Assembly: GCA_965248435.1 (NCBI GenBank)
Contig: OZ252100.1
Location: 1,760,001-1,824,000, forward strand
Source: Candidatus Latescibacterota bacterium
GTDB lineage: Bacteria; Latescibacterota; UBA2968; GCA-2709665
Direction of reading: 5' to 3'
DNA: 64,000 nucleotides
The translations under genes and the position numbers were made by a program. Positions 1 through 64,000 of the stretch are shown here, piece after piece (the stretch's first letter is position 1; every line of letters starts with the position of its first letter). The notes beneath the pieces are model-generated. The model was not told the origin of the DNA. It did no database searches and saw only the letters and a list, made by a program, of their open reading frames with translations.

Positions 1-380
1 AAATTCAAATTGCACCAGCTTTTGAACCCATAAGAAGACTTTTTCGGCCCGGTTCAAGGGTTGAAACAGAAGGGGGCAGGCGAGGTCCGCGTGCAGGCCA
101 TCCTTTGACTGAGAACGATACGCCGATGGAAGTCAATCTAATTCGATACGATTCATCCTCAGTACACACCCAATAGTTCAGAACTCGCTTTTTCTACGAT
201 CCACTCTGCCATCCCACCTACGCCCTTGCAGACATGCATTTCTTCACTTTCATACTTCAATAGAAGTCAGCTTGTCGTTCCATTTCTACAGTTCTGTAAA
301 AGAGACATCTATTCTTGGGCAGGCCTCTAGCCCCTCGAAATCAGCACTTATTTGCCCAAGCGAGAATCGGTAAAACCGCG

Positions 381-2024
381 ATGTCGAAACCGATCACTGC
401 AAAGGAAAAACGCAACTTGAAGCAGATTGCATCCCCTCACATCTGCGAGGAGCCATCTTCGGTGCACCACTTCTTGCAACAGCGACCAACGCCTAGGACT
501 AAGCGCGCAACCATGTTGGCACTCGGGGGTATTCTTTGCGCTTTCATCTTCTATTCATCCGCCGTTCGAGATGGGCACGACTGGGGCGGCGATCATGCCC
601 AATACATTCTCCACGCCCAGACCCTGCTGCAGGGTGCCAACTATGCTCCTCCCCCCGGATTCGTTTACAACCCATATCTTATGTGGGCACCACTGTCCTA
701 CCCCCCCCTTTACCCGATCTTCATTGGCGGAGTCCTGGCCTTATTCGGCCTCAATTTCATAGCCCTCAAAATTCAAATAGTCATCCTCCTTTCCCTCGGA
801 CTCTATGCCTACTGGCGTTTTGCCCGCAACAACCTGCCGGTAAATGTCGCCCTGGGGGCACTGGCCTTTTTGATCTTTTCTCCCTATCTCCTGAAGTTCT
901 CCAACAAGATACTGTCGGATATTCCCTATCTTTCACTTTCGCTATATGCCATCCTGGCAGGCGAGCGTTTCTTCAAGCCTAAATCTTCTGTCTGGGATGC
1001 TCTTGTATTCTCATTCCTTCTGATATCCGCAATCTGTATGCGGAACGTCGGTTTCTCCCTAATCCTTGCTGTCCCTCTTTATGCCCTCTTCTTCAGACGG
1101 GGTCACCTGATCCGTGCTCTGATCATATCAGGAATAACATTTGCAGCCGTTTCAATCATCTCCTGGAAAATGCTGGAATTTTTCCTCGACCAGTCCAGCC
1201 CGAGTCCCACCCGAATCCTCCTTTGGTTCGCGGGAAACTTATGGCACCACTTTCCGTATCAACTCTCGCGCTGGCTCGCCCTCTATCCCCGTACGGGCTC
1301 AACAACTGCACTCATCTTCAATACGCCCGTCTTGGTATTGTATCTCGGTCTTTGCGTGGTGGGAGTAGTGCACGTGATCAGGGCGCGTGGTGTCAAATAC
1401 TGGGATGTCTACGCCGCAGTTTATGCGGCAACGATTCTTTCCTACGCGTGGGTCGTAAGTCGCTATCTGATTCCTCTGGTACCCCTACTGAGTATCTATG
1501 CCTTTAGCGGACTACGCGTTGTTGCCTTGTTGATCCGGAAGGCAATTCGGTTACCTTTTCGGAAGTCTTATCTGCTTAAAACCATTTATCGTTATCGATT
1601 TCTGTTTCCAGCGCTCCTCTATATCCCTCTCTTCTCCGTCTACTGGACTCACTACGCCCTCCAACCAGCCACACAGGGGGCCAATGTTCTGAAAGATCCC
1701 ACCGTCCGGGACCTCTTTGAAGCTGTTCAGAACCTCGATATTTCAGGAGCCGTTTTCGATCGCCCCAGAGTTCTGACCTTATTTACGAAAGTCCCGGGGA
1801 CCCTCTGCCACAACAAGCGCGGATACTACTGGCATCAAAAGGTTACGTGGGATCTCGCTATGCTGCTAGACCTTGCATCGCAGGGCAATATTTCTCACAT
1901 CATCCTCGACCGTGCGAAATCGGCCACTTGGATAGCCATATCTCCAATCGTTTCTCAACACCCTCAACACTTTAGGCTTTCCTACAGCAACATGGGTTAC
2001 GACATCTATCAAATCCTTCGATAA
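381..2024 (+). CDS. GT-C fold (ArnT/GT39-like) membrane glycosyltransferase
   Basis: Polytopic membrane protein with an acidic first loop 'HDWGGDHAQY', then 'YPPLYP', 'SDIPY' and 'RYLIPLVP'. ATG at 381 preferred over the TTG at 315. Confidence 0.7.
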   Translation: MSKPITAKEKRNLKQIASPHICEEPSSVHHFLQQRPTPRTKRATMLALGGILCAFIFYSSAVRDGHDWGGDHAQYILHAQTLLQGANYAPPPGFVYNPYLMWAPLSYPPLYPIFIGGVLALFGLNFIALKIQIVILLSLGLYAYWRFARNNLPVNVALGALAFLIFSPYLLKFSNKILSDIPYLSLSLYAILAGERFFKPKSSVWDALVFSFLLISAICMRNVGFSLILAVPLYALFFRRGHLIRALIISGITFAAVSIISWKMLEFFLDQSSPSPTRILLWFAGNLWHHFPYQLSRWLALYPRTGSTTALIFNTPVLVLYLGLCVVGVVHVIRARGVKYWDVYAAVYAATILSYAWVVSRYLIPLVPLLSIYAFSGLRVVALLIRKAIRLPFRKSYLLKTIYRYRFLFPALLYIPLFSVYWTHYALQPATQGANVLKDPTVRDLFEAVQNLDISGAVFDRPRVLTLFTKVPGTLCHNKRGYYWHQKVTWDLAMLLDLASQGNISHIILDRAKSATWIAISPIVSQHPQHFRLSYSNMGYDIYQILR

Positions 2025-2075
2025 CAACAGAGATACCGTGAACCGTATGTCTACTTTAATCTTAAAGAATCTGCT

Positions 2076-4025
2076 ATGTGTGGCATCTGCGGCATCCTGA
2101 ATAACGATCCTGCCGAGCCCGTCTCGGAAGACCTCCTCAAGGCTATGTGCAATGTAATCCGCCATCGGGGGCCGGACGATGAAGGCGCCCATATCGACGG
2201 GAACGTCGGTATTGGCGTTCGTCGCCTCAGCGTCATCGACGTCGCGGGAGGCAGGCAGCCCCAAAGGAATGAAGACGGAAGGTGTCACATCGTCTTTAAC
2301 GGCGAAATCTACAACTACGCCGAACTCAGGAGAACGTGCCAGGCGAAAGGGCATCGATTCTCCTCTCGGAGTGACACCGAAACGATTCTTCATCTGTACG
2401 AAGATTTAGGATTGGATTGCACGCTTCCTCTCAACGGCATGTTCGCCTTTGCGATTTACGATAGTCGCAATCAGAGCCTGATGCTTGCAAGAGACCGGCT
2501 TGGAATCAAACCCCTCTACTACGCAGACACCGGCTCCCATTTCGTCTTCGGATCCGAAATCAAGTCGCTTCTGGCTCACCCCCAAGTCTCCAGAGAAATT
2601 GATCCGATCGCACTCGATCAATACTTGGCCTACAAGTATATCCCAGGTCCCCGAACAATCTTCAAATCCGTCAGGCAACTCCCTCCAGGTCACATCCTAA
2701 TTTGGCGGAACGGCCACATCCAAATTCGACCGTACTGGAAGCTTTCATTCGCAAGCAGAGCGAAGGTGACCGAGCGGGAGGCAGCCGAGGAATTGACTGA
2801 ACGCGTGGAACGGGCCGTAAAGATGCAGATGGTCTCCGACGTTCCACTCGGTGTGCTTTTGAGCGGCGGCATCGACTCGAGCCTTATCGCCGCGACGATG
2901 AGCCGTCTGTCGAGCAGCCCGGTTAAAACCTTCGCCATCGGCTTCGAAGAACGGTCCTACAACGAACTCGACGCCGCACGCCAGGTTGCCGACCGGCTCG
3001 GCACAGAACATCACGAACTGGTCGTCCGCCCGAACGTTCACGATCTCTTTGAACAGGTCGTGGGTCACTTCGACGAACCCTTCGGAGATTCTTCAGCCAT
3101 CTTGACATACCTTGTCTCTCGGCTCGCCCGAGAGCGCGTAACCGTCGCCCTCTCAGGGACGGGTGCCGACGAACTCTTCGCCGGTTATGAGCGCTATTGG
3201 GCCACTCCCCTGGCTTCAGCCTATCATAAATTTCCTCGTGGCTTCAGGGAAGCCTTTGAGTGGGGCTTGCGCCGTCTTCCGGATGGTCACAGCAAAAGGG
3301 GTTGGGCGATGCGGGCTTCCCGATTTACGCAATCCGCTTCGGCACATCCCCTCTGTCGTCATCAGAGCCTCATCCGCCTCTTCTCACAGGCTGGCCGTAA
3401 GGCGCTCTACGCACCTGAATGTCTGCACAATCTCCTTCAGGAAGGAGCAGATCCCCTTGACAAACGGTTTGCCGCTTCCGATGCCACCTCAGACCTGAAC
3501 AGACTTCTCGATCTTGATACGGGAACCCTCCTCGCGGACGATTACCTGGTCAAGGACGACAGGATGAGTATGGCTGCATCCCTCGAACTTCGGGTGCCTT
3601 TCCTCGACCATACTCTGGTAGAGTTTGCGGCTTCCCTCCCGCCGAACTTCAAGCTCCGTGGGCTCACGACGAAGTATATCCTGAGAAAGGCAAGTCGAAA
3701 TCTTCTCCCACGTGATGTACTAAGGCGCCCTAAACGGGGATTTGAAATCCCTCTCGCCCACTGGATCGGCGGCGAACTCAGAAATTATACGCAGGACCTG
3801 CTCCTCTCTCCCCAAGCGAAAAGTCGGGGCTACTTCAATCCCAGAGCCGTTGAAGGGCTCATCGAGTCCCACACCTCAGGCCGAAAGAACCACAGTCGAC
3901 AAATCTGGGCACTCATGGTCCTGGAAATGTGGCACCGTGGTCATACAGATGTCCTATCCCTTCCTCAACGTAGTTTACACGATGAACAAACATCTCTAAG
4001 GCGTCGACCCTTTGATGGAGCGTGA
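2076..4025 (+). CDS. asnB: Asparagine synthase (glutamine-hydrolysing)-family amidotransferase
   Basis: N-terminal MCGICG, HRGPD, NGEIYN, RDRLGIKPLYY, LSGGIDSS, ELRVPFLD. In a glycan cluster it most likely amidates a glycan. Confidence 0.93.
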   Translation: MCGICGILNNDPAEPVSEDLLKAMCNVIRHRGPDDEGAHIDGNVGIGVRRLSVIDVAGGRQPQRNEDGRCHIVFNGEIYNYAELRRTCQAKGHRFSSRSDTETILHLYEDLGLDCTLPLNGMFAFAIYDSRNQSLMLARDRLGIKPLYYADTGSHFVFGSEIKSLLAHPQVSREIDPIALDQYLAYKYIPGPRTIFKSVRQLPPGHILIWRNGHIQIRPYWKLSFASRAKVTEREAAEELTERVERAVKMQMVSDVPLGVLLSGGIDSSLIAATMSRLSSSPVKTFAIGFEERSYNELDAARQVADRLGTEHHELVVRPNVHDLFEQVVGHFDEPFGDSSAILTYLVSRLARERVTVALSGTGADELFAGYERYWATPLASAYHKFPRGFREAFEWGLRRLPDGHSKRGWAMRASRFTQSASAHPLCRHQSLIRLFSQAGRKALYAPECLHNLLQEGADPLDKRFAASDATSDLNRLLDLDTGTLLADDYLVKDDRMSMAASLELRVPFLDHTLVEFAASLPPNFKLRGLTTKYILRKASRNLLPRDVLRRPKRGFEIPLAHWIGGELRNYTQDLLLSPQAKSRGYFNPRAVEGLIESHTSGRKNHSRQIWALMVLEMWHRGHTDVLSLPQRSLHDEQTSLRRRPFDGA

Positions 4026-4848
4026 ATTGGCTCTTTTGTCCGATCCGACATCAAATACTCTGTCGCAAGGACCAGCACAGTTCTGGGACCAGGAATGGGC
4101 AGACAAATGGCAGGACATGAAGGCGTTCAGCCCGGTTGCTCGACACACTCGCAGGCTGATTCGTAATCTCTTGGGCAGGCTGGCTTATCGATCTCTGGTG
4201 GATATTGGCTGTGGAATCGGGGTCCTCCTTCGTGAACTGAATGCTGACAGGGACTGTGTCGATCTTTGCGGGATAGACTTTTCTGAGGTGGCGATCTCTC
4301 TTGCGGGGCGGCTGACGCCAGCACGGTTCCATTGTGTGGATATCCAGCGGGAGTCTGCTCCGGAAACCTTCGACGTGGGCGTCTGCTCGGAAGTCCTGGA
4401 GCACCTGGAAGACGACGTGTCAGCCCTTCGGAACATCCGAAAAATGTGCCGCTTGCTGGTCGTAACCGTCCCGTCAGGTCCGCTCGGTGCATCGTCGCGC
4501 GCAATCGGACACGTTCGCCACTATACAAAGGATGATCTGGAGAGAAAATTGACGAGTTCGGGTTTTCGGCTTCGTTACTTGAGGGCCTGGGGTACGCCCT
4601 TCCACGATCCCCTTTACGCGTGGATACGAAGTCGGACCTCACAGGGTGTAACAATGGGCACCTACGGCCTGTTTCGTCGGTGCGTCTCCCAGGCACTCTA
4701 CCTGCTCTTCTTCCTGAATCTCTTCGACCGGGGGCATAAGCTCGTCGCGCTGGCCGAGCGCACCCAGGATGCTGGGCCGGGGGATCTGGTCCCCACGCCG
4801 AGCAATGCTGTTTCATCTCAAAACACGCCTACCCGACCCCATTCTTGA
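4012..4848 (+). CDS. Class I SAM-dependent methyltransferase
   Basis: VDIGCGIG motif I, 'FDVGVCSEVLEHLEDD', 'GHVRHYT'. Overlaps the asnB stop. Confidence 0.85.
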   Translation: MMERELALLSDPTSNTLSQGPAQFWDQEWADKWQDMKAFSPVARHTRRLIRNLLGRLAYRSLVDIGCGIGVLLRELNADRDCVDLCGIDFSEVAISLAGRLTPARFHCVDIQRESAPETFDVGVCSEVLEHLEDDVSALRNIRKMCRLLVVTVPSGPLGASSRAIGHVRHYTKDDLERKLTSSGFRLRYLRAWGTPFHDPLYAWIRSRTSQGVTMGTYGLFRRCVSQALYLLFFLNLFDRGHKLVALAERTQDAGPGDLVPTPSNAVSSQNTPTRPHS

Positions 4849-5168
4849 AGCCTCTGCTAGACCCTCAGCCCTTTCGTCCAAAACAATTCCTATCTCATTT
4901 ATATTCAGGTATTTAATCCAAAAACAGAACTCAACCGACACCCATTCCTGCCGATAGTAATCATGGGGATTGGGCTCCGGATTTATCTGGTACAACACTT
5001 GCTCCCTTCTCTGCGTTGAAGGTCCTCTACCCACCATCCCATCTTCACGCCCCAACGACGAATTAAGCCATCCCAATAAATTTCAAATACTTATAGATAC
5101 TTATTCGGGGTATCTCCTTTGGCTCGGAACACCCATATAGGAAAAATATTCCTTCCTGTCTCCTTTAT

Positions 5169-6974
5169 ATGCCGGATGCGAGTCCGCCCGCTGCACGCAA
5201 AGGAAAACCCGTGATTATCCTCGGAATCGGTTTACAGCACGACGCTGGCGCGGCCCTAATCGCAAACGGCCAGGTCTTGGCCGCGGTCAACGAAGAGCGC
5301 TTGAATCGGAGGAAGCTCTACTGGGGCTGGCCGAAGCTTGCTGTCCAGGAGGTCCTGCGAATCGCAGGCTTCCGCGCCGAAGATGTCGAACTCGTTGCAG
5401 TCGCGAACACGACCCACAGCACATACGCTCCCGAATGGGAAAACCTCTATCCGAGAGATTTCAAGCGGCGCGCACTGATTCGCCTTTCGAGACTGGGCCT
5501 CGCCGGCGTCGTTGGAGGCTCGCAACTAGGCATCTCAGGCTACCGACTGCTCAACAGCAAACGTCTGCGCTATCTTGAAACTCGGCAATTCGAAGAATTC
5601 ATCCGAAAGGCAGGAATCCGAGCAAAGATCGTATATGTCGATCACCACCAAGCGCACCTCTCATCCGCCTACTTCACTTCTGGATGGGACACTTGCCTCG
5701 GCATTTCCCTGGACGGCGTAGGCGACGGTTACTGCTCCCGGATTGCGGTCTGCCGCGGGGGAAGGCTCTACCCGATCCACAAGATCCCTTTCTATCACAC
5801 TCCCGGGCAGTATTACGGCTTTGTGACTGCGTGGGCAGGATTCACGCCTGGAAGGCACGAGGGAAAGATCACCGGACTCGCGGCGCACGGAGATCCTGAC
5901 TCAGCCATCTCTATCTTCCGAGATAGGATCAGCTACGCCGAAGACAGACTCTCCTTCGTAAATCACGGCATGTGGGGCTGGGCCGAGTACGAACACCTTT
6001 CTCGTCTCTTGGAACCATTCGGAAAGGCGGATGTCGCTGCATCCGTGCAGGAGCACCTCGAAGACCTCGTAACGCGATACGTCCGTCAGGCCGTGGAAAA
6101 GACAGGACTGAGGAGAATTGCCCTGTCGGGCGGGATATTCGCGAACGTGAAACTCAATCAGAGAATACGAGAGCTGGAAGGCGTCGAAGATGTGTACATA
6201 CACCCGGGAATGGGAGATGGGGGTCTGGGCGTCGGAAGTGCCCTCGCCGCACAGGCAGATCGCTCTCCCATTTCGCCACAACGCGTCCCTAACGTTTACC
6301 TCGGCACAGATCTACCGTGCAATCAGATCGAAAGAGAACTGAGAGCCTGTCGCCTCCAATATTCCAGGTCTAATAACATTGAGCTGGAGATCGCGAAGCT
6401 GTTGGCAGAGGGTTACGTTGTAGCCCGTGCTAATGGACGGATGGAATATGGTCCGCGTGCACTTGGCAACCGCTCTATTCTCTACCAGGCCACAGATGCG
6501 ACCGTAAATGAATGGCTCAACAAACGTCTAAAACGCACCGAGTTCATGCCGTTTGCTCCTGCAGTCCTTCACGAACGCGTAGGAGACTACTACCAAGGTT
6601 ATCCTTCATCCGAGTATGCTGCCGAGTTCATGACAATGACCTACAACGTTACGGATCGGTGTATGAAAGAAGCTCCAGCGATTGTGCACGTCGATGGCAC
6701 CGCTCGGCCGCAAGTCGTCTCCGAAAGAACAAATCGATCTTTCTACAAAGTGTTAAAGGAATACGAGCGAATTACTGGCCTGCCTCAAATCATCAACACG
6801 AGCTTCAACATGCACGAAGAGCCGATCGTCTGCACGCCCTCAGATGCGATCCGTGCTTTTCGGCTCGGCCACCTCGACTTTCTGGCCCTGGGGCCATACC
6901 TGGCCCGAAATCCGAACCTCCAGAACGAGGCTCACCAGTTTCATAAATCGGAAGTTCTCAGCGGGCAGCCATGA
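5169..6974 (+). CDS. Carbamoyltransferase (NodU/CmcH family), copy 1
   Basis: HDAGAAL, EERLNRRK, DHHQAH, DGVGD, HEGKITGLAAHG, EYGPRALGNRSIL, FMPFAP, HVDGTARPQ, NTSFNMHEEPIV. Confidence 0.93.
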   Translation: MPDASPPAARKGKPVIILGIGLQHDAGAALIANGQVLAAVNEERLNRRKLYWGWPKLAVQEVLRIAGFRAEDVELVAVANTTHSTYAPEWENLYPRDFKRRALIRLSRLGLAGVVGGSQLGISGYRLLNSKRLRYLETRQFEEFIRKAGIRAKIVYVDHHQAHLSSAYFTSGWDTCLGISLDGVGDGYCSRIAVCRGGRLYPIHKIPFYHTPGQYYGFVTAWAGFTPGRHEGKITGLAAHGDPDSAISIFRDRISYAEDRLSFVNHGMWGWAEYEHLSRLLEPFGKADVAASVQEHLEDLVTRYVRQAVEKTGLRRIALSGGIFANVKLNQRIRELEGVEDVYIHPGMGDGGLGVGSALAAQADRSPISPQRVPNVYLGTDLPCNQIERELRACRLQYSRSNNIELEIAKLLAEGYVVARANGRMEYGPRALGNRSILYQATDATVNEWLNKRLKRTEFMPFAPAVLHERVGDYYQGYPSSEYAAEFMTMTYNVTDRCMKEAPAIVHVDGTARPQVVSERTNRSFYKVLKEYERITGLPQIINTSFNMHEEPIVCTPSDAIRAFRLGHLDFLALGPYLARNPNLQNEAHQFHKSEVLSGQP

Positions 6975-7765
6975 CCAGTCTACGAGAACAGGGGAGCTAC
7001 GCCAAACAGCAAGCGTCTGCCGACTTCTACGGGAAATATTTCTGGAAGGAATATCAGATCCGAGAGGACACTTTCCTCGAATTTCTGATTTCCGAAATTG
7101 GGAAGGAACGTCTGGAAAGCGCACGGACACTCCTAGATATCGGAGCGGGTTCAGGTAGGTTCTCCATATTCCTCAAACTCAGATTTCCTCACCTTCAGGT
7201 GACATCAGTCGACTTGTCACCAGATAATGTGGCCACGATCCAGGCCAATTCAGAGGAAAGCGGTGTAGATCTTACAACTCAAACCGCCTCTGCCCTGGAT
7301 CTCCCCTTTCCCGATGATCATTTCGACCTCGTCATCTGCCTCTACATGCTTCAGCACACCGAAGATCCGGAGCAGGGCTTCGAAGAATCTGCCCGAGTCC
7401 TCAAGCCAGGAGGATCGGCCTTCTACAGTATTGGTAGAAACAATCGACTTGGCTCAATGCATCGGAGATCGCGATGGCTATTTACTCGTGTGCCCACGTT
7501 TCTCCGGAAGCCGTTCGTCGCACCTGCTTTCCCGCTCTATTGGGGTCTCATCCACCTTCTCAATCCTCAGAAGGCGTCACGGGGCGAACTCATGAAAGAC
7601 CTGATTGACTGGGTTTACAACCCCTTGCAGCACTTCGTCGATGAGCGTGAGATGCGCAGCTGGTTTGATCGCAACGGACTAACCTTTGAGCACCGCGGAT
7701 ATACAGGACTCTTCAAGAGCATGTGTCTGTGCAGGGGTACGAAAGGTCAGGGGGGACAGGCGTGA
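6971..7765 (+). CDS. Class I SAM-dependent methyltransferase
   Basis: LDIGAGSG, 'LPFPDDHFDLV', 'RVLKPGG'. ATGA overlap with the upstream gene. Confidence 0.88.
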   Translation: MTSLREQGSYAKQQASADFYGKYFWKEYQIREDTFLEFLISEIGKERLESARTLLDIGAGSGRFSIFLKLRFPHLQVTSVDLSPDNVATIQANSEESGVDLTTQTASALDLPFPDDHFDLVICLYMLQHTEDPEQGFEESARVLKPGGSAFYSIGRNNRLGSMHRRSRWLFTRVPTFLRKPFVAPAFPLYWGLIHLLNPQKASRGELMKDLIDWVYNPLQHFVDEREMRSWFDRNGLTFEHRGYTGLFKSMCLCRGTKGQGGQA

Positions 7766-8766
7766 ACCGTAAGCTCGTCCACAATCTCGCAAAGATCGTC
7801 ATCACTTTCTCTCTTCTAATCTGGTTATTCTGGGAAATTGACCTTCGCGAAATGGTCGAACTGGGCAGGCTGTTTGATGTCCCGACCCTCATCTGGATCT
7901 TCGCGCTCTGTGTGATCGGGATCCTGCTAAACACGTGGAAATGGGCAATACTCCTCACCACACGGGGCCTTTCGGTCCCGTTTCGTCAGCTGCTGCGGCT
8001 ATTCTGGATAGCTGCCTTCTTTAATAGCTTCCTGCCCGGTCGCACGGGAGGTGACCTCGTCAGAGCCTACGGCATCGCTCGCGGTGCCCCGAACCGTATG
8101 CGAGCCGCCCTCTCGGTGGCGATGGACCGAGGGCTGAACCTCGTTGCACTCATCGGGATAGCCGTCACCGCAATTCTCATCAACCCAGGTGCGTTGCCCG
8201 GACCATTCCAGACCAGCGTCCTGGGTTTCGCAATAACGTTGCTTGCTCTGGTATTCCTGACCTTTTTTTTGAGTCTGAAGTTCTCTCGTGGACACGTTGG
8301 TAGTCCCAAGGTCCGAAGCTGTCTAAAAGAAATCTCTTCAAGCGGTGCAGACCTGCTTCGGAACCCGATGGTCCTCCTCACGACCCTCATTCTCTCTGCC
8401 CTCTATCAGACGACCGCGATTTCCGTAAACTATTTGGTGGCTCGAGGCCTCGGGCTGGAGGTTGATCCCTGGCCCTTCTTCTACCTCGTTCCGATCGCCG
8501 CATTGATAACCATAGTCCCGATTTCATTGAACGGTTTCGGTCTGAGAGAGGGAGCATACGTGTTTCTGTTTTCACATGTCGGTCTACCCAACGAAGCGGC
8601 CATGGCCATTTCCATAGGAGCCACGATTTGCATGATCGGGGTCAGCTCGATCGGCGGAATCTTCTACCTGCTTGCTCCTACTCAGGCTGAAGTGCAAACT
8701 TCCAAGATATCCGACTCTGGGCCCTTTCGGTCTATCGGAATAACGGAAAGATCAAGCCATACTTAG
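7762..8766 (+). CDS. Lysylphosphatidylglycerol-synthase-TM / UPF0104 flippase-like membrane protein
   Basis: 'FFNSFLPGRTGGDLVR', 'DRGL', 'PISLNGFGLREG'. GTG start at 7762 overlaps the previous stop (GTGA). Confidence 0.85.
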   Translation: MNRKLVHNLAKIVITFSLLIWLFWEIDLREMVELGRLFDVPTLIWIFALCVIGILLNTWKWAILLTTRGLSVPFRQLLRLFWIAAFFNSFLPGRTGGDLVRAYGIARGAPNRMRAALSVAMDRGLNLVALIGIAVTAILINPGALPGPFQTSVLGFAITLLALVFLTFFLSLKFSRGHVGSPKVRSCLKEISSSGADLLRNPMVLLTTLILSALYQTTAISVNYLVARGLGLEVDPWPFFYLVPIAALITIVPISLNGFGLREGAYVFLFSHVGLPNEAAMAISIGATICMIGVSSIGGIFYLLAPTQAEVQTSKISDSGPFRSIGITERSSHT

Positions 8767-8776
8767 AGGAAGGCAG

Positions 8777-10135
8777 TTGACAAAGCATCCTTTAGAAAAA
8801 ACGACTCCAAATTCCATCAGTCCGGCCTCGGGCTGGACTCGGGCAAAGGCCTTCATCACGCCGGAAATTGCCCTCTTAATCGCGATCCTATTTGGCGCCC
8901 TGATCGTACGTCTGGCCTTTTCCGTTTACGAACCTCCCACACTGGCAGGGGATTCGGCCTACTATCATTCCATTGCTGAAAACCTTTTGAGGGGTCAGGG
9001 TTACTCTCGAAATGGAGTGGAACCGACCCGATTTCGCACACCCACCTACCCCGTTTTCTTGGCAACGGTCTACTTGTTGTTCGGACATAGCCTCAAGGCA
9101 GTGGTTTACGTCCAGGCATTTCTTGGAGCCCTGACGTGTCTCTTAACCTATTTCCTTGCCAATTACGTATTTGGAAGACGATCGGGACTGATTGCCGCTC
9201 TGATTGTGGCATCCTATCCGGCCCTCGTCTATTACGATAACCGCATTCTGAGGGAGAGTATTACGACACTGCTATTGATCGGCTCCGTTTTAATGGTGGT
9301 GGATCGGCCCCAGCTGCAAAGATCGACGTCTCGCCTCCTTGTGACGGGCGCACTGTTGGCATTGCTAACGCTATGCAGACCTGAAATGCTGTTCGTCTCG
9401 TGTGTCATCATCTATTTAGTGGCCCGCCCTTTTCGTCATCCACGATTCTTGAGGCAGATACTGTTGATCTTGCTTCCCATCTCTATGGTCTGGATCCCCT
9501 GGACGGTGCGAAACTATGTCACATTTGGGACCTTGTCGCCTGTTAGGACCTCGCTGGGTGGTGCCCTTTGGTTCGGCAGTCGATGGGCCGACATCGGCGG
9601 CGACGACCACACCCCCGAGGCCCGGCAAGCACTTCAGAAGGAGACGAGGGAAATTGCGGATGTCCCTGAAGCTTCCATCGAACGACGATTCCAGGAAGAA
9701 GCGTTTCTGGATATGCGAGAAAGGCCGGCCTGGTATCTACATATGATTTGGAGAAAACTCACCTTCTTTTGGAAAGATGCCAATGGCGTCAATAGAACAC
9801 TCCCGGCCATCCACCCTCTGCTTGCTCGTACTGTCAACGCCTACTACTACTCGCTGATCCTGCTGGCTTTGGTTGGGGCCATTGCCGGGAGGCGACGTTC
9901 TGATTGGGTAATGCCTCTCGTAGGAGTAATCTTCACATTCATGATGACTTATGTGCTTCTGCACGTCAGGAACCGCTATCGTGTGCCTGTATTGCCTTTC
10001 CTGTTCGTCTTTTCAGCAGGTGGTTTCTGGATCCTTTATGACAACCTCAAAGCTTTTTATCGAAAAACATTCAATGCAGTTGGATGTTCGGAACGATCCA
10101 CCCGTGAATCCCGTGCGACGCACGCACACACATAG
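8777..10135 (+). CDS. ArnT/GT39-like GT-C membrane glycosyltransferase
   Basis: 'GDSAYYHSIAENLLRGQG', 'RTPTYPVFLA', 'PWTVRNY', 'RYRVPVLP'; many TM segments. Confidence 0.78.
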   Translation: MTKHPLEKTTPNSISPASGWTRAKAFITPEIALLIAILFGALIVRLAFSVYEPPTLAGDSAYYHSIAENLLRGQGYSRNGVEPTRFRTPTYPVFLATVYLLFGHSLKAVVYVQAFLGALTCLLTYFLANYVFGRRSGLIAALIVASYPALVYYDNRILRESITTLLLIGSVLMVVDRPQLQRSTSRLLVTGALLALLTLCRPEMLFVSCVIIYLVARPFRHPRFLRQILLILLPISMVWIPWTVRNYVTFGTLSPVRTSLGGALWFGSRWADIGGDDHTPEARQALQKETREIADVPEASIERRFQEEAFLDMRERPAWYLHMIWRKLTFFWKDANGVNRTLPAIHPLLARTVNAYYYSLILLALVGAIAGRRRSDWVMPLVGVIFTFMMTYVLLHVRNRYRVPVLPFLFVFSAGGFWILYDNLKAFYRKTFNAVGCSERSTRESRATHAHT

Positions 10136-10156
10136 TAGATCATTGGAGAGCGTGAG

Positions 10157-11077
10157 ATGGACGCCTATTCTGTTGAGAACCCGGTCTTAGCCGCAGACCC
10201 TCCAGGCGATGTTCCGTCTTCTGTTAACAAAGAAGTCGGACTTGTCAGCATCGTCATCCCCGCCTATAACGAGGAGGATGGAATCGCCAAGACCGTAGAA
10301 GGTATAAAGCACGTGATGGGAAGAACGGCCACACCCCACGAAATCATCGTTGTAGATGACGGATCCGAGGACCGGACGCCCGACAAGGCACGTTTTTCAG
10401 GCATTCGATCGATCCGTCACGACTCCAACAGGGGTTACGGTGCTTCGCTAAAGACTGGAATCCAAGCAGCCAGGGGAGAATGGATCATCATCACGGATGC
10501 TGATGGGACCTATCCAAACGTTCGTATTCCGGACCTCCTTAGACACGCAGGTGAATACGATATGGTTGTTGGCGCCCGCCAGGGAGGTGTTCCGCTTTTC
10601 CGACGACCGGCGAAATGGGTACTGGCGAAACTGGCGAACTATCTGGCAGAGACTCGTATCCCAGACATAAACTCTGGCCTCCGCATATTCCGCAAAGACC
10701 TGGCCCTGCGTTTTGCCCGTATTCTGCCTTCTGGGTTCTCCTTTACGACCACAATCACCCTTGCATCACTGTGTCACGGATATCGGGTGAAATACATTCC
10801 TATCGACTATCACAAGCGTACGGGACGGTCCAAGATCAAGCCGGTTCGCGACACCTACAACTTCCTCATGCTCATCGTGCGAACCACGTTCTATTTTAAT
10901 CCCCTAAAGGTATTCATGCCCATCGGCTTCCTCCTTTTCGGCTTAGGCATCACCAAAATGGTACACGAAGTCTTGGCAGCAGGCGGCCTGGCGGAAACCT
11001 CCGTACTCCTGATCCTGGCCGCCTTTCAGACGGTAGCGCTGGGACTTCTGGCAGATATGATCGACAAGCGGCTATGA
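10157..11077 (+). CDS. GT2 glycosyltransferase, polyprenol-phosphate glycosyltransferase (DPM/GtrB-like)
   Basis: IVIPAYNEE, VDDGSED, NRGYG, DADGTY, DINSGLR; two C-terminal TM helices. Confidence 0.88.
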   Translation: MDAYSVENPVLAADPPGDVPSSVNKEVGLVSIVIPAYNEEDGIAKTVEGIKHVMGRTATPHEIIVVDDGSEDRTPDKARFSGIRSIRHDSNRGYGASLKTGIQAARGEWIIITDADGTYPNVRIPDLLRHAGEYDMVVGARQGGVPLFRRPAKWVLAKLANYLAETRIPDINSGLRIFRKDLALRFARILPSGFSFTTTITLASLCHGYRVKYIPIDYHKRTGRSKIKPVRDTYNFLMLIVRTTFYFNPLKVFMPIGFLLFGLGITKMVHEVLAAGGLAETSVLLILAAFQTVALGLLADMIDKRL

Positions 11078-12345
11078 GCAACTCGACGGACATCCTCTAC
11101 GTCATTCCCCGTCCTGAGATTGGGGGCGCTGAACGTCTTCTCCTCACGCTCCTAAGGGGCCTGGATCGATCCCGATTCAGTCCCCACCTGATATGCCTCG
11201 ATGGATCGGGGAGCCTCCTCTCCGATTTCGAAGAGGTGACAGAAAGTGTCCATATCCTGCAACGCAGCCGGCCTGTGGACCCAAAGACACTTGGGGCCCT
11301 GGTGCGCCTTATGCGAGAGATTCGACCTGCGCTGGTTCACACCTATCTCTACATCGCAAACCTGTATGGCGGGTGGGGTGCACGTTTGGCCGGTGTACCC
11401 AAACTTGTTGTCTCTCAGTTCGGGCTCGGCATCGATCCGCAGCGTGGACGACTTAGATCATTACGAATGCGGGCACTCAACCTATTTATCGGACAGTTCT
11501 CAGATCGTCTCCTTGTCAACGCCGAAACGGTGGCCAGGCACATGTGGTTAGCCGGCTACCGTCCGGAGGACACCCGGGTCGTTTACAATGGTGTCGACGT
11601 TTCAAAACGTGCTTCGGAATCAAGGCGTGACGTCGTGCGTCGCGAACTGAACGTTCGGGACGATGAAATCCTCCTGGGTACGCTTTCGCGAATAGATCCC
11701 AAGAAAGATCTCGGCACCATGCTTCGAGCCGTCGCGCTGGCGGCCAGAACTTGCCCCAATATCCGACTCTTGATCTTGGCTGGCGGATTTTCGGAGTACT
11801 TGAGAGAACTCCGCGATCTTGCTCAGAAACTGGGGATTTCGGAGAAGGTCCACTTTCTCGACTTTCACCCTGATCCACTCACGATTCTCTCGACCTGCCA
11901 CATCTCTCTTCTGTCCTCCGTTACGGAAGGCCTTCCCAACGCTATACTCGAATCGATGCTTCTGAGCAAGCCTGTCGTGTCGACGAATGTCGGTGGAATT
12001 CCCGAGATCATAGAAAACGGTGTTGACGGCTGGCTCGTCCCTCCCAGAAATCCTGATCTCCTTGCCAAACGCATTGTGGATTTGATTCATAATCCTGGCC
12101 GTGCAATTCAAATGGGCGCAGCAGGAAGGAGAAAGGCGATGCGACATTTTACCGCCGACGCAATGATTCGGAATACCCAATCCGTCTATGAGGAGCTTCT
12201 CTTTCCTCCCTCTTCACGCTCAGGGACCACACCAACTCCGTCCGACCTTGTGTCCCTGGATACACCTCTCTTTACCGCGGCAAAATCGCCTGCAGCAAAC
12301 CGGAAAGTGCTTGAATCTTCGGATTCGGCAGTCATGGTCACCTGA
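11074..12345 (+). CDS. GT4 glycosyltransferase
   Basis: GGAER, YNGVD, 'EGLPNAILESM', 'VGGIPEII' (GT-B fold). Confidence 0.9.
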   Translation: MSNSTDILYVIPRPEIGGAERLLLTLLRGLDRSRFSPHLICLDGSGSLLSDFEEVTESVHILQRSRPVDPKTLGALVRLMREIRPALVHTYLYIANLYGGWGARLAGVPKLVVSQFGLGIDPQRGRLRSLRMRALNLFIGQFSDRLLVNAETVARHMWLAGYRPEDTRVVYNGVDVSKRASESRRDVVRRELNVRDDEILLGTLSRIDPKKDLGTMLRAVALAARTCPNIRLLILAGGFSEYLRELRDLAQKLGISEKVHFLDFHPDPLTILSTCHISLLSSVTEGLPNAILESMLLSKPVVSTNVGGIPEIIENGVDGWLVPPRNPDLLAKRIVDLIHNPGRAIQMGAAGRRKAMRHFTADAMIRNTQSVYEELLFPPSSRSGTTPTPSDLVSLDTPLFTAAKSPAANRKVLESSDSAVMVT

Positions 12346-12351
12346 GTCCAA

Positions 12352-13311
12352 ATGTCTGACCGTCCTATCAGTGTGCTTGTTGTCACTAGCATTTATCCGA
12401 CGAAGGAAGATCCTGGCCTCGGTGCTTTTGTCTCTTCCCAGATAGAATCACTAAGGAAGGCCGGACTGAAAGTCGATATCCTCTTTCTTGATGCACGCCG
12501 CTCCAAGTGGGAGCTTCTGAAGGGTATTTCACGAATTCGCAGGCTTACCGCTTCAGGCGACTATGACCTGATTCACGCTCATTTCGGTTACAACGGAATC
12601 CCCGCCTGCTTTGAACGCAGACTGCCGCTCGTCATTTCATTTTGCGGGACCGATCTCACGCATCCTCGCTTCCGTCCAATCTCGCAATGGGTCGCCCGTC
12701 GAGCCGACGCCGCCATCGTAAAGTCCGAAGGGTTACATCGTTTGCTCGGATGTTCAGCTTCGGTCATCCCCAACGGTGTGGAGCTGGCTCGGTTCCGTCC
12801 CACACGAAAGGAGGAGGCAAGGCGGATTCTGGGTCTGCGTGAGGATGTCCGATATGTTCTCTTTGTAGGAAATCCTAAGCGTCCGGAGAAGCGGTACGAT
12901 CTTGCTCAGGGGGTTGTAGCACGAGCCCGACGATCGGGCATCCCGTTCGAGCTCCTTGTGTTGAACAAACAGCCTCACCAGGAAGTGCCCAACTTTCTCA
13001 ACGCCGCCGACGTCTTGCTCATCACATCCAGCTATGAGGGTTCGCCCAACATCGTCAAAGAAGCGATGGCATGCAATCTTCCCATCGTAAGCACGGACGT
13101 CGGAGACGTTCGAAAGATATTGGCGAACACTCGGGATTGTATGGTGGACGATGCTATCCCAGAATCACTCGCGAATGGTCTCGTCTCCGTGACCCGAAAT
13201 GGGACACGGTCGAACGGGCGTTCCCACATCACGCATCTCTCTTCTGATGCGATCGCATCGCAAGTAATTGGCGTCTACCGCCGAGTACTTGAAGCAAGAG
13301 GCCGCGCATGA
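12352..13311 (+). CDS. GT4 glycosyltransferase
   Basis: IPNGV, 'EGSPNIVKEAMACNLPIVSTDVGDV'. Confidence 0.9.
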   Translation: MSDRPISVLVVTSIYPTKEDPGLGAFVSSQIESLRKAGLKVDILFLDARRSKWELLKGISRIRRLTASGDYDLIHAHFGYNGIPACFERRLPLVISFCGTDLTHPRFRPISQWVARRADAAIVKSEGLHRLLGCSASVIPNGVELARFRPTRKEEARRILGLREDVRYVLFVGNPKRPEKRYDLAQGVVARARRSGIPFELLVLNKQPHQEVPNFLNAADVLLITSSYEGSPNIVKEAMACNLPIVSTDVGDVRKILANTRDCMVDDAIPESLANGLVSVTRNGTRSNGRSHITHLSSDAIASQVIGVYRRVLEARGRA

Positions 13312-14489
13312 GACTCGCGATGGTCGCACACACCTATTATCCACACGACGTTCGGGTGCGCCGTGAATGTGATGCCCTAGGCGACAGAGGAGATCGCGTA
13401 GACCTGATTTGTTTGAGAGATCAGGGAGAGCAGTCTTCTGAACGGATCGGCAACGTCACGGTTCACCGGCTCCCAATCCAACACGCCAGAGGTCAGGGAC
13501 AGGCCGCTTACATCCGAGAATACCTCGGTTTCTTTCTGCGCTCGTTCGCCCTCCTAACCCGGCTGTTCATCAGACATCGATATCCGATCGTGCAGGTTCA
13601 CAACCTCCCCGATTTCCTTGTCTTCGTCACCCTGATCCCAAAAATCCTTGGGGCCCGCGTGCTCCTGGACATGCACGACGTCACACCTGAGCTTTTTCAA
13701 TCGCTCTACGGAACATCGCAGTCAAGCCTCAAATTCGGCCTTCTCCGATTTGTAGAGCAAGTGAGCCTTGCATATGCCGACGCTGTCCTGACAGTAAATC
13801 GAAATATCCGCGACCTCTTTCTTGCGCGAAATCCCATAGCCCACAAGATAGAGGTCGTCATGAACGCCCCGGATCCCAGGTACTTTGATTCCTGTGGGTC
13901 CGGGGCGTCCTCCCCAAACGGTCACTTCAGACTCATTCACCACGGTCAGATCATTCGAAGGTATGACTTCGAAGTCGCCCTGGAAGCAGTCAGCATCGCC
14001 AGAGACAGAATTCCAGATCTTCGATTGGACATTTACGGGGACGGTGAAGCTTCCTATATCCGCGAACTTCTCGGGATCGTGGATTCAAGCGGCCTGAGCC
14101 GGTGCGTCAGGTTTCACAAACGCGTTCCCCTCGAGCAGGTCCCGGGGTTGATTCGGAGCGCCGATATCGGAATTGTGCCGTGTAAGCGTGATGTATTCGT
14201 AGATCAGGTCATGCTCCCTGTGCGCCTCCTCGAATACGTTGCCAGCGGTCTCCCGGCCGTGGTCTCCAGGGTTGGGACCGTCGAAGCATATTTCGACGAC
14301 GAGGAAGTTGCCTACTACCCACCCAGCGATCCCGATGCACTCGCCAACCGTATCGTCGAGCTCTACTCCGACCCACAGCGCCGGCTGGATATGGCCACAC
14401 GAGCCAAAAATACCTTCCGTATTTACGAATGGCCTCGTATGAAACTACGCTATTACAACGTCATCGATTCACTCGCGAAAATCAGGTGA
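13308..14489 (+). CDS. GT4 glycosyltransferase
   Basis: 'DVRVRRE', 'HNLPDFLV', 'PVRLLEYVASGLP'. ATGA overlap. Confidence 0.88.
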   Translation: MRLAMVAHTYYPHDVRVRRECDALGDRGDRVDLICLRDQGEQSSERIGNVTVHRLPIQHARGQGQAAYIREYLGFFLRSFALLTRLFIRHRYPIVQVHNLPDFLVFVTLIPKILGARVLLDMHDVTPELFQSLYGTSQSSLKFGLLRFVEQVSLAYADAVLTVNRNIRDLFLARNPIAHKIEVVMNAPDPRYFDSCGSGASSPNGHFRLIHHGQIIRRYDFEVALEAVSIARDRIPDLRLDIYGDGEASYIRELLGIVDSSGLSRCVRFHKRVPLEQVPGLIRSADIGIVPCKRDVFVDQVMLPVRLLEYVASGLPAVVSRVGTVEAYFDDEEVAYYPPSDPDALANRIVELYSDPQRRLDMATRAKNTFRIYEWPRMKLRYYNVIDSLAKIR

Positions 14490-14496
14490 GGAAGCC

Positions 14497-16134
14497 GTGG
14501 TTCTGCCTCAGAGGAAAACACTGCCGCTCGTTCTCTTGTTGGGGTTCGCTGCATTCATTTATATGAGTGCACTTACTCAGGGCGAGCGTCTCTTCGACAA
14601 TGACTACGACTGGATCTCCCAAGCACAGAGCGACTGGTCTGAGATCCTACAGGACATCTTCAGGCCGATGCCGCGAGACTGGGGATTTCAGAACCGGCCC
14701 CTGCAAGTTCTCTGCTTCAAAATGATCTACACGTTCTTTGGATACGACCCCGGACCCTACTATGCCTTCAAATGCTTCCTGTTCGCCCTCGTGACGTGTG
14801 GGATCTGTGTCTTTTGCCTCGGGCTGGGGTTCGGGCGTGCCGTCGGCTTTACTTCGGCAGCGATCTTTGCACTGTCGAGCCCGGTATTCTCCAGCACACT
14901 CTGGGTCTCAGACTTTGAGCTCCTTGCTCAGCTCTTCATTCTGTCTGCCTTCAGTTGCTTCCTCTTCTTGGAGAATCATCGTTGCTTCGAAGAAAACCGA
15001 GTGAAGTTCTACCTCCTTCAGGGTTTCACTTTGCTCTTTGCCATCTTAGGACACGCCGCCAAGGGGAGTGCGAAAATCGTTCCATTTGTCGTGTTGGGTT
15101 TCCTTTTGGTCTACAATCGACGACACGTAAAACGTCACCTTCTGCTTGTTATCCTGATTCTACTGACGATCGTTCCCCTCGTTCAACTCCTCGATGATCC
15201 AATTCCCCCTTTCGCCCCGTTCTCCGAGGATCAGTCAAACGGTTGGATGTGGAGACCGGCAAATTTGACTACCCTCCACATCCTCATTTTTGGAGACGTC
15301 AACATCCTCAGCGGAAGTGATGATTTTGCCTACAGTCTTTTGGGCGCCTTCTCCCCTGTCCTCTTGTGGAGTCTGGTCGTGGCGGCAGCCTTCCTCTTCT
15401 ACATACGTCGTTGGCCCTCAGCGCAAAGCACCCAGATTAGGCGTAGCATTGTTTTCTGCTCGATTTGGCTGGCCGTTGTCATCGTCTCTCTTTCCGCATT
15501 CCCCAGACTGCCATACGAATTCATGTCCCGATATGTCACCGTCGTCCTCGTTCCAGCCAGCGTGCTCACAGCGATCATTCTCGTTCACGCTGTAGCACTC
15601 ACGCCTGAACGCGTAAGGCGATATGCCGGCGGACTGCTCTTGCTCGTAATTCTAGGACATAGCATCATCAACTTCGGCCACGTCCGGCATACGCGCGAGT
15701 ATCTCGGTCAGATCATGATCTCCTATGACCGGGCACGAACGTCCATTTCAGAGACCATACAGAATGCGACAGTCTTCCTCCTCGACTATACGTTCAGCTA
15801 CAACCGTCCACTGGGGGATGGAAATCTCTACGTCAAAAATCGTGGGTGGCCGCACGAGGCAGACCTTTCGCGTCCGCTATACGTGCTGGCCCATCACGAT
15901 GGCGACATTGAAAACATCGACTACGACCCGGTCGTGAAAAAGATCTCGAAGCCCCTTCAGCTGCTGTCCAACAACGGATCCCAGGTCCGAATCGGCATTC
16001 GTCCGATCCGGGTCTTCCACAGTTTGACGGATGGGTTCTACGATCGTTGGATCTATGGCAGGTCGGAATCGATCATGTCTGTTCTCTTTCACGTCGTCCT
16101 CGAACCTCACGACCCCCAAAAGGCGCTAAAATGA
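14497..16134 (+). CDS. Polytopic membrane protein, probable GT-C glycosyltransferase
   Basis: Acidic first loop 'FDNDYDW' followed by 'NRPLQ'; about 11 hydrophobic segments and a soluble C-terminal tail. Confidence 0.55.
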   Translation: MVLPQRKTLPLVLLLGFAAFIYMSALTQGERLFDNDYDWISQAQSDWSEILQDIFRPMPRDWGFQNRPLQVLCFKMIYTFFGYDPGPYYAFKCFLFALVTCGICVFCLGLGFGRAVGFTSAAIFALSSPVFSSTLWVSDFELLAQLFILSAFSCFLFLENHRCFEENRVKFYLLQGFTLLFAILGHAAKGSAKIVPFVVLGFLLVYNRRHVKRHLLLVILILLTIVPLVQLLDDPIPPFAPFSEDQSNGWMWRPANLTTLHILIFGDVNILSGSDDFAYSLLGAFSPVLLWSLVVAAAFLFYIRRWPSAQSTQIRRSIVFCSIWLAVVIVSLSAFPRLPYEFMSRYVTVVLVPASVLTAIILVHAVALTPERVRRYAGGLLLLVILGHSIINFGHVRHTREYLGQIMISYDRARTSISETIQNATVFLLDYTFSYNRPLGDGNLYVKNRGWPHEADLSRPLYVLAHHDGDIENIDYDPVVKKISKPLQLLSNNGSQVRIGIRPIRVFHSLTDGFYDRWIYGRSESIMSVLFHVVLEPHDPQKALK

Positions 16135-17837
16135 ACGTTCTCGGTATCCACGACGGCAAAGACGCCGGGGTATGTCTTCTGGTTGATGGGCGTCCCGTCT
16201 ACGCGGCGAATGAAGAACGATTCTCGCGAAAGAAGCTCCACTTTGGGTTCCCGTTTCTTTCCCTTCGCGATTTGATGGAGACCACGGGCGTCCGACCTCG
16301 GGAAATCGACCGAGTCAGCATCGGGTTCGAGGCCATGGTCGAGACAGAGGACTATCCCATCTATCGCGACATCGATGACGCCACACTCATTCAAAAGATC
16401 TTTGCAGGCACCGCGAGGCTTCTCGGTCCCGTGACCGCATCGAGGGCGTTCGTAGATGCCTCCAAACAGGTGCTCGCCTTTCTTAGCAGCAACAAGCAGG
16501 TCCTTCAAAAGTCCCTCAGGGAGTTCGGTATCGCGGCCCCGATCGAGTTTGTTGATCACCATCGAAGTCACGCCGCGTCGGCCTACTATACCTCCGGCTT
16601 TGGAGACGCCCTCATCGTCACGGCAGACGGAGGCGGCGACGGCCTCGCAGGAAGCATCTATACGGGGCGCGACGGAAAGCTGAATGCGCTCTCGGAATGG
16701 CCGCGCGTCCACTCCCCCGGGAATTTTTGGTTCCTGATTACCTATATCTGTGGTTTCAATCCGATCAAGCACGGCGGGAAGATCACTGGCTTGGCTGCAT
16801 ACACCGTGAGCGAAGAGGCTCACAGGGTCCTTTCCGAATTCTACGGCTACGATCCAGTCAACCTTTGCTTCGTCAACAAGAAGCATCTCCTGTTCAGGGA
16901 TGCCCACGTCGCGCTCCGGAATGCACTGGAAGGGTTTACGATCGAAGAAATCGCCTACGGTGCCCAGAAAGTCCTTGAAGACACAATGTTAGGCGTGATG
17001 CGGGCGGCGGTCGCGCGCACAGGGCTCTGCCGTGTTGCGCTGGCGGGTGGCACCTTCGCCAACGTTCGCTTGAATCAGAAAATCCTGGAATTGGACGGTG
17101 TCGAAGAGATCTTTGTCCATCCGCACATGGGTGACGGGGGTGTCGCTTTAGGCTCTGCGCTCAACGTGACCTCACGCATTACCGGCCTGCGACCTTATGC
17201 TATCGGGGATGTCTACTGGGGAAATGCTGCGCCGAATCGAACCATCCAGAAAACCCTAGAGAGTAGTCCTGTGGCTGTAAGGGAGCTACGCGACCCCGCG
17301 GATGAGATCGCCGATGCGCTCGCCCAAAAGAGAGTGGTAGGTCTTTTCAACGGCCGTATGGAATTTGGACCACGAGCCCTCGGCCATCGGTCCATTCTTG
17401 CGGAACCGACGGATCCCACGATGATGGACTGGCTCAACAAGCGGCTCGAGCGGACGGAGTTCATGCCCTTTGCCCCCATCATCATGGAGGAGGATGCACC
17501 GCTCTACTTCAAGAATCTCGATCCGGGGCGTTTAGCCGCGCGTTTTATGACGGTCTGCTTCGACGTAACAGATCACGGAAAGAAGATGGCACCAGGCATC
17601 GTCCACAAAGACGGCACAGCGAGACCGCAGATCGTCAATGCGGCACATAATCGCTATGTATACGATGCCTTGAAAAAGCACAAGCAGAAGACCGGACTGT
17701 CACTGGCAATCAACACGAGCTTCAACAAACACGAAGAGCCGATCGTCTGTCACCCCAGGGATGCGGTGCAGGAACTTCTTCGAGGGGGCGTAGATGTGCT
17801 ATTTATCGAAGATTACAAAGTGGAGAGGCAGACGTAA
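16131..17837 (+). CDS. Carbamoyltransferase (NodU/CmcH family), copy 2
   Basis: MNVLGIHDGKDAG, EERFSRKK, DHHRSH, DGGGD, EFGPRALGHRSIL, DGTARPQ, NTSFNKHEEPIV. ATG at 16131 overlaps the previous stop. Confidence 0.93.
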   Translation: MNVLGIHDGKDAGVCLLVDGRPVYAANEERFSRKKLHFGFPFLSLRDLMETTGVRPREIDRVSIGFEAMVETEDYPIYRDIDDATLIQKIFAGTARLLGPVTASRAFVDASKQVLAFLSSNKQVLQKSLREFGIAAPIEFVDHHRSHAASAYYTSGFGDALIVTADGGGDGLAGSIYTGRDGKLNALSEWPRVHSPGNFWFLITYICGFNPIKHGGKITGLAAYTVSEEAHRVLSEFYGYDPVNLCFVNKKHLLFRDAHVALRNALEGFTIEEIAYGAQKVLEDTMLGVMRAAVARTGLCRVALAGGTFANVRLNQKILELDGVEEIFVHPHMGDGGVALGSALNVTSRITGLRPYAIGDVYWGNAAPNRTIQKTLESSPVAVRELRDPADEIADALAQKRVVGLFNGRMEFGPRALGHRSILAEPTDPTMMDWLNKRLERTEFMPFAPIIMEEDAPLYFKNLDPGRLAARFMTVCFDVTDHGKKMAPGIVHKDGTARPQIVNAAHNRYVYDALKKHKQKTGLSLAINTSFNKHEEPIVCHPRDAVQELLRGGVDVLFIEDYKVERQT

Positions 17838-17867
17838 GGAGGCGTGTGAGGAGACGAGCGGCTCGGA

Positions 17868-19709
17868 ATGATTCAGACCCGAAAGCACATTCCACAAATC
17901 CTCCTGGTTTCCGCATTCGCCATTGTCGCGTTCAGATGTGCCTGGGTAACAGATGACGCCTACATCACCTTCAGAACGGTTGACAACCTCATTCACGGAT
18001 ATGGACTTACGTGGAACACCGCTGACAGGGTTCAAACCTATACCCATCCCCTGTGGTTGCTTCTTTTTGCTTCCGTCTATTTCTTCACACACGAGGCATT
18101 CTACTCCAGCATATTTCTCTCCCTCTTCGTTTCAATCGCGGGCTTCTCGATATTCGTATTCGGTTTAACCTCCAACTTCAGATCGGCTCTTCTTGGTGCT
18201 CTGCTCCTTACAAGCTCAAAGGCGTTCGTAGATTACTCCACCTCCGGTCTGGAGAACCCGCTTTCCCACCTGATACTCGCCCTCTTTCTCTATTTCTACT
18301 TTAGGCGGTCCAGAAGTCGATCGACCCTCGTGCCCCTCTCGCTCCTCGCTTCTCTGGGAGCGTTAGCCAGGCTCGACCTCCTGCTCGTCTTCTTCCCATG
18401 CCTTGTCCATGCATTCCTGGCATCGCCCAAATGTGATAGAAAACCTGCGCTGATCGCCGGAGTCCTTCCCCTGATGTTCTGGGAGTTTTTCTCGATCGCT
18501 TACTACGGTTTTCTCTTCCCAAATACCGCCTACGCAAAACTGAATACCGGCATTGAGGGCTTCGAGCTTGCCGAGCAGGGCCTCTATTACCTATGGAATT
18601 CGCTTACGATGGACCTCATTACGCTGCCAACGATCGCGGTCGGAATTTCCCTCTCGCTTGCGAATAGGTCGTGGAAACACATCTCAGTCGCAGCAGGTTG
18701 CCTGCTGTATCTTGGGTATGTCGTGACTATCGGCGGCGATTTCATGAGCGGTCGGTTTCTGACTGTGCCCCTCTTCTGCTGCGCGACGCTGATCGCGAGA
18801 AGCGCCTTTTCGGAGCAAAGGCTCTGGATCCCATCGGCAAGTACGGCGCTTCTGGTCGGGCTCTTGTCTCCCTATACGCCTTTACTCAGCGGCGCTGATT
18901 ACGGAACGAAATCCGGAGCGGTGCGCGACAGAGGCATCGAGGACCAACGCGGATTTCTCTACCGGCACGCGGGCCTTCTGAACAGGAACGGGATCGGCGA
19001 ACCGACACATCATTGGGTAAGCGACGGTCTGGAGGCAAAACGTCAAGCGCCGTGTCTGGCAACTGAAGGTGCAGTAGGATATTATGGGTATTATGCAGGA
19101 CCCGAGGTACACGTCCTCGATGTAAATGCCCTAACGGATCCTCTTTTGGCGAGGATGCCTGCCTTTAGTCAGGTGGATTGGCGGATCGGTCACTTCGTGA
19201 GGAAGATCCCACCAGGATACAAAGAAACACTACTTTACGGACAAAATTACATCAGGGACGCAAAACTTGGAGAGTACTTCGATAAGCTGAGACTAATAAC
19301 GCGAGGGGACATCTTCGATGGGGACCGATGGGCTGAAATCTGGAATGTAAACAGCGGGCAGTATGATCATCTGTTGAACTTCGAGGCCTACAGACATCAA
19401 TACATTGGCCATCGGCTTGCAAAGCACGGCAGAAAGAAGGAAGCCTTGCGCATGCTCAAAACTTCAATTTCATCAGACACGACGCGTGCAGACGGCTGGT
19501 ATGTTACTGCAACGATTTGTCTGAAGGCGGGAGAGCTCGATAAAGCCCTTGATGCGCTAACCAGGGCAATCCAACTCGACCCGCTGCAGAACGTTTATCG
19601 GGACCAGCTCATTAATCTCGGCAGGGCCTACTACGCGGAAGGCCGCATCGATACAGCGCTGGCCATATACGACGAATTTCAAAGATTGAAAGCAATGCAG
19701 CCAAGATAG
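17868..19709 (+). CDS. AftB-like GT-C glycosyltransferase with C-terminal TPRs
   Basis: 'DDAYITFR', 'TSGLENPL', 'PNTAYAK', 'GGDFMSGRF', 'RIGHFVR', then TPR-like helices. Confidence 0.7.
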   Translation: MIQTRKHIPQILLVSAFAIVAFRCAWVTDDAYITFRTVDNLIHGYGLTWNTADRVQTYTHPLWLLLFASVYFFTHEAFYSSIFLSLFVSIAGFSIFVFGLTSNFRSALLGALLLTSSKAFVDYSTSGLENPLSHLILALFLYFYFRRSRSRSTLVPLSLLASLGALARLDLLLVFFPCLVHAFLASPKCDRKPALIAGVLPLMFWEFFSIAYYGFLFPNTAYAKLNTGIEGFELAEQGLYYLWNSLTMDLITLPTIAVGISLSLANRSWKHISVAAGCLLYLGYVVTIGGDFMSGRFLTVPLFCCATLIARSAFSEQRLWIPSASTALLVGLLSPYTPLLSGADYGTKSGAVRDRGIEDQRGFLYRHAGLLNRNGIGEPTHHWVSDGLEAKRQAPCLATEGAVGYYGYYAGPEVHVLDVNALTDPLLARMPAFSQVDWRIGHFVRKIPPGYKETLLYGQNYIRDAKLGEYFDKLRLITRGDIFDGDRWAEIWNVNSGQYDHLLNFEAYRHQYIGHRLAKHGRKKEALRMLKTSISSDTTRADGWYVTATICLKAGELDKALDALTRAIQLDPLQNVYRDQLINLGRAYYAEGRIDTALAIYDEFQRLKAMQPR

Positions 19710-19737
19710 TTCACACTCCGATCATTCGAGCTGATAC

Positions 19738-19782
19738 AAAAAGGAGCTGTCCCGGTCCCATGACCAGACGGCTCCTTTTTTT
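19738..19782. terminator. Bidirectional intrinsic terminator
   Basis: AAAAAGGAGCTGTC...GACGGCTCCTTTTTTT hairpin with A/T tails, between convergent genes. Confidence 0.85.
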
Positions 19783-19808
19783 AGTTGAAAGCTGCTTTCA
19801 CTCCAGCC

Positions 19809-20168
19809 CTATTTCCCTAGCAGCCTCTCGATCTCGTCGATCACTTGGCCAACCTCGAACGGCTTTCGGATAAACCCTTTAGCGCCGGCCTCCTTCAAGC
19901 TCTCTTCTCGCTCGTCGTCTACGTTAGCAGACACCACGACTACCGGGATGTTCGCTCCCTTTTTCTGAATGAAGTCAAGGAATTGTTCCCCCGTGATTTC
20001 TGGCATGGACAAATCCAGTAAGATCATGTCCACGCGTTCCTTCGTCAGGAGGGAGACGGCCTCTCGAGCCGACGACGCTGTAAGAGGCGTTAGGCCGTAT
20101 GTGTCGATGATCTCTTCCAACAGTTCTACGACCGCCGGCTCGTCGTCCACAATAAGGATCCGTTTCAT
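19809..20168 (-). CDS. Stand-alone response regulator receiver (CheY-like)
   Basis: ILIVDDE, LLDLSMP (phospho-Asp), VVSA, KPF; no output domain. Confidence 0.9.
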   Translation of the reverse strand: MKRILIVDDEPAVVELLEEIIDTYGLTPLTASSAREAVSLLTKERVDMILLDLSMPEITGEQFLDFIQKKGANIPVVVVSANVDDEREESLKEAGAKGFIRKPFEVGQVIDEIERLLGK

Positions 20169-20284
20169 CTATCGGCCTCGACCTGTTACACAGATTCACA
20201 CTTGTGCCCTGGAAATACAGAGTTCCCCAGGAATGTACGTTTACAAATGCAGCAATAACATAGAGTTGTGTAAACACTCTGTCC

Positions 20285-20300
20285 TGGCACGACGCTTGCA
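20285..20300 (+). promoter_or_regulatory. Sigma-54 (-24/-12) promoter
   Basis: TGGCAC-GACGC-TTGCA, an exact consensus match, 60 bp upstream of the 20360 start. Confidence 0.8.
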
Positions 20301-20359
20301 ATTGTGATCATTCGAAACCTGGATCGGCAATTCCCATCGTTTCATTTGGGCATCGGATC

Positions 20360-21721
20360 ATGACACTTCGAATCCTAATATTATGTATGCCCGCGTTCTG
20401 CGTGAGCGCCTGTGGAACCTACGCCACTCACACTGGTGCCTTCCGTCGCAGTCTCGCGAACGAAGAATACGATCAGGCCGTTCAAAACTTGAGCAAATCT
20501 GGCCCTGATCGCCTGCTTTACCTCCTCGATCGCGGGCTCATTGCCCACTACCAGAGCCGTTACCGCCAATCCAACACCTTCTTTGAAGAGGCCGAGCGCC
20601 TCGCCGACCAGCTCTTTGCCCGCTCGGTAAGCCGTGAATTGACCTCACTCATCACCACTGATGCCGTGAAACACTATCGTGGAGAGGAATTCGAACTCGT
20701 CTTCATCCATTACTACAGAGCGCTCAACTACTGGTACCTGGGGTTTCCGGAAGATGCCCTCGTCGAGAGCCGAAAGGCGAATCTGAAATTGGCCTATCTC
20801 GCGTCCTCAGCGGACTCCGAGGCGAACTACAGGAACGACGCCTTCATACACTACATGACTGGACTCTTCTACGAGGCAACGGGTGAACTCAACGACGCTT
20901 ACGTTTCCTACGTAAACGCAGAAAAGGCATACGAGTTCTATGAGATGGCGTTCGAACTACCCCCGCCGAAGTCTCTCAAAAGCGACATTATCAAGGTAGA
21001 TCGGGCCCTTCACCGATCCGTGACCCCACACATCAGGTTTGCTTCGGCGACCCTCGATGACCTAGACACCACATCTAGAAACGGTGAGCTTGTCCTATTC
21101 TCGGAAATCGGCTTTGTCCCAAGAAAGGCAGAACGAGAAATCGATTTGCCATTATTCAGCAACGACATCGAATGGAAAGATAAACATCAAATCGAAAAAC
21201 TCTCAAGAAAAGTTGCGCGCCGATACCGAGCTCCCCATCCGCACTACCGGGAGGTTGAGTACTGGCTCCGAGTCGCCATCCCCACCTACATTGAACTCGA
21301 GCCCAGGACAAGATTCGTGAGACTCAGTGCCGCCGGTAGATCCGCTCAATCCGTTCCTGCTGAAGACCTTGCGGCCATCGCACGTCTTACGTTCAAAGAC
21401 AAACAACCGGCGATCCTCTCAAAGACGGTAGCACGCGGTCTCACCAAATATTTCGTCACCAGGGGGGCCAAAAGAAAGAACAAGCTTCTTGGGTTCTTCG
21501 CCAATCTCTTCGCGGCGGGCACAGAGGTGGCCGACACCCGAAGTTGGGTCTCATTACCTCACAACATACAGATCAGTCGCCTCGCGATCCCGCCTGGAGT
21601 TCACGATGTGAAGGTAGAAGCTCTGGACATCCACGGCAGCGTGATTACGGAAAGGATGTTCTCCGGGATTGAGGTCCAGCCTGGAGCCCGAACCTTTCTG
21701 AACTTCAGAACATTCAACTAA
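20360..21721 (+). CDS. Lipoprotein, COG3014-like (TPR-like N-terminal half)
   Basis: Lipobox VSAC; 'LLYLLDRG', 'YRGEEFE', 'ADTRSWVSLP'; usual neighbour of lpoB-like genes. Confidence 0.7.
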   Translation: MTLRILILCMPAFCVSACGTYATHTGAFRRSLANEEYDQAVQNLSKSGPDRLLYLLDRGLIAHYQSRYRQSNTFFEEAERLADQLFARSVSRELTSLITTDAVKHYRGEEFELVFIHYYRALNYWYLGFPEDALVESRKANLKLAYLASSADSEANYRNDAFIHYMTGLFYEATGELNDAYVSYVNAEKAYEFYEMAFELPPPKSLKSDIIKVDRALHRSVTPHIRFASATLDDLDTTSRNGELVLFSEIGFVPRKAEREIDLPLFSNDIEWKDKHQIEKLSRKVARRYRAPHPHYREVEYWLRVAIPTYIELEPRTRFVRLSAAGRSAQSVPAEDLAAIARLTFKDKQPAILSKTVARGLTKYFVTRGAKRKNKLLGFFANLFAAGTEVADTRSWVSLPHNIQISRLAIPPGVHDVKVEALDIHGSVITERMFSGIEVQPGARTFLNFRTFN

Positions 21722-21742
21722 TCGCAAGGATAGGAGGAAGAC

Positions 21743-22546
21743 ATGATTAAAAGAACAGCCGTTCAGACGGCCCTACTCTCGTTCTTGCTCCCGATCCCCT
21801 TTTCGTTCGCCGCCGACGTGCCTACACGGGGTTCGGTTGTCAACATCGTGGAATGGGATGGTGGGCAACTCCCTCCTGTCTACGAGCGGTCGAGTCAACT
21901 GCCGCTCACGATGGAGGATATCATTCAGCTCAGCAGGAGCGATTTCTCGCCGGGGGCAGTCGCCCGAATGATACAGGAGCGCCGATATGCGGGCGACGTC
22001 TCGGCGAATGGGCTCATCGAAATGAGAAGTGCAGGCGTCGCGCCGAACGTCTTGCAGGCCATCTCCCTTCACGCCCTCGCCCCAAACCTGCGACTCCATC
22101 TGAGCATCCAGGTGAGCTTCGAGGGCACCTCGTCGCAGGCTCGGAGGCGTTATCTCTACGTCCTGATCCCCGACGGTGAGATTGAGAGGGTCTTCACGGC
22201 AGACCTGGCCACACTCCTTACCGGACACTGGCAGCGAGATGTCCAGCTGGACCTTACTGACCCCGTGCTGCCCAAGCAGGTCCGGCAGCTCACGTTCTCG
22301 GGGAGCGTGCCCCTCAAGCGCTACGGCCAAAAGAGGATCCGAGTCCTCACGTCGTCAAAGCCCGATGTCTACAATTCGGGTGACATCCCGGATTCTGAAA
22401 AGGACGGCGTTCAGATACACCTGATCGATTATCCCAGCAGTTCTCTTCGACAGGATTGTCGGCTCTTCGTTCGCTTCAGACAGGATAGGGTAATTCCCTA
22501 CAAGTGGGAAATGGGTGGATCCTACGTAGAATGTGAGTGGAACTAG
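21743..22546 (+). CDS. Secreted hypothetical protein
   Basis: Signal peptide; RBS AGGAGG; helical motif 'LTMEDIIQLS...LIEMRSAGV'. Confidence 0.7.
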   Translation: MIKRTAVQTALLSFLLPIPFSFAADVPTRGSVVNIVEWDGGQLPPVYERSSQLPLTMEDIIQLSRSDFSPGAVARMIQERRYAGDVSANGLIEMRSAGVAPNVLQAISLHALAPNLRLHLSIQVSFEGTSSQARRRYLYVLIPDGEIERVFTADLATLLTGHWQRDVQLDLTDPVLPKQVRQLTFSGSVPLKRYGQKRIRVLTSSKPDVYNSGDIPDSEKDGVQIHLIDYPSSSLRQDCRLFVRFRQDRVIPYKWEMGGSYVECEWN

Positions 22547-22566
22547 ATCGAGAGGAGGAGATCAAA

Positions 22567-23157
22567 ATGAAAACTGCAATCAGCCTGTCCGCCCTTTTGT
22601 TCATCCTTGGATGCGCCGGTCCCCGGGCCTTTACAAAGGGCACCTATCAGGACCCTGAAGCCATCGCCCTTCTTGACGATCGCTTCAGCGAGAACGACAT
22701 GCAGCTCATCGCGAAGAAGATTGTCGGTTCCTTTGTTGCCTCGGGGCAGAAGATCGATACCGGTGAAGCACCCGTTATTATCGTCGGCAAAATGAGGAAC
22801 CGTACGACTGAACACATCGACATGAAAGCCCTGTCGAACAAGGTCCGGACAGCACTCCTGCAAAGCGGCCAATACCGATTCACGGACGTGGAAAACCGCC
22901 GAGGCATTGCAGAGGAGTACGACTACCAGCAGTCCGGATATGTCGATCCGAGCGAAGCGAAAGGGCCTGGAAGCCAGGTCAGTGCCGACTTCTTGCTCAC
23001 AGGCACGCTGACGTCCAACGTCCAGCAGGTTGGGAAGAACAAGCTGGTCTACTACAAGGCGACCTTCCACGTCACGGATCTCCTCACGTCAGAAATCGTC
23101 TGGACAGACGAGAAAGAGATCCGCAAATCTTACAAGAAACGGAGCATCGGAATCTAA
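22567..23157 (+). CDS. lpoB: Penicillin-binding protein activator LpoB-like lipoprotein
   Basis: Lipobox ILGC; 'NRTTEHID', 'ADFLLTG', 'EIVWTDEKEIRK'; RBS GGAGGAG. Confidence 0.72.
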   Translation: MKTAISLSALLFILGCAGPRAFTKGTYQDPEAIALLDDRFSENDMQLIAKKIVGSFVASGQKIDTGEAPVIIVGKMRNRTTEHIDMKALSNKVRTALLQSGQYRFTDVENRRGIAEEYDYQQSGYVDPSEAKGPGSQVSADFLLTGTLTSNVQQVGKNKLVYYKATFHVTDLLTSEIVWTDEKEIRKSYKKRSIGI

Positions 23158-23177
23158 CATTGGGAAGGAGGTTGCAC

Positions 23178-23708
23178 ATGAAACGCCTCTCAGTAATCTT
23201 TGTCCTGCTCCTGATCTTTGGGTCCGAAGTCCAGGCGCAGGAATCCGGGCGGACCGACGGTCCCGAGGGGAGTGAATTCAACAAAGGCGGGTATCCTTTC
23301 GGGGGTCCGCCGGGTCGATTCTACCTGGACTCTACATTCGGATCAGGCGTCTCATCGAGCCTGTCTGGTCTACTCTATGGATTGGATATCGGATTTGAAA
23401 AAGATGAGTGGCTGGGGATAGAGGGAAGTTATACCTATCTCTCGGATCGTAAGCTGTCCATCATCCATCTGGGTTCCAGACTCGCCTACCCGACGGAACC
23501 TTTCGTCTATTCCTTTACCACACACGCAGGCCTGTATACTTCGGGCGAAGGAGACAGCCATTTCGGTATCGCCCCAGGGGCGGAAATCGACGTGATTCTG
23601 AACGATCGGTTTCGAGTCGGGCTGAGCTACAAACACGATTTTATCTTCGAGAACAACACGACAACAGAACTGGACAGGGTCACCGCGGGGCTGCGTTTCT
23701 ACTTTTAG
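23178..23708 (+). CDS. Small outer-membrane beta-barrel protein
   Basis: Signal peptide, alternating beta-strands, C-terminal 'AGLRFYF'; RBS GGAGG. Confidence 0.7.
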   Translation: MKRLSVIFVLLLIFGSEVQAQESGRTDGPEGSEFNKGGYPFGGPPGRFYLDSTFGSGVSSSLSGLLYGLDIGFEKDEWLGIEGSYTYLSDRKLSIIHLGSRLAYPTEPFVYSFTTHAGLYTSGEGDSHFGIAPGAEIDVILNDRFRVGLSYKHDFIFENNTTTELDRVTAGLRFYF

Positions 23709-23714
23709 TAGCGA

Positions 23715-24308
23715 TTACCGATCGCCAAGACAGTCCACGAGGGCCTGGCTGATATCAAAAAGGATTCTATGGGGAGTATTGGAAACATCGATGCGTCTAA
23801 GCTTGTCCATCGTATAATGCGCCAGCGTCTTTTCGGTCTGGTGATCGTAAACCTTGAACCGGTTCTGAATAACTTCCTCGTTCGCATCGTCTACGCGATG
23901 ATCCAGCAGCGCCCGCCCGTAGAGTCGCTTGACCAGTATATCTCTATCGGAACTGTCTAGCGAGAGAATCAGGCGCACGTCCAGATCCTCCTCCACGGCC
24001 TCGGCCTGGGAGAGCGTGCGGGGCAGACCGTCCAGCACGAGTATGTGCTTATCCGGGTCAAACTTTCCCGAGGACATCAGATTCTGCATGTGCTTGTGCC
24101 AGAGTTGAATAGTATATTCATCCGGCACAAGCTCTCCTTTCCTGATACACGACAGCGCAAGTTCTCCCATCTCGCTGTGCGGAGAAAGGGACCGAAACAT
24201 ATCTCCGCTCGATACGTGGCAAAATCCTGGAATCCTCGCCAGGATGTCACCCCACGTACCTTTGCCCGAACCGGGCGGGCCAAAGATCAAAATCGTTCGA
24301 TAGTGCAT
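23715..24308 (-). CDS. adk: Adenylate kinase / nucleoside monophosphate kinase (short LID)
   Basis: GPPGSGKGT, SSGDMFR, GELVPD, LDGLPRT, RVDD. ATG at 24308 with GGAGG RBS. Confidence 0.85.
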   Translation of the reverse strand: MHYRTILIFGPPGSGKGTWGDILARIPGFCHVSSGDMFRSLSPHSEMGELALSCIRKGELVPDEYTIQLWHKHMQNLMSSGKFDPDKHILVLDGLPRTLSQAEAVEEDLDVRLILSLDSSDRDILVKRLYGRALLDHRVDDANEEVIQNRFKVYDHQTEKTLAHYTMDKLRRIDVSNTPHRILFDISQALVDCLGDR

Positions 24309-24436
24309 CAGGCCTGAATCCCTCCAGTCAAAAACTTGTTGATGAAACAAACGAATCGGCCCGAAAAAATCAAGCCCTTTCTGGGTCGATAAACAAACGA
24401 ACAACGCATCCACTTGGAAATCGCAATTGGAAAAGC

Positions 24437-24474
24437 AAAAAACCCCACGTGGATTCGAGTTCGCCACGCAGGGT
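24437..24474 (-). terminator. Intrinsic terminator downstream of fliM
   Basis: Minus strand: ACCCTGCGTGG-loop-CCACGTGGGGT followed by a T-tract. Confidence 0.75.
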
Positions 24475-24527
24475 AATCAAAGTATCCTTTTTGGTCGGAA
24501 GCTACATCTCGACTCCTCAGACCCGGT

Positions 24528-25577
24528 CTACATCTCCATTGTCTCCGTCCTCTCGACCTCCGTCATGTAGTTGGACTCGTCCGCCTTTACGATCTTTTCC
24601 GTAAGCTGAATCGCGCGACGTTTCCCCGAAAGGCCGAGCCGGCCCAAAAACTTCGGTCGAGCTCCCACAAAAACGATGGAATCTTGAGTAATCGGCGTAT
24701 CCAGTCTCAAGACGTCCCCTTCCCTGAGATTCCGAACCTCGCCAAGGCTGATCTCGGTGCGTCCCAGCAGAATTCGCACCGGTGCAAATACCCGGTCCAG
24801 CTGGAGCAGACGCTCCTCCTTCGTGCTTTCTCGCCTTCCCTTTTCCCGGCTCGCCCATGTCTGAACGTTCAGGTAGTTCATAACCGGTTCCAGGGTAAAA
24901 TAGGGATAGCAGAGATTGACGAGTCCCGACGCGTGCTGAGAGTTGACCTCGAATGCGATCAGGACGACCGTGTCCGATGGAGCTGCAACCTGCATGAACT
25001 CCGGGTTCGTCTCCAACTCGGCATCGGAGACCTGGATCTTGATCAGCGGCTCCCAGGTCGCCTCAAGATCTGCTAGCGTCCGAGTCACGACTTTCCCCAT
25101 CACGGTCCGTTCAATGCTCGTTAAGGGACGTGCCTCCGAAGGCGGATTGCCTCCAGTCCCACCGAACTGCCGATCGATAAACGAGTACGCCACCGGAAGT
25201 GAGAAGTCGATAATGGCCGGACCGCCCAGGGGTTCGATCGTAAACGTATAAGAGCACGAAGGGTTGGACAGTGACATGATGAATTCCGCGTAGGTCGTCT
25301 GGTCTACGAATGCGATATCGCAATCCACAACCGAGCGCTGCATCGTTGAGAAGGATGAGGCCATCATCCTGGCCAAGTTGGAGTGAAGGTTTTCAAGGGT
25401 GCGTTGCTGGTCCTTCGACACGCGGGCCGGATGCTTGAAATCGTACGTAATAATCGGTCGTGAAGAGGATGCACGCATCTCGCTCGGAGAGAGGCCACCC
25501 CCGCCCCCATCCCCCTCATCCGACCCTGTGGCGGTCAACAGCGCATCGATCTCATCTTGTGACAGGATATCTGGCAT
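24528..25577 (-). CDS. fliM: Flagellar motor switch protein FliM
   Basis: N-terminal CheY-binding 'LSQDEIDALL', 'YDFKHP', 'GGTG', 'ETNPEFMQV', C-terminal SpoA/FliN-like domain. Confidence 0.93.
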   Translation of the reverse strand: MPDILSQDEIDALLTATGSDEGDGGGGGLSPSEMRASSSRPIITYDFKHPARVSKDQQRTLENLHSNLARMMASSFSTMQRSVVDCDIAFVDQTTYAEFIMSLSNPSCSYTFTIEPLGGPAIIDFSLPVAYSFIDRQFGGTGGNPPSEARPLTSIERTVMGKVVTRTLADLEATWEPLIKIQVSDAELETNPEFMQVAAPSDTVVLIAFEVNSQHASGLVNLCYPYFTLEPVMNYLNVQTWASREKGRRESTKEERLLQLDRVFAPVRILLGRTEISLGEVRNLREGDVLRLDTPITQDSIVFVGARPKFLGRLGLSGKRRAIQLTEKIVKADESNYMTEVERTETMEM

Positions 25578-25696
25578 CGATCAAACCCTCATCGTGCGAA
25601 TAAATCCGAAATCTCATACTCCATAAAATTAGGTCTCTCGAAAGCGTCTGTCAAGACCGGGTCTACCCGGTTTCCAAGAAAATCCGTTATATATTA

Positions 25697-25712
25697 AGCA
25701 AGTTTTGTGCCA
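25697..25712 (-). promoter_or_regulatory. Sigma-54 promoter for fliM
   Basis: Minus strand TGGCAC-AAAAC-TTGCT, about 120 bp upstream of the fliM ATG. Confidence 0.8.
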
Positions 25713-25830
25713 TCATAACCGATCGGCTCTTTTCACTTGTGCGAGTTTAGTCAGAATGGCATTGCGATGACCCTCCTGGCGTCCTATCTTCATTCGGCCG
25801 CTTTGCCGAACGAACGAGACGGAGGGACTA

Positions 25831-27066
25831 ATGGTCATCCGGGATCCAATCCACGGCGATCTTTTCTTTACCGAGGCGGAGCGTCGCCTGATGGACACCC
25901 CTCAAATGCAGCGCCTTCGGGGCATCCGTCAAACGGGAACGGCCCACTTTGTCTACCCTGGATGCGTCCACACCCGGTTCGAGCACTCGCTCGGTACGAC
26001 CGCGATGGCGAGGCGGATCCTTGGCTCCATCAAGCAGAACGGGTGGGAAATCTCCTCCGACCAGGAAGCCGTTGTTGCCCTGGCGGCGCTCGTCCACGAC
26101 GTCTCACACCTCCCTTTCGGCCATACCTTCGAAGACGAGCGCAGGCTCTTCCCCCGTCACGATTCAGTAGAGCGCCTGACCGCCTTCCTCTCGCAGAAAG
26201 AACTGGGGTGTGCGATAGAGGCGTCCGGCTTCCGAGAAGATCTGATTGGCCTCCTGACCGACCCCGCGTTCGATCCACCCTGGATGCGGCAGATCGTTTC
26301 CAGCACGGTCGACGCCGACCTGCTGGACTACCTCAGACGAGATGCCTATTTTGCAGGTCTAAAGCAGGACTACGACGATCGGATCCTCAGTCACTTTACT
26401 GTTGAGGACGAAAACCTGACCATCGACGCCAGAAAGCTCAGTACCCGTACCGAGCTCCTCCACCTCCTCCGCCTCCGCTATTTCCTGACCGAGCGCGTCT
26501 ACACCCATCACGCCAAACTGATCTCCGGAGCGATGATTGCCAAGGCCGTTGAATTAAGCGTAATGCAGGGCCTGACTGAGGCGGCCCTTTATGAGCTGAC
26601 CGATGATTGTCTTCTGAAGAGTTTGTCGGAAAATGATGATCACCGCATAAGCTCGCTAGCAACCGGTGTCGTGCAGCGAAAACTCCTCAAGAGAGCTTAC
26701 GTCCTCTCAGAATCAGAGATCGGCCGCACGGGTCGAGACGAAATGATCGGGACCTACCACCGATCTGCAGAAGCAAGGGCACGTAAAGAGAAGGAGATTG
26801 CAGACGCAGCAGCCCTCGAGTCCCACGAAGTCATTCTCTATTGTCCAGATGTTTCGTTCATCAAAGAGGCCAGAGTTTTTGTCAGAACCAGGGACGGACT
26901 TCGTCGCCTTAACGAGCCGACCGACAGCCCGCCCTTCGACGTAAAAGCCCTAGAGGATCAGTATGAGAGGCTCTGGAGATTCTATGTCTTTGCTCCGGAA
27001 GGCCATCAAAACCGTGTGGTCAACGTTTGCGAGAAGAGCATCGGAGAGCGGAATGCACGCTTCTGA
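25831..27066 (+). CDS. HD-domain phosphohydrolase (SAMHD1/dNTP triphosphohydrolase-like)
   Basis: IRDPIHG, RLRGIRQ, HTRFEHSLG, LVHDVSH, DADLLDYLRRD. Confidence 0.88.
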   Translation: MVIRDPIHGDLFFTEAERRLMDTPQMQRLRGIRQTGTAHFVYPGCVHTRFEHSLGTTAMARRILGSIKQNGWEISSDQEAVVALAALVHDVSHLPFGHTFEDERRLFPRHDSVERLTAFLSQKELGCAIEASGFREDLIGLLTDPAFDPPWMRQIVSSTVDADLLDYLRRDAYFAGLKQDYDDRILSHFTVEDENLTIDARKLSTRTELLHLLRLRYFLTERVYTHHAKLISGAMIAKAVELSVMQGLTEAALYELTDDCLLKSLSENDDHRISSLATGVVQRKLLKRAYVLSESEIGRTGRDEMIGTYHRSAEARARKEKEIADAAALESHEVILYCPDVSFIKEARVFVRTRDGLRRLNEPTDSPPFDVKALEDQYERLWRFYVFAPEGHQNRVVNVCEKSIGERNARF

Positions 27067-27076
27067 CCCCTCAAAG

Positions 27077-29458
27077 TTAACGACGAAGTGCCATCGCTCG
27101 GCGGTGCGCCCTCCTGGCAAATTCGTCGTCCTCCGGCCAAAGGTTTTCGAACGTTCGATATGCCCTCAACGCACCCTCCCTGTCACCATCTTCCTCGAGT
27201 AGACCCGCGAGCGTGAAATAGGCCTGGGCGAAACTGGAATCCATTCGAATCGCCTTGCGGCAGGAGGCGTGGGCTGCTGGTCGGTTTCCCATACGACGGT
27301 GGATGATCGCAAGGTTGTTGTAGACCTGTGGCGACGATCCTCCCAGCGACTCCAGCCTCCGATACGCCGCTTCCGCGCCACTCAAGTTTCCTTCTGACGC
27401 ATACGCATCCCCGAGGATGGGATAGACCTGCTTCAACCGTTTCTGGGCCCGGCGTATGTAGGCCGGATGGCCCTTCCAGACCTCGAGAAAGGACTCGTAG
27501 GCATCCGCCGAAGACGGGTAGTCCTCCATATATATGTAGAGTCCTCCCAAGCTGTAATACACCTCAAACATCTTCGGGTCGAGCTGCAGCGCCTTTTGGT
27601 AGCCCTTGAGGGCCTGGTCTAATGCCCCTCGTTCCGCATAGATCAGTCCCATATTGTGGTGTGCCGCAGCACTCCACGCACTCCGATCTTCATAGATCTT
27701 CAGGGCGCGATCGATCTCACCCGTTTCTTTGAATACCGCCGCCAGGTTGTTCAGGAGGGTCCCATCCTCGGGGAAAATTTCTAGTCCCTTCAGGTAGCTC
27801 CTTTCAGCAGCTTGATAATCCCCCAATGCGGCCTCTGTACGTCCCAGGTTGTTGTAAACAGCCGGCAAATAAGGTTGGAGCGCGCGGTAGGCTTCGTAGA
27901 CGGATCGCGCGCCCTCGTTATCCCCTTGTGCCGACTTCGCCTCGCCAAGAAGCAGATAGACCCTGTGATCAAAACGACCCGCTTCCATTGCTCGCAATGC
28001 CTCTGCTTCCTGTTGCGCGCTTTCGCCGTTGTGCTGCGCCTCGAATGCCCGGGTCAGGTGCCGTTCGAACCCGACCATCTTCACGCACAGGAAGATCCCC
28101 ACCAGGACCGCGACCGCACCCACAGCGGCCGATGTCCGGACCCACATTCCCGAGGCACTGCGCGCGTAATCATAACTTCTCATCGGACGTCCCGCCAGAC
28201 CCAGGGCGACCCAAAACACGAACGATGGCCCGACCTCTGAACGCGGAAAGCTGAAGAAAGAATGGCACAGGAGCGAGAGCAGACCCGCCATCATGAACAG
28301 CGCAAGGATACGATCTTCTTCCTCACCCCTGTTCAGCTTTTGAAATACCTGCACCCCTACTGCCCACAACAGCCAGATGAATAGGGCGAGACCAGGCGTT
28401 CCCAACTCCGACCAGATCCAGAGAAAATCGTTGTGGGGCCTACGCGGCGCCGAACCCAGGACCAGGACGTCCCCTTGATCGTAGACCGGATAGTAAACAG
28501 ACCAGTTCTGCAACCCGACACCCGTAAGAAGGTTTTCCTGAATCATCTCAAGCGTATGCCACCAAATGTTTAGCCTGCCTCGATCCGCCCCCGGTTTTGC
28601 GAGCGAAGACACCGTGCTTCCGATCCCCACCTTCTTTTCGTCAAGACGGTGCAAGCTCAAGTCTGTGTAGCGGGCAGGTGTGAGACTTACCAGGACGACC
28701 AGACACAACAACACGAAGGCGGCCGTGAATTTCTGTCGAGTCAAACGCCGCCAAAGCAGAGACAGGATTGAACCACCCTCTCTCTTTCCACAAAACCAGG
28801 CCAACGCAAGCCCGGTACAGGCGGCCGTAGATATTCCTAGCCATGCACCGCGCGAACGCGTGAGGACCAAAAATGCTGACATGCAAGCGATCGCCCCGAC
28901 ACCGAGCAACCAGTCTCGTTTTTTGTCTCTCAAAAACAAAGAGGCCGAAAGGGGTATGTTCACGGCCAGGTACATCGCAGCGACGTTTCGAAAACCAAAC
29001 GTCGCGCTTGGACGCCCGGCAGAAGGGTACAAAGCCCACCCAACTCCAAAATGCTCCAGGATGCCAATCACAGATACGCATAGTCCCCCAATCGCACTAA
29101 AGCGGAGCAGACTGAGGGTCTGGGTCGGGGGCACCAAAGCGGCCGCCCCCAAAGCGACAATTCCATATCCTACGTGTGTACTGAGCGTGATGAGCGCTTC
29201 AGAGGGATTAATACCTCGAACGGACTGCAGAGATGTCAGAAATAGGTAAGCCAGCAGGGGTAGGACGAAGGGGGTGTTCCGAGGTAGGTAAAAGCGACGT
29301 GCCGTAAAACAGGAGAGGGCAAGGCCGAAACAGATAACCTGGAGTAGAATCAACCTTGGGGTATCAACAGAGAGGCCCGGCACATACAGGACGGGCATAA
29401 CAACCAGGCCCACTCGAACAATCCAGGCACCCGCTTGGGAACCGGACCAGCGTTTCAC
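27077..29458 (-). CDS. O-antigen ligase (Wzy_C)-family membrane protein fused to TPR domain (paralog 1)
   Basis: PSATFGFRN, TRSRGAW, DRGRL, GVGLQNW, RPHNDFL, FSFPR; C-terminal TPRs. Confidence 0.85.
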   Translation of the reverse strand: MKRWSGSQAGAWIVRVGLVVMPVLYVPGLSVDTPRLILLQVICFGLALSCFTARRFYLPRNTPFVLPLLAYLFLTSLQSVRGINPSEALITLSTHVGYGIVALGAAALVPPTQTLSLLRFSAIGGLCVSVIGILEHFGVGWALYPSAGRPSATFGFRNVAAMYLAVNIPLSASLFLRDKKRDWLLGVGAIACMSAFLVLTRSRGAWLGISTAACTGLALAWFCGKREGGSILSLLWRRLTRQKFTAAFVLLCLVVLVSLTPARYTDLSLHRLDEKKVGIGSTVSSLAKPGADRGRLNIWWHTLEMIQENLLTGVGLQNWSVYYPVYDQGDVLVLGSAPRRPHNDFLWIWSELGTPGLALFIWLLWAVGVQVFQKLNRGEEEDRILALFMMAGLLSLLCHSFFSFPRSEVGPSFVFWVALGLAGRPMRSYDYARSASGMWVRTSAAVGAVAVLVGIFLCVKMVGFERHLTRAFEAQHNGESAQQEAEALRAMEAGRFDHRVYLLLGEAKSAQGDNEGARSVYEAYRALQPYLPAVYNNLGRTEAALGDYQAAERSYLKGLEIFPEDGTLLNNLAAVFKETGEIDRALKIYEDRSAWSAAAHHNMGLIYAERGALDQALKGYQKALQLDPKMFEVYYSLGGLYIYMEDYPSSADAYESFLEVWKGHPAYIRRAQKRLKQVYPILGDAYASEGNLSGAEAAYRRLESLGGSSPQVYNNLAIIHRRMGNRPAAHASCRKAIRMDSSFAQAYFTLAGLLEEDGDREGALRAYRTFENLWPEDDEFARRAHRRAMALRR

Positions 29459-29459
29459 G

Positions 29460-30856
29460 TCAGTAGGCCCCTCTAGCCAACAGCACCTTAGGGATCGTTT
29501 TCAGAATGATCTTGATATCCAGCAAAGGGGACCAGTTTTCGATATAGTAGAAGTCGAAGCGCAACGTCTCGTCGAAACTCAGGTCGCTCCGCCCACTGAT
29601 TTGAGCCAGACCCGTCAACCCGGGGAGCACCTCAAATCGCTTCCACTGCCAGCTTTCATACCGATCCACCTCAGATGGAAGCGGGGGACGCGGACCACAA
29701 CACTCATTTCGCCTTTGATCACGTTTATGAGTTGAGGAACTTCATCGACGCTGAATTTCCTAATCAGTCTTCCGATTCGAGTGATCCGCGGATCTTGCTT
29801 TATCTTGAAGAGCGCACCCTCAACCTCGTTCAATCCATCAAGTTCAGTCCTCAGCACCTCCGCGTCCTTGCGCATAGATCTGAGTTTGTAAATCATGAAA
29901 GGTCGTGCCTTTTTTCCAATCCGCTTCTGTCTCCAGACGACGGGTCCCTGGGATTCGAGCCTGATCAATGCGGCCGAGATGCCTATCAGCGGAGAAACAA
30001 CAAGCAGAGAACCGAGCGCCAGCAGTAGATCGATCGTTCGCTTCAAAATACGACTCGAGCGAAGGAAAATACGCTCTTCCAATGCAAAGATGGGTACCCC
30101 GGCCACTTCACGGACCTGAATCTGGCTGGTCAGCATGTGGAACAGCGTCGGGACCATGCTGAACTTCACCCTGGAATCCTGGCAGGCCCCCATAAGGGTC
30201 ATCACTCTGGAGGGATCGGCGTCCCCCGCCGTAATCATCACCTCATCCACCGGGCTGGATCGGAGCCTCTCGCTCACAATTTCGGGATCTGTTTCATCGA
30301 TCAGTCCAACCGGTGCATAGCCCAACTCTGGGTTCTTGCTGAGCAAGGTGTGAAAAGAGTGGCCAAAATGGCCGTTGCCCAAAATCAGCACACGGGTCAA
30401 ACCCACGCCCCGCCTGCGCAAGGCCGTAATGACCGTGTCAAAGCCGAGACGCCAGAACGTTAAGATGAAGATGCCCAGCAGCCAGGAAACGGCAATAACG
30501 ATTCGAGAATACGTCTCTATCGAGTCACCGGGAATTCTGCCCCTGATGGCAAAACTGACTGCCGCCGCAATCAGGTGGGAAAGCGTCACGGCCTTCACAA
30601 CCGCAAAGAAATCGTCGATGCCAAAAAAGGGCTGCTTCAGCCTGTACATGCCGGAATTGTAGAGCGTAACGAACCCCACGAACCCGATGAACACGGAAAA
30701 TCGCAGATACGTCCCAAAGTCCGCTTCCGGCGGTGTGGGAAAAACAGGAAGGTGGAACCGGGCCCAGTAGGCCAGCAGGAAGGCAGAAGCCAAAAATCCC
30801 GTGTCCAACGTGGCCAAGACCACCTTAAACACTGCCCGTTCATTTATCCGCGTCAA
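29460..30856 (-). pseudogene. Priming sugar transferase (WcaJ/WbaP family), split by a single-base frameshift
   Basis: 'KLRSMR', 'DPRITRIG', 'DEVPQLINV' in one frame and 'PGLTGLAQISGR...YYIENWS' in another. Restoring one G near 29695 gives the canonical 'GEMSVVGPRP'. May be a sequencing error. Confidence 0.85.
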
Positions 30857-30937
30857 ACAATGCCTCCGTCGACAAACAAATGGCCCTCCTTCTGCCAGAT
30901 AAAGAAAGGCCGCACGACAAACTGCCGGTCCAGTCCT

Positions 30938-31471
30938 TTATCCGCTTCCAGAGCGTTTCCCTCGATGTTTGAATTCATCGAAAATGGGGAACTGGGAGCG
31001 GCCTCTTTCTTCCACAGCCTTGTGGCACGAAGGACAAACAGAAATCAGATTGTCTGACCGATTGGCGTCGCTGGCAGCCTCGAACATCCTGGCTGGCACC
31101 AGGTGATGAACATCGAGTCGACGCCCGAGTGCCTCCTCCGATCGGCCGCAGATTCTACAGCGGAAGCCGTCTCGCCTTCTCGTGCGTGCGGCCTCTATCT
31201 TCCAGTTGCCGCCCCGAAAGGCCGGCCGGCCCGCCAATTGAACGGCAGTCGACTCATCTTCTCCAGACTCCCACGCTTCGCGGCAGTGGTTACCACAAAA
31301 ATGCAGCTCGAGCCCCTTTTCGGCGTACCATCGTGGTACGGAGAAGGGTCGCCTGCACCCGCGACACCGCACGTCCACCCGATCCGTTCTTCGAACCTTC
31401 GGCTCCTCAACAAAAGCGAACCGAATCTGGGAGGACAGCTCAGTAGCCTTCCGACGCCTCGCTCTGGGCAT
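30938..31471 (-). CDS. HNH endonuclease with N-terminal Zn-finger
   Basis: CRGC...FCGNHC, then RRDGFRCRIC...DVHHLVP...NLISVCPSCH. Confidence 0.8.
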   Translation of the reverse strand: MPRARRRKATELSSQIRFAFVEEPKVRRTDRVDVRCRGCRRPFSVPRWYAEKGLELHFCGNHCREAWESGEDESTAVQLAGRPAFRGGNWKIEAARTRRRDGFRCRICGRSEEALGRRLDVHHLVPARMFEAASDANRSDNLISVCPSCHKAVEERGRSQFPIFDEFKHRGKRSGSG

Positions 31472-31488
31472 CACCAATTCGCGAACAG

Positions 31489-32361
31489 CTAGAATTCGGG
31501 GACGATCACTGTTACCGTACTGTCGCGGGGAAGCGTCTCTTTCGTGAAGATGTCTGCAAGGGTTTGGGCATCCCGTACCTGCTCCAGCTCAAGAAGGGCC
31601 TTGACCACATCAAGCGTGTCTACGTCCACGACGACCGTATCCGCGAAGGCTCGGCTGCTCCCGCTGCTCAGGTCCCTTAGATGGGCAACGAACTGCCGGG
31701 TCCCGGTCGGAATCTGCGAAATCGTCACCAGGCGTCCGACCAAGCCCTCCTCTAAAGAACTGAACCCATCACCAAGACTGACAGATGCCAGGGGCAGCAT
31801 GTTCAAGTCGGGATGATGGGGCTCCTCGATCACTTCCAGGATATCCAGGACCGAGGAAGCGCTCAGCGAGGCGAGTCCCGCGGCGCTCAGGCTTGCTTCA
31901 GCCGTGTCGATCACCGCCTGGAAATCCACCCGACCCCCGATCCGAACCAGTCCGATCGGAATCAAGCGAGTTTGATCGGCCACGATGACCGAGTCTGCTG
32001 TCCCCCTAAACCGGAGGGTGCCGTCTGTATCAAACGCCGTCACGCGAAACCGCCGCTTCCCGGCGGCGATGTCGATGACCTCCCCTACGGCCAGGTTCCC
32101 CCCCGGGATCGGAAAGTTCAGATCTCGCTCGATCGGCTGAATCTGCCCGGTATCCGCCTCTGTCACCCTCACCTGCAAGCGCTGAATCAACCCGCGCGAG
32201 AATGAGGGTACACGCACGGAGATGAGCGCATTTCCGGCTTCGGACTGAAAAGCTGGTGCGAGGACCTTGAACGGCTTGCTGTCACATCCGATACCGGAGT
32301 AGAACAGAATGACCCAGGTAAGGGAGAGTAGAAAAAGGAATCGGATTGGAGTCTTTGACAT
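31489..32361 (-). CDS. Hypothetical lipoprotein (beta-rich)
   Basis: Lipobox GIGC; long ORF within the operon. Confidence 0.65.
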   Translation of the reverse strand: MSKTPIRFLFLLSLTWVILFYSGIGCDSKPFKVLAPAFQSEAGNALISVRVPSFSRGLIQRLQVRVTEADTGQIQPIERDLNFPIPGGNLAVGEVIDIAAGKRRFRVTAFDTDGTLRFRGTADSVIVADQTRLIPIGLVRIGGRVDFQAVIDTAEASLSAAGLASLSASSVLDILEVIEEPHHPDLNMLPLASVSLGDGFSSLEEGLVGRLVTISQIPTGTRQFVAHLRDLSSGSSRAFADTVVVDVDTLDVVKALLELEQVRDAQTLADIFTKETLPRDSTVTVIVPEF

Positions 32362-32403
32362 TTGTCGATGTTGTGGGAGTATAGGCAGTATTGCCGACTT
32401 GCG

Positions 32404-34554
32404 TCAACCCTCGTGCTGCGCCTTCAGTCTTTCCAGCCGCCTCGAGAGTGATTCTATACGATGGGCTTCTCGCCCGTTCCAAAGTCTGAAAAATGCCTCA
32501 TACGAAGAGATCGCGTTGCTCAGATCGCCCCGCTGCTCGAACACCTGCCCCAAATTGAAATAGATCTCCGCCTGACTGGAATCAACGGCGATTGCGTGGG
32601 AAAAGGCCTCCACGGCGTCGCTGAAACGACCATCCGAAACGTATGCATTACCTAAAGCGTTCAAAGCCTCGAGATGGTTGGGATCCAGCCTTAGGGCCTT
32701 CAGTGCTGAAAGCGTTGCCTGGTCTGCATCTCCCGTAAGCCGATGGAGGACGCTCATGTTTGCGTGGGCGGCAGGCAGATCGGGCCGATAGGTAACGGCC
32801 TTCTGAAACGCCGCCAGGGCTGCATCTCGCTCCCCCGCCGACGCCAGGATTGAGCCTATATTGTTGTAAGCAATACCCGACCGAGGGTTCAGCTTCAAGG
32901 CCCGGCCGTATGCTTCCAGTGCCGATTCGGTGTCCCCCGTCCCTCGCAGCGCGTCTCCGAGGCCGTTCCACATGCCTGGCGAGTTCGGATGGTAGGCGAG
33001 TCCCTGCTCGAAGTCTGCAAGGGCCTGGCCGTGCATCCCGAGCGCATCGTACGCTCGGCCTCGCATAAAGAAGGCGTCTTCATCAAAGGCTCCCCAGGAA
33101 AGTGCCGACCCGGCCTCCTGGATCGCTTCCGACCACCGGGATTCCGCGAACGCGAGTCGCAGCTGGAGGGCGTGGCGGTCGAACCCGATCTGTCGAGCAT
33201 TCAGCCAGATCCCGGCAACGAGGACGGCAGCCGCACCATAAACGACACCGCGCACCCACGGCCCGCGCTTCTCCCTCACCGGGCTGACCAGGCTGATCCC
33301 TGCCAGACTCAGGTAGAACGGCAGCCACGCTGCCGGAAATTCTCGTGGAAAGCTGAAGAGGCTGTTAATCACAGCTGCCAGGATCGCGCAAATCAGGACC
33401 CCGCCGATCAGCCGTCGCTCGGGCCTCTTGAGCAACGCGATCCCCATGCGCCCCGCAGTGTAGAGGAGAAAGAGATAGAGGCCCAGACCCAACGTTCCCA
33501 TTTCCGCCCAGATCCAGAGAAGGTCGTTGTGCGGCCTGTGAGAAACCGTCCCGGGGTCAATCAGATCGCCCTGGGCAAAGGCCGGATACGCTAGACGCCA
33601 GTTTCCGGCACCTACTCCTATGATCGGCCTGGCAGAAACCATCTCCAGCGTCCTTTTCCACATCGTCAGCCGGCCCCTGTCCCCACCGTCGTGAAACACC
33701 GAAGATACCGCGCCTTGAATAGATTGCTTGTTGTCCCACATCGCCTCCCCCTCTCCCTTCCGGATCTCCGCGGGAAGCGTCCCCAGACCGAGGGTCAGCA
33801 GAATAGCGACGGAGAGGGCAGCCAGTCTTGGTCTCGATGTTAACGTTTTCAATCCGTCCCGAAATTGGCGTCTGCCGTGAATCACGCTCAACACGCCGAC
33901 GCAGATCAACGCAAATCCAATCCCGATCCAGGCCCCTCGAGAGCGTGTTCCGAGCAGGAAGGCGCCTTCAAACCCCAGCGCCGCACCCCAGATAAGGATT
34001 GAGGAGCTTCGCTTACAGTTATACCAAACCCAGAATGTGAGGGGCAGCATCCCCACGAGATAAGCCGCGGCGATATTCCGGTGCCCGAGCGTCGCGCTTG
34101 GCAATCCCGCTGTCGGCACCCACGTCCGTGCCCAGCCAAAATATTGCGCGACCCCGAAAATCGACAGAATGGCCGCCGCCGCACTCGCGGCCGTCAGCAC
34201 CTTTTTGAAACCATTCCGGTCCAGGCCGTTCAGAAGGAACAGAAAAAAGAGGGCGAACCCGGTGTGCGTCGAAATCGCGAGGAGAGAAGCCGTTCGGTTC
34301 ATGGCGCCCGTTGTGGAAATAATCTCGGCCAACAGAAACGCCAGTACGGGCAGGACGAGGGGGGACCATTTCCACGATGTCCCTCTCGCCAGGCTCCATA
34401 CAACCATGCCCGACAGGGCGCACACCTGAAGGCAGAGCAGTTGAGGAAGTAACGCGAACCGGTTGACCCCGTGAAGGTGCGCGATCGGAATCAAGACGAC
34501 CGCGGCGACACCGATCCAGAGAGAGACTCGCGTATGTGGGCTTTGGGCTTCCAT
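32404..34554 (-). CDS. O-antigen ligase-family/TPR fusion (paralog 2)
   Basis: PSATLGHRN, TRSRGAW, DRGRL, GVGAGNW, RPHND, FSFPRE; TPRs. Confidence 0.85.
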   Translation of the reverse strand: MEAQSPHTRVSLWIGVAAVVLIPIAHLHGVNRFALLPQLLCLQVCALSGMVVWSLARGTSWKWSPLVLPVLAFLLAEIISTTGAMNRTASLLAISTHTGFALFFLFLLNGLDRNGFKKVLTAASAAAAILSIFGVAQYFGWARTWVPTAGLPSATLGHRNIAAAYLVGMLPLTFWVWYNCKRSSSILIWGAALGFEGAFLLGTRSRGAWIGIGFALICVGVLSVIHGRRQFRDGLKTLTSRPRLAALSVAILLTLGLGTLPAEIRKGEGEAMWDNKQSIQGAVSSVFHDGGDRGRLTMWKRTLEMVSARPIIGVGAGNWRLAYPAFAQGDLIDPGTVSHRPHNDLLWIWAEMGTLGLGLYLFLLYTAGRMGIALLKRPERRLIGGVLICAILAAVINSLFSFPREFPAAWLPFYLSLAGISLVSPVREKRGPWVRGVVYGAAAVLVAGIWLNARQIGFDRHALQLRLAFAESRWSEAIQEAGSALSWGAFDEDAFFMRGRAYDALGMHGQALADFEQGLAYHPNSPGMWNGLGDALRGTGDTESALEAYGRALKLNPRSGIAYNNIGSILASAGERDAALAAFQKAVTYRPDLPAAHANMSVLHRLTGDADQATLSALKALRLDPNHLEALNALGNAYVSDGRFSDAVEAFSHAIAVDSSQAEIYFNLGQVFEQRGDLSNAISSYEAFFRLWNGREAHRIESLSRRLERLKAQHEG

Positions 34555-35949
34555 TTATCCGGGCATCCAGCCAAAGGTCTGAGCCATTTCCTCAAACAGA
34601 CCACCTACCATCTGATTGATCGCCTCCTCCCACACCTGCTCCCGCTCGATCACATTGAGGTAACTCGTCCGGTCATCACTCGAAGTCGGGAAAAGCCTTA
34701 GCCCGCGGCTCTGCCTTCCCGTACCGGTCACCTGGGCGGACAACATCCGCTCTTCATCTCGCCGGTCTATCACCCGCACGTCGGCCTGCATCAGGGTGCG
34801 CGTCTCGGGAATTCCGATCAACAGCGGCACATTGGGCCGTGCGGATCGATTCGCCTCGTAACGCAGAACCCGTCCCGTGATCACGACGTCTACGTTGCTT
34901 ACCTGAGCCAGACGCATCGCCGCATCCGGGTCCAGAAATTCGGTCCCCTTGCCGATGTCTACGACCCGAACGTGCCCATAGCCTCCCAGGACCGTTCGAA
35001 TCCGATCGGCCACCATGTCCCCTGCCCCCTGTTGCTCAAAACCTGAGAAATTAACGACGGCCACGCGCACAGTAGTTTCCCTGTCCCGATCTACGGAGAT
35101 CCTCCTTACACGTCCTCCGAAGAATTTCTTCGCCTTTCCACCCAGCGTGGTATGGATCCGAAACCCGGCCATTCCCGAAAGGTTGGGGAGATCCTTACTG
35201 ATCCCCTTTTCCACGCCGACCTCCAGGCGGATGCCCCACAGGTTCATCTGACCGCCGAAGGCGGCCCGTTCAGTTCGGCCTCCGGCCGTTCTCGGTTCGT
35301 TCCAGTATTCGGCCGTCATCGTAAAGATCTGGCCGCGTCCCACCTCCACACCACCGCCGTAGATCAGGCCGGTCTGCCGCATTCCGGACGAAATCAGATA
35401 GCCCGCGTTCAATCGAAATCCCACGGCCTCCTTGTTGATGTCGAACAGCAACCGGGATGCGATTTCTCTGGAATCTCTGCGGTAGGGCCTTACGTTCAGC
35501 GCCTCACGACCGCCATAGCCGTAAGGGTGTGTGGCCATTAGACTCAATCCATAGTAAACGGAGGAAGGAAACCGGGCCGGAAATCCGAATTTCATTGCAG
35601 TCGTGATGTCCCCGGTCCCGTATTTCGTCAATCCCCCTGCAATGTCCAGTAACAGCGGGAAGCTCACCGAGATGTCTACCCCGTTCGCCAGGCCGTAGCC
35701 GAGTCCGAGGTGGCCCGTCAGGGAGGTCCCGTCACCCACTTTTGAAACATCGATCCGGTAGGCCTCATTCAGATAGCGCAGGTTGAAACCTCCCTTCCCC
35801 AGGGGCTCCGCTGAATCGATACGGAACAGCCCTTCTGCCATCGGCACGGGGAACGGAGGAGCGACATTGGCGGCCAGTACACTCTGCGCCCTCGCCTGCC
35901 CCGCCTGGAATAGACACAGGACCGTTATCATCAGGGAAAGCTGTCTCAT
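34555..35949 (-). CDS. Secreted protein: beta-barrel-like N-terminus plus CsgG/TolB-N-like alpha/beta C-terminal domain
   Basis: Signal peptide (AQA); amphipathic strands; C-terminal 'RVAVVNF...VDVVITGRV...ADVRVID'. Confidence 0.55.
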   Translation of the reverse strand: MRQLSLMITVLCLFQAGQARAQSVLAANVAPPFPVPMAEGLFRIDSAEPLGKGGFNLRYLNEAYRIDVSKVGDGTSLTGHLGLGYGLANGVDISVSFPLLLDIAGGLTKYGTGDITTAMKFGFPARFPSSVYYGLSLMATHPYGYGGREALNVRPYRRDSREIASRLLFDINKEAVGFRLNAGYLISSGMRQTGLIYGGGVEVGRGQIFTMTAEYWNEPRTAGGRTERAAFGGQMNLWGIRLEVGVEKGISKDLPNLSGMAGFRIHTTLGGKAKKFFGGRVRRISVDRDRETTVRVAVVNFSGFEQQGAGDMVADRIRTVLGGYGHVRVVDIGKGTEFLDPDAAMRLAQVSNVDVVITGRVLRYEANRSARPNVPLLIGIPETRTLMQADVRVIDRRDEERMLSAQVTGTGRQSRGLRLFPTSSDDRTSYLNVIEREQVWEEAINQMVGGLFEEMAQTFGWMPG

Positions 35950-36608
35950 GGCGCCTGTAACTCCTCTATCTTTCGAATCAGGTCTGGAGGGGTGAGTTGA
36001 TTCTGCAGGTAAGACGCTTCATATCCATCATCCAGCAGGTTCAGATGATGCAGGACATTGTCTGGATCGGGTGAGTCCGGCGTGGCCACGAACCGGCCCA
36101 GGAAGAAGAGGGCCTCAGCCACCGTCAAGTGGACATCCCGAAAATCGATATTGTCGTGAGAGGAGAAATAGACGGGATCCAGTGAAAGCGCCTGGTTGCC
36201 CGATATCCGGGCATCCTCATAATTGCCAAGAGCCAGCTCGAGACCGGACAGACCGACATACGCATCCGCGTTTCGCGGGTCTGCCCTCGTCGCCGTTAAG
36301 AAATTTTCCCTTGCGCTCTGCAGCAGTTTGTTCCTGAGTTGGCTGTCCACCTCCTGCCCGGCCTTGAGAAAGTTCAGCCACCCCAGGCCGTTGAAGGCCT
36401 CCGAAAAACTCGGGTCAAGGCTCAAGGCATTGTTGAACAGCTCCTCGGCCTTGTCAAGCTCGGTGTCTTTGTAAGACTCCCATCCCTCGAAGGTCAGCGT
36501 CTCTGCAGAACCGAATGTGCCGCCCTTTCCCGTGCCTCCCCCGCACGCGGTCAGAAACGCAGCGAAGGACGCGAGCAGAATGACAAGAATTCTATTTGAC
36601 TTGATCAT
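35946..36608 (-). CDS. TPR lipoprotein
   Basis: Lipobox LTAC after ATG 36608; TPR helices such as 'EAFNGLGW' and 'DAYVGLS'. Confidence 0.75.
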   Translation of the reverse strand: MIKSNRILVILLASFAAFLTACGGGTGKGGTFGSAETLTFEGWESYKDTELDKAEELFNNALSLDPSFSEAFNGLGWLNFLKAGQEVDSQLRNKLLQSARENFLTATRADPRNADAYVGLSGLELALGNYEDARISGNQALSLDPVYFSSHDNIDFRDVHLTVAEALFFLGRFVATPDSPDPDNVLHHLNLLDDGYEASYLQNQLTPPDLIRKIEELQAP

Positions 36609-36625
36609 AGGGCAACTCTTTTGGG

Positions 36626-39600
36626 CTACTTCAGAAGCAGCATCTTCATCGTCATTACCGCGCCCTCTGTCTCCAGGCGATAGAAGTAGATCCCGCCGGC
36701 AACCGAGCGCTGGACCGCGTCCCTGGCATCCCACGATATCGCGTATTGTCCTGGTTTCATGGGCTCTGAAAGCAGTCTCCGGACTTCCTGTCCCAGCATA
36801 TTGTAGACAGTCAGACGGACCATCGTCCGCTCCGGAATCTCAAACCCGATCGTGGTCGCAGGATTGAAGGGATTCGGAAAGTTCTGATGCAGGGCATATT
36901 CGGACGGAATCGGAATCAGATGTGTCAGGTCGATCTCTCGCTCCATCACTGCAGCATTGCCCGCAAGATCTGTCAGTTCGAGACGCAGGACGCGATCTCC
37001 CGGGTCGAACGTCTCGTCTGGCGCCCACACCACCGTGCCCTCCTCCGCCCCGTAGCTCGCCTCCACCTGTCTTCCGTCAACCGTCAGATGGATCGATCTA
37101 GAATCGATCCCACTCCCGGTCTCCTCCACCGGAATGGCCAACACACCTCGGCTCGCAATCACCTCCGGCTCGGCAGGGATGGGCGAAACCTCGTCAAGAA
37201 ACAGGCCGTATCGGCCGAACGCCGGGAAGGTTCCCGTCGTCCCCTTCCCGACGAAACGCCACTGCCCGAAATCCTCGTCCCAATGATAAACCCCCAGGTG
37301 ATCTCGCCCGGCGAGAGCTGAGTTGAAGCGAATTTCACCCTCGCCCCGGATGTCACCCTCCGTTGCGTGAACCCAGTAGACTTCGGAGGCCGGCTGTAGT
37401 GCGCCGTGAACGACCTCTACTCCGGGGCTTCTGCTGTCTGTTCGCCTCCGCTGCGGAATGATGGCGATAATCGAAGGTTTGGCTAGCGCCCCGGACGGCA
37501 GGGCGACGGTCAAACTCCGATTGGAGATCACAAACCCCGACTGAATTCCCGCTTCCTGGATCTCGAGTCGAACGGTGTCTGTGAGTGCAATACGCGTGGT
37601 CTCTGTGATGCCGGTGGCCGAAATCTCCACGCTTCCGATCACGTCATCTCCGAGCACGACGTCCCCGACCCACATCCCTTCCACGCCTGCAACCTCATTC
37701 ACGGTGACGGGCGCCGGTTTCGTATCCGGATCGTCACCGACCTGCACAACCAAAAAGGGATCGCTCAGCAGCTCCCTCCTGGAGATCACAAACACGTCCA
37801 AGAAGTTTTTGCGCACGGGGTTCGCGACCAGTGAGATTTCCAACAGGCCTCCGGGCGCAGCACCGGATCCCCCAACGACCTGAACGGGTGAGGCGAGCGT
37901 AACACGCTCGTCGCCCGTCACCCGGTCCTGGACCTGGACCTGAAAAACGATGGCCCCGGCGTTGCCGAAGAAGCCCGCGATGGGGCGCAAGATGGCATTC
38001 TGCTGGTCGATTTCCACACCCACGTTTTGATTCCCGTTCGAAGACCAGTCCAGATTTTGAGAATTCCCTGAGATCAAGAAAGAATTAAGGTCGATCGTCG
38101 TGTCCTGATCCGCCGTCAGCGTGATCGCGATCTGATCCACCACCTGGAGCGTACCCGCGCCACCCTGCGGTACCACAAAGACCCTCAGGCTATCCGTGTC
38201 GCTTCTGCCGCTTACCGTATCCGTCGCAGTGATCTCGACAAACGTGTTGCCCTCCTGAAGACCGACCAGGACGACTTCCCGCGTCGTCGGGAAGGCGAAA
38301 ACGACCGTCGGGTCCACCGAGTTCGCATCCCAGCGCACGCTGTTGGGATCGCCCACCTGGATGAATTGGACGAGGTCTATCGTATCCCGCCCTCCCTGCT
38401 CCACGGTTACGGAACCACCTGTATCGAGCAGAACACTGCCCGGGTTCAACACGATCACACGCATCGTGTCGTTTGCGGCATTACCAGCAGGGTCTGCAAC
38501 TGTAAAGACGATCTCCTCCACGCCATTGCCAACCGCGGGCGCGGTGAAGACAGTACTGTGAGTTGAGGTGTTGATACTGACCGACACACCGACCTGACCC
38601 GAGGCCGTCCAGGTCATATCAGAATCGGTGTTGTTGGCGTCGAAGTAATAGTCGTCGAGGTCGAGCGTGCTCGTCGTGTTCGCCAGGATGATCAGATCGG
38701 GAAGTCCGCCGGCAACCGGGATTCCAGTAACGGGCGAGGCGGAGTAAATTCTCACGGAAAGGGTATCGAACAGGGCGGTCGGGTCCGTCACGGTCAGGGT
38801 TGTCTGCCGGAAACCTACAGAATCGGGTGCAGAACCGACCTGTAGTTGACGATTGGTGAGCGCGCTGCCGATGAGCTGGACCAAAGAAACCGGCGTTGCG
38901 GACCAGTTGAGCAACTGCTTGGGCGTGTCCAGGTCATTCACGAGCGTGTCCAGCGCAACGGTTGAGACACCTGCCCCGGCGCTAACGCCTATCTTCAGAC
39001 CCTGACTTCCGTACGGTTCGATCACCTCGGGGGCCTGGGGCTCCTCCAGGGGCATCACGCTGACTCTAATCGACTGCACATCCGTCCCTCCAGATGGGTC
39101 TCGCGCCACGACGTCCACCATTCGGGTACCCATAAATGGCGGCACCGCCGTGATCGAAATCCGCCTGTTGTCCGGGCTCACGTCAAACGCAATGCTGTCC
39201 GCACCAGAGAAGGAAAACTGGAGAGCCTCGAACAGGTCATCCACATCGCGAACGAAGTCAGGCAGGTCCAGGGTCTCCTGGCCCAGGATTCCGATTTCGA
39301 TGTCGGGAAACGCCTGGATGTACTCCGGAGGATCGTTCACGGAAGTAACGATGACCACCACCTGCACCGTATCCGTCAACGTGAACCGATCTTCCACGAC
39401 AAACACCCTGGTTTCCGTCCCAAAGTAGTTGGGTTCTGCAGTAAAGGTCACGCGCTGGTTTTGATCGATGAAGGCGAACGTCTTCGTATCGGAGTCAGGC
39501 GAAGAAAACGTCAGGACTTCCCCCGGATCCGGATCGATGGCGACGAGCACTAGGCTCGAATCCCGTCCATCTTCCAGAAACTGAATCGTATCGGGAATGG

Positions 39601-40525
39601 CCGCTTCATCGAAAAGAGGCGGCGTATCCACGATCACGCGGATCGAGTCCGTCACGTCCTCCCCGAACTGTGTCGAGGCCGTAAAGCGGACACCCGCGAT
39701 CCCGATGAAACTCTGAGAGTTTACGGTCACAACGTGCGTGATGTTGTCGATGGAGACCGATATGCTGTCGGGATCCGGTATGGAGGCCTGCCAGGAGATA
39801 TCGGCGTCCGGCGTGCTCGGATCCTCGATGAACTCGTCCAGGTCCAGCGAGGTATCGATCTGTCCGGGGAGCAGAAACAGGTCTGGAAGCTGAACGTCCA
39901 GGTCAAGACCCTGCACGGTCACCTTCATCGTGGTGATGCGCCGAAAATTGTAGACGCTGCCGGGATCGCTCGAGATAAAGTAGCCCGTCTCCCCGCCCGT
40001 GGGAGATCTCACGTTGACCACGAGTGAAGTCACTCCGTTGGGCGGTTTTCGGATCACGCGAAGAGAAAACCTTGCAGCCACCCCGTCACCCCCAGCCACC
40101 CGCTGGGGGGCACCCTGGAACCTCGGGATCAGCTCGGAGTAGTTCAACTGGAACAACGGTATCTGATTGACCTGGCTGTTGCCGATCTGGTCGCCCAGGG
40201 TGTCGTTGCTGAAGACCTGTCCCGCAAGCCAACCCCCGGAGGTGAAGGGGCGAATGGTCCCTCCCTGCTGGCCGACCGGGATGATCTCCAGGTAGGTGTC
40301 GTCAAAGGACAATATGACGGAGACCTGAGTCACGGCCTCACCCTGGCCTTCCACGAAGGCCTCCACGGTCAGGACCTGTCCAACCTCAACGGTCGGTTCC
40401 GTCGTCTTTGTCGTCTGCTGCCTGACCAGGAGATTCGCCTTCCCGGCCTTACCGGCCAGGACCGGACCCGCCAAGCCCAGAACTGCACATAGGCTTATCA
40501 ATAGCGTAGCAAGCGCGGATTTCAC
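36626..40525 (-). CDS. Large secreted protein: cohesin-like N-terminus, tandem cadherin/Ig-like repeats, FlgD-Ig/T9SS-A-like CTD
   Basis: GTG 40525 followed by a signal peptide; repeated 'LDLDx(F/Y)xxD...W(T/S)AS' units; C-terminal 'QNFPNPFNPATTI...MKMLLLK'. Confidence 0.8.
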   Translation of the reverse strand: MKSALATLLISLCAVLGLAGPVLAGKAGKANLLVRQQTTKTTEPTVEVGQVLTVEAFVEGQGEAVTQVSVILSFDDTYLEIIPVGQQGGTIRPFTSGGWLAGQVFSNDTLGDQIGNSQVNQIPLFQLNYSELIPRFQGAPQRVAGGDGVAARFSLRVIRKPPNGVTSLVVNVRSPTGGETGYFISSDPGSVYNFRRITTMKVTVQGLDLDVQLPDLFLLPGQIDTSLDLDEFIEDPSTPDADISWQASIPDPDSISVSIDNITHVVTVNSQSFIGIAGVRFTASTQFGEDVTDSIRVIVDTPPLFDEAAIPDTIQFLEDGRDSSLVLVAIDPDPGEVLTFSSPDSDTKTFAFIDQNQRVTFTAEPNYFGTETRVFVVEDRFTLTDTVQVVVIVTSVNDPPEYIQAFPDIEIGILGQETLDLPDFVRDVDDLFEALQFSFSGADSIAFDVSPDNRRISITAVPPFMGTRMVDVVARDPSGGTDVQSIRVSVMPLEEPQAPEVIEPYGSQGLKIGVSAGAGVSTVALDTLVNDLDTPKQLLNWSATPVSLVQLIGSALTNRQLQVGSAPDSVGFRQTTLTVTDPTALFDTLSVRIYSASPVTGIPVAGGLPDLIILANTTSTLDLDDYYFDANNTDSDMTWTASGQVGVSVSINTSTHSTVFTAPAVGNGVEEIVFTVADPAGNAANDTMRVIVLNPGSVLLDTGGSVTVEQGGRDTIDLVQFIQVGDPNSVRWDANSVDPTVVFAFPTTREVVLVGLQEGNTFVEITATDTVSGRSDTDSLRVFVVPQGGAGTLQVVDQIAITLTADQDTTIDLNSFLISGNSQNLDWSSNGNQNVGVEIDQQNAILRPIAGFFGNAGAIVFQVQVQDRVTGDERVTLASPVQVVGGSGAAPGGLLEISLVANPVRKNFLDVFVISRRELLSDPFLVVQVGDDPDTKPAPVTVNEVAGVEGMWVGDVVLGDDVIGSVEISATGITETTRIALTDTVRLEIQEAGIQSGFVISNRSLTVALPSGALAKPSIIAIIPQRRRTDSRSPGVEVVHGALQPASEVYWVHATEGDIRGEGEIRFNSALAGRDHLGVYHWDEDFGQWRFVGKGTTGTFPAFGRYGLFLDEVSPIPAEPEVIASRGVLAIPVEETGSGIDSRSIHLTVDGRQVEASYGAEEGTVVWAPDETFDPGDRVLRLELTDLAGNAAVMEREIDLTHLIPIPSEYALHQNFPNPFNPATTIGFEIPERTMVRLTVYNMLGQEVRRLLSEPMKPGQYAISWDARDAVQRSVAGGIYFYRLETEGAVMTMKMLLLK

Positions 40526-40631
40526 AAGCTTGTTTCCGATTTGGAATGGGTGATTCGCGTGTATGCACAAACGGGCGAAACAGAAAATGGAAGATCTTTT
40601 TGACCGGCTATACGAGGTCCCCCCTGGGAAA

Positions 40632-40647
40632 TGCAATTCGCGTGCCA
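40632..40647 (-). promoter_or_regulatory. Sigma-54 promoter for the 40525 operon
   Basis: Minus strand TGGCAC-GCGAA-TTGCA; supports the 40525 start over 40648. Confidence 0.8.
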
Positions 40648-40791
40648 TAGACGGCCTGTTCGACGGTGGGAAACGGGAGGAAAAAAATTCAGCATCTGGA
40701 TAAAATATAGAGAACTCAAGGGTTTGGTGCTACCCGTGCCCGGCCGAGGGGTTCCAGGCCGATGGGGTGGGGGATCGGGACGGAGCCAAGG

Positions 40792-40828
40792 AAAAAGGGC
40801 GGGTTGTGGTCCCTCCACAACCCGCCCT
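40792..40828 (-). terminator. Intrinsic terminator after the 1803-aa gene
   Basis: AGGGCGGGTTGTGG-loop-CCACAACCCGCCCT followed by TTTT (perfect 14-bp stem). Confidence 0.85.
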
Positions 40829-40867
40829 GTAGACCACCGGGGAGAGGATCTCCCCGGAAGGAACTTC

Positions 40868-41830
40868 CTACTTGAGCAGCATCAGTTTCCGAACGGCCTT
40901 GAAGCCCTCGGTCTGCAGCCGGTAGAAGTAGACCCCACTGGCCACCTGCCGGCCAAAGGCATCCTGTCCACTCCAGCGCATCCGATAGCGACCCGCCGCC
41001 TGCGCCTCGCTCACCAGCGTGTTCACGAGCTGTCCCATCACGTTGTAGATCTCCAACCGCACCTCGGACCCCTCAGCCAGATCGTAGCTGATCGTCGTTT
41101 CGGGGTTGAACGGGTTGGGATAGTTCTGGGAGAGCGCGAACTCAGCAGGCACCAGCCGCACTTCCAGGGCCTCGTTCATGTGTATTGGGTTCGTCAGGTG
41201 GTCCGAATCGAACAGCACACCTTCGAAGATCTCGAACCGTGCGTCCTCGAACTCACCCGTCTTCGGACGGAAGGTCAGCACCGCGAGCGATCCCTCGCCC
41301 GAGGCTGCCTGCCCTTCACCGATCGCGCTGGCCAGCGTGATCTGGTCCGGCCCTTCCTGATGGACCAGGAAGAGCGGAGCCGTGGCTCCAGAGCTCGTCA
41401 ACATGTCTCCCTCCGGGCTCTTCGCCTCCACGAACTCATACCGGTCGGCGTCGTAGCGCACCGTCAGCCCCCAGCCCTGCACGGCCTCGGCCTGAGACAG
41501 GTCTGCACTGAGGGTAATCACCTTGCCGATCCGCGCCTTGCCGTCCACGTTCAGGGAAAGCTCGGCATCCCGGTTCACCCCGGGAGCGCTGGCAGCCTTG
41601 ACCAGCCGCCTGGAGGCGGGTGCATCTATGGCCACCCGGCCGAAGTCCTGGGTGAAGATCAGGAAGTCTGCGAAGTTCACCTGGTCGTCTCCGTTCAGGT
41701 CTGCCCTGATGTCGAAGACCGGGTCGCCGGCGTTCGTGCCGAAGCACTTCGCGACGATCAGGAAGTCGTTGAAGTCGACCTTGGAGTCCACATCGGGCAG
41801 GATCAGCCCGCGGATCTCACTGCCCTTCGC
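40868..41830. repeat. Near-identical 3' module shared with 48489-49451
   Basis: Direct repeat at offset 7621. By hand about 22 mismatches over the first ~840 bp. Confidence 0.93.
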
Positions 41831-44800
41831 GTCGTGATACACGATCGGATCGTCGGAGATCACGACGGTAACTTCACCCTCAAACTTGGGCTTGTGACCG
41901 GCATGCTCCACGTCGATCAGCATCGCGTCGCTCAGGGTCAGTCGCGCCTCTGTGGAACGGCTGAGCGTACGGAACCTGACCGTGGCCAGCGTCCCATCGC
42001 CCGATGCGCCCACAGGCGTCCGGCCGATGATCGAGTTCACTAACCCGATCTCGCCCTTGAGGATCCTTCCTGACATATCGGTCAGGTAGTTCTCCAGCAG
42101 GGATCCGTTCGACGTCAGGCTCTCGAACGCCAGCTTCGACGGATCATACTGGAGGTGCACCTCGTAGGTACGCACCGCCTTCGCACCGGTCAGCTCGACG
42201 GTCACGTCGAACGCCTCTCCGGCCTTCACTTCGCCTTCGGGCAGATTCGCCAGGGTCACCATCGCCTCGGCATTGTCGCCTTCCGGCAGGGCCTGCTTGA
42301 AGACCGGGAAGACCGGCTTGATCTTGTTCGTACCGGCGAGGATCAACTGAGACGTCCGGTTCGCGGTCGCGAAGTCTTTGTCCGTCGCGTTCACGATGTT
42401 GTCCCGGTTGATGTCCGCAAAGGTGTTGAAGTTGGCCTCTCCGGGCTGTGTGAAGAGCGCGGCATTGATCGCATTGATGTCCGGATCGCCGATCTGGTTG
42501 TCCGGTTTGCTCGTGCCCGTGCTGTCGGAGAAACCGGCTGCATCCCCGGCCACCAGGGCGGTCCGCTGGACGCCTTCCCCGTCTCTCGTCGGCAGTAATG
42601 CGCTCAGATCGAGACCGGGTTCGACGTTCAGTGTATCGTGTCCGACCAGGTGCCTCGGCACGAACGCCGTGAGAATAAAGCGTCCGGAAGGCACGTTGGT
42701 CAGCGTGAACTTGCCGTCGAAGTCGGTGGTCTGCACCTGCACACCGAACTGATCGGGATTGATGTCCTGCAGCTCGAACAGCGCGTCCGAAATCGCAGAG
42801 AAGCTGCCCACTTCACGCAGTACGAAGGTCACCGAATCGGCCGAGTTCGACCTCCCCTGAAGGGGCACGGTGCCCGAAACCTGCGAGCGAGCGTTGATCG
42901 TTACAGATGTGGGCTGCGGCACGAAGGCACTCACGTCGACGAACAGCGAGTCCAGCATCTTCGTAATCCGCGTACCGCTGTTGTCCAGGCTGATCGTGGT
43001 ACTCACCGTCGAGGCGGTCAGCGATTTCGCCTTCAGGTTCGCGAAGGCGATCGGGAGCTGGCCGTCAAGGCCGCTGAGCGGACTCGTCGCAGCCGGATCC
43101 GAGTAAAGGAAGTCCAGACGCAGGCTGTTCCCAAACGTCAGGGCCACCTGGCTGATGTTACCCGCGAATGCCGCTGGAATCCCCTCGCCCCGGGTGAAGG
43201 GCTGGATCCCGGCTGTGGAAGGATCCACGTCCACGGCTTCCCACTTGTCCGCATCCACCGTCATGAAGATATCCACGACGTGGATGTCCTTGCCGGACGG
43301 GCTGGCCTCTGCGACGATCGGGAACTGGATCACTTCGTCCGTTACCGCGACCATTCGCGTCGGAACAATAAATCGAGAGGTCGTGGGCGGATTCGTCGGA
43401 ACGACGCCCGTAAACGTGATCCGTCCTGGAGCCCGGACCAGGGGCGAACGGTTCCCGAAGTTGACCGTTCCGGAAACACCGCCTGCGACTGCGTCGGCCA
43501 CGGTCCCATCTCGACCGTCGTCCATCGCCACGTAGACGAAATAGGTCTGGCCAACGCCGCCTTTGGTCTGGAGTTCTAAGAATCCGGTGGAGGCCGCGGC
43601 GTCCGCCGTTATACCGGTGATATTTTGAAATAGGTTCAATCGCATACGGTTTCCGATGATCACGAACGACGTATCCACGCCTTCGTTCAGCTCGATCTCT
43701 TCGTTCAGCGACCCGTCGCCCGAGTTCCCGACCCAGAGCCTGTCAAGGGTGCCGTCGAAGGCAGCACCGTCGTCCGAGAAGTCAGTGACCGACCCCCAGG
43801 TCGTCACCTCACCCCAGTCGACGGAGGTCAACAGGATACGGACGTTGTTAGATGCCGTCCTGCTGTTGGGCGAGATACGGCCGCTCGTTCCGGTCGGTAC
43901 CGCCGTCAGTCCGCTCGCATCCTGGTTGTCCACGTCGAACGCCTCCCAGGAGATCATCACGGGCTCGTCCACCGTCACGGTGAGGTCCCGCGAAGGTTCG
44001 ATCACCCGGACGTAGGGCGGATGCAGGAACTCGACGGCCATCTCTACCGATCCCGCGGAGCCCAATGCAGGGTTTTCCAGGGTCAGAGAGACCAGCCGAT
44101 TCTGAGAGGTCGTCCTCATCAGTGCATAGAGGAAGTAGTCCACTCCGGTCCTTGGAATCGTCCCCTCTGGGGAGACATAGGTCCAGAGATCCCACTGGAG
44201 TTGGTTTGCGAATTGCCCGTCCGGGTCCTCAGAGACCGACCCGATCAAGTGGACATCGCTGTTCCCTTCAGCGATCACGGCCAGAAGGTCAGACCCGTCC
44301 GAGTTGCCACTCGTGAACTCCACACTTCCGCGTACGTCGTTGAAGTCCGACCGCGTGGCGTAGTAGATTTCGATCGTGGCATCGTTGTCTATATCGATGT
44401 CACCGCCCAGACCCTGCTCGCCCCACGAGACGGAGACAAACCGCTGAGCAGGACCCGGGTTCAGGTCCTTTCCGTCGGTATCGGCGATCATCTGAGATAC
44501 ATCGATACCCGTGACCACGTCCAGGTCGCCGTCAACTGCAGGGCTGGCATCGAAGTCGTTCAGCGCCCAGAGATCCGGGGTGAGATTCGGTGAATGCTTG
44601 ACGGTCAACTGTGCGGCCACCGGAGTCCCGATGAACGGGTCGTTGAAGACCTGCGATACGGTACGGCCGACACCGTCCGTCGCCGCAAAGTAGACAAAGT
44701 AGGTCGCCTCCGGCACGAAGGAGGAGACCAGATTTGCCGCGTCTCTTACGACCGGATCGAACTCGAACTTCCGGTGAGCGATCGTCAGGGTGTCCGTTCC

Positions 44801-46279
44801 AGAGAGCTTGATCGAACCCGACAGCGAGTCGATCCCGCCTCCAACCAGGTTGCCCACACCCAGGCCGCTCGTTGTGGACAGGAAGATATTCATCGAGAAG
44901 TTGCCCGGGTCGTCGGCGTCCTGCGGCAGGAAGAGCAGGTCCGTCGTGCTTGTCGCGTCGGGGATGAAACCGCTGTTGAAGGAGGGCAGCGGCGTCGCAG
45001 TCCCGTCGGTCTGCTGGGAGAAGAAATCTCCGGAGTCGACGGTGATGTTCGCGTTGTCCTTCAAGTTCCCCGCAGTGGAGGCCAGGGCGATCACATCACT
45101 CGGAACCTGGACCACACCCGTATTGTCGAAATCGTCGCCGCCGTCATTATCGTAGTCCCAGCCGGCTACGACGAACTCCGGTGGATGCAAGACCAGAAGC
45201 GGGCCGCTCCGCGCGAGAAAGACGCCACCAGAAAAATCTCCAAGTACAGTTGGGTCGAACCCGTGCTTTGTGCTGCCCGAATTATTGTTCTGCGGGAATC
45301 TGTCCGGCGCTGGATCGGCCAGCGCGTAGATGTAGTAGACCGTGTTGTTCGCCGTCCCCGCAAGGGAGATCACCCCCGCGACGCTGTCAGCAGCGTCGGA
45401 TGAAAATTCATCCACGAAGTCCTCGCGAATGTAAGTCGAGGGAATGAACGTCGGAACCTGTCGCGTCCCGAGCAGGTCTGTACTGATGTTGCCCGCAGAC
45501 ACGTCCTTTAGCTGACTGAAGAAAGACACAGGTCCCAGTGAGAGCGGACGCTGGATCAGCGTAGAATCTGTCGACAGGTAGAAGGTGTAGAGGACATCCG
45601 AGTTCGGGTTAGTCGGCTCGGTCTCCTGGGCCGTGCCTATGCTCAATCCCGAAAGAGACCTGTGGCTCAGGTCGAGCAGGGCACTGGGGAAGGCCATCTT
45701 GTAGAAGCGTCCCCCGGCAACCGTGGTATCGCCCTGAACGGAGTCCGGCGCCGAGAAACTAAAGGCCCGGATCGGGAAGTTCTGGTGCTTGGACACGGTA
45801 ATCGAACCGTCTGTCTGGTTCGCATCCGCAGACCAGTCCAGGGTATATGACGTGTCCTGCGCCGTACCGTCCGAAATGCCAGCGAAGTTGGTAGCGGTCG
45901 TCAGATCGAACTCGATGATCATCGTCTGACCGGTCAACCCCGTTCCGGACAACCCGAAAGCCATCTGTTGGCTGCCGGGCACTGTTTTGGTGCTAAACCA
46001 GGAGACAGTAGCTGTTTGGGAGGTGGCGGTAACCGAGCCAGTGACCACGCTGAACTCTCCTGGCACCGTAATCGTGAGTGCTTTCCCACTCACAGACGGC
46101 GCTCCCGTTAGCGTGATCTCCATACGCTGATGGTAGGCCTCACCCGCCAACGACGCGATGCCGTTCGGCACCTGGTCCGGGAACAAAGAAACTTGCTGCG
46201 CCCAGCCCATCTGGGGCGCCAGCAAGATTGCGGGAAGGACGATAATGACCGCAATAAAACGCAAGAGCCTGGGGTTCAT
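40868..46279 (-). CDS. Giant secreted cohesin/dockerin surface protein A (1803 aa) with FlgD-Ig/T9SS-A-like CTD
   Basis: Signal peptide; dockerin-like EF loops 'ADINRDNIVNATD' and 'ADLNGDDQVNFADF'; cohesin-like 'GEAFDVTV...YDPSKL' and 'GKVITL...YDADRYEF'; 'QNYPNPFNP...RKLMLLK'. Confidence 0.85.
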   Translation of the reverse strand: MNPRLLRFIAVIIVLPAILLAPQMGWAQQVSLFPDQVPNGIASLAGEAYHQRMEITLTGAPSVSGKALTITVPGEFSVVTGSVTATSQTATVSWFSTKTVPGSQQMAFGLSGTGLTGQTMIIEFDLTTATNFAGISDGTAQDTSYTLDWSADANQTDGSITVSKHQNFPIRAFSFSAPDSVQGDTTVAGGRFYKMAFPSALLDLSHRSLSGLSIGTAQETEPTNPNSDVLYTFYLSTDSTLIQRPLSLGPVSFFSQLKDVSAGNISTDLLGTRQVPTFIPSTYIREDFVDEFSSDAADSVAGVISLAGTANNTVYYIYALADPAPDRFPQNNNSGSTKHGFDPTVLGDFSGGVFLARSGPLLVLHPPEFVVAGWDYDNDGGDDFDNTGVVQVPSDVIALASTAGNLKDNANITVDSGDFFSQQTDGTATPLPSFNSGFIPDATSTTDLLFLPQDADDPGNFSMNIFLSTTSGLGVGNLVGGGIDSLSGSIKLSGTDTLTIAHRKFEFDPVVRDAANLVSSFVPEATYFVYFAATDGVGRTVSQVFNDPFIGTPVAAQLTVKHSPNLTPDLWALNDFDASPAVDGDLDVVTGIDVSQMIADTDGKDLNPGPAQRFVSVSWGEQGLGGDIDIDNDATIEIYYATRSDFNDVRGSVEFTSGNSDGSDLLAVIAEGNSDVHLIGSVSEDPDGQFANQLQWDLWTYVSPEGTIPRTGVDYFLYALMRTTSQNRLVSLTLENPALGSAGSVEMAVEFLHPPYVRVIEPSRDLTVTVDEPVMISWEAFDVDNQDASGLTAVPTGTSGRISPNSRTASNNVRILLTSVDWGEVTTWGSVTDFSDDGAAFDGTLDRLWVGNSGDGSLNEEIELNEGVDTSFVIIGNRMRLNLFQNITGITADAAASTGFLELQTKGGVGQTYFVYVAMDDGRDGTVADAVAGGVSGTVNFGNRSPLVRAPGRITFTGVVPTNPPTTSRFIVPTRMVAVTDEVIQFPIVAEASPSGKDIHVVDIFMTVDADKWEAVDVDPSTAGIQPFTRGEGIPAAFAGNISQVALTFGNSLRLDFLYSDPAATSPLSGLDGQLPIAFANLKAKSLTASTVSTTISLDNSGTRITKMLDSLFVDVSAFVPQPTSVTINARSQVSGTVPLQGRSNSADSVTFVLREVGSFSAISDALFELQDINPDQFGVQVQTTDFDGKFTLTNVPSGRFILTAFVPRHLVGHDTLNVEPGLDLSALLPTRDGEGVQRTALVAGDAAGFSDSTGTSKPDNQIGDPDINAINAALFTQPGEANFNTFADINRDNIVNATDKDFATANRTSQLILAGTNKIKPVFPVFKQALPEGDNAEAMVTLANLPEGEVKAGEAFDVTVELTGAKAVRTYEVHLQYDPSKLAFESLTSNGSLLENYLTDMSGRILKGEIGLVNSIIGRTPVGASGDGTLATVRFRTLSRSTEARLTLSDAMLIDVEHAGHKPKFEGEVTVVISDDPIVYHDAKGSEIRGLILPDVDSKVDFNDFLIVAKCFGTNAGDPVFDIRADLNGDDQVNFADFLIFTQDFGRVAIDAPASRRLVKAASAPGVNRDAELSLNVDGKARIGKVITLSADLSQAEAVQGWGLTVRYDADRYEFVEAKSPEGDMLTSSGATAPLFLVHQEGPDQITLASAIGEGQAASGEGSLAVLTFRPKTGEFEDARFEIFEGVLFDSDHLTNPIHMNEALEVRLVPAEFALSQNYPNPFNPETTISYDLAEGSEVRLEIYNVMGQLVNTLVSEAQAAGRYRMRWSGQDAFGRQVASGVYFYRLQTEGFKAVRKLMLLK

Positions 46280-46649
46280 GTTACGAACTCCTTCCTTGGA
46301 CTATTAAACGACCTGATGAAACGGTTGAAAACGAACTGCTCCGGGAGCCTCCGGCCTGCTCCGACGTCCTTATCGTCTCAGCCGGTCGACTCGGTTCGGG
46401 TGAAAGACCAAATGAAAACGATTGTCCGATCCAAAAAATTCAGTCGGTTGGGTCTGTGTGAGCATAGATATGCCCGGCATACTTTGTCTGAGTAGCGCTG
46501 TGCGCAGACCAACCCTAAGAGTTCTTTGGCACCACAAAGGTTTGCACGTGGCCTCGTAGCCAGGGAAAGGCGCGTTAGATCAATCCGGATCTACCGATGT
46601 TCTATAGACCTGAATTTCATTACAACATTCCGTACCGATGTCCTGGCGG

Positions 46650-46678
46650 GTTGTATCCTTTACTCCTCCATGTGTCAA
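46650..46678 (-). promoter_or_regulatory. Possible sigma-70 promoter for the 1803-aa gene
   Basis: Minus strand TTGACA-17 bp-TACAAC; the -10 element is imperfect. Confidence 0.45.
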
Positions 46679-46970
46679 GTTGCCTGAGTCAGCATCCGTT
46701 CATTTCTGTAACATTCGAGGCGAAACAAAAGGGCATACTTCTCCCACTAACGAAACACCCATCTTGTGTACGTCCTGCCGTGCGTATGTCGCCAGGCGCG
46801 CAGGCGCACTCTACCCGCAGATGCAGTTCAACACCTGGCGTCCCGTTTCTACCTGTGGGCGGACGGATCCCTGCACGGCACCCGCCCGCGACGGCAACGG
46901 GTTGTCCTCACAAACTCCCTTGAAGGAGGCCTTCAGAAAGGTCGCTTGCAGCCTGCCTCGGCAGGCAAAG

Positions 46971-47914
46971 TGTCAAAGATCGATTCAGGTTTCTTGACGC
47001 ATTAGGCTACTTATACTTGATATCGATGTTGAGATCCGCAGACTGTCCGATGCTTCTGCATCTCGCTCTTCTTCTTAACCTCGAAACATGTTTTGCTCCG
47101 TGAACGTATCTGTCCCTGCCCATACCGACCTTGTGACAGGTATGGTGATGCCCCCAGTTGAGCGCCGTAGGCTCAACACCCCAAAAAGGGGCTTTGGTAG
47201 CCTGCATCCCGTACTAACCAGGCAGGCGGAGTGTCAAAGATCCTTCGATCTGATCAGCGGTTGTCTCAGATGTAGATGTACTGGTCCGAGTCCCCGCGAT
47301 TTGATGCGGTTAGCCCTATGTTCCGCTGGAACGAATGCGGCTAAGGGACATACTGCCATCCTACCTCCCGCAGCTCTACTCGGCGGGACACGTTTCAAAG
47401 ATCAAGGGTTGACGAGCAAACCTCGAAGGGAGCTGAGGTCTAGAGCATTCAGGCACAGATAACGCTCGTCCGACTGACACATCCTTGCCTATGCAAGCCG
47501 TGGCTGCATCATCCAGGCCCAGTACAATTCGTCTGTGCAGTTCCGAGCACGAGCTGCAGATTTCTCATTTGCCGGATCCTACGCTCAGTGCTCTTCGAGT
47601 TCCTCCCCCCGGTCCGTGATCGTGTTGTGTAACAGGCGTGACGTCATATATAGATCCATACATCCTTAGCGAGCGCCACGGGTTCCAAGCCCATAGAAGG
47701 GAGCTTCGGCTGCCTGCATCCTGTACCTTCAGGCGGGCGGAGTGTCAAAGATCTTTCGAACTGATCATCGGCTGTCTGAGTTGTAGATGTACTGGTCCGA
47801 GTCCGCCCCGGTCTGATGCGGTTTGCCCTATGTTCCGCTGGAGCGAATGCGGCTCGGGGACAGATTGCCACTCCACCTCCCGTAGCTCAACGGGCGGGAA
47901 GCGTTTCAAAGATC
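46971..47914 (-). promoter_or_regulatory. Five boxA-like GATCTTTGA(C/A)A motifs, each next to a GC hairpin
   Basis: Plus-strand T(G/T)TCAAAGATC at 46971, 47232, 47393, 47743 and 47904. Confidence 0.45.
47160..47666. repeat. 511-bp-period non-coding tandem repeat, copy 1
   Basis: Aligns end to end with 47671-48179. Confidence 0.93.
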
Positions 47915-48179
47915 ATTCAAGGCTCGACAAGCAAACCTGGAAGGGAACCGAGTCTAAGCATTCAGGCGCAGATAACGCTCGTCCGACTGACACATTCTTG
48001 CCTATGCAAGCCGTGGCTGCATCATCCAGGCCCAGTACAATTCGTCTGTGCAGTGCCGAGCACGAGCTGCAGATTTCTCATTTGCCGAATCCTACGCTCG
48101 GTGCTCTTCGAGTTCCTCCCCCCGGTCCGTGATCGTGTTGTGTAACTGGCGTGACGTCATATATAGATCCATACATCCT
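47671..48179. repeat. 511-bp-period non-coding tandem repeat, copy 2
   Basis: Right 223 bp differ from copy 1 at 6 positions; the left part is more diverged and has indels. Confidence 0.93.
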
Positions 48180-48488
48180 GCTGGATGTATCAGGGCTATG
48201 GGATTTGATTTTCGATCGGGCAAATGACCCTCAGCGACTTGCCGGGCTTCCAGACTCGACTCGCCTCGCCGGTTGGCCTTAAGCCAGTCGCCCAGTTCGA
48301 GCGCTATTCGCCGCTCCGATCTGGCTTTGTCATTGGGAGCATCGTTCGTTATCTCTCACGATGGGATGGACCAAACCTTCGGTCCTACGCCGCCAAACGC
48401 ATACAGAGTTGCACAAAACCTCTCTCGACGGTCCAGCCGAACTCTGGTCGCGGTAACCCATTATTCGAATAGCGCCTGGCGAATCACT

Positions 48489-49451
48489 CTACTTAAGCAG
48501 CATCAGTTTCCGAACGGCCTTGAAGCCCTCGGTCTGCAGCCGGTAGAAGTAGACCCCACTGGCCACCTGCCGGCCAAAGGCATCCTGTCCACTCCAGCGC
48601 ATCCGATAGCGACCCGCCGCCTGCGCTTCGCTCACCAGCGTGTTCACGAGCTGTCCCATCACATTGTAGATCTCCAACCTCACCTCGGACCCCTCAGCCA
48701 GATCGTAGCTGATCGTCGTTTCGGGGTTGAACGGGTTGGGATAGTTCTGGGAGAGCGCGAACTCAGCAGGCACCAGCCGCACTTCCAGGGCCTCGTTCAT
48801 GTGTATTGGGTTCGTCAGGTGGTCCGAATCGAACAGCACGCCCTCGAAGATCTCGAACCGTGCGTCCTCGAACTCACTCGTCTTCGGACGGAAGGTCAGC
48901 ACCGCGAGCGATCCGTCGCCCGAGGCTGCCTGCCCCTCACCGATCGCGCTGGCCAGCGTGATCTGGTCCGGCCCTTCCTGATGGACCAGGAAGAGCGGAG
49001 CCGTGGCTCCTGCACTCGTCAACAGGTCGCCCTCCGGGCTCTTCGCCTCCACGAACTCATACCGGTCGGCGTCGTAGCGCACCGTCAGCCCCCAGCCCTG
49101 CACGGCCTCGGCCTGAGACAGGTCTGCACTGAGGGTAATCGCCTTGCCGATCCGTGCCTTGCCGTCCACGTTCAGGGAAAGCTCGGCGTCCCGGTTCACC
49201 CCAGGAACGCTGGCAGCCTTCACCAGCCGCCTGGGGGCGGGTGCATCTATGGCCACCCGGCCGAAGTCCTGGGTGAAAATCAGGAAGTCTGCGAAGTTCA
49301 CCTGGTCGTCTCCGTTCAGGTCTGCCCTGACATCGAACGCGGAGTCACCCAGTCGCGAGCCGAAGCTCTTGGCGACGATCAGGAAGTCGTTGAAGTCGAC
49401 CTTGGAGTCCACACCGGGCAGGATCAGCCCGCGGATCTCACCGCCGTTCGC
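48489..49451. repeat. Near-identical 3' module shared with 40868-41830
   Basis: See partner repeat. Confidence 0.93.
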
Positions 49452-52400
49452 GTCGTGATAAACGATCGGGTCATTGGAGATCGCGATCATGGCCTCGCCT
49501 TCCAGTTTCGGCTTGGCGCCCACGTGGTCCACATCGATCAGCAGCCCGTCGCTCAACGCCAATCGGGCCTCCGTGGCGCGGGCCAGCGTTCTGAAGCGGA
49601 TCGTGGCAAGCGTCCCTTCACCCGATGCGCCTACGGGTGTCCGGCCGATGATCGAATTCACGAATCCGACTTCACCTTTCAGGATCTTTCCCGACATGTT
49701 TGTGAGATAGTTCTCCAGCAAGGTCCCACTGGACATCAGGTACTCCATGGCCAGTTTCGTCTGGTCGTACTCCAGGTGCACATCATAGGTGCGTACCGCC
49801 TGTGCGCCACTCACCTTCACCGTCACGTCGAACGTCTCTCCGGCCTTAACTTCACCTTGAGGCAGGTCGGTCAGGGTATAGGTCGCCTGGGAATTATCCC
49901 GCTCTTGGGGTATCGCCCCCTTGAAGCTGGGGAATACCGGCCGGATGGTGCCGGGCGCGCCCGTATTGCTCGTCGTATTCGTTGTGGCGAAGTCCTTGTC
50001 TGTTGCGTTCACGATGGTATCCCGGTTGATGTCCGCAAAGGTGTTGTAGAGGGAATCCGATGGCGTCGTATACAACGCGTTGTTGATCGCGTTGATGTCA
50101 GGCGCCCCGATGGCGTTGTCCGGAATGTTTCTGCCACTCGCGTCGTTAAATCCGGCTGCATCGCCGGCATACAACTCGGTCAGCGTATTGCCGTCCCCGT
50201 CTTCAAATGACGAGACGGGAATAGGAACGCCGCCGACGGAACCCGGTTCCACCTCGATTACTTTCTTGGCGTTTAGGTGTCTGGGTATCGAGGCCGTGAG
50301 GACCCAGCGGCCAGAGGGTACATCGAATAGCTCATACTGGTCAATCCCTTCCATACCTATTTTCGGCGTATCCTGCACCCCGAACAGAGACGCATCGATA
50401 TCATTCAGCTCGAAGAGGGAGTCTGACACCGTCGCAAAGCCGCCCACTTCCCGCAGAAAGAAGGTCATCGTATCGGAAGAGGTCGTCGCTCTCCCCTGCA
50501 GGGGCACGGTGGGTAGCAGGGTTACCCGTTCAGTGATGTCGACGGAGGTCGCCGGCACCGGCGCCACCCCGATCTCAACGTTATTGCCGTCTCGCATCAA
50601 GGTCTCACGGCTGATTGGAGGGGGGTCGAAGTCCAAGGAGATGGTGGTGGTGATCATCGTTGGCCCCCCAAGCGGTTTAGGCTTGAGGTGTGCGGTGGCC
50701 AAAACCTTTTCGCCATCAAAGAAGGTCAGACCACTGAGTCCGGTGTACTCCAGGTCGAGACGAAGCTTACCCCCTAGCAGCATCGCATTTTGATTAAATT
50801 CTATTGGAATAATTTCCGACTCATCGCTCAGCGTGAAGGGCTGAACACCCGGTTTACCCAGATCCTGGTCGATCGCCTGAAACTTGTCGTCATCGACGGT
50901 GATGAAAATATTCACCTTCTTCACCGAACCCGTTGGATTCGTCCCATCGTCGATCACGATCGGGTACTTGATGATCTGGCCCACTCCCGTGGTGATCTTG
51001 TCCGGTACGACGAATCTTGCGTTTGATGCAGGATTTACCGGAACAGCCCCCGTGAACCTAATCCTTCCGGGGGCCCTGACCACTGGCGAACGGTTGCCGA
51101 AGTTTGTTTGCAGTGGTGATCCATCCACCGCATCAGCCACGCTTCCGTCCCGTCCGTCGTCGATCGCCAGGTAAACGTAGTATTGAGTCGGGCCAGTTTG
51201 CAGTTCTAAAGACCCGGTGGACGATGCATTCGAATAGGCATTGAAGAGGTTGTTCCGCATCCTCTCACCCACGATCACGAAAGAAGAATCCACGCCTTCA
51301 TTCAACTCGATCTCCTCCACAAGCGATCCGTCACCCGAATTGCCCACCCACAGACGATCATCATTTGCGGCGAAGTTGGTAATGGAACCCCACGTCGTGA
51401 CCTCTCCAAAGTCTGCGGACATCAACAGGATTCGAATGTTGGGGGAACTGGAGCGGTTGTTTGGGGCTGAACGCCCACCGCCGGACGGGTCCACGGCGAG
51501 TCCAGCCCCCTCGGCGTTGTCCACGTCCGAGGCCTCCCAGGAAACGAGAACCGGCTCGTCTATGGTGCCCAACATGATATCAGCAGCTGGTTCAACAGGC
51601 CTGATGGTGGGCGGGTGCAGAAAGTTGAGAGCCATAGGGGTCCCGGGTCCGCTCGGACTCGGATTGTCCTCCGTCAACGAGATCAAACGGTTGACACCGT
51701 CCTTTAGCAGAGCGTAGAGGTAGTATCGTACACCGGTGGCAGGTACTGTTCCCTGTGCATTGGAGTAACTCCACAGATCCCACAGAAACTGATTGTCGAA
51801 CTGCCCGTCCAGGTCTTCCGTGATTTGTCCGATCAAATGAGTATCGTTGTTTCCCTGGTCTCTAGAGGCTTCAAGATCCGTCCCTTGCGAATTCCCGCTC
51901 GTGTTGGCCGCACTCCCACGCACGTCGTTGAAGTCGGATCGCGTACTGTAATAGAGCTCGATCGTGGCGTCGCCGTCCAGATCGATATCTCCGTCTCTGC
52001 CTTCCTGTCCCCAGGAGATCGAGACGAATCGGGTTTCCGGACCCCGACTCAGATTCATCCCGTCCACATCAGTGACCATCTGGGAGACGTCTATGCCTGT
52101 GACTACATCCAGATCCCCATCCCCGCTCCCGTCGAAATCGTTGAGCGAAAACACGTCTATCGTAAGGTTGGGAGAATTCTTCACTCTCAATCTGGCGGGT
52201 GTCGGAGAAGTGATGAACGGATCGTTCTGCACCTGGGTGACGATGCGATGATCATCATCCCCGTCCGTTGCCACGAAGTAGACGTAATAGTCTCCCTCGG
52301 CAATCGTGTCCTGCGAGGCGAGTCTCAGGTTGAATATCCTGCTGTTGATCGTGAGTGAATCTGTGCCACCGACCTGGATCGCATTCGCCAGAGAATCAAT

Positions 52401-53771
52401 GCCTGTAACATCAAGGTCGCCCACGCCAAGACCGCTCAGGGTCGAAAGGAAAACACTCATGGCGAACCCGGCGGTTGAGTCCGCGTCCTGGGCCAGAAAG
52501 AGGAGGTCTACAGAGGTTTCAGGGTCAGGGGCGAGACCGCCGTTCACGCTGCTGAATGCATCCCCTTTCGCAAAGAACGATCCCGAATCCAGCGTGATGT
52601 CCCGGTTGTCCTTCCTGTTCGCGTCCACCGCCGCCATACCGATGATGTCGCTAGGTACCTGAATCACGCCTGTATTGTCATAGTCGTCGCCGCTGTCGTC
52701 GTCATAATCCCAGCCTACGACGACGAATTCGGGGTGGTGCGATACCTTGAGTGGACCGCTCCGTCCAAGGAACGTCCCACCGGAAAGCTTTCCGAACGTG
52801 AACGGGTCATAATTGTTCCGGTCTGGGGCTGGATCTGCAAGCACGTAGACGTAGACGAACGAACCGTCCTGAGTATTCGAAATGGAAATCACGCCATTCA
52901 AGCTGTCAGCCGCGGATGCATCGAACGTGGCCGAATAGTTTTCCCGAATGAACGTGCCCGGGATAAACCTCGGGATCTGTCGCGTACCCAGGAGAGGTCC
53001 ACTGCCGTCTGGTCTGAGTGAGAAATGCTGCTCTGGACTCTCCCCCAATGGCAGCGTGATATGTGTGGAGTCGTCCAGAACGAAAAAGCTGTAGAGTATA
53101 TCTGTGCTGGCCTCGGAAAAGCCTGCGGATGCAGACAGACCTGAAATCCCTGAATGGACCAGATCAGGCAGCGCGCCTGGGAATTCCAGTTTGAAAAAGC
53201 GCCCGGAGGAGTCGGTCGTCGCTCCGACCAAAGAATCGGGTGAATCGAACGAGATGAATCGGATAGGGGCGTTCTGGTGTCTGAAGACTTCAACGTTTGT
53301 ATTCGACTGTGTCGTCACAGACGCGAATTCCACGACATAAGCAGTGTCCTCTGCCTCCCCCTCCATCAACCCCGTAAAATTCGTCGGTGTGGTCACATCG
53401 AATTCAACGGTAATCGTCCTGCCGCTCAGACTGGTCCCGGTGATTCCGAATGCCAACTTGTCCGGGTTCGTTTGCGGCGTTCCGGCGAAAAAGGCGACGA
53501 CCCCTGAATTGTCGCTCGTAGCAGTAACTGAACTGGTCACAACAGTGAGTTCAGAGACCGCAGTGATCGTGAACGCTCGAAAATATTGAACAGCGGTGGG
53601 GCCCAACGTGATGTCGAGCCGCTGGTGATAGCGTTCTCCCAACGCAGAAGTGACTCCGTTGGGTACTGCGTTCGGCTTTAGATCGAACGTTTGAGCGGGG
53701 CTCGGGATGGGAATCGCCAGCGAGAACAAACCCGAGAGGATCGCTGTAGAAATCAGGCGATTCAATTTCAT
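48489..53771 (-). CDS. Giant secreted cohesin/dockerin surface protein B (1760 aa), paralog of 40868-46279
   Basis: Same architecture and many shared blocks (HPPEF/HHPEF, DGDLDVVTGIDVSQM, EEIELNEGVD); near-identical C-terminus. Confidence 0.85.
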   Translation of the reverse strand: MKLNRLISTAILSGLFSLAIPIPSPAQTFDLKPNAVPNGVTSALGERYHQRLDITLGPTAVQYFRAFTITAVSELTVVTSSVTATSDNSGVVAFFAGTPQTNPDKLAFGITGTSLSGRTITVEFDVTTPTNFTGLMEGEAEDTAYVVEFASVTTQSNTNVEVFRHQNAPIRFISFDSPDSLVGATTDSSGRFFKLEFPGALPDLVHSGISGLSASAGFSEASTDILYSFFVLDDSTHITLPLGESPEQHFSLRPDGSGPLLGTRQIPRFIPGTFIRENYSATFDASAADSLNGVISISNTQDGSFVYVYVLADPAPDRNNYDPFTFGKLSGGTFLGRSGPLKVSHHPEFVVVGWDYDDDSGDDYDNTGVIQVPSDIIGMAAVDANRKDNRDITLDSGSFFAKGDAFSSVNGGLAPDPETSVDLLFLAQDADSTAGFAMSVFLSTLSGLGVGDLDVTGIDSLANAIQVGGTDSLTINSRIFNLRLASQDTIAEGDYYVYFVATDGDDDHRIVTQVQNDPFITSPTPARLRVKNSPNLTIDVFSLNDFDGSGDGDLDVVTGIDVSQMVTDVDGMNLSRGPETRFVSISWGQEGRDGDIDLDGDATIELYYSTRSDFNDVRGSAANTSGNSQGTDLEASRDQGNNDTHLIGQITEDLDGQFDNQFLWDLWSYSNAQGTVPATGVRYYLYALLKDGVNRLISLTEDNPSPSGPGTPMALNFLHPPTIRPVEPAADIMLGTIDEPVLVSWEASDVDNAEGAGLAVDPSGGGRSAPNNRSSSPNIRILLMSADFGEVTTWGSITNFAANDDRLWVGNSGDGSLVEEIELNEGVDSSFVIVGERMRNNLFNAYSNASSTGSLELQTGPTQYYVYLAIDDGRDGSVADAVDGSPLQTNFGNRSPVVRAPGRIRFTGAVPVNPASNARFVVPDKITTGVGQIIKYPIVIDDGTNPTGSVKKVNIFITVDDDKFQAIDQDLGKPGVQPFTLSDESEIIPIEFNQNAMLLGGKLRLDLEYTGLSGLTFFDGEKVLATAHLKPKPLGGPTMITTTISLDFDPPPISRETLMRDGNNVEIGVAPVPATSVDITERVTLLPTVPLQGRATTSSDTMTFFLREVGGFATVSDSLFELNDIDASLFGVQDTPKIGMEGIDQYELFDVPSGRWVLTASIPRHLNAKKVIEVEPGSVGGVPIPVSSFEDGDGNTLTELYAGDAAGFNDASGRNIPDNAIGAPDINAINNALYTTPSDSLYNTFADINRDTIVNATDKDFATTNTTSNTGAPGTIRPVFPSFKGAIPQERDNSQATYTLTDLPQGEVKAGETFDVTVKVSGAQAVRTYDVHLEYDQTKLAMEYLMSSGTLLENYLTNMSGKILKGEVGFVNSIIGRTPVGASGEGTLATIRFRTLARATEARLALSDGLLIDVDHVGAKPKLEGEAMIAISNDPIVYHDANGGEIRGLILPGVDSKVDFNDFLIVAKSFGSRLGDSAFDVRADLNGDDQVNFADFLIFTQDFGRVAIDAPAPRRLVKAASVPGVNRDAELSLNVDGKARIGKAITLSADLSQAEAVQGWGLTVRYDADRYEFVEAKSPEGDLLTSAGATAPLFLVHQEGPDQITLASAIGEGQAASGDGSLAVLTFRPKTSEFEDARFEIFEGVLFDSDHLTNPIHMNEALEVRLVPAEFALSQNYPNPFNPETTISYDLAEGSEVRLEIYNVMGQLVNTLVSEAQAAGRYRMRWSGQDAFGRQVASGVYFYRLQTEGFKAVRKLMLLK

Positions 53772-54168
53772 GTCTGGTGCTCCTCACTCAGTTTGTGAAC
53801 TGAAAGACCTGACGGGCAGGGTCACCCGTACAGAGCTTTCAGCTTGACCGATGTTGCCAATCCTACTACATTCCATAGAGATAGGCAGGCACCGGCAGGG
53901 CCGGCACCTGATTGGTGAAAGACTCAGAAGATCGCGACTGCCTTCTCGGTCGTGGGTTCCTACCAGCCCACATCCGGTCTTGCGGGTTGCCTGCCAACCC
54001 GAAGAGGAATTTTCAGCCTAAGGGAGCCTTCTCCCTTTGCTGACAGATGGATCCGGGGCAGAACGGAAACAATCATCGCGTTCCCGCACCGCTGTGCGTA
54101 TACACAGGTCTCCTACCAGACCTGCTGGAGTCTTCATCTCAAGTCAATTGATCCGTTGGATCGCATAA

Positions 54169-54184
54169 AGCAAGCCCTGTACCA
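54169..54184 (-). promoter_or_regulatory. Sigma-54 promoter for the 1760-aa gene
   Basis: Minus strand TGGTAC-AGGGC-TTGCT (GG-N10-GC), about 400 bp upstream of the ATG; AT-rich IHF-like tract at 54216-54224. Confidence 0.65.
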
Positions 54185-54316
54185 CAAATGATCAGCACTC
54201 CCCTTATGCGGTGTAAAATACTTAGAAACAATATCTTCTTCTTCTGATTCCCCTCCCGTTTTCCCGCCTTTTCCAGATCAGATACTCGGAAATATTTCCC
54301 CCATCAGAAGGCCTTA

Positions 54317-56959
54317 ATGGCTCACCCGGCGCGCGCGATGCCAGTTAGAACCTCTACACCCGGGCGGATCGCTTTTCGGGCAACGCAACTTTGCGTCGCC
54401 CTCGTTCCCTTAACGATCCTCCCAGGCATCAACGAATTCACACTCCTTCCGAAGCTCCTGGTTCTACAGATCGCGCTCCTGGTTATCGCGATCGCGTGGG
54501 CATATCGCCCCGATTCCGTTCCATTCCGCGCCATTCCGGCACAACTGCCCATTTTCTTCCTCTTCCTCATGCTCTCCGCCTCTGCCTTCTGGGCCGCCAA
54601 CCACTTCAGATCGACCTTCGATCTGTCCAAGCACCTCAGCTTTCTGCTCTTCCTTCTGCTGCTCTTTCACAACCTGAGCTCAAACCGCATCATCGACATC
54701 CTGCGGGTCAGCACAATCTCAGGAGCCGTGGTCTCCATCCTTGGGATTGGAGAATACCTGGGGTTTCTTCCTGACTTGCTCCCTTCTACCGGTCGACCGA
54801 GCAGTACCTTCGGCTTCCGGAATTTGGCAGCGCAATACCTTGTGGCCAACTTGCCCCTGTCTCTGCTTTATTTTATCCGGGCCCATCGCGAGATCGACCG
54901 AGTGGTTGCAGGCGTATCCTCAGCCCTGATGTTCGTTTTTCTACTCTACACCCGCGCCAGGGGATCCTGGGTCGGTCTCTTCGCTGCAACCTTCCTGCAT
55001 TTGGCCTTATTGCTGATTTTCGCTCGCCATTTGCTGTTTGAATTCGGTAAGGTCCTTTTCAATCGACGAGTCCTGAAAGTGGCGGGGGTCGCACTCCTCT
55101 TGATCGGCCTACTGGCTCCCCTGCCCGAAGGGTTCCGTGAACGTCACCTGCAGCGTTTTGACGAAAAGAAGATAGACGTCGTGTCGACTGCCTCATCGAT
55201 CTTTAAAAGAGGAGGGGACCGGGGCCGGCTGCTCATGTGGCAGCGAACCCTCAGAATGGTCCGGGACGCCCCACTCCTCGGGGTGGGGCTGGGGAACTGG
55301 GCCTATGTTTTCCCCCTCTATACGAAGGGCGGCGGAGAAGGGATGGTTGGCGCGGGCCACAACCCCCTGCGCCCCCACAACGACCTCCTCTGGATCTGGT
55401 CCGAGGCCGGAACCCCCGCACTGCTGGCCTACCTTGCGCTCATTGGTACGGTTCTTCTCCTGGCGGTACGCATCTGGCGAAAGTCAACCGACCCACACGC
55501 GTGCATCTCCGCGCTCTGTTACAGCCTGACAGTCTGGTCCGTTGTCGGCGCCAGCTGTTTCGGCTTCCCTTGGGAACGAATTCCAGCATCGATGCTGTTC
55601 TGGCTGGCCACCGCATCGGTCGGGATCCTTGCCCGTGAGACAGGAGTCTTCCCCTCACCAGAGTATGCCCCCTCTCGAATCACACGCTGGACATGCCTTT
55701 TGATCCCAATCCTCCTGTTGGCAAGTATCTGGATCACACTCCGCCGCATTGGATTCGACTACTACCACGTAACGGCCACGATCGCCTTTGCCAAGAAAGA
55801 TCACTCGGCTAAAGTTCGAGAAGCCGCGCACGCAATTGCGTTCGGGCCTTTCGACCACCAAATCTTCATCATCCACGGAGACGGAAATCTCGCACTCGGA
55901 AATTTCGATGCTGCTGAGAGGAGCTTCAAGCGATGTCTTGATTATCACCCTAATTTTGGGAACGCCTATAACAACCTCGGATTGCTATGGGACAGGAAAG
56001 AAGAGAACGAAAAGGCCATCTTCTACTTTCGCAAGGCGCTCGATCTCGTCCCAAACCATCATATCGCACGCTACAACCTCGGCACGGTGTTTCAGAAATT
56101 GGGCCAGTTCGACAGCGCCAAGGTGGCCTACAGAGAGTCTTTCCAGCCCCATCACACCGTTCCATACGTCAACCTCGGTGGCATCTATCGCAGCCTTGGA
56201 GACACAGACAGCGCCATCGTCGTTTACAGGGAGGCCCTTGCCGGATCCGTGCCTTCAAACGAAGCCTACTTCAACCTGGGTAACATCTATGCTGAACAAA
56301 GGCGCTACGAGGAGGCCGCGGAAGCCTACAGCAATTTCCTGTCTGTTTGGAAGGGAGATCCCGAATTCTTAGAAACGGCAAGGGAAGGCTTGAGCGAGGC
56401 CAACAGCGGGATGGGGGTCCAGGCCGAACAGCGAGGGGAGAACGATAGGGCCATCGAGTATCATCAGAACGCCATCCGCTATTGGCCCGAAAACGCGCAG
56501 AACTGGTTCAATCTGGGTAACACTTATCGGAAAGAGGAGGCGTGGGACAAAGCAGAAAAGGCCTATCATAGATCATTGGCGAGAGATTCGACTTATGTCG
56601 ATGCGTACAACAACCTGGGACTGACATACAGGGACCTTGGAGACAACGACAAGGCCATTCAGACCTTCAAGAAGGGTCTGCGACAAGGACCCGACCAGCC
56701 GGTACTGCATTACAATATCGGAAATGCCTACACCGATATAGGCGATACCCTTAGCGCATTGGAAGCATACGACGCATTTCGCAGGAACTGGAAAGGAGAT
56801 ACCGCGAGGCTGCACTACTACCTGGGCAATGCGTATCTGGAAATGGACAACACACTCGGGGCGTTGGAGGAATACAGGGCGTTCCTCAAGAACTGGCAGG
56901 GAAGTCGGGCTGAAGCCGAAGCTATAGAAGCACTGGTAAGGAAGCTCGAGAAACCATAA
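54317..56959 (+). CDS. O-antigen ligase-family/TPR fusion (paralog 3, longest TPR array)
   Basis: PSSTFGFRN, TRARGSW, FDEKK, DRGRL, GVGLGNW, RPHND; many TPRs. Confidence 0.85.
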   Translation: MAHPARAMPVRTSTPGRIAFRATQLCVALVPLTILPGINEFTLLPKLLVLQIALLVIAIAWAYRPDSVPFRAIPAQLPIFFLFLMLSASAFWAANHFRSTFDLSKHLSFLLFLLLLFHNLSSNRIIDILRVSTISGAVVSILGIGEYLGFLPDLLPSTGRPSSTFGFRNLAAQYLVANLPLSLLYFIRAHREIDRVVAGVSSALMFVFLLYTRARGSWVGLFAATFLHLALLLIFARHLLFEFGKVLFNRRVLKVAGVALLLIGLLAPLPEGFRERHLQRFDEKKIDVVSTASSIFKRGGDRGRLLMWQRTLRMVRDAPLLGVGLGNWAYVFPLYTKGGGEGMVGAGHNPLRPHNDLLWIWSEAGTPALLAYLALIGTVLLLAVRIWRKSTDPHACISALCYSLTVWSVVGASCFGFPWERIPASMLFWLATASVGILARETGVFPSPEYAPSRITRWTCLLIPILLLASIWITLRRIGFDYYHVTATIAFAKKDHSAKVREAAHAIAFGPFDHQIFIIHGDGNLALGNFDAAERSFKRCLDYHPNFGNAYNNLGLLWDRKEENEKAIFYFRKALDLVPNHHIARYNLGTVFQKLGQFDSAKVAYRESFQPHHTVPYVNLGGIYRSLGDTDSAIVVYREALAGSVPSNEAYFNLGNIYAEQRRYEEAAEAYSNFLSVWKGDPEFLETAREGLSEANSGMGVQAEQRGENDRAIEYHQNAIRYWPENAQNWFNLGNTYRKEEAWDKAEKAYHRSLARDSTYVDAYNNLGLTYRDLGDNDKAIQTFKKGLRQGPDQPVLHYNIGNAYTDIGDTLSALEAYDAFRRNWKGDTARLHYYLGNAYLEMDNTLGALEEYRAFLKNWQGSRAEAEAIEALVRKLEKP

Positions 56960-56975
56960 ACTGCATATTGCGACA

Positions 56976-59015
56976 GTGGCCGTGAACTTGGCTGACAGAT
57001 ATTTCCAGAGCATCCCCGAATGGATCTGGATGGCCCTCTTCATTCTGGTGCCCCTCATCTATTCCGGGCAGGTCTACGAAGGCGCTTTGTATCCGCGGCT
57101 GGTCGTCTTTCAGATCCTGCTGCTCTTCATCGCGCTGGCAGGCCTGATTCAAGCACGGAACAAACGGCCGTTCCGGGGCTCCTCTCCAATCATTTTGCCA
57201 CTTTTGATCTATGCTCTGCTGGCCGCACTGTCAGTGGTGCAATCCGTCAATCGTGTGGAATCCGTTCTCAGGCTCGCGCATTACACCAGTTTCGTCCTCC
57301 TGCCGATCTTCGTCATCTGGACCCTATCCAGCGAGTCCCTCTTCCGAATCTTCCGTGTGGCGGCCTGGACCGGGCTGCCGATCTCCCTGATAGGGCTGGG
57401 TCAAAATTTTGGCCTGGATGCCGAAATCTCAGGCTGGGGTGTCTACGACATTCCTTCCCCAGCCCCTCCCAGCGCCACATTCTTCCACAGAAACGTTGCC
57501 GCCGAATACGTGATCGGCGTCCTCCCGCTTGGCTGGATCTGTTTTCGTCTTTCGCGCACCTCAAAGTCCGCCGCCGTCCACGCCGCCCTCCTCGTCCTGC
57601 TCGGGGCTTTCCTGATCTATACACGCGCGCGCGGTGCGTGGATGGGCTTTTTTGTCTCCATCCTCTTAACCGCTGGACTGGCCCGTCTTACATTGCCGAG
57701 GGAATCGCGAATGAGTACGGATTCACTCGCAAGGCGCAAGAAGCTTATGACGATCGTGGCGATCGGCCTCCTCGCTCTCCTGGCTGCGCTTCCTGAAGAC
57801 ATAAAGCATCCAGGCAGCCAACCCTTTGACGAAAAAAAGAGCGATGTACTCGCTGCGGTGACATCCATCTTCTCAGAACACGGAGACCGAGGTCGGCTCA
57901 GCATCTGGGGCCATACGCTGGACATGGTCTGGGACCGACCGTTTGGCGGCGTAGGTCTCGGGAACTGGCAGTTCATCTACCCCGTATACGCTCGAGGAGA
58001 CCAGGTGAACGTCTCTGCGGCACCCTCCCGCCCTCACAACGATTTTCTGTGGATCGCATCAGAAGTGGGCATTCCTGGATGGCTCGTATACATGCTAATC
58101 CTGACCTTCGTCGCAAGAATGGGCTGGAACCTCCTGAAGGTTTCAGCCTTTCCCACGAGAACCGCTGTCCTGGGTATTTGCTCCCTGGTCCTTGCCCATC
58201 TTGGATCTAGTATGTTCAACTATCCCCGGGAACGGGTCTCGCCCTCCCTCTGTTTCTGGTTTGCCATTGGCGCGATCGCCGTTCTCCACGGCGATCGATT
58301 CGGATTGCATCTGAATAGGTTGAATACGAACCGATGGACACTCCTGTCCTCCCACACACTGGGTTGCCTGCTGCTCCTAATGGCGATCGGAGTGACGGGG
58401 CGAATGCTGGCTTATGACATCCATCACAAGAGGGTCTTTGATGCAGAACGAAGAGAGGATTGGCCAACGGTGATCCAGGAGGCGGAGCTTGCTGCCTCCT
58501 ACGGCCGCTTCAGGACTGCGACCTTCGCTAACCTGGGCAAAGCTCGCTACAGGTCCGGAGACCCGGACGGTGCCGAGACCGCTTACCGGACCGCTCTCCA
58601 GGTACACCCGAATTCGCTTCACGCATACAATAGACTGGGAATTCTTTATCTTCACACAGAACGGCTTAGCGAAGCAGAGGAGGCTTTTCAAAGAGCGCTG
58701 ACGCTCTCTCCTGGGTTTTCTGAAGCCTATCATAATCTTGGGAATGTCTTTCGTGTCCAGGGACGGCTCGACGAAGCGATCCTTGCATACCAGAAGGCCC
58801 TTGGCCGGGTTCCACCCGCACCCCAGACCTATTACTACCTTGGATGGATCTACCACATGAAAGGGGAACTCCTGAAGGCTCAGCGTGGTTACCAGCAGGC
58901 ACTTGAAGCCGACCCAGGCTACGCGCCTGCGCGCCGCGCCCTGACACACATCGGTGCCTCCCCGAAAGCACGCCCAACTGCAGAAACAGAAGGCGATTCG
59001 AGTGAAGACCTCTAG
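56976..59015 (+). CDS. O-antigen ligase-family/TPR fusion (paralog 4)
   Basis: PSATFFHRN, TRARGAW, FDEKK, DRGRL, RPHND, FNYPRE; TPRs. Confidence 0.85.
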   Translation: MAVNLADRYFQSIPEWIWMALFILVPLIYSGQVYEGALYPRLVVFQILLLFIALAGLIQARNKRPFRGSSPIILPLLIYALLAALSVVQSVNRVESVLRLAHYTSFVLLPIFVIWTLSSESLFRIFRVAAWTGLPISLIGLGQNFGLDAEISGWGVYDIPSPAPPSATFFHRNVAAEYVIGVLPLGWICFRLSRTSKSAAVHAALLVLLGAFLIYTRARGAWMGFFVSILLTAGLARLTLPRESRMSTDSLARRKKLMTIVAIGLLALLAALPEDIKHPGSQPFDEKKSDVLAAVTSIFSEHGDRGRLSIWGHTLDMVWDRPFGGVGLGNWQFIYPVYARGDQVNVSAAPSRPHNDFLWIASEVGIPGWLVYMLILTFVARMGWNLLKVSAFPTRTAVLGICSLVLAHLGSSMFNYPRERVSPSLCFWFAIGAIAVLHGDRFGLHLNRLNTNRWTLLSSHTLGCLLLLMAIGVTGRMLAYDIHHKRVFDAERREDWPTVIQEAELAASYGRFRTATFANLGKARYRSGDPDGAETAYRTALQVHPNSLHAYNRLGILYLHTERLSEAEEAFQRALTLSPGFSEAYHNLGNVFRVQGRLDEAILAYQKALGRVPPAPQTYYYLGWIYHMKGELLKAQRGYQQALEADPGYAPARRALTHIGASPKARPTAETEGDSSEDL

Positions 59016-61110
59016 GCCCACATCAATCCAGACCCGGATTGCTCCCGGCATCCTTTCACTCGCGCTGTTGCTTCTGCCTTTGGTGGGACTGTTAGTCCTG
59101 CCTCTAGTCTACACAGGCCTCGGTGCGGGTGACCTTCTTGCAAAGAGGATGCTCCTCTACCTCCTCGCGTTTGGCCTCTCCGCAATCTGGCTCTTGTCCG
59201 CAATCCGAAAAGCCGCATCCATACCCGCCACGCCACTAACGCTCCCGGCCACGGCCTATGTTGCATTCAATCTTCTCTCCCTCACCTGGGCGACCAATCC
59301 TTTCTCCGGAATGGTAGAGGCCGCTCAGCTCGTTGCACTGCTCATCATCTTTCTCGGTATCGTCCTTTTCATGGGCACGAACCATATTTTGACGCTGGCC
59401 CAGTTCAGTGCGGCAGGTGGGCTGCTCGTCTCCATCATCGGTATTGGTCAGTATCTCGGCCTCGGATTCGAATGGATTCCCTCCGCGGGATTGCCGAGCG
59501 GGGGTTTCCTCTTTCGCAACCTGGCTGCGGCCTATCTCGTGGGCAACATCCCCTTTGGGCTCCTCGCAGTCTTGCTCGATCCTTCACGCCTTCGAAAAAT
59601 TCTCTGGTCGATTGCCACGACCTCGATGGTCCTATTCCTTGTCTACACTCGCACGAGGGGTGCCTGGATCGGGCTGGGGGGTGCCATCCTCCTGGCCTGC
59701 GTCTACCTAGGGTTCAATCGCCCCCTGCGTGAGAATCTGGCCGGCCGCTTTGGCCTCCAGCTCAGGTCTCGGGCCTTGTTTCTCGGAGTTTCGGTCACCC
59801 TGATTGTCCTCATCGGCGGAGCCCTCCTGCCCGCCCGCACCTCGAAGAGGGTTTACCAGCGGTTCGATGAAAGGAAGTCCAGTCCCGCAGTTGCAGCGGC
59901 CTCGCTTCTTGCGCCGGGAAGTGACCGCGGTCGGTTGACGATGTGGAAGCACACCATAGAGATCATCGCTGACCACCCACTCGCCGGGGTTGGCCTCGAC
60001 AACTGGGAGTTTGTCTACCCTCGCTACGACCGGGGAGATAAGATAACGGGCGCCTCAGAACCGGTAAGACCCCACAACGACGTCCTCTGGATCGGCTCAG
60101 AACTCGGCCTGATAGGTCTAGCCTTATATCTGTGGCTCCTTTTCACCGCCTTCCGAAACGTCCACCGCCTGCTTCAGCGAGGGAGCGAAGAAGCACAGAC
60201 AACCGTCCTGGCGTGCGGAGTCGCCCTTGTCGCCCTGCTCGGACACAGCTGCTTCAGCTTCCTGAGAGAACGACCCGCGCCCTCAGTGCTCTTCTGGCTG
60301 TCTCTGGGCATAATTGGCCTGCTTTCTGCACAACGAACGAGCCCGAGAGGCCACTCCGGTTTCCGTGCGGCCGTTCCCGCGCTCGGTCTCCTCATCTCAC
60401 TTGGTGCCTTACACCTCACGTGGCGCCATATCCACTTCGACAGATACTTTCATCGCGCGCTGGCCTACGCCGAATCCGACGCGTGGACGGCGGTAGAGCG
60501 GGAGACCAGGCTCGCGCTTCGAAGCGGTACGTTTGACCACCGTGCCCGGTTCCTCATGGCCAGGGCGTTGCAGGGTCAGGGACGTCACGTGGAGGCGGAA
60601 CGCGCCTACTTGAGGGCCCAACTCGCGCACCCGAACTACGCCCACACCTATTACAACCTGGGACGCGTCTACGAGACGAAGCGGGATTGGACCCGGGCCA
60701 TCGCATCCTACAGGCACGCTCTGGAGATCAGCCCTGAGTATGAGAAGGCCAGGATCCATTTGGGGAACGCCTATGTCTCGACCGGCCGGCTGGATGAGGC
60801 GGTGCGCGAGTTTCAGCAGGGTGCTTCTCGCGGATCTGCGGAGGCGAGGGGAAACCTTGGGGTCGCCTACTTGCAGAAGGGGGACCTCGACCGCGCTATT
60901 GCCGAACTTCAGGAAGCGATCCGTCTGCGCCCAAACTATCCCGAGGCTCACAACAACTTGGCATACGTGTATGAACTGAAGGGCCTTTACCAAGAATCGA
61001 TCGAGGCGTACCAATCCCTGCTGCGCCACTGGAAAGGCGACCCCGGCTATCGAGAAACCGTCGAACGGCACATTCAAGCACTTCGAAACCAGATCGCACT
61101 GGGAAAGTAG
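59002..61110 (+). CDS. O-antigen ligase-family/TPR fusion (paralog 5)
   Basis: PSGGFLFRN, TRTRGAW, FDERK, DRGRL, RPHND; GTG start at 59002 inferred. Confidence 0.83.
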   Translation: MKTSRPTSIQTRIAPGILSLALLLLPLVGLLVLPLVYTGLGAGDLLAKRMLLYLLAFGLSAIWLLSAIRKAASIPATPLTLPATAYVAFNLLSLTWATNPFSGMVEAAQLVALLIIFLGIVLFMGTNHILTLAQFSAAGGLLVSIIGIGQYLGLGFEWIPSAGLPSGGFLFRNLAAAYLVGNIPFGLLAVLLDPSRLRKILWSIATTSMVLFLVYTRTRGAWIGLGGAILLACVYLGFNRPLRENLAGRFGLQLRSRALFLGVSVTLIVLIGGALLPARTSKRVYQRFDERKSSPAVAAASLLAPGSDRGRLTMWKHTIEIIADHPLAGVGLDNWEFVYPRYDRGDKITGASEPVRPHNDVLWIGSELGLIGLALYLWLLFTAFRNVHRLLQRGSEEAQTTVLACGVALVALLGHSCFSFLRERPAPSVLFWLSLGIIGLLSAQRTSPRGHSGFRAAVPALGLLISLGALHLTWRHIHFDRYFHRALAYAESDAWTAVERETRLALRSGTFDHRARFLMARALQGQGRHVEAERAYLRAQLAHPNYAHTYYNLGRVYETKRDWTRAIASYRHALEISPEYEKARIHLGNAYVSTGRLDEAVREFQQGASRGSAEARGNLGVAYLQKGDLDRAIAELQEAIRLRPNYPEAHNNLAYVYELKGLYQESIEAYQSLLRHWKGDPGYRETVERHIQALRNQIALGK

Positions 61111-61114
61111 CTGA

Positions 61115-63253
61115 ATGGCGAACCGACCAACCCATCGGCACGCAACTGAAGGCGATACACCCGAACGGGTGACCCGACTCTGCTTTCTGTTCCTTTTCGT
61201 CCTGGTCCCACTCGTCTACCATTCCGAGGTTTTCAGTTTCGCCCTGCTTCCAAAGCGACTCATTCTCCAGGTCTTGTTGCTGGTTTCGGCTATCTTCTGG
61301 GTCTTTGGTTCAAGTCGCGCTTCGATACATAAGACAAGCCTGAACAACCCCGCCCTCCTTTACTTCCTGGTTTCACTCATCGCCTTTACCCAGGTAATCA
61401 ACCCGGTGGAGGGGCTGATCAACCTCAGCCACCAGCTCACTTTTCTGATGCTCTTCCTTGTCCTGGTCAGCACCTTTCAGGTCTCGTCCATCCCGGATCT
61501 CCTTCGCGCGGTGGCGCTCGTCGGTATCTTTGTTTCGATCATCGGAATCATGGAAGCGCGTGGTTTCGATCTGCCCTGGTTTCCGGTTTCCAATGGGCGT
61601 CCGAGCGCGACCTTCGCCTACCGAAACCTCGCTGCCTCGTATTTGATCATGAGCATTCCGTTGAGCGCCGCGCTCTCCCTGACCAGCAAGAGTCATAAAG
61701 ACTTCCTTCTTGGTCTGGTCTCGACAGGTTTGATGGTCGTATTCCTTATTTACACTAGAACGCGGGGTGCCTGGGCTGGCCTGGCTGGAGCAGTCACTGC
61801 GATGGTTCTGCTCCTGGCCTTTGCAAAGGTCAGATGGTCCACGTCGTTCGACGTCTCCAAACACGAGCTACTGAGTCGAAGGGTCCTCACACCCCTGCTC
61901 GTCGTTCTTGCTACATCGATCACACTCTCGTTGCTGCCGCCGGTGATCGCCTCCCAACAAAGTAGAGGCATTGATGAGAAGAAGCAGGACCTGCTCGCGG
62001 CGCTCGCTTCCGTGAAAATCCCGGGCGCCGACAGGGGTCGAAAGGCCATGTGGAGTCACACCCTGGAAATGATTGAGCATCATCCCCTACTCGGTGTTGG
62101 ACCCGGAAACTGGCAGTACCACTATCCCAAATACGATGGCGGGGATATGTTGACCAGCGATTCGGCCCCCCAGCGACCGCACAACGATTTTCTCTGGATC
62201 GCCGCTGAGATCGGTCTGATCGGCCTGTCGGCATACCTTGTGCTTCTTCTGTTCACGGTGAAGGCTGTCCTCTCCATCCTGCGAAAACCCCGACAGCCGT
62301 TGCACGCGATGTATGCCGCGGCGTTCTTTACAAGCCTCCTGGCGATGTTGGGACACAGTCTTTTCAGCTTCCCACGAGAACGATGCGAGACCTCTCTCCT
62401 TTTCTGGGCGGCTGTCGCCATCCTTGCCCTCTTGGACACCCCTCGACCTTCTATCCCGCGGAGGATCTCGTCATCTCCGTTGCGCCGCAATGCGATCAAG
62501 CTCATCCCGATACTCCTCGTCCTTTCAACCTGGATCACCGTCCGCCATCTTCAGTTCGACGTTCACTACTTGCAGGCGCGCCGATACGAAAAGGGAGGTG
62601 ACTTCCGTGCTACGCTCCCGGAGGCCCAAAAGGCACTCTCCTACGGCCCGTTCGACCCTCAGGCCTTTCTACTCCTGTCCAAAGGCCACCAGGCGGCCGG
62701 GCAGTTTCGGGAAGCAAGGGAAGATCTACTCGAGGGTCTGAGCTACCACCCTCATTCCATTCAGTTATTGGGCGATCTGGGGAACTGCTACGCATTCTTG
62801 GACAGCCTGGATCGCGCGGAGCATCTCTTTCGGAACGTACTGGAGATCTTTCCCGGCTACTATCAAATGTATAACAACCTCGGCGGTGTCTACCAGAAAC
62901 GGGGTGAAATCGACAAGGCAATAAAGACCTACACGACTGTCCTGGAAAGAGACCCGAAATACATAGAAGCCTACAGCAACCTTGGGCTGGCCCTTCTGAG
63001 TGCGGATCGAGCGGACGAGGCCATTCAAGTCTATCTAAAGGCGCTGGAGGTCGCTCCGGGGGATGCCGTCCTGCACCACAACCTGGGCGATGCCTACTAT
63101 CATAAAGGCCAAAGCGACCCGGCAGCGCTGCCGCTGGCCCTGGCGGAATATGAGCGTTTTCTGAAACTCTGGAGAGGTGCGCGGCAGGTTCGAGAGACCG
63201 CGCGTAATCGGATTCTGGAGATACGTAAAAGCGGCCACGGGGTGACGGAATGA
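61115..63253 (+). CDS. O-antigen ligase-family/TPR fusion (paralog 6)
   Basis: PSATFAYRN, TRTRGAW, IDEKK, DRGRK, RPHND, FSFPRE; TPRs. Confidence 0.85.
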   Translation: MANRPTHRHATEGDTPERVTRLCFLFLFVLVPLVYHSEVFSFALLPKRLILQVLLLVSAIFWVFGSSRASIHKTSLNNPALLYFLVSLIAFTQVINPVEGLINLSHQLTFLMLFLVLVSTFQVSSIPDLLRAVALVGIFVSIIGIMEARGFDLPWFPVSNGRPSATFAYRNLAASYLIMSIPLSAALSLTSKSHKDFLLGLVSTGLMVVFLIYTRTRGAWAGLAGAVTAMVLLLAFAKVRWSTSFDVSKHELLSRRVLTPLLVVLATSITLSLLPPVIASQQSRGIDEKKQDLLAALASVKIPGADRGRKAMWSHTLEMIEHHPLLGVGPGNWQYHYPKYDGGDMLTSDSAPQRPHNDFLWIAAEIGLIGLSAYLVLLLFTVKAVLSILRKPRQPLHAMYAAAFFTSLLAMLGHSLFSFPRERCETSLLFWAAVAILALLDTPRPSIPRRISSSPLRRNAIKLIPILLVLSTWITVRHLQFDVHYLQARRYEKGGDFRATLPEAQKALSYGPFDPQAFLLLSKGHQAAGQFREAREDLLEGLSYHPHSIQLLGDLGNCYAFLDSLDRAEHLFRNVLEIFPGYYQMYNNLGGVYQKRGEIDKAIKTYTTVLERDPKYIEAYSNLGLALLSADRADEAIQVYLKALEVAPGDAVLHHNLGDAYYHKGQSDPAALPLALAEYERFLKLWRGARQVRETARNRILEIRKSGHGVTE

Positions 63254-64000
63254 GGCCAGACTCCTCCAGCGTAGTAGCGATCTCGCTTGGTGCGGCAGCC
63301 GTCCTGATTCCCATCGTTTACCTGCCGGCGACGTTTGACTTTCCACTTCACGCCCGTCTCTTCATCCTCCAATGTCTTTTGATCGTGGGTCTTTTGGGCT
63401 GGGCTATCCGTGCCTTTGAGATGGGTCAGACATCTTGTTCTCCTCTCACCCTCCCACTGATCGTCTACACCGGCATCTCACTCGCCTCGATCACCTGGTC
63501 GACGAACCCTGTAGATGGCATCGTCCAGGGCAGCAGGGTTTTCGCATTTTCATTCCTGGCCCTGCTCGCGGCACACGCGATCAGTCCAAGATTCATACGC
63601 GCCGTCTACGCGGCGGTGGGGGTTGCAGGGGCGGTCGTCTCGCTGATCGGCATCTCGCAATACTTCGGCTGGTCAATCGCCAACAAGATCCCCACAGTTG
63701 GCAATCCCAGTGCCACCTTCGGCTACCGTAATATTGCCGCGAGCTACATCGTCGTGGCCATCCTGCCCGGGGCTGCCCTCGCCTGGACGGCCTCAACGCG
63801 TCGTGCCCAAACGGCCGGCTTTCTGTCAGTTGCCCTGATGGGTCTTTTCCTGATCTACACCAGGACGCGCGGCGCCTGGCTGGGCCTTGCGGGCTCGCTC
63901 TTCGTGGGAATCTTTCTGCTGGTCTGGATTCGGGTTCGATCAGGATCGGACTTGATCGGACTCGCACGTTCCCGTACTCGACTCCTCTTGCTAACAGCCG
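63250..64000 (+). CDS. O-antigen ligase-family protein (paralog 7), truncated by the window end; not in the ORF track
   Basis: ATG 63250 overlaps the previous stop; translates MRPDSSSVVAISLG..., 'IPTVGNPSATFGYRNIAASY', 'YTRTRGAW'. Confidence 0.85.
   Translation, partial: MRPDSSSVVAISLGAAAVLIPIVYLPATFDFPLHARLFILQCLLIVGLLGWAIRAFEMGQTSCSPLTLPLIVYTGISLASITWSTNPVDGIVQGSRVFAFSFLALLAAHAISPRFIRAVYAAVGVAGAVVSLIGISQYFGWSIANKIPTVGNPSATFGYRNIAASYIVVAILPGAALAWTASTRRAQTAGFLSVALMGLFLIYTRTRGAWLGLAGSLFVGIFLLVWIRVRSGSDLIGLARSRTRLLLLTA

What the first reader, a model, noticed from the sequence alone, without database searches (positions are those of the whole stretch)
47160..48179. 511-bp non-coding tandem duplication that looks like a repeated structured RNA
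Seen: two head-to-tail units plus a degenerate third left end (~46910-46981). No conserved ORF survives because indels break the frames. The right 223 bp differ at 6 sites, while the left part diverges but keeps its hairpins (GCCTGC...GC(A/G)GGC and TCCCG(C/T)...GCGGGA). Other stems: TGCAG...CTGCA, GAGCACGAGC/GCTCnGTGCTC (overlapping, mutually exclusive), a TGACGTCA palindrome, and ATACATCC/GGATGTAT at the right boundary (48171-48190). Inference: a ~500-nt ncRNA or cis-element amplified in tandem between the surface-protein genes. Strand is unresolved: G-T pairs favour +, the boxA-like motifs favour -.
Basis: partly seen in the sequence, partly recalled or inferred. Interest (0 to 1): 0.7.

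Follow-up and report, generated by a model that had tools for sequence, protein, structure and literature searches.

The report
Five-site boxA array between surface genes
A real 511-base duplication has raised to five the number of boxA-like signals (the "keep transcribing" motif of ribosomal-RNA operons, here each followed by a hairpin) in the 2-kb gap between two giant surface-protein genes, and these likely carry transcription through to the second gene, whose own predicted promoter has decayed.

Summary
The duplication is real: 47160-47666 and 47671-48179 are 87.7% identical, and seawater contigs from other studies bridge the junction. It is not supported as a ~500-nt structured ncRNA: whole units fold no better than shuffles, Rfam finds nothing, and no homolog was found in 60 relatives.

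The conserved part is a ~40-nt minus-strand module: GATCTTTGA(C/A)AC, 3 nt, then a 6-bp stem. It occurs five times in 945 bp, twice per unit plus once outside. The 12-mer matches the class's rRNA boxA (GYTCTTTGAMAA) at 10 of 12 positions. This is the genome's only same-strand cluster, and no non-coding equivalent was found in 131 class genomes.

The array lies in a 2.2-kb untranslated spacer between two ~1800-aa cohesin/dockerin proteins. The sigma28-type promoter before the second gene is intact in 6 of 6 relatives but decayed here.

Best reading (0.5): NusB/S10 loading sites supporting read-through from the first gene's sigma54-type promoter. Binding and antitermination are untested, and one module is deleted in two populations. 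The scan noted non-rRNA boxA modules on other DNA before; this sequence is new.

The parts
47160..47666 (.). Duplicated unit 1 (holds modules A1 and B1)
   Evidence: blastn
47671..48179 (.). Duplicated unit 2 (holds modules A2 and B2)
   Evidence: blastn; junction bridged by contigs of X6 and X20
47444..47666 (.). 223-bp segment 97% identical to 47957-48179, likely homogenised by recent exchange between copies
46951..46981 (-). Module A0, outside the duplication: boxA-like 12-mer 46981-46970, 3-nt spacer, perfect 6-bp stem with 4-nt loop
47200..47242 (-). Module A1: boxA-like 12-mer 47242-47231, 3-nt spacer, perfect 6-bp stem with 16-nt loop
   Evidence: (z -2.3)
47366..47403 (-). Module B1: boxA-like 12-mer 47403-47392, 3-nt spacer, perfect 6-bp stem; pair 47371/47383 changed on both sides in population X6
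47712..47753 (-). Module A2: boxA-like 12-mer 47753-47742, stem 5 of 6 pairs; removed by a 62-bp deletion (47706-47767, 7-nt microhomology) in populations X6 and X8
47878..47914 (-). Module B2: boxA-like 12-mer 47914-47903, stem 5 of 6 pairs; with its 5' bases it equals the 13-nt B. subtilis rrn boxA consensus
46491..46517 (-). Decayed sigma28-type promoter of gene 2 (the -10 box keeps 2 of 7 consensus bases)
   Evidence: alignment with 6 orthologous leaders
54170..54184 (-). Sigma54-type -24/-12 promoter upstream of gene 1, the predicted source of read-through transcription
   Evidence: present in 5 of 5 gene-1-type upstream regions
48489..53771 (-). Gene 1: 1760-aa secreted protein with cohesin, dockerin and FlgD-Ig/C-terminal sorting-like domains
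40868..46279 (-). Gene 2: 1803-aa paralog with the same domains
40796..40828 (-). Intrinsic-terminator-like hairpin (14 bp plus T run) after gene 2, predicted end of the transcription unit
48171..48190 (.). 8-bp inverted repeat straddling the right duplication boundary

Best explanation
The 511-bp duplication added two copies to an array of five same-strand boxA-like/hairpin modules in a 2.2-kb untranslated spacer, and these likely load NusB-S10 and the Nus antitermination complex so that RNA polymerase coming from gene 1 would cross the spacer and transcribe gene 2, whose own predicted sigma28 promoter has decayed. Shown: the duplication, the five modules, their strand, spacing and stems, the match to rRNA boxA, the presence of rho, nusA, nusB, nusG, S10 and SuhB-family genes, the decayed promoter motif, and no terminator-like site on the minus strand of the spacer. 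Inferred: that the spacer is transcribed on the minus strand from the sigma54-type promoter (about 13 kb unit), that NusB-S10 binds, that Rho would otherwise terminate here, and that the 3' hairpin helps by keeping boxA unpaired or filling the NusB-S10 dsRNA site. The copies look redundant, so the duplication itself may be near neutral.
For: (1) rRNA boxA in the class is GYTCTTTGAMAA in 56 of 58 sites from 30 rrn loci. The modules differ at 2 of 12 positions, and the only position that differs among the five (C/A) is one of the two that vary in that consensus. (2) The B. subtilis consensus AUGAUCUUUGAAA binds NusB (PMC13753749, passages) and equals B2 at 13 of 13. The bases named as key NusB contacts (G2, C5, U6; U8 pocket) are kept (PMC3177189, passages and sections 10 and 17). 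(3) Of 47 GNTCTTTGAMA sites on contig C1, these five form the only same-strand cluster within 1 kb. (4) Upstream flanks of classes A0, A and B do not align (8 of 8 cross-class pairs z<2), yet each class keeps a perfect 6-bp stem at +4, seen at 0.46% of 20,000 random sites and at 3 of 47 boxA-like sites, all three in the array. (5) Both 12-mers are untouched while 56 of 284 columns differ between units (P=0.004, post hoc). (6) X6 carries a double change at pair 47371/47383. (7) The sigma28-type promoter is intact in 6 of 6 aligned gene-2 leaders and decayed in G000. (8) The machinery is encoded. (9) Precedent: boxA raises transcription of long untranslated CRISPR arrays (PMC7862264; 10.64898/2026.08.17.745180; passages).
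Against: No binding, strand or read-through data. Positions 2 (A) and 12 (C) occur in 0 of 58 class rrn sites. One boxA suffices in rrn (PMC13753749), so five are unexplained, and A2 is deleted in 2 of 3 populations where unit 2 was resolved. The minus strand has C>G in only 8 of 28 windows, so it is not an obvious Rho substrate. Predicted boxA accessibility is mixed: 0.44, 0.46, 0.70, 0.73, 0.75 unpaired vs about 0.42 for context. Only 1 of 5 module regions folds better than shuffles on minus, and A2 folds worse (z +2.0). The three strongest of 53 windows (z<=-3) are on plus. Population variants miss the boxA sites (0 of 21 listed) but this is not significant (P=0.24), and 7 rows were not shown. 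MAFFT aligns the B 3' arm with the A loop, so the A/B stem differences may be a rebuilt stem, not covariation. The link between array gain and promoter loss is one lineage. A TTGACA-N17-TACAAC site at 46678 and 12 short RpoD-like paralogs could give gene 2 another promoter. boxA can also promote termination (PMC5725501).
Confidence: 0.5

Rival explanations
1. The modules are real Nus-binding sites but do not serve gene 2. They would act on the spacer RNA itself, as folding/processing aids or as a multi-site decoy that titrates NusB-S10, or would repress gene 2 by favouring Rho termination.
For: Five sites exceed what antitermination needs. Nus factors mainly aid folding at rRNA and repress suhB via boxA (PMC5725501, passages). 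RNA-library contigs cover parts of the spacer in two studies.
Against: The nearest boxA is about 700 nt from the gene-2 start, whereas the putative regulatory boxA sites in PMC5725501 were taken within 50 nt of a start. No stable overall fold. RNA contig depth is only 2-4, unstranded and possibly DNA.
Confidence: 0.14
2. Neutral tandem duplication of fast-evolving spacer DNA. A chance boxA-like word with a hairpin was multiplied by older and newer duplications and kept similar by exchange between copies, with no current function.
For: The array is confined to one species. A2 is weakened and deleted in two populations. There are signs of exchange between copies. Leaders of related genes also carry tandem duplications (G004, G008). 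A and B share about 40 nt of likely ancestry.
Against: The 12-mer, 3-nt spacing and stem are kept in three module classes whose upstream flanks no longer align. All five lie on the sense strand and match a functional consensus.
Confidence: 0.2
3. A discrete ~500-nt structured ncRNA gene present in two copies.
For: Local hairpins are kept between copies. RNAalifold shows 4 of 71 pairs (minus) and 1 of 79 (plus) changed on both sides, from two sequences only. RNA-library contigs overlap the units.
Against: Folding z about 0 or positive; no Rfam hit; no homologs. No promoter motif was found at a unit start. Contigs cross unit borders. A 14-bp helix partner (48214-48227) lies outside the unit.
Confidence: 0.06
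4. The 12-mer is a DNA signal: a -35 box (it contains TTGACA/TTGAAA) for one of the genome's many sigma70-family paralogs, or a transcription-factor site, making the array a set of tandem promoters that replaced the lost sigma28 promoter.
For: The genome has 12 short RpoD-like paralogs besides FliA. A two-mismatch sigma28-like site precedes A2. Gene 2 needs a new promoter.
Against: Housekeeping promoters here are TTGACA-N16-18-TAnnnT (23 of 49 tRNA/tmRNA upstream regions), and none of the five has such a -10. Conservation extends 5 bases upstream of the hexamer exactly as in boxA. The sigma28-like site is chance-level and degenerate in unit 1.
Confidence: 0.07
5. Read on plus, the modules are remnants of IS200/IS605 right ends (hairpin followed by TCAA) or REP/MITE elements.
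For: Each module reads hairpin, 6 nt, TCAA on plus, similar in layout to the class's TnpB element ends. The genome has 5 Y1 transposase matches.
Against: Many of the class ends read have GAAG/GAAT just before the hairpin and a variable flank after the end; the modules lack the first and share an invariant flank. A profile of 30 such ends finds nothing at E<=10. No TnpB domain in G000. The repeats beside its Y1 genes do not match (best E=0.37). No dispersed copies.
Confidence: 0.03

Closest known systems
rrn leader/spacer boxA and the Nus antitermination complex (NusB-S10, NusA, NusG, SuhB)
   Same: Core sequence, including the C/A variable position; untranslated context; all factors encoded.
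   Different: Five copies rather than one per leader; no rRNA; the conserved hairpin is 3' of boxA; positions 2 and 12 deviate from the class consensus.
boxA in CRISPR-array leaders and synthetic tandem-boxA leaders
   Same: Non-rRNA boxA proposed to protect a long untranslated transcript (PMC7862264, 10.64898/2026.07.09.737519, 10.64898/2026.08.17.745180; passages).
   Different: Here the sites are inside an intergenic spacer of a protein-coding unit, spread over 945 bp and amplified by natural duplication.
Lambda nut site (boxA-spacer-boxB)
   Same: Order boxA then stem-loop; NusB-NusE has a dsRNA site contiguous with the boxA site (PMC3177189 section 17).
   Different: 3-nt spacer; variable 4-16 nt loops without a shared loop motif; no phage context or N-like gene seen in the window.
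suhB-type boxA (Nus-mediated repression)
   Same: boxA upstream of a protein gene (PMC5725501, passages).
   Different: The sites are 700-1630 nt from the start codon, not within 50 nt.
Large ornate ncRNAs (ROOL, GOLLD, OLE; names recalled)
   Same: Similar length of the unit only.
   Different: No Rfam match, no folding signal, no homolog family.

Membership tests
boxA / Nus loading site | boxA consensus with NusB-contact bases G2, C5, U6, U8 | tested here: met
   All five keep G-x-TCTTTGA-M-A; 10 of 12 vs the class consensus; B2 13 of 13 vs B. subtilis
boxA / Nus loading site | Identity to the organism's own rrn boxA | tested here: inconclusive
   Own rrn sites are GCTCTTTGACAA and GTTCTTTGACAA; modules differ at positions 2 and 12, variants seen in 0 of 58 class sites
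boxA / Nus loading site | On the transcribed strand of an untranslated region | tested here: inconclusive
   Same strand as both flanking genes and no conserved ORF; unstranded RNA-library contigs only
boxA / Nus loading site | boxA single-stranded and accessible | tested here: inconclusive
   Mean unpaired probability 0.44-0.75 in 200-nt context
boxA / Nus loading site | NusB, S10, NusA, NusG, SuhB-family and Rho encoded | tested here: met
   the two inositol-monophosphatase-family hits were not shown to be SuhB orthologs
boxA / Nus loading site | Binds NusB-S10 and suppresses termination | not testable with these tools
   Needs binding and reporter assays
Lambda-type nut site | Stem-loop 3' of boxA | tested here: met
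   6-bp stem at +4 in all five, perfect in three
Lambda-type nut site | Conserved boxB loop for an N-like protein (GNRA-like loop, recalled) | tested here: not met
   Loops of 4, 16, 11, 15 and 10 nt with no shared motif
Large structured ncRNA (ROOL/GOLLD/OLE class) | Rfam match, or homolog family with covariation and stable fold | tested here: not met
c-di-GMP-I riboswitch | Match to RF01051 | tested here: not met
   3 weak hits elsewhere in the genome, none at this locus
IS200/IS605 right end | Guide tetranucleotide 5' of the hairpin and variable flank after TCAA/TCAC | tested here: not met
   Compared with 30 class TnpB loci; no TnpB in G000
CsrB-type sponge RNA | CsrA encoded and GGA motifs kept in both copies | tested here: not met
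   No CsrA match; AGGA/ANGGA excess in unit 1 only (11 vs 4.6 expected; unit 2: 6 vs 4.7)

The most novel reading that the evidence does not exclude
A lineage rewired two giant surface-protein genes from separate sigma54 and sigma28 control into one 13-kb unit by building a copy-number-variable array of Nus loading sites in the spacer. The number of boxA-hairpin modules (4 or 5 among ocean populations) would tune read-through into gene 2, or sponge NusB-S10 away from the single rRNA operon and so couple surface-layer synthesis to ribosome synthesis.
Probability: 0.15. Interest if true: 0.8.

Novelty: new variant of a known kind. Interest (0 to 1): 0.5.

Why it matters
Verified natural uses of boxA outside rRNA operons are few: lambdoid nut sites, suhB-type autoregulation and CRISPR leaders. 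A natural five-site array inside a protein-coding unit, gained where an internal promoter decayed, would show Nus antitermination being recruited to fuse genes into an operon. It also gives a natural test of whether boxA copy number and a 3' hairpin at fixed spacing matter. The modules are short and portable, so the test is cheap in a laboratory strain. The limit is that it is known from one uncultured species.

Tried and rejected
Rfam at gathering (whole window) and at E<=10 (spacer): 0 hits. A resemblance to c-di-GMP-I seen by eye failed with RF01051.

DNA search of 60 relatives: 0 hits. Phage and plasmid blastn: none. The module pattern gave 2 hits in genome contigs, 2 in metagenome contigs and 0 in viral contigs. 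All 4 are single sites without flank homology and were taken as chance; L047 lies just upstream of a gene and was not followed further.

Class-wide pattern with 1 mismatch: 26 of 132 genomes match, G000 included. I inspected 18 of the non-G000 loci; they lie in or overlap ORF-length frames and none is an array. Class-wide double-boxA pattern: 11 of 132 genomes. I inspected 10 loci: coding repeats or chance pairs, one (L119) partly intergenic.

Decayed gene: no support. IS605 end, REP/RAYT and CsrB readings were rejected. No covariance model was built, because MAFFT did not align the stems.

G005's upstream region was left out of the 6-of-6 promoter count because it did not align with the gene-2 leaders; it has a sigma28-type site at -88. 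Whether the promoter is also decayed in other populations could not be read, as the variant table was cut. No silent-stretch control for the RNA runs was laid. One search gave nothing useful. The protein atlas gave no result. Stringer et al. 2020 (eLife e58182) was not held and is known only through citing passages.

Full report
Observation. The duplication is as described: 47160-47666 and 47671-48179 are 87.7% identical over 513 columns. The right 223 bp differ at 6 sites and the left part at 56 of 284 columns. It has no other copy in the 5.67-Mb genome. It lies in a 2209-bp spacer between two minus-strand paralogs of 1760 and 1803 aa with cohesin, dockerin and FlgD-Ig domains. It is not an assembly error. 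Of 23 runs listed as holding the stretch I laid six. A DNA contig (X6) and an RNA-library contig (X20) bridge the junction, and X5, X6 and X8 each show both units.

Not a 500-nt structured RNA. Whole units fold like shuffles on both strands (z +0.07, +0.11, +0.27, +1.18). Rfam gives nothing at either threshold. No homolog was found in 60 relatives, phages or plasmids. Two-sequence consensus folding shows 4 of 71 double changes on minus and 1 of 79 on plus, too little to carry weight. The near-identical 223 bp look homogenised, not specially constrained: population divergence there is about 2%, like the rest of the spacer. One substitution (47387) is shared by both copies in X6 and X8 and by neither in X5. 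No reading frame is conserved.

The real repeat. On the minus strand, the sense of both genes, GATCTTTGA(C/A)AC occurs at 47914, 47753, 47403, 47242 and 46981. Each is followed by 3 nt and a 6-bp GC-rich stem with a 4-16 nt loop. The duplication accounts for two of the five; the other three are classes A0, A and B. Their upstream 80 nt do not align across classes (8 of 8 pairs z<2). Yet each class has a perfect stem at +4, a feature of 0.46% of random sites and of 3 of the 47 GNTCTTTGAMA sites on C1, all three here. This is the only same-strand cluster of that motif within 1 kb in the genome. A and B probably share about 40 nt of ancestry, and MAFFT puts the B 3' arm against the A loop, so I do not count the A/B stem differences as proven covariation. 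One double change is seen in population X6 (47371/47383).

Match to boxA. The organism's rRNA leader and spacer carry GCTCTTTGACAA and GTTCTTTGACAA. Across 30 rrn loci of the class, 56 of 58 sites are GYTCTTTGAMAA. The modules match at 10 of 12 and vary only at the C/A position. They have A at position 2 and C at position 12, seen in none of the 58. A at position 2 is the B. subtilis form, AUGAUCUUUGAAA, which binds NusB (PMC13753749, passages) and equals B2 at 13 of 13. The NusB-NusE structure recognises 8 nt, names G2, C5, U6 and a U8 pocket as key, and has an adjacent dsRNA site proposed for a neighbouring stem-loop (PMC3177189, passages and sections 10 and 17). NusB, Rho, NusG, NusA, S10 and two SuhB-family genes are present, with one NusG and no paralog found.

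Context. Homologs of gene 2 were found in 13 of 131 class genomes. A sigma54-type site precedes gene 1 in 5 of 5 gene-1-type regions. A sigma28-type site lies about 350-370 nt before gene 2 in 6 of 6 aligned leaders (G008, G037, G038, G041, G042, G051). In G000 the aligned -10 box keeps 2 of 7 bases and about 130 nt of leader is missing. FliA and sigma54 are encoded. No minus-strand terminator-like site was found in the spacer, and a strong one follows gene 2. None of the relatives' spacers read has an array; G037 has one perfect boxA in its leader. Class-wide pattern searches found no non-coding cluster in the loci inspected.

Mechanism. The simplest account is a 13-kb transcript from 54184 to about 40800 with 2.2 kb untranslated in the middle. 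The boxA modules would load the Nus complex and protect elongation into gene 2. boxA does this for long CRISPR arrays (PMC7862264, 10.64898/2026.07.09.737519, 10.64898/2026.08.17.745180; passages). Sequence, strand, context and machinery are shown; transcription, binding and antitermination are inferred. RNA-library contigs from two studies cover parts of the spacer and cross unit borders, but at depth 2-4, unstranded and without a silent control.

Against. The minus strand is C>G in only 8 of 28 windows. boxA accessibility is mixed. The three best-folding of 53 windows are on plus. Module A2 has a broken pair, folds worse than shuffles and is deleted via a 7-nt microhomology in X6 and X8. Population variants avoid the 12-mers only at P=0.24. 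A perfect -35 with a poor -10 at 46678 and 12 short RpoD-like paralogs could supply another promoter. boxA can also promote termination (PMC5725501, passages).

Rivals tested. IS200/IS605 right end: the layout is similar on plus, but the guide is absent, the flank is invariant, a profile of 30 class ends finds nothing, and G000 has no TnpB. PMC3201880 was seen only as a search listing. c-di-GMP-I and CsrB fail. Tandem housekeeping promoters fail for lack of a -10.

Novelty. Five paper searches on boxA listed no natural multi-boxA array in a protein-coding operon. I saw listings and abstract openings for most hits; subscription journals and bioRxiv supplements are outside this library. Earlier notes of this scan report boxA-like modules in other genomes, often before small genes (unchecked), and none matches this sequence. 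Verdict: a real duplication, probably near neutral in itself, that amplifies a likely functional boxA-hairpin array; a new variant of a known kind, interest 0.5.

Noticed in passing
G000 genome, 12 loci such as C1:4401023, 1306359, 4460247: Twelve full-length, about 290-aa RpoD-like sigma factor paralogs besides FliA, an unusually large set.
   Followed up: no
window 53860-54000 (minus); L032 and L033 upstream regions: The leader of gene 1 holds a conserved structured-looking motif that is tandemly duplicated (about 105-110 nt) in G004 and G008 and single in G000; a candidate cis-regulatory RNA with real homologs.
   Followed up: no
L006, L007, L034-L036 upstream of gene-2 orthologs: A conserved ~350-nt leader after the sigma28-type promoter, with shared blocks and a hairpin near the ribosome site, across genera; G037 has a perfect boxA in it.
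   Followed up: partly
G000:C1:5164618 (minus): A lone perfect class boxA followed by rrn-like bases in an intergenic region between divergent genes, with no rRNA or tRNA after it.
   Followed up: partly
G000:C1:1449595, 2072907, 3849904, 4651336, 4844371, 5171451: Six copies of a repeated element carry a perfect class boxA 12-mer about 116 nt before a ~283-aa ORF.
   Followed up: no
window 48301-48310 and 48466-48475; 48214-48227 with 48078-48091 or 47565-47578: Long-range inverted repeats outside the duplication. The first has the same bases as this genome's 16S processing stem but in reverse order; the second could pair with either unit.
   Followed up: no
window 40868-41900 and 48489-49500: The C-terminal ~250 residues of the two paralogs are nearly identical while the N-termini are about 50% identical, suggesting gene conversion. 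The gene-2 N-terminus is far more variable between populations (about 12-16%) than the spacer.
   Followed up: no
window 27077-36734 and 54317-63253: Six O-antigen-ligase-plus-TPR genes flank the surface-protein pair, next to a glycosyltransferase cluster, suggesting protein glycosylation of these surface proteins (inference).
   Followed up: no
L140-L144: Five Y1 transposase genes, four of them with REP-like flanking repeats unrelated to the array.
   Followed up: partly
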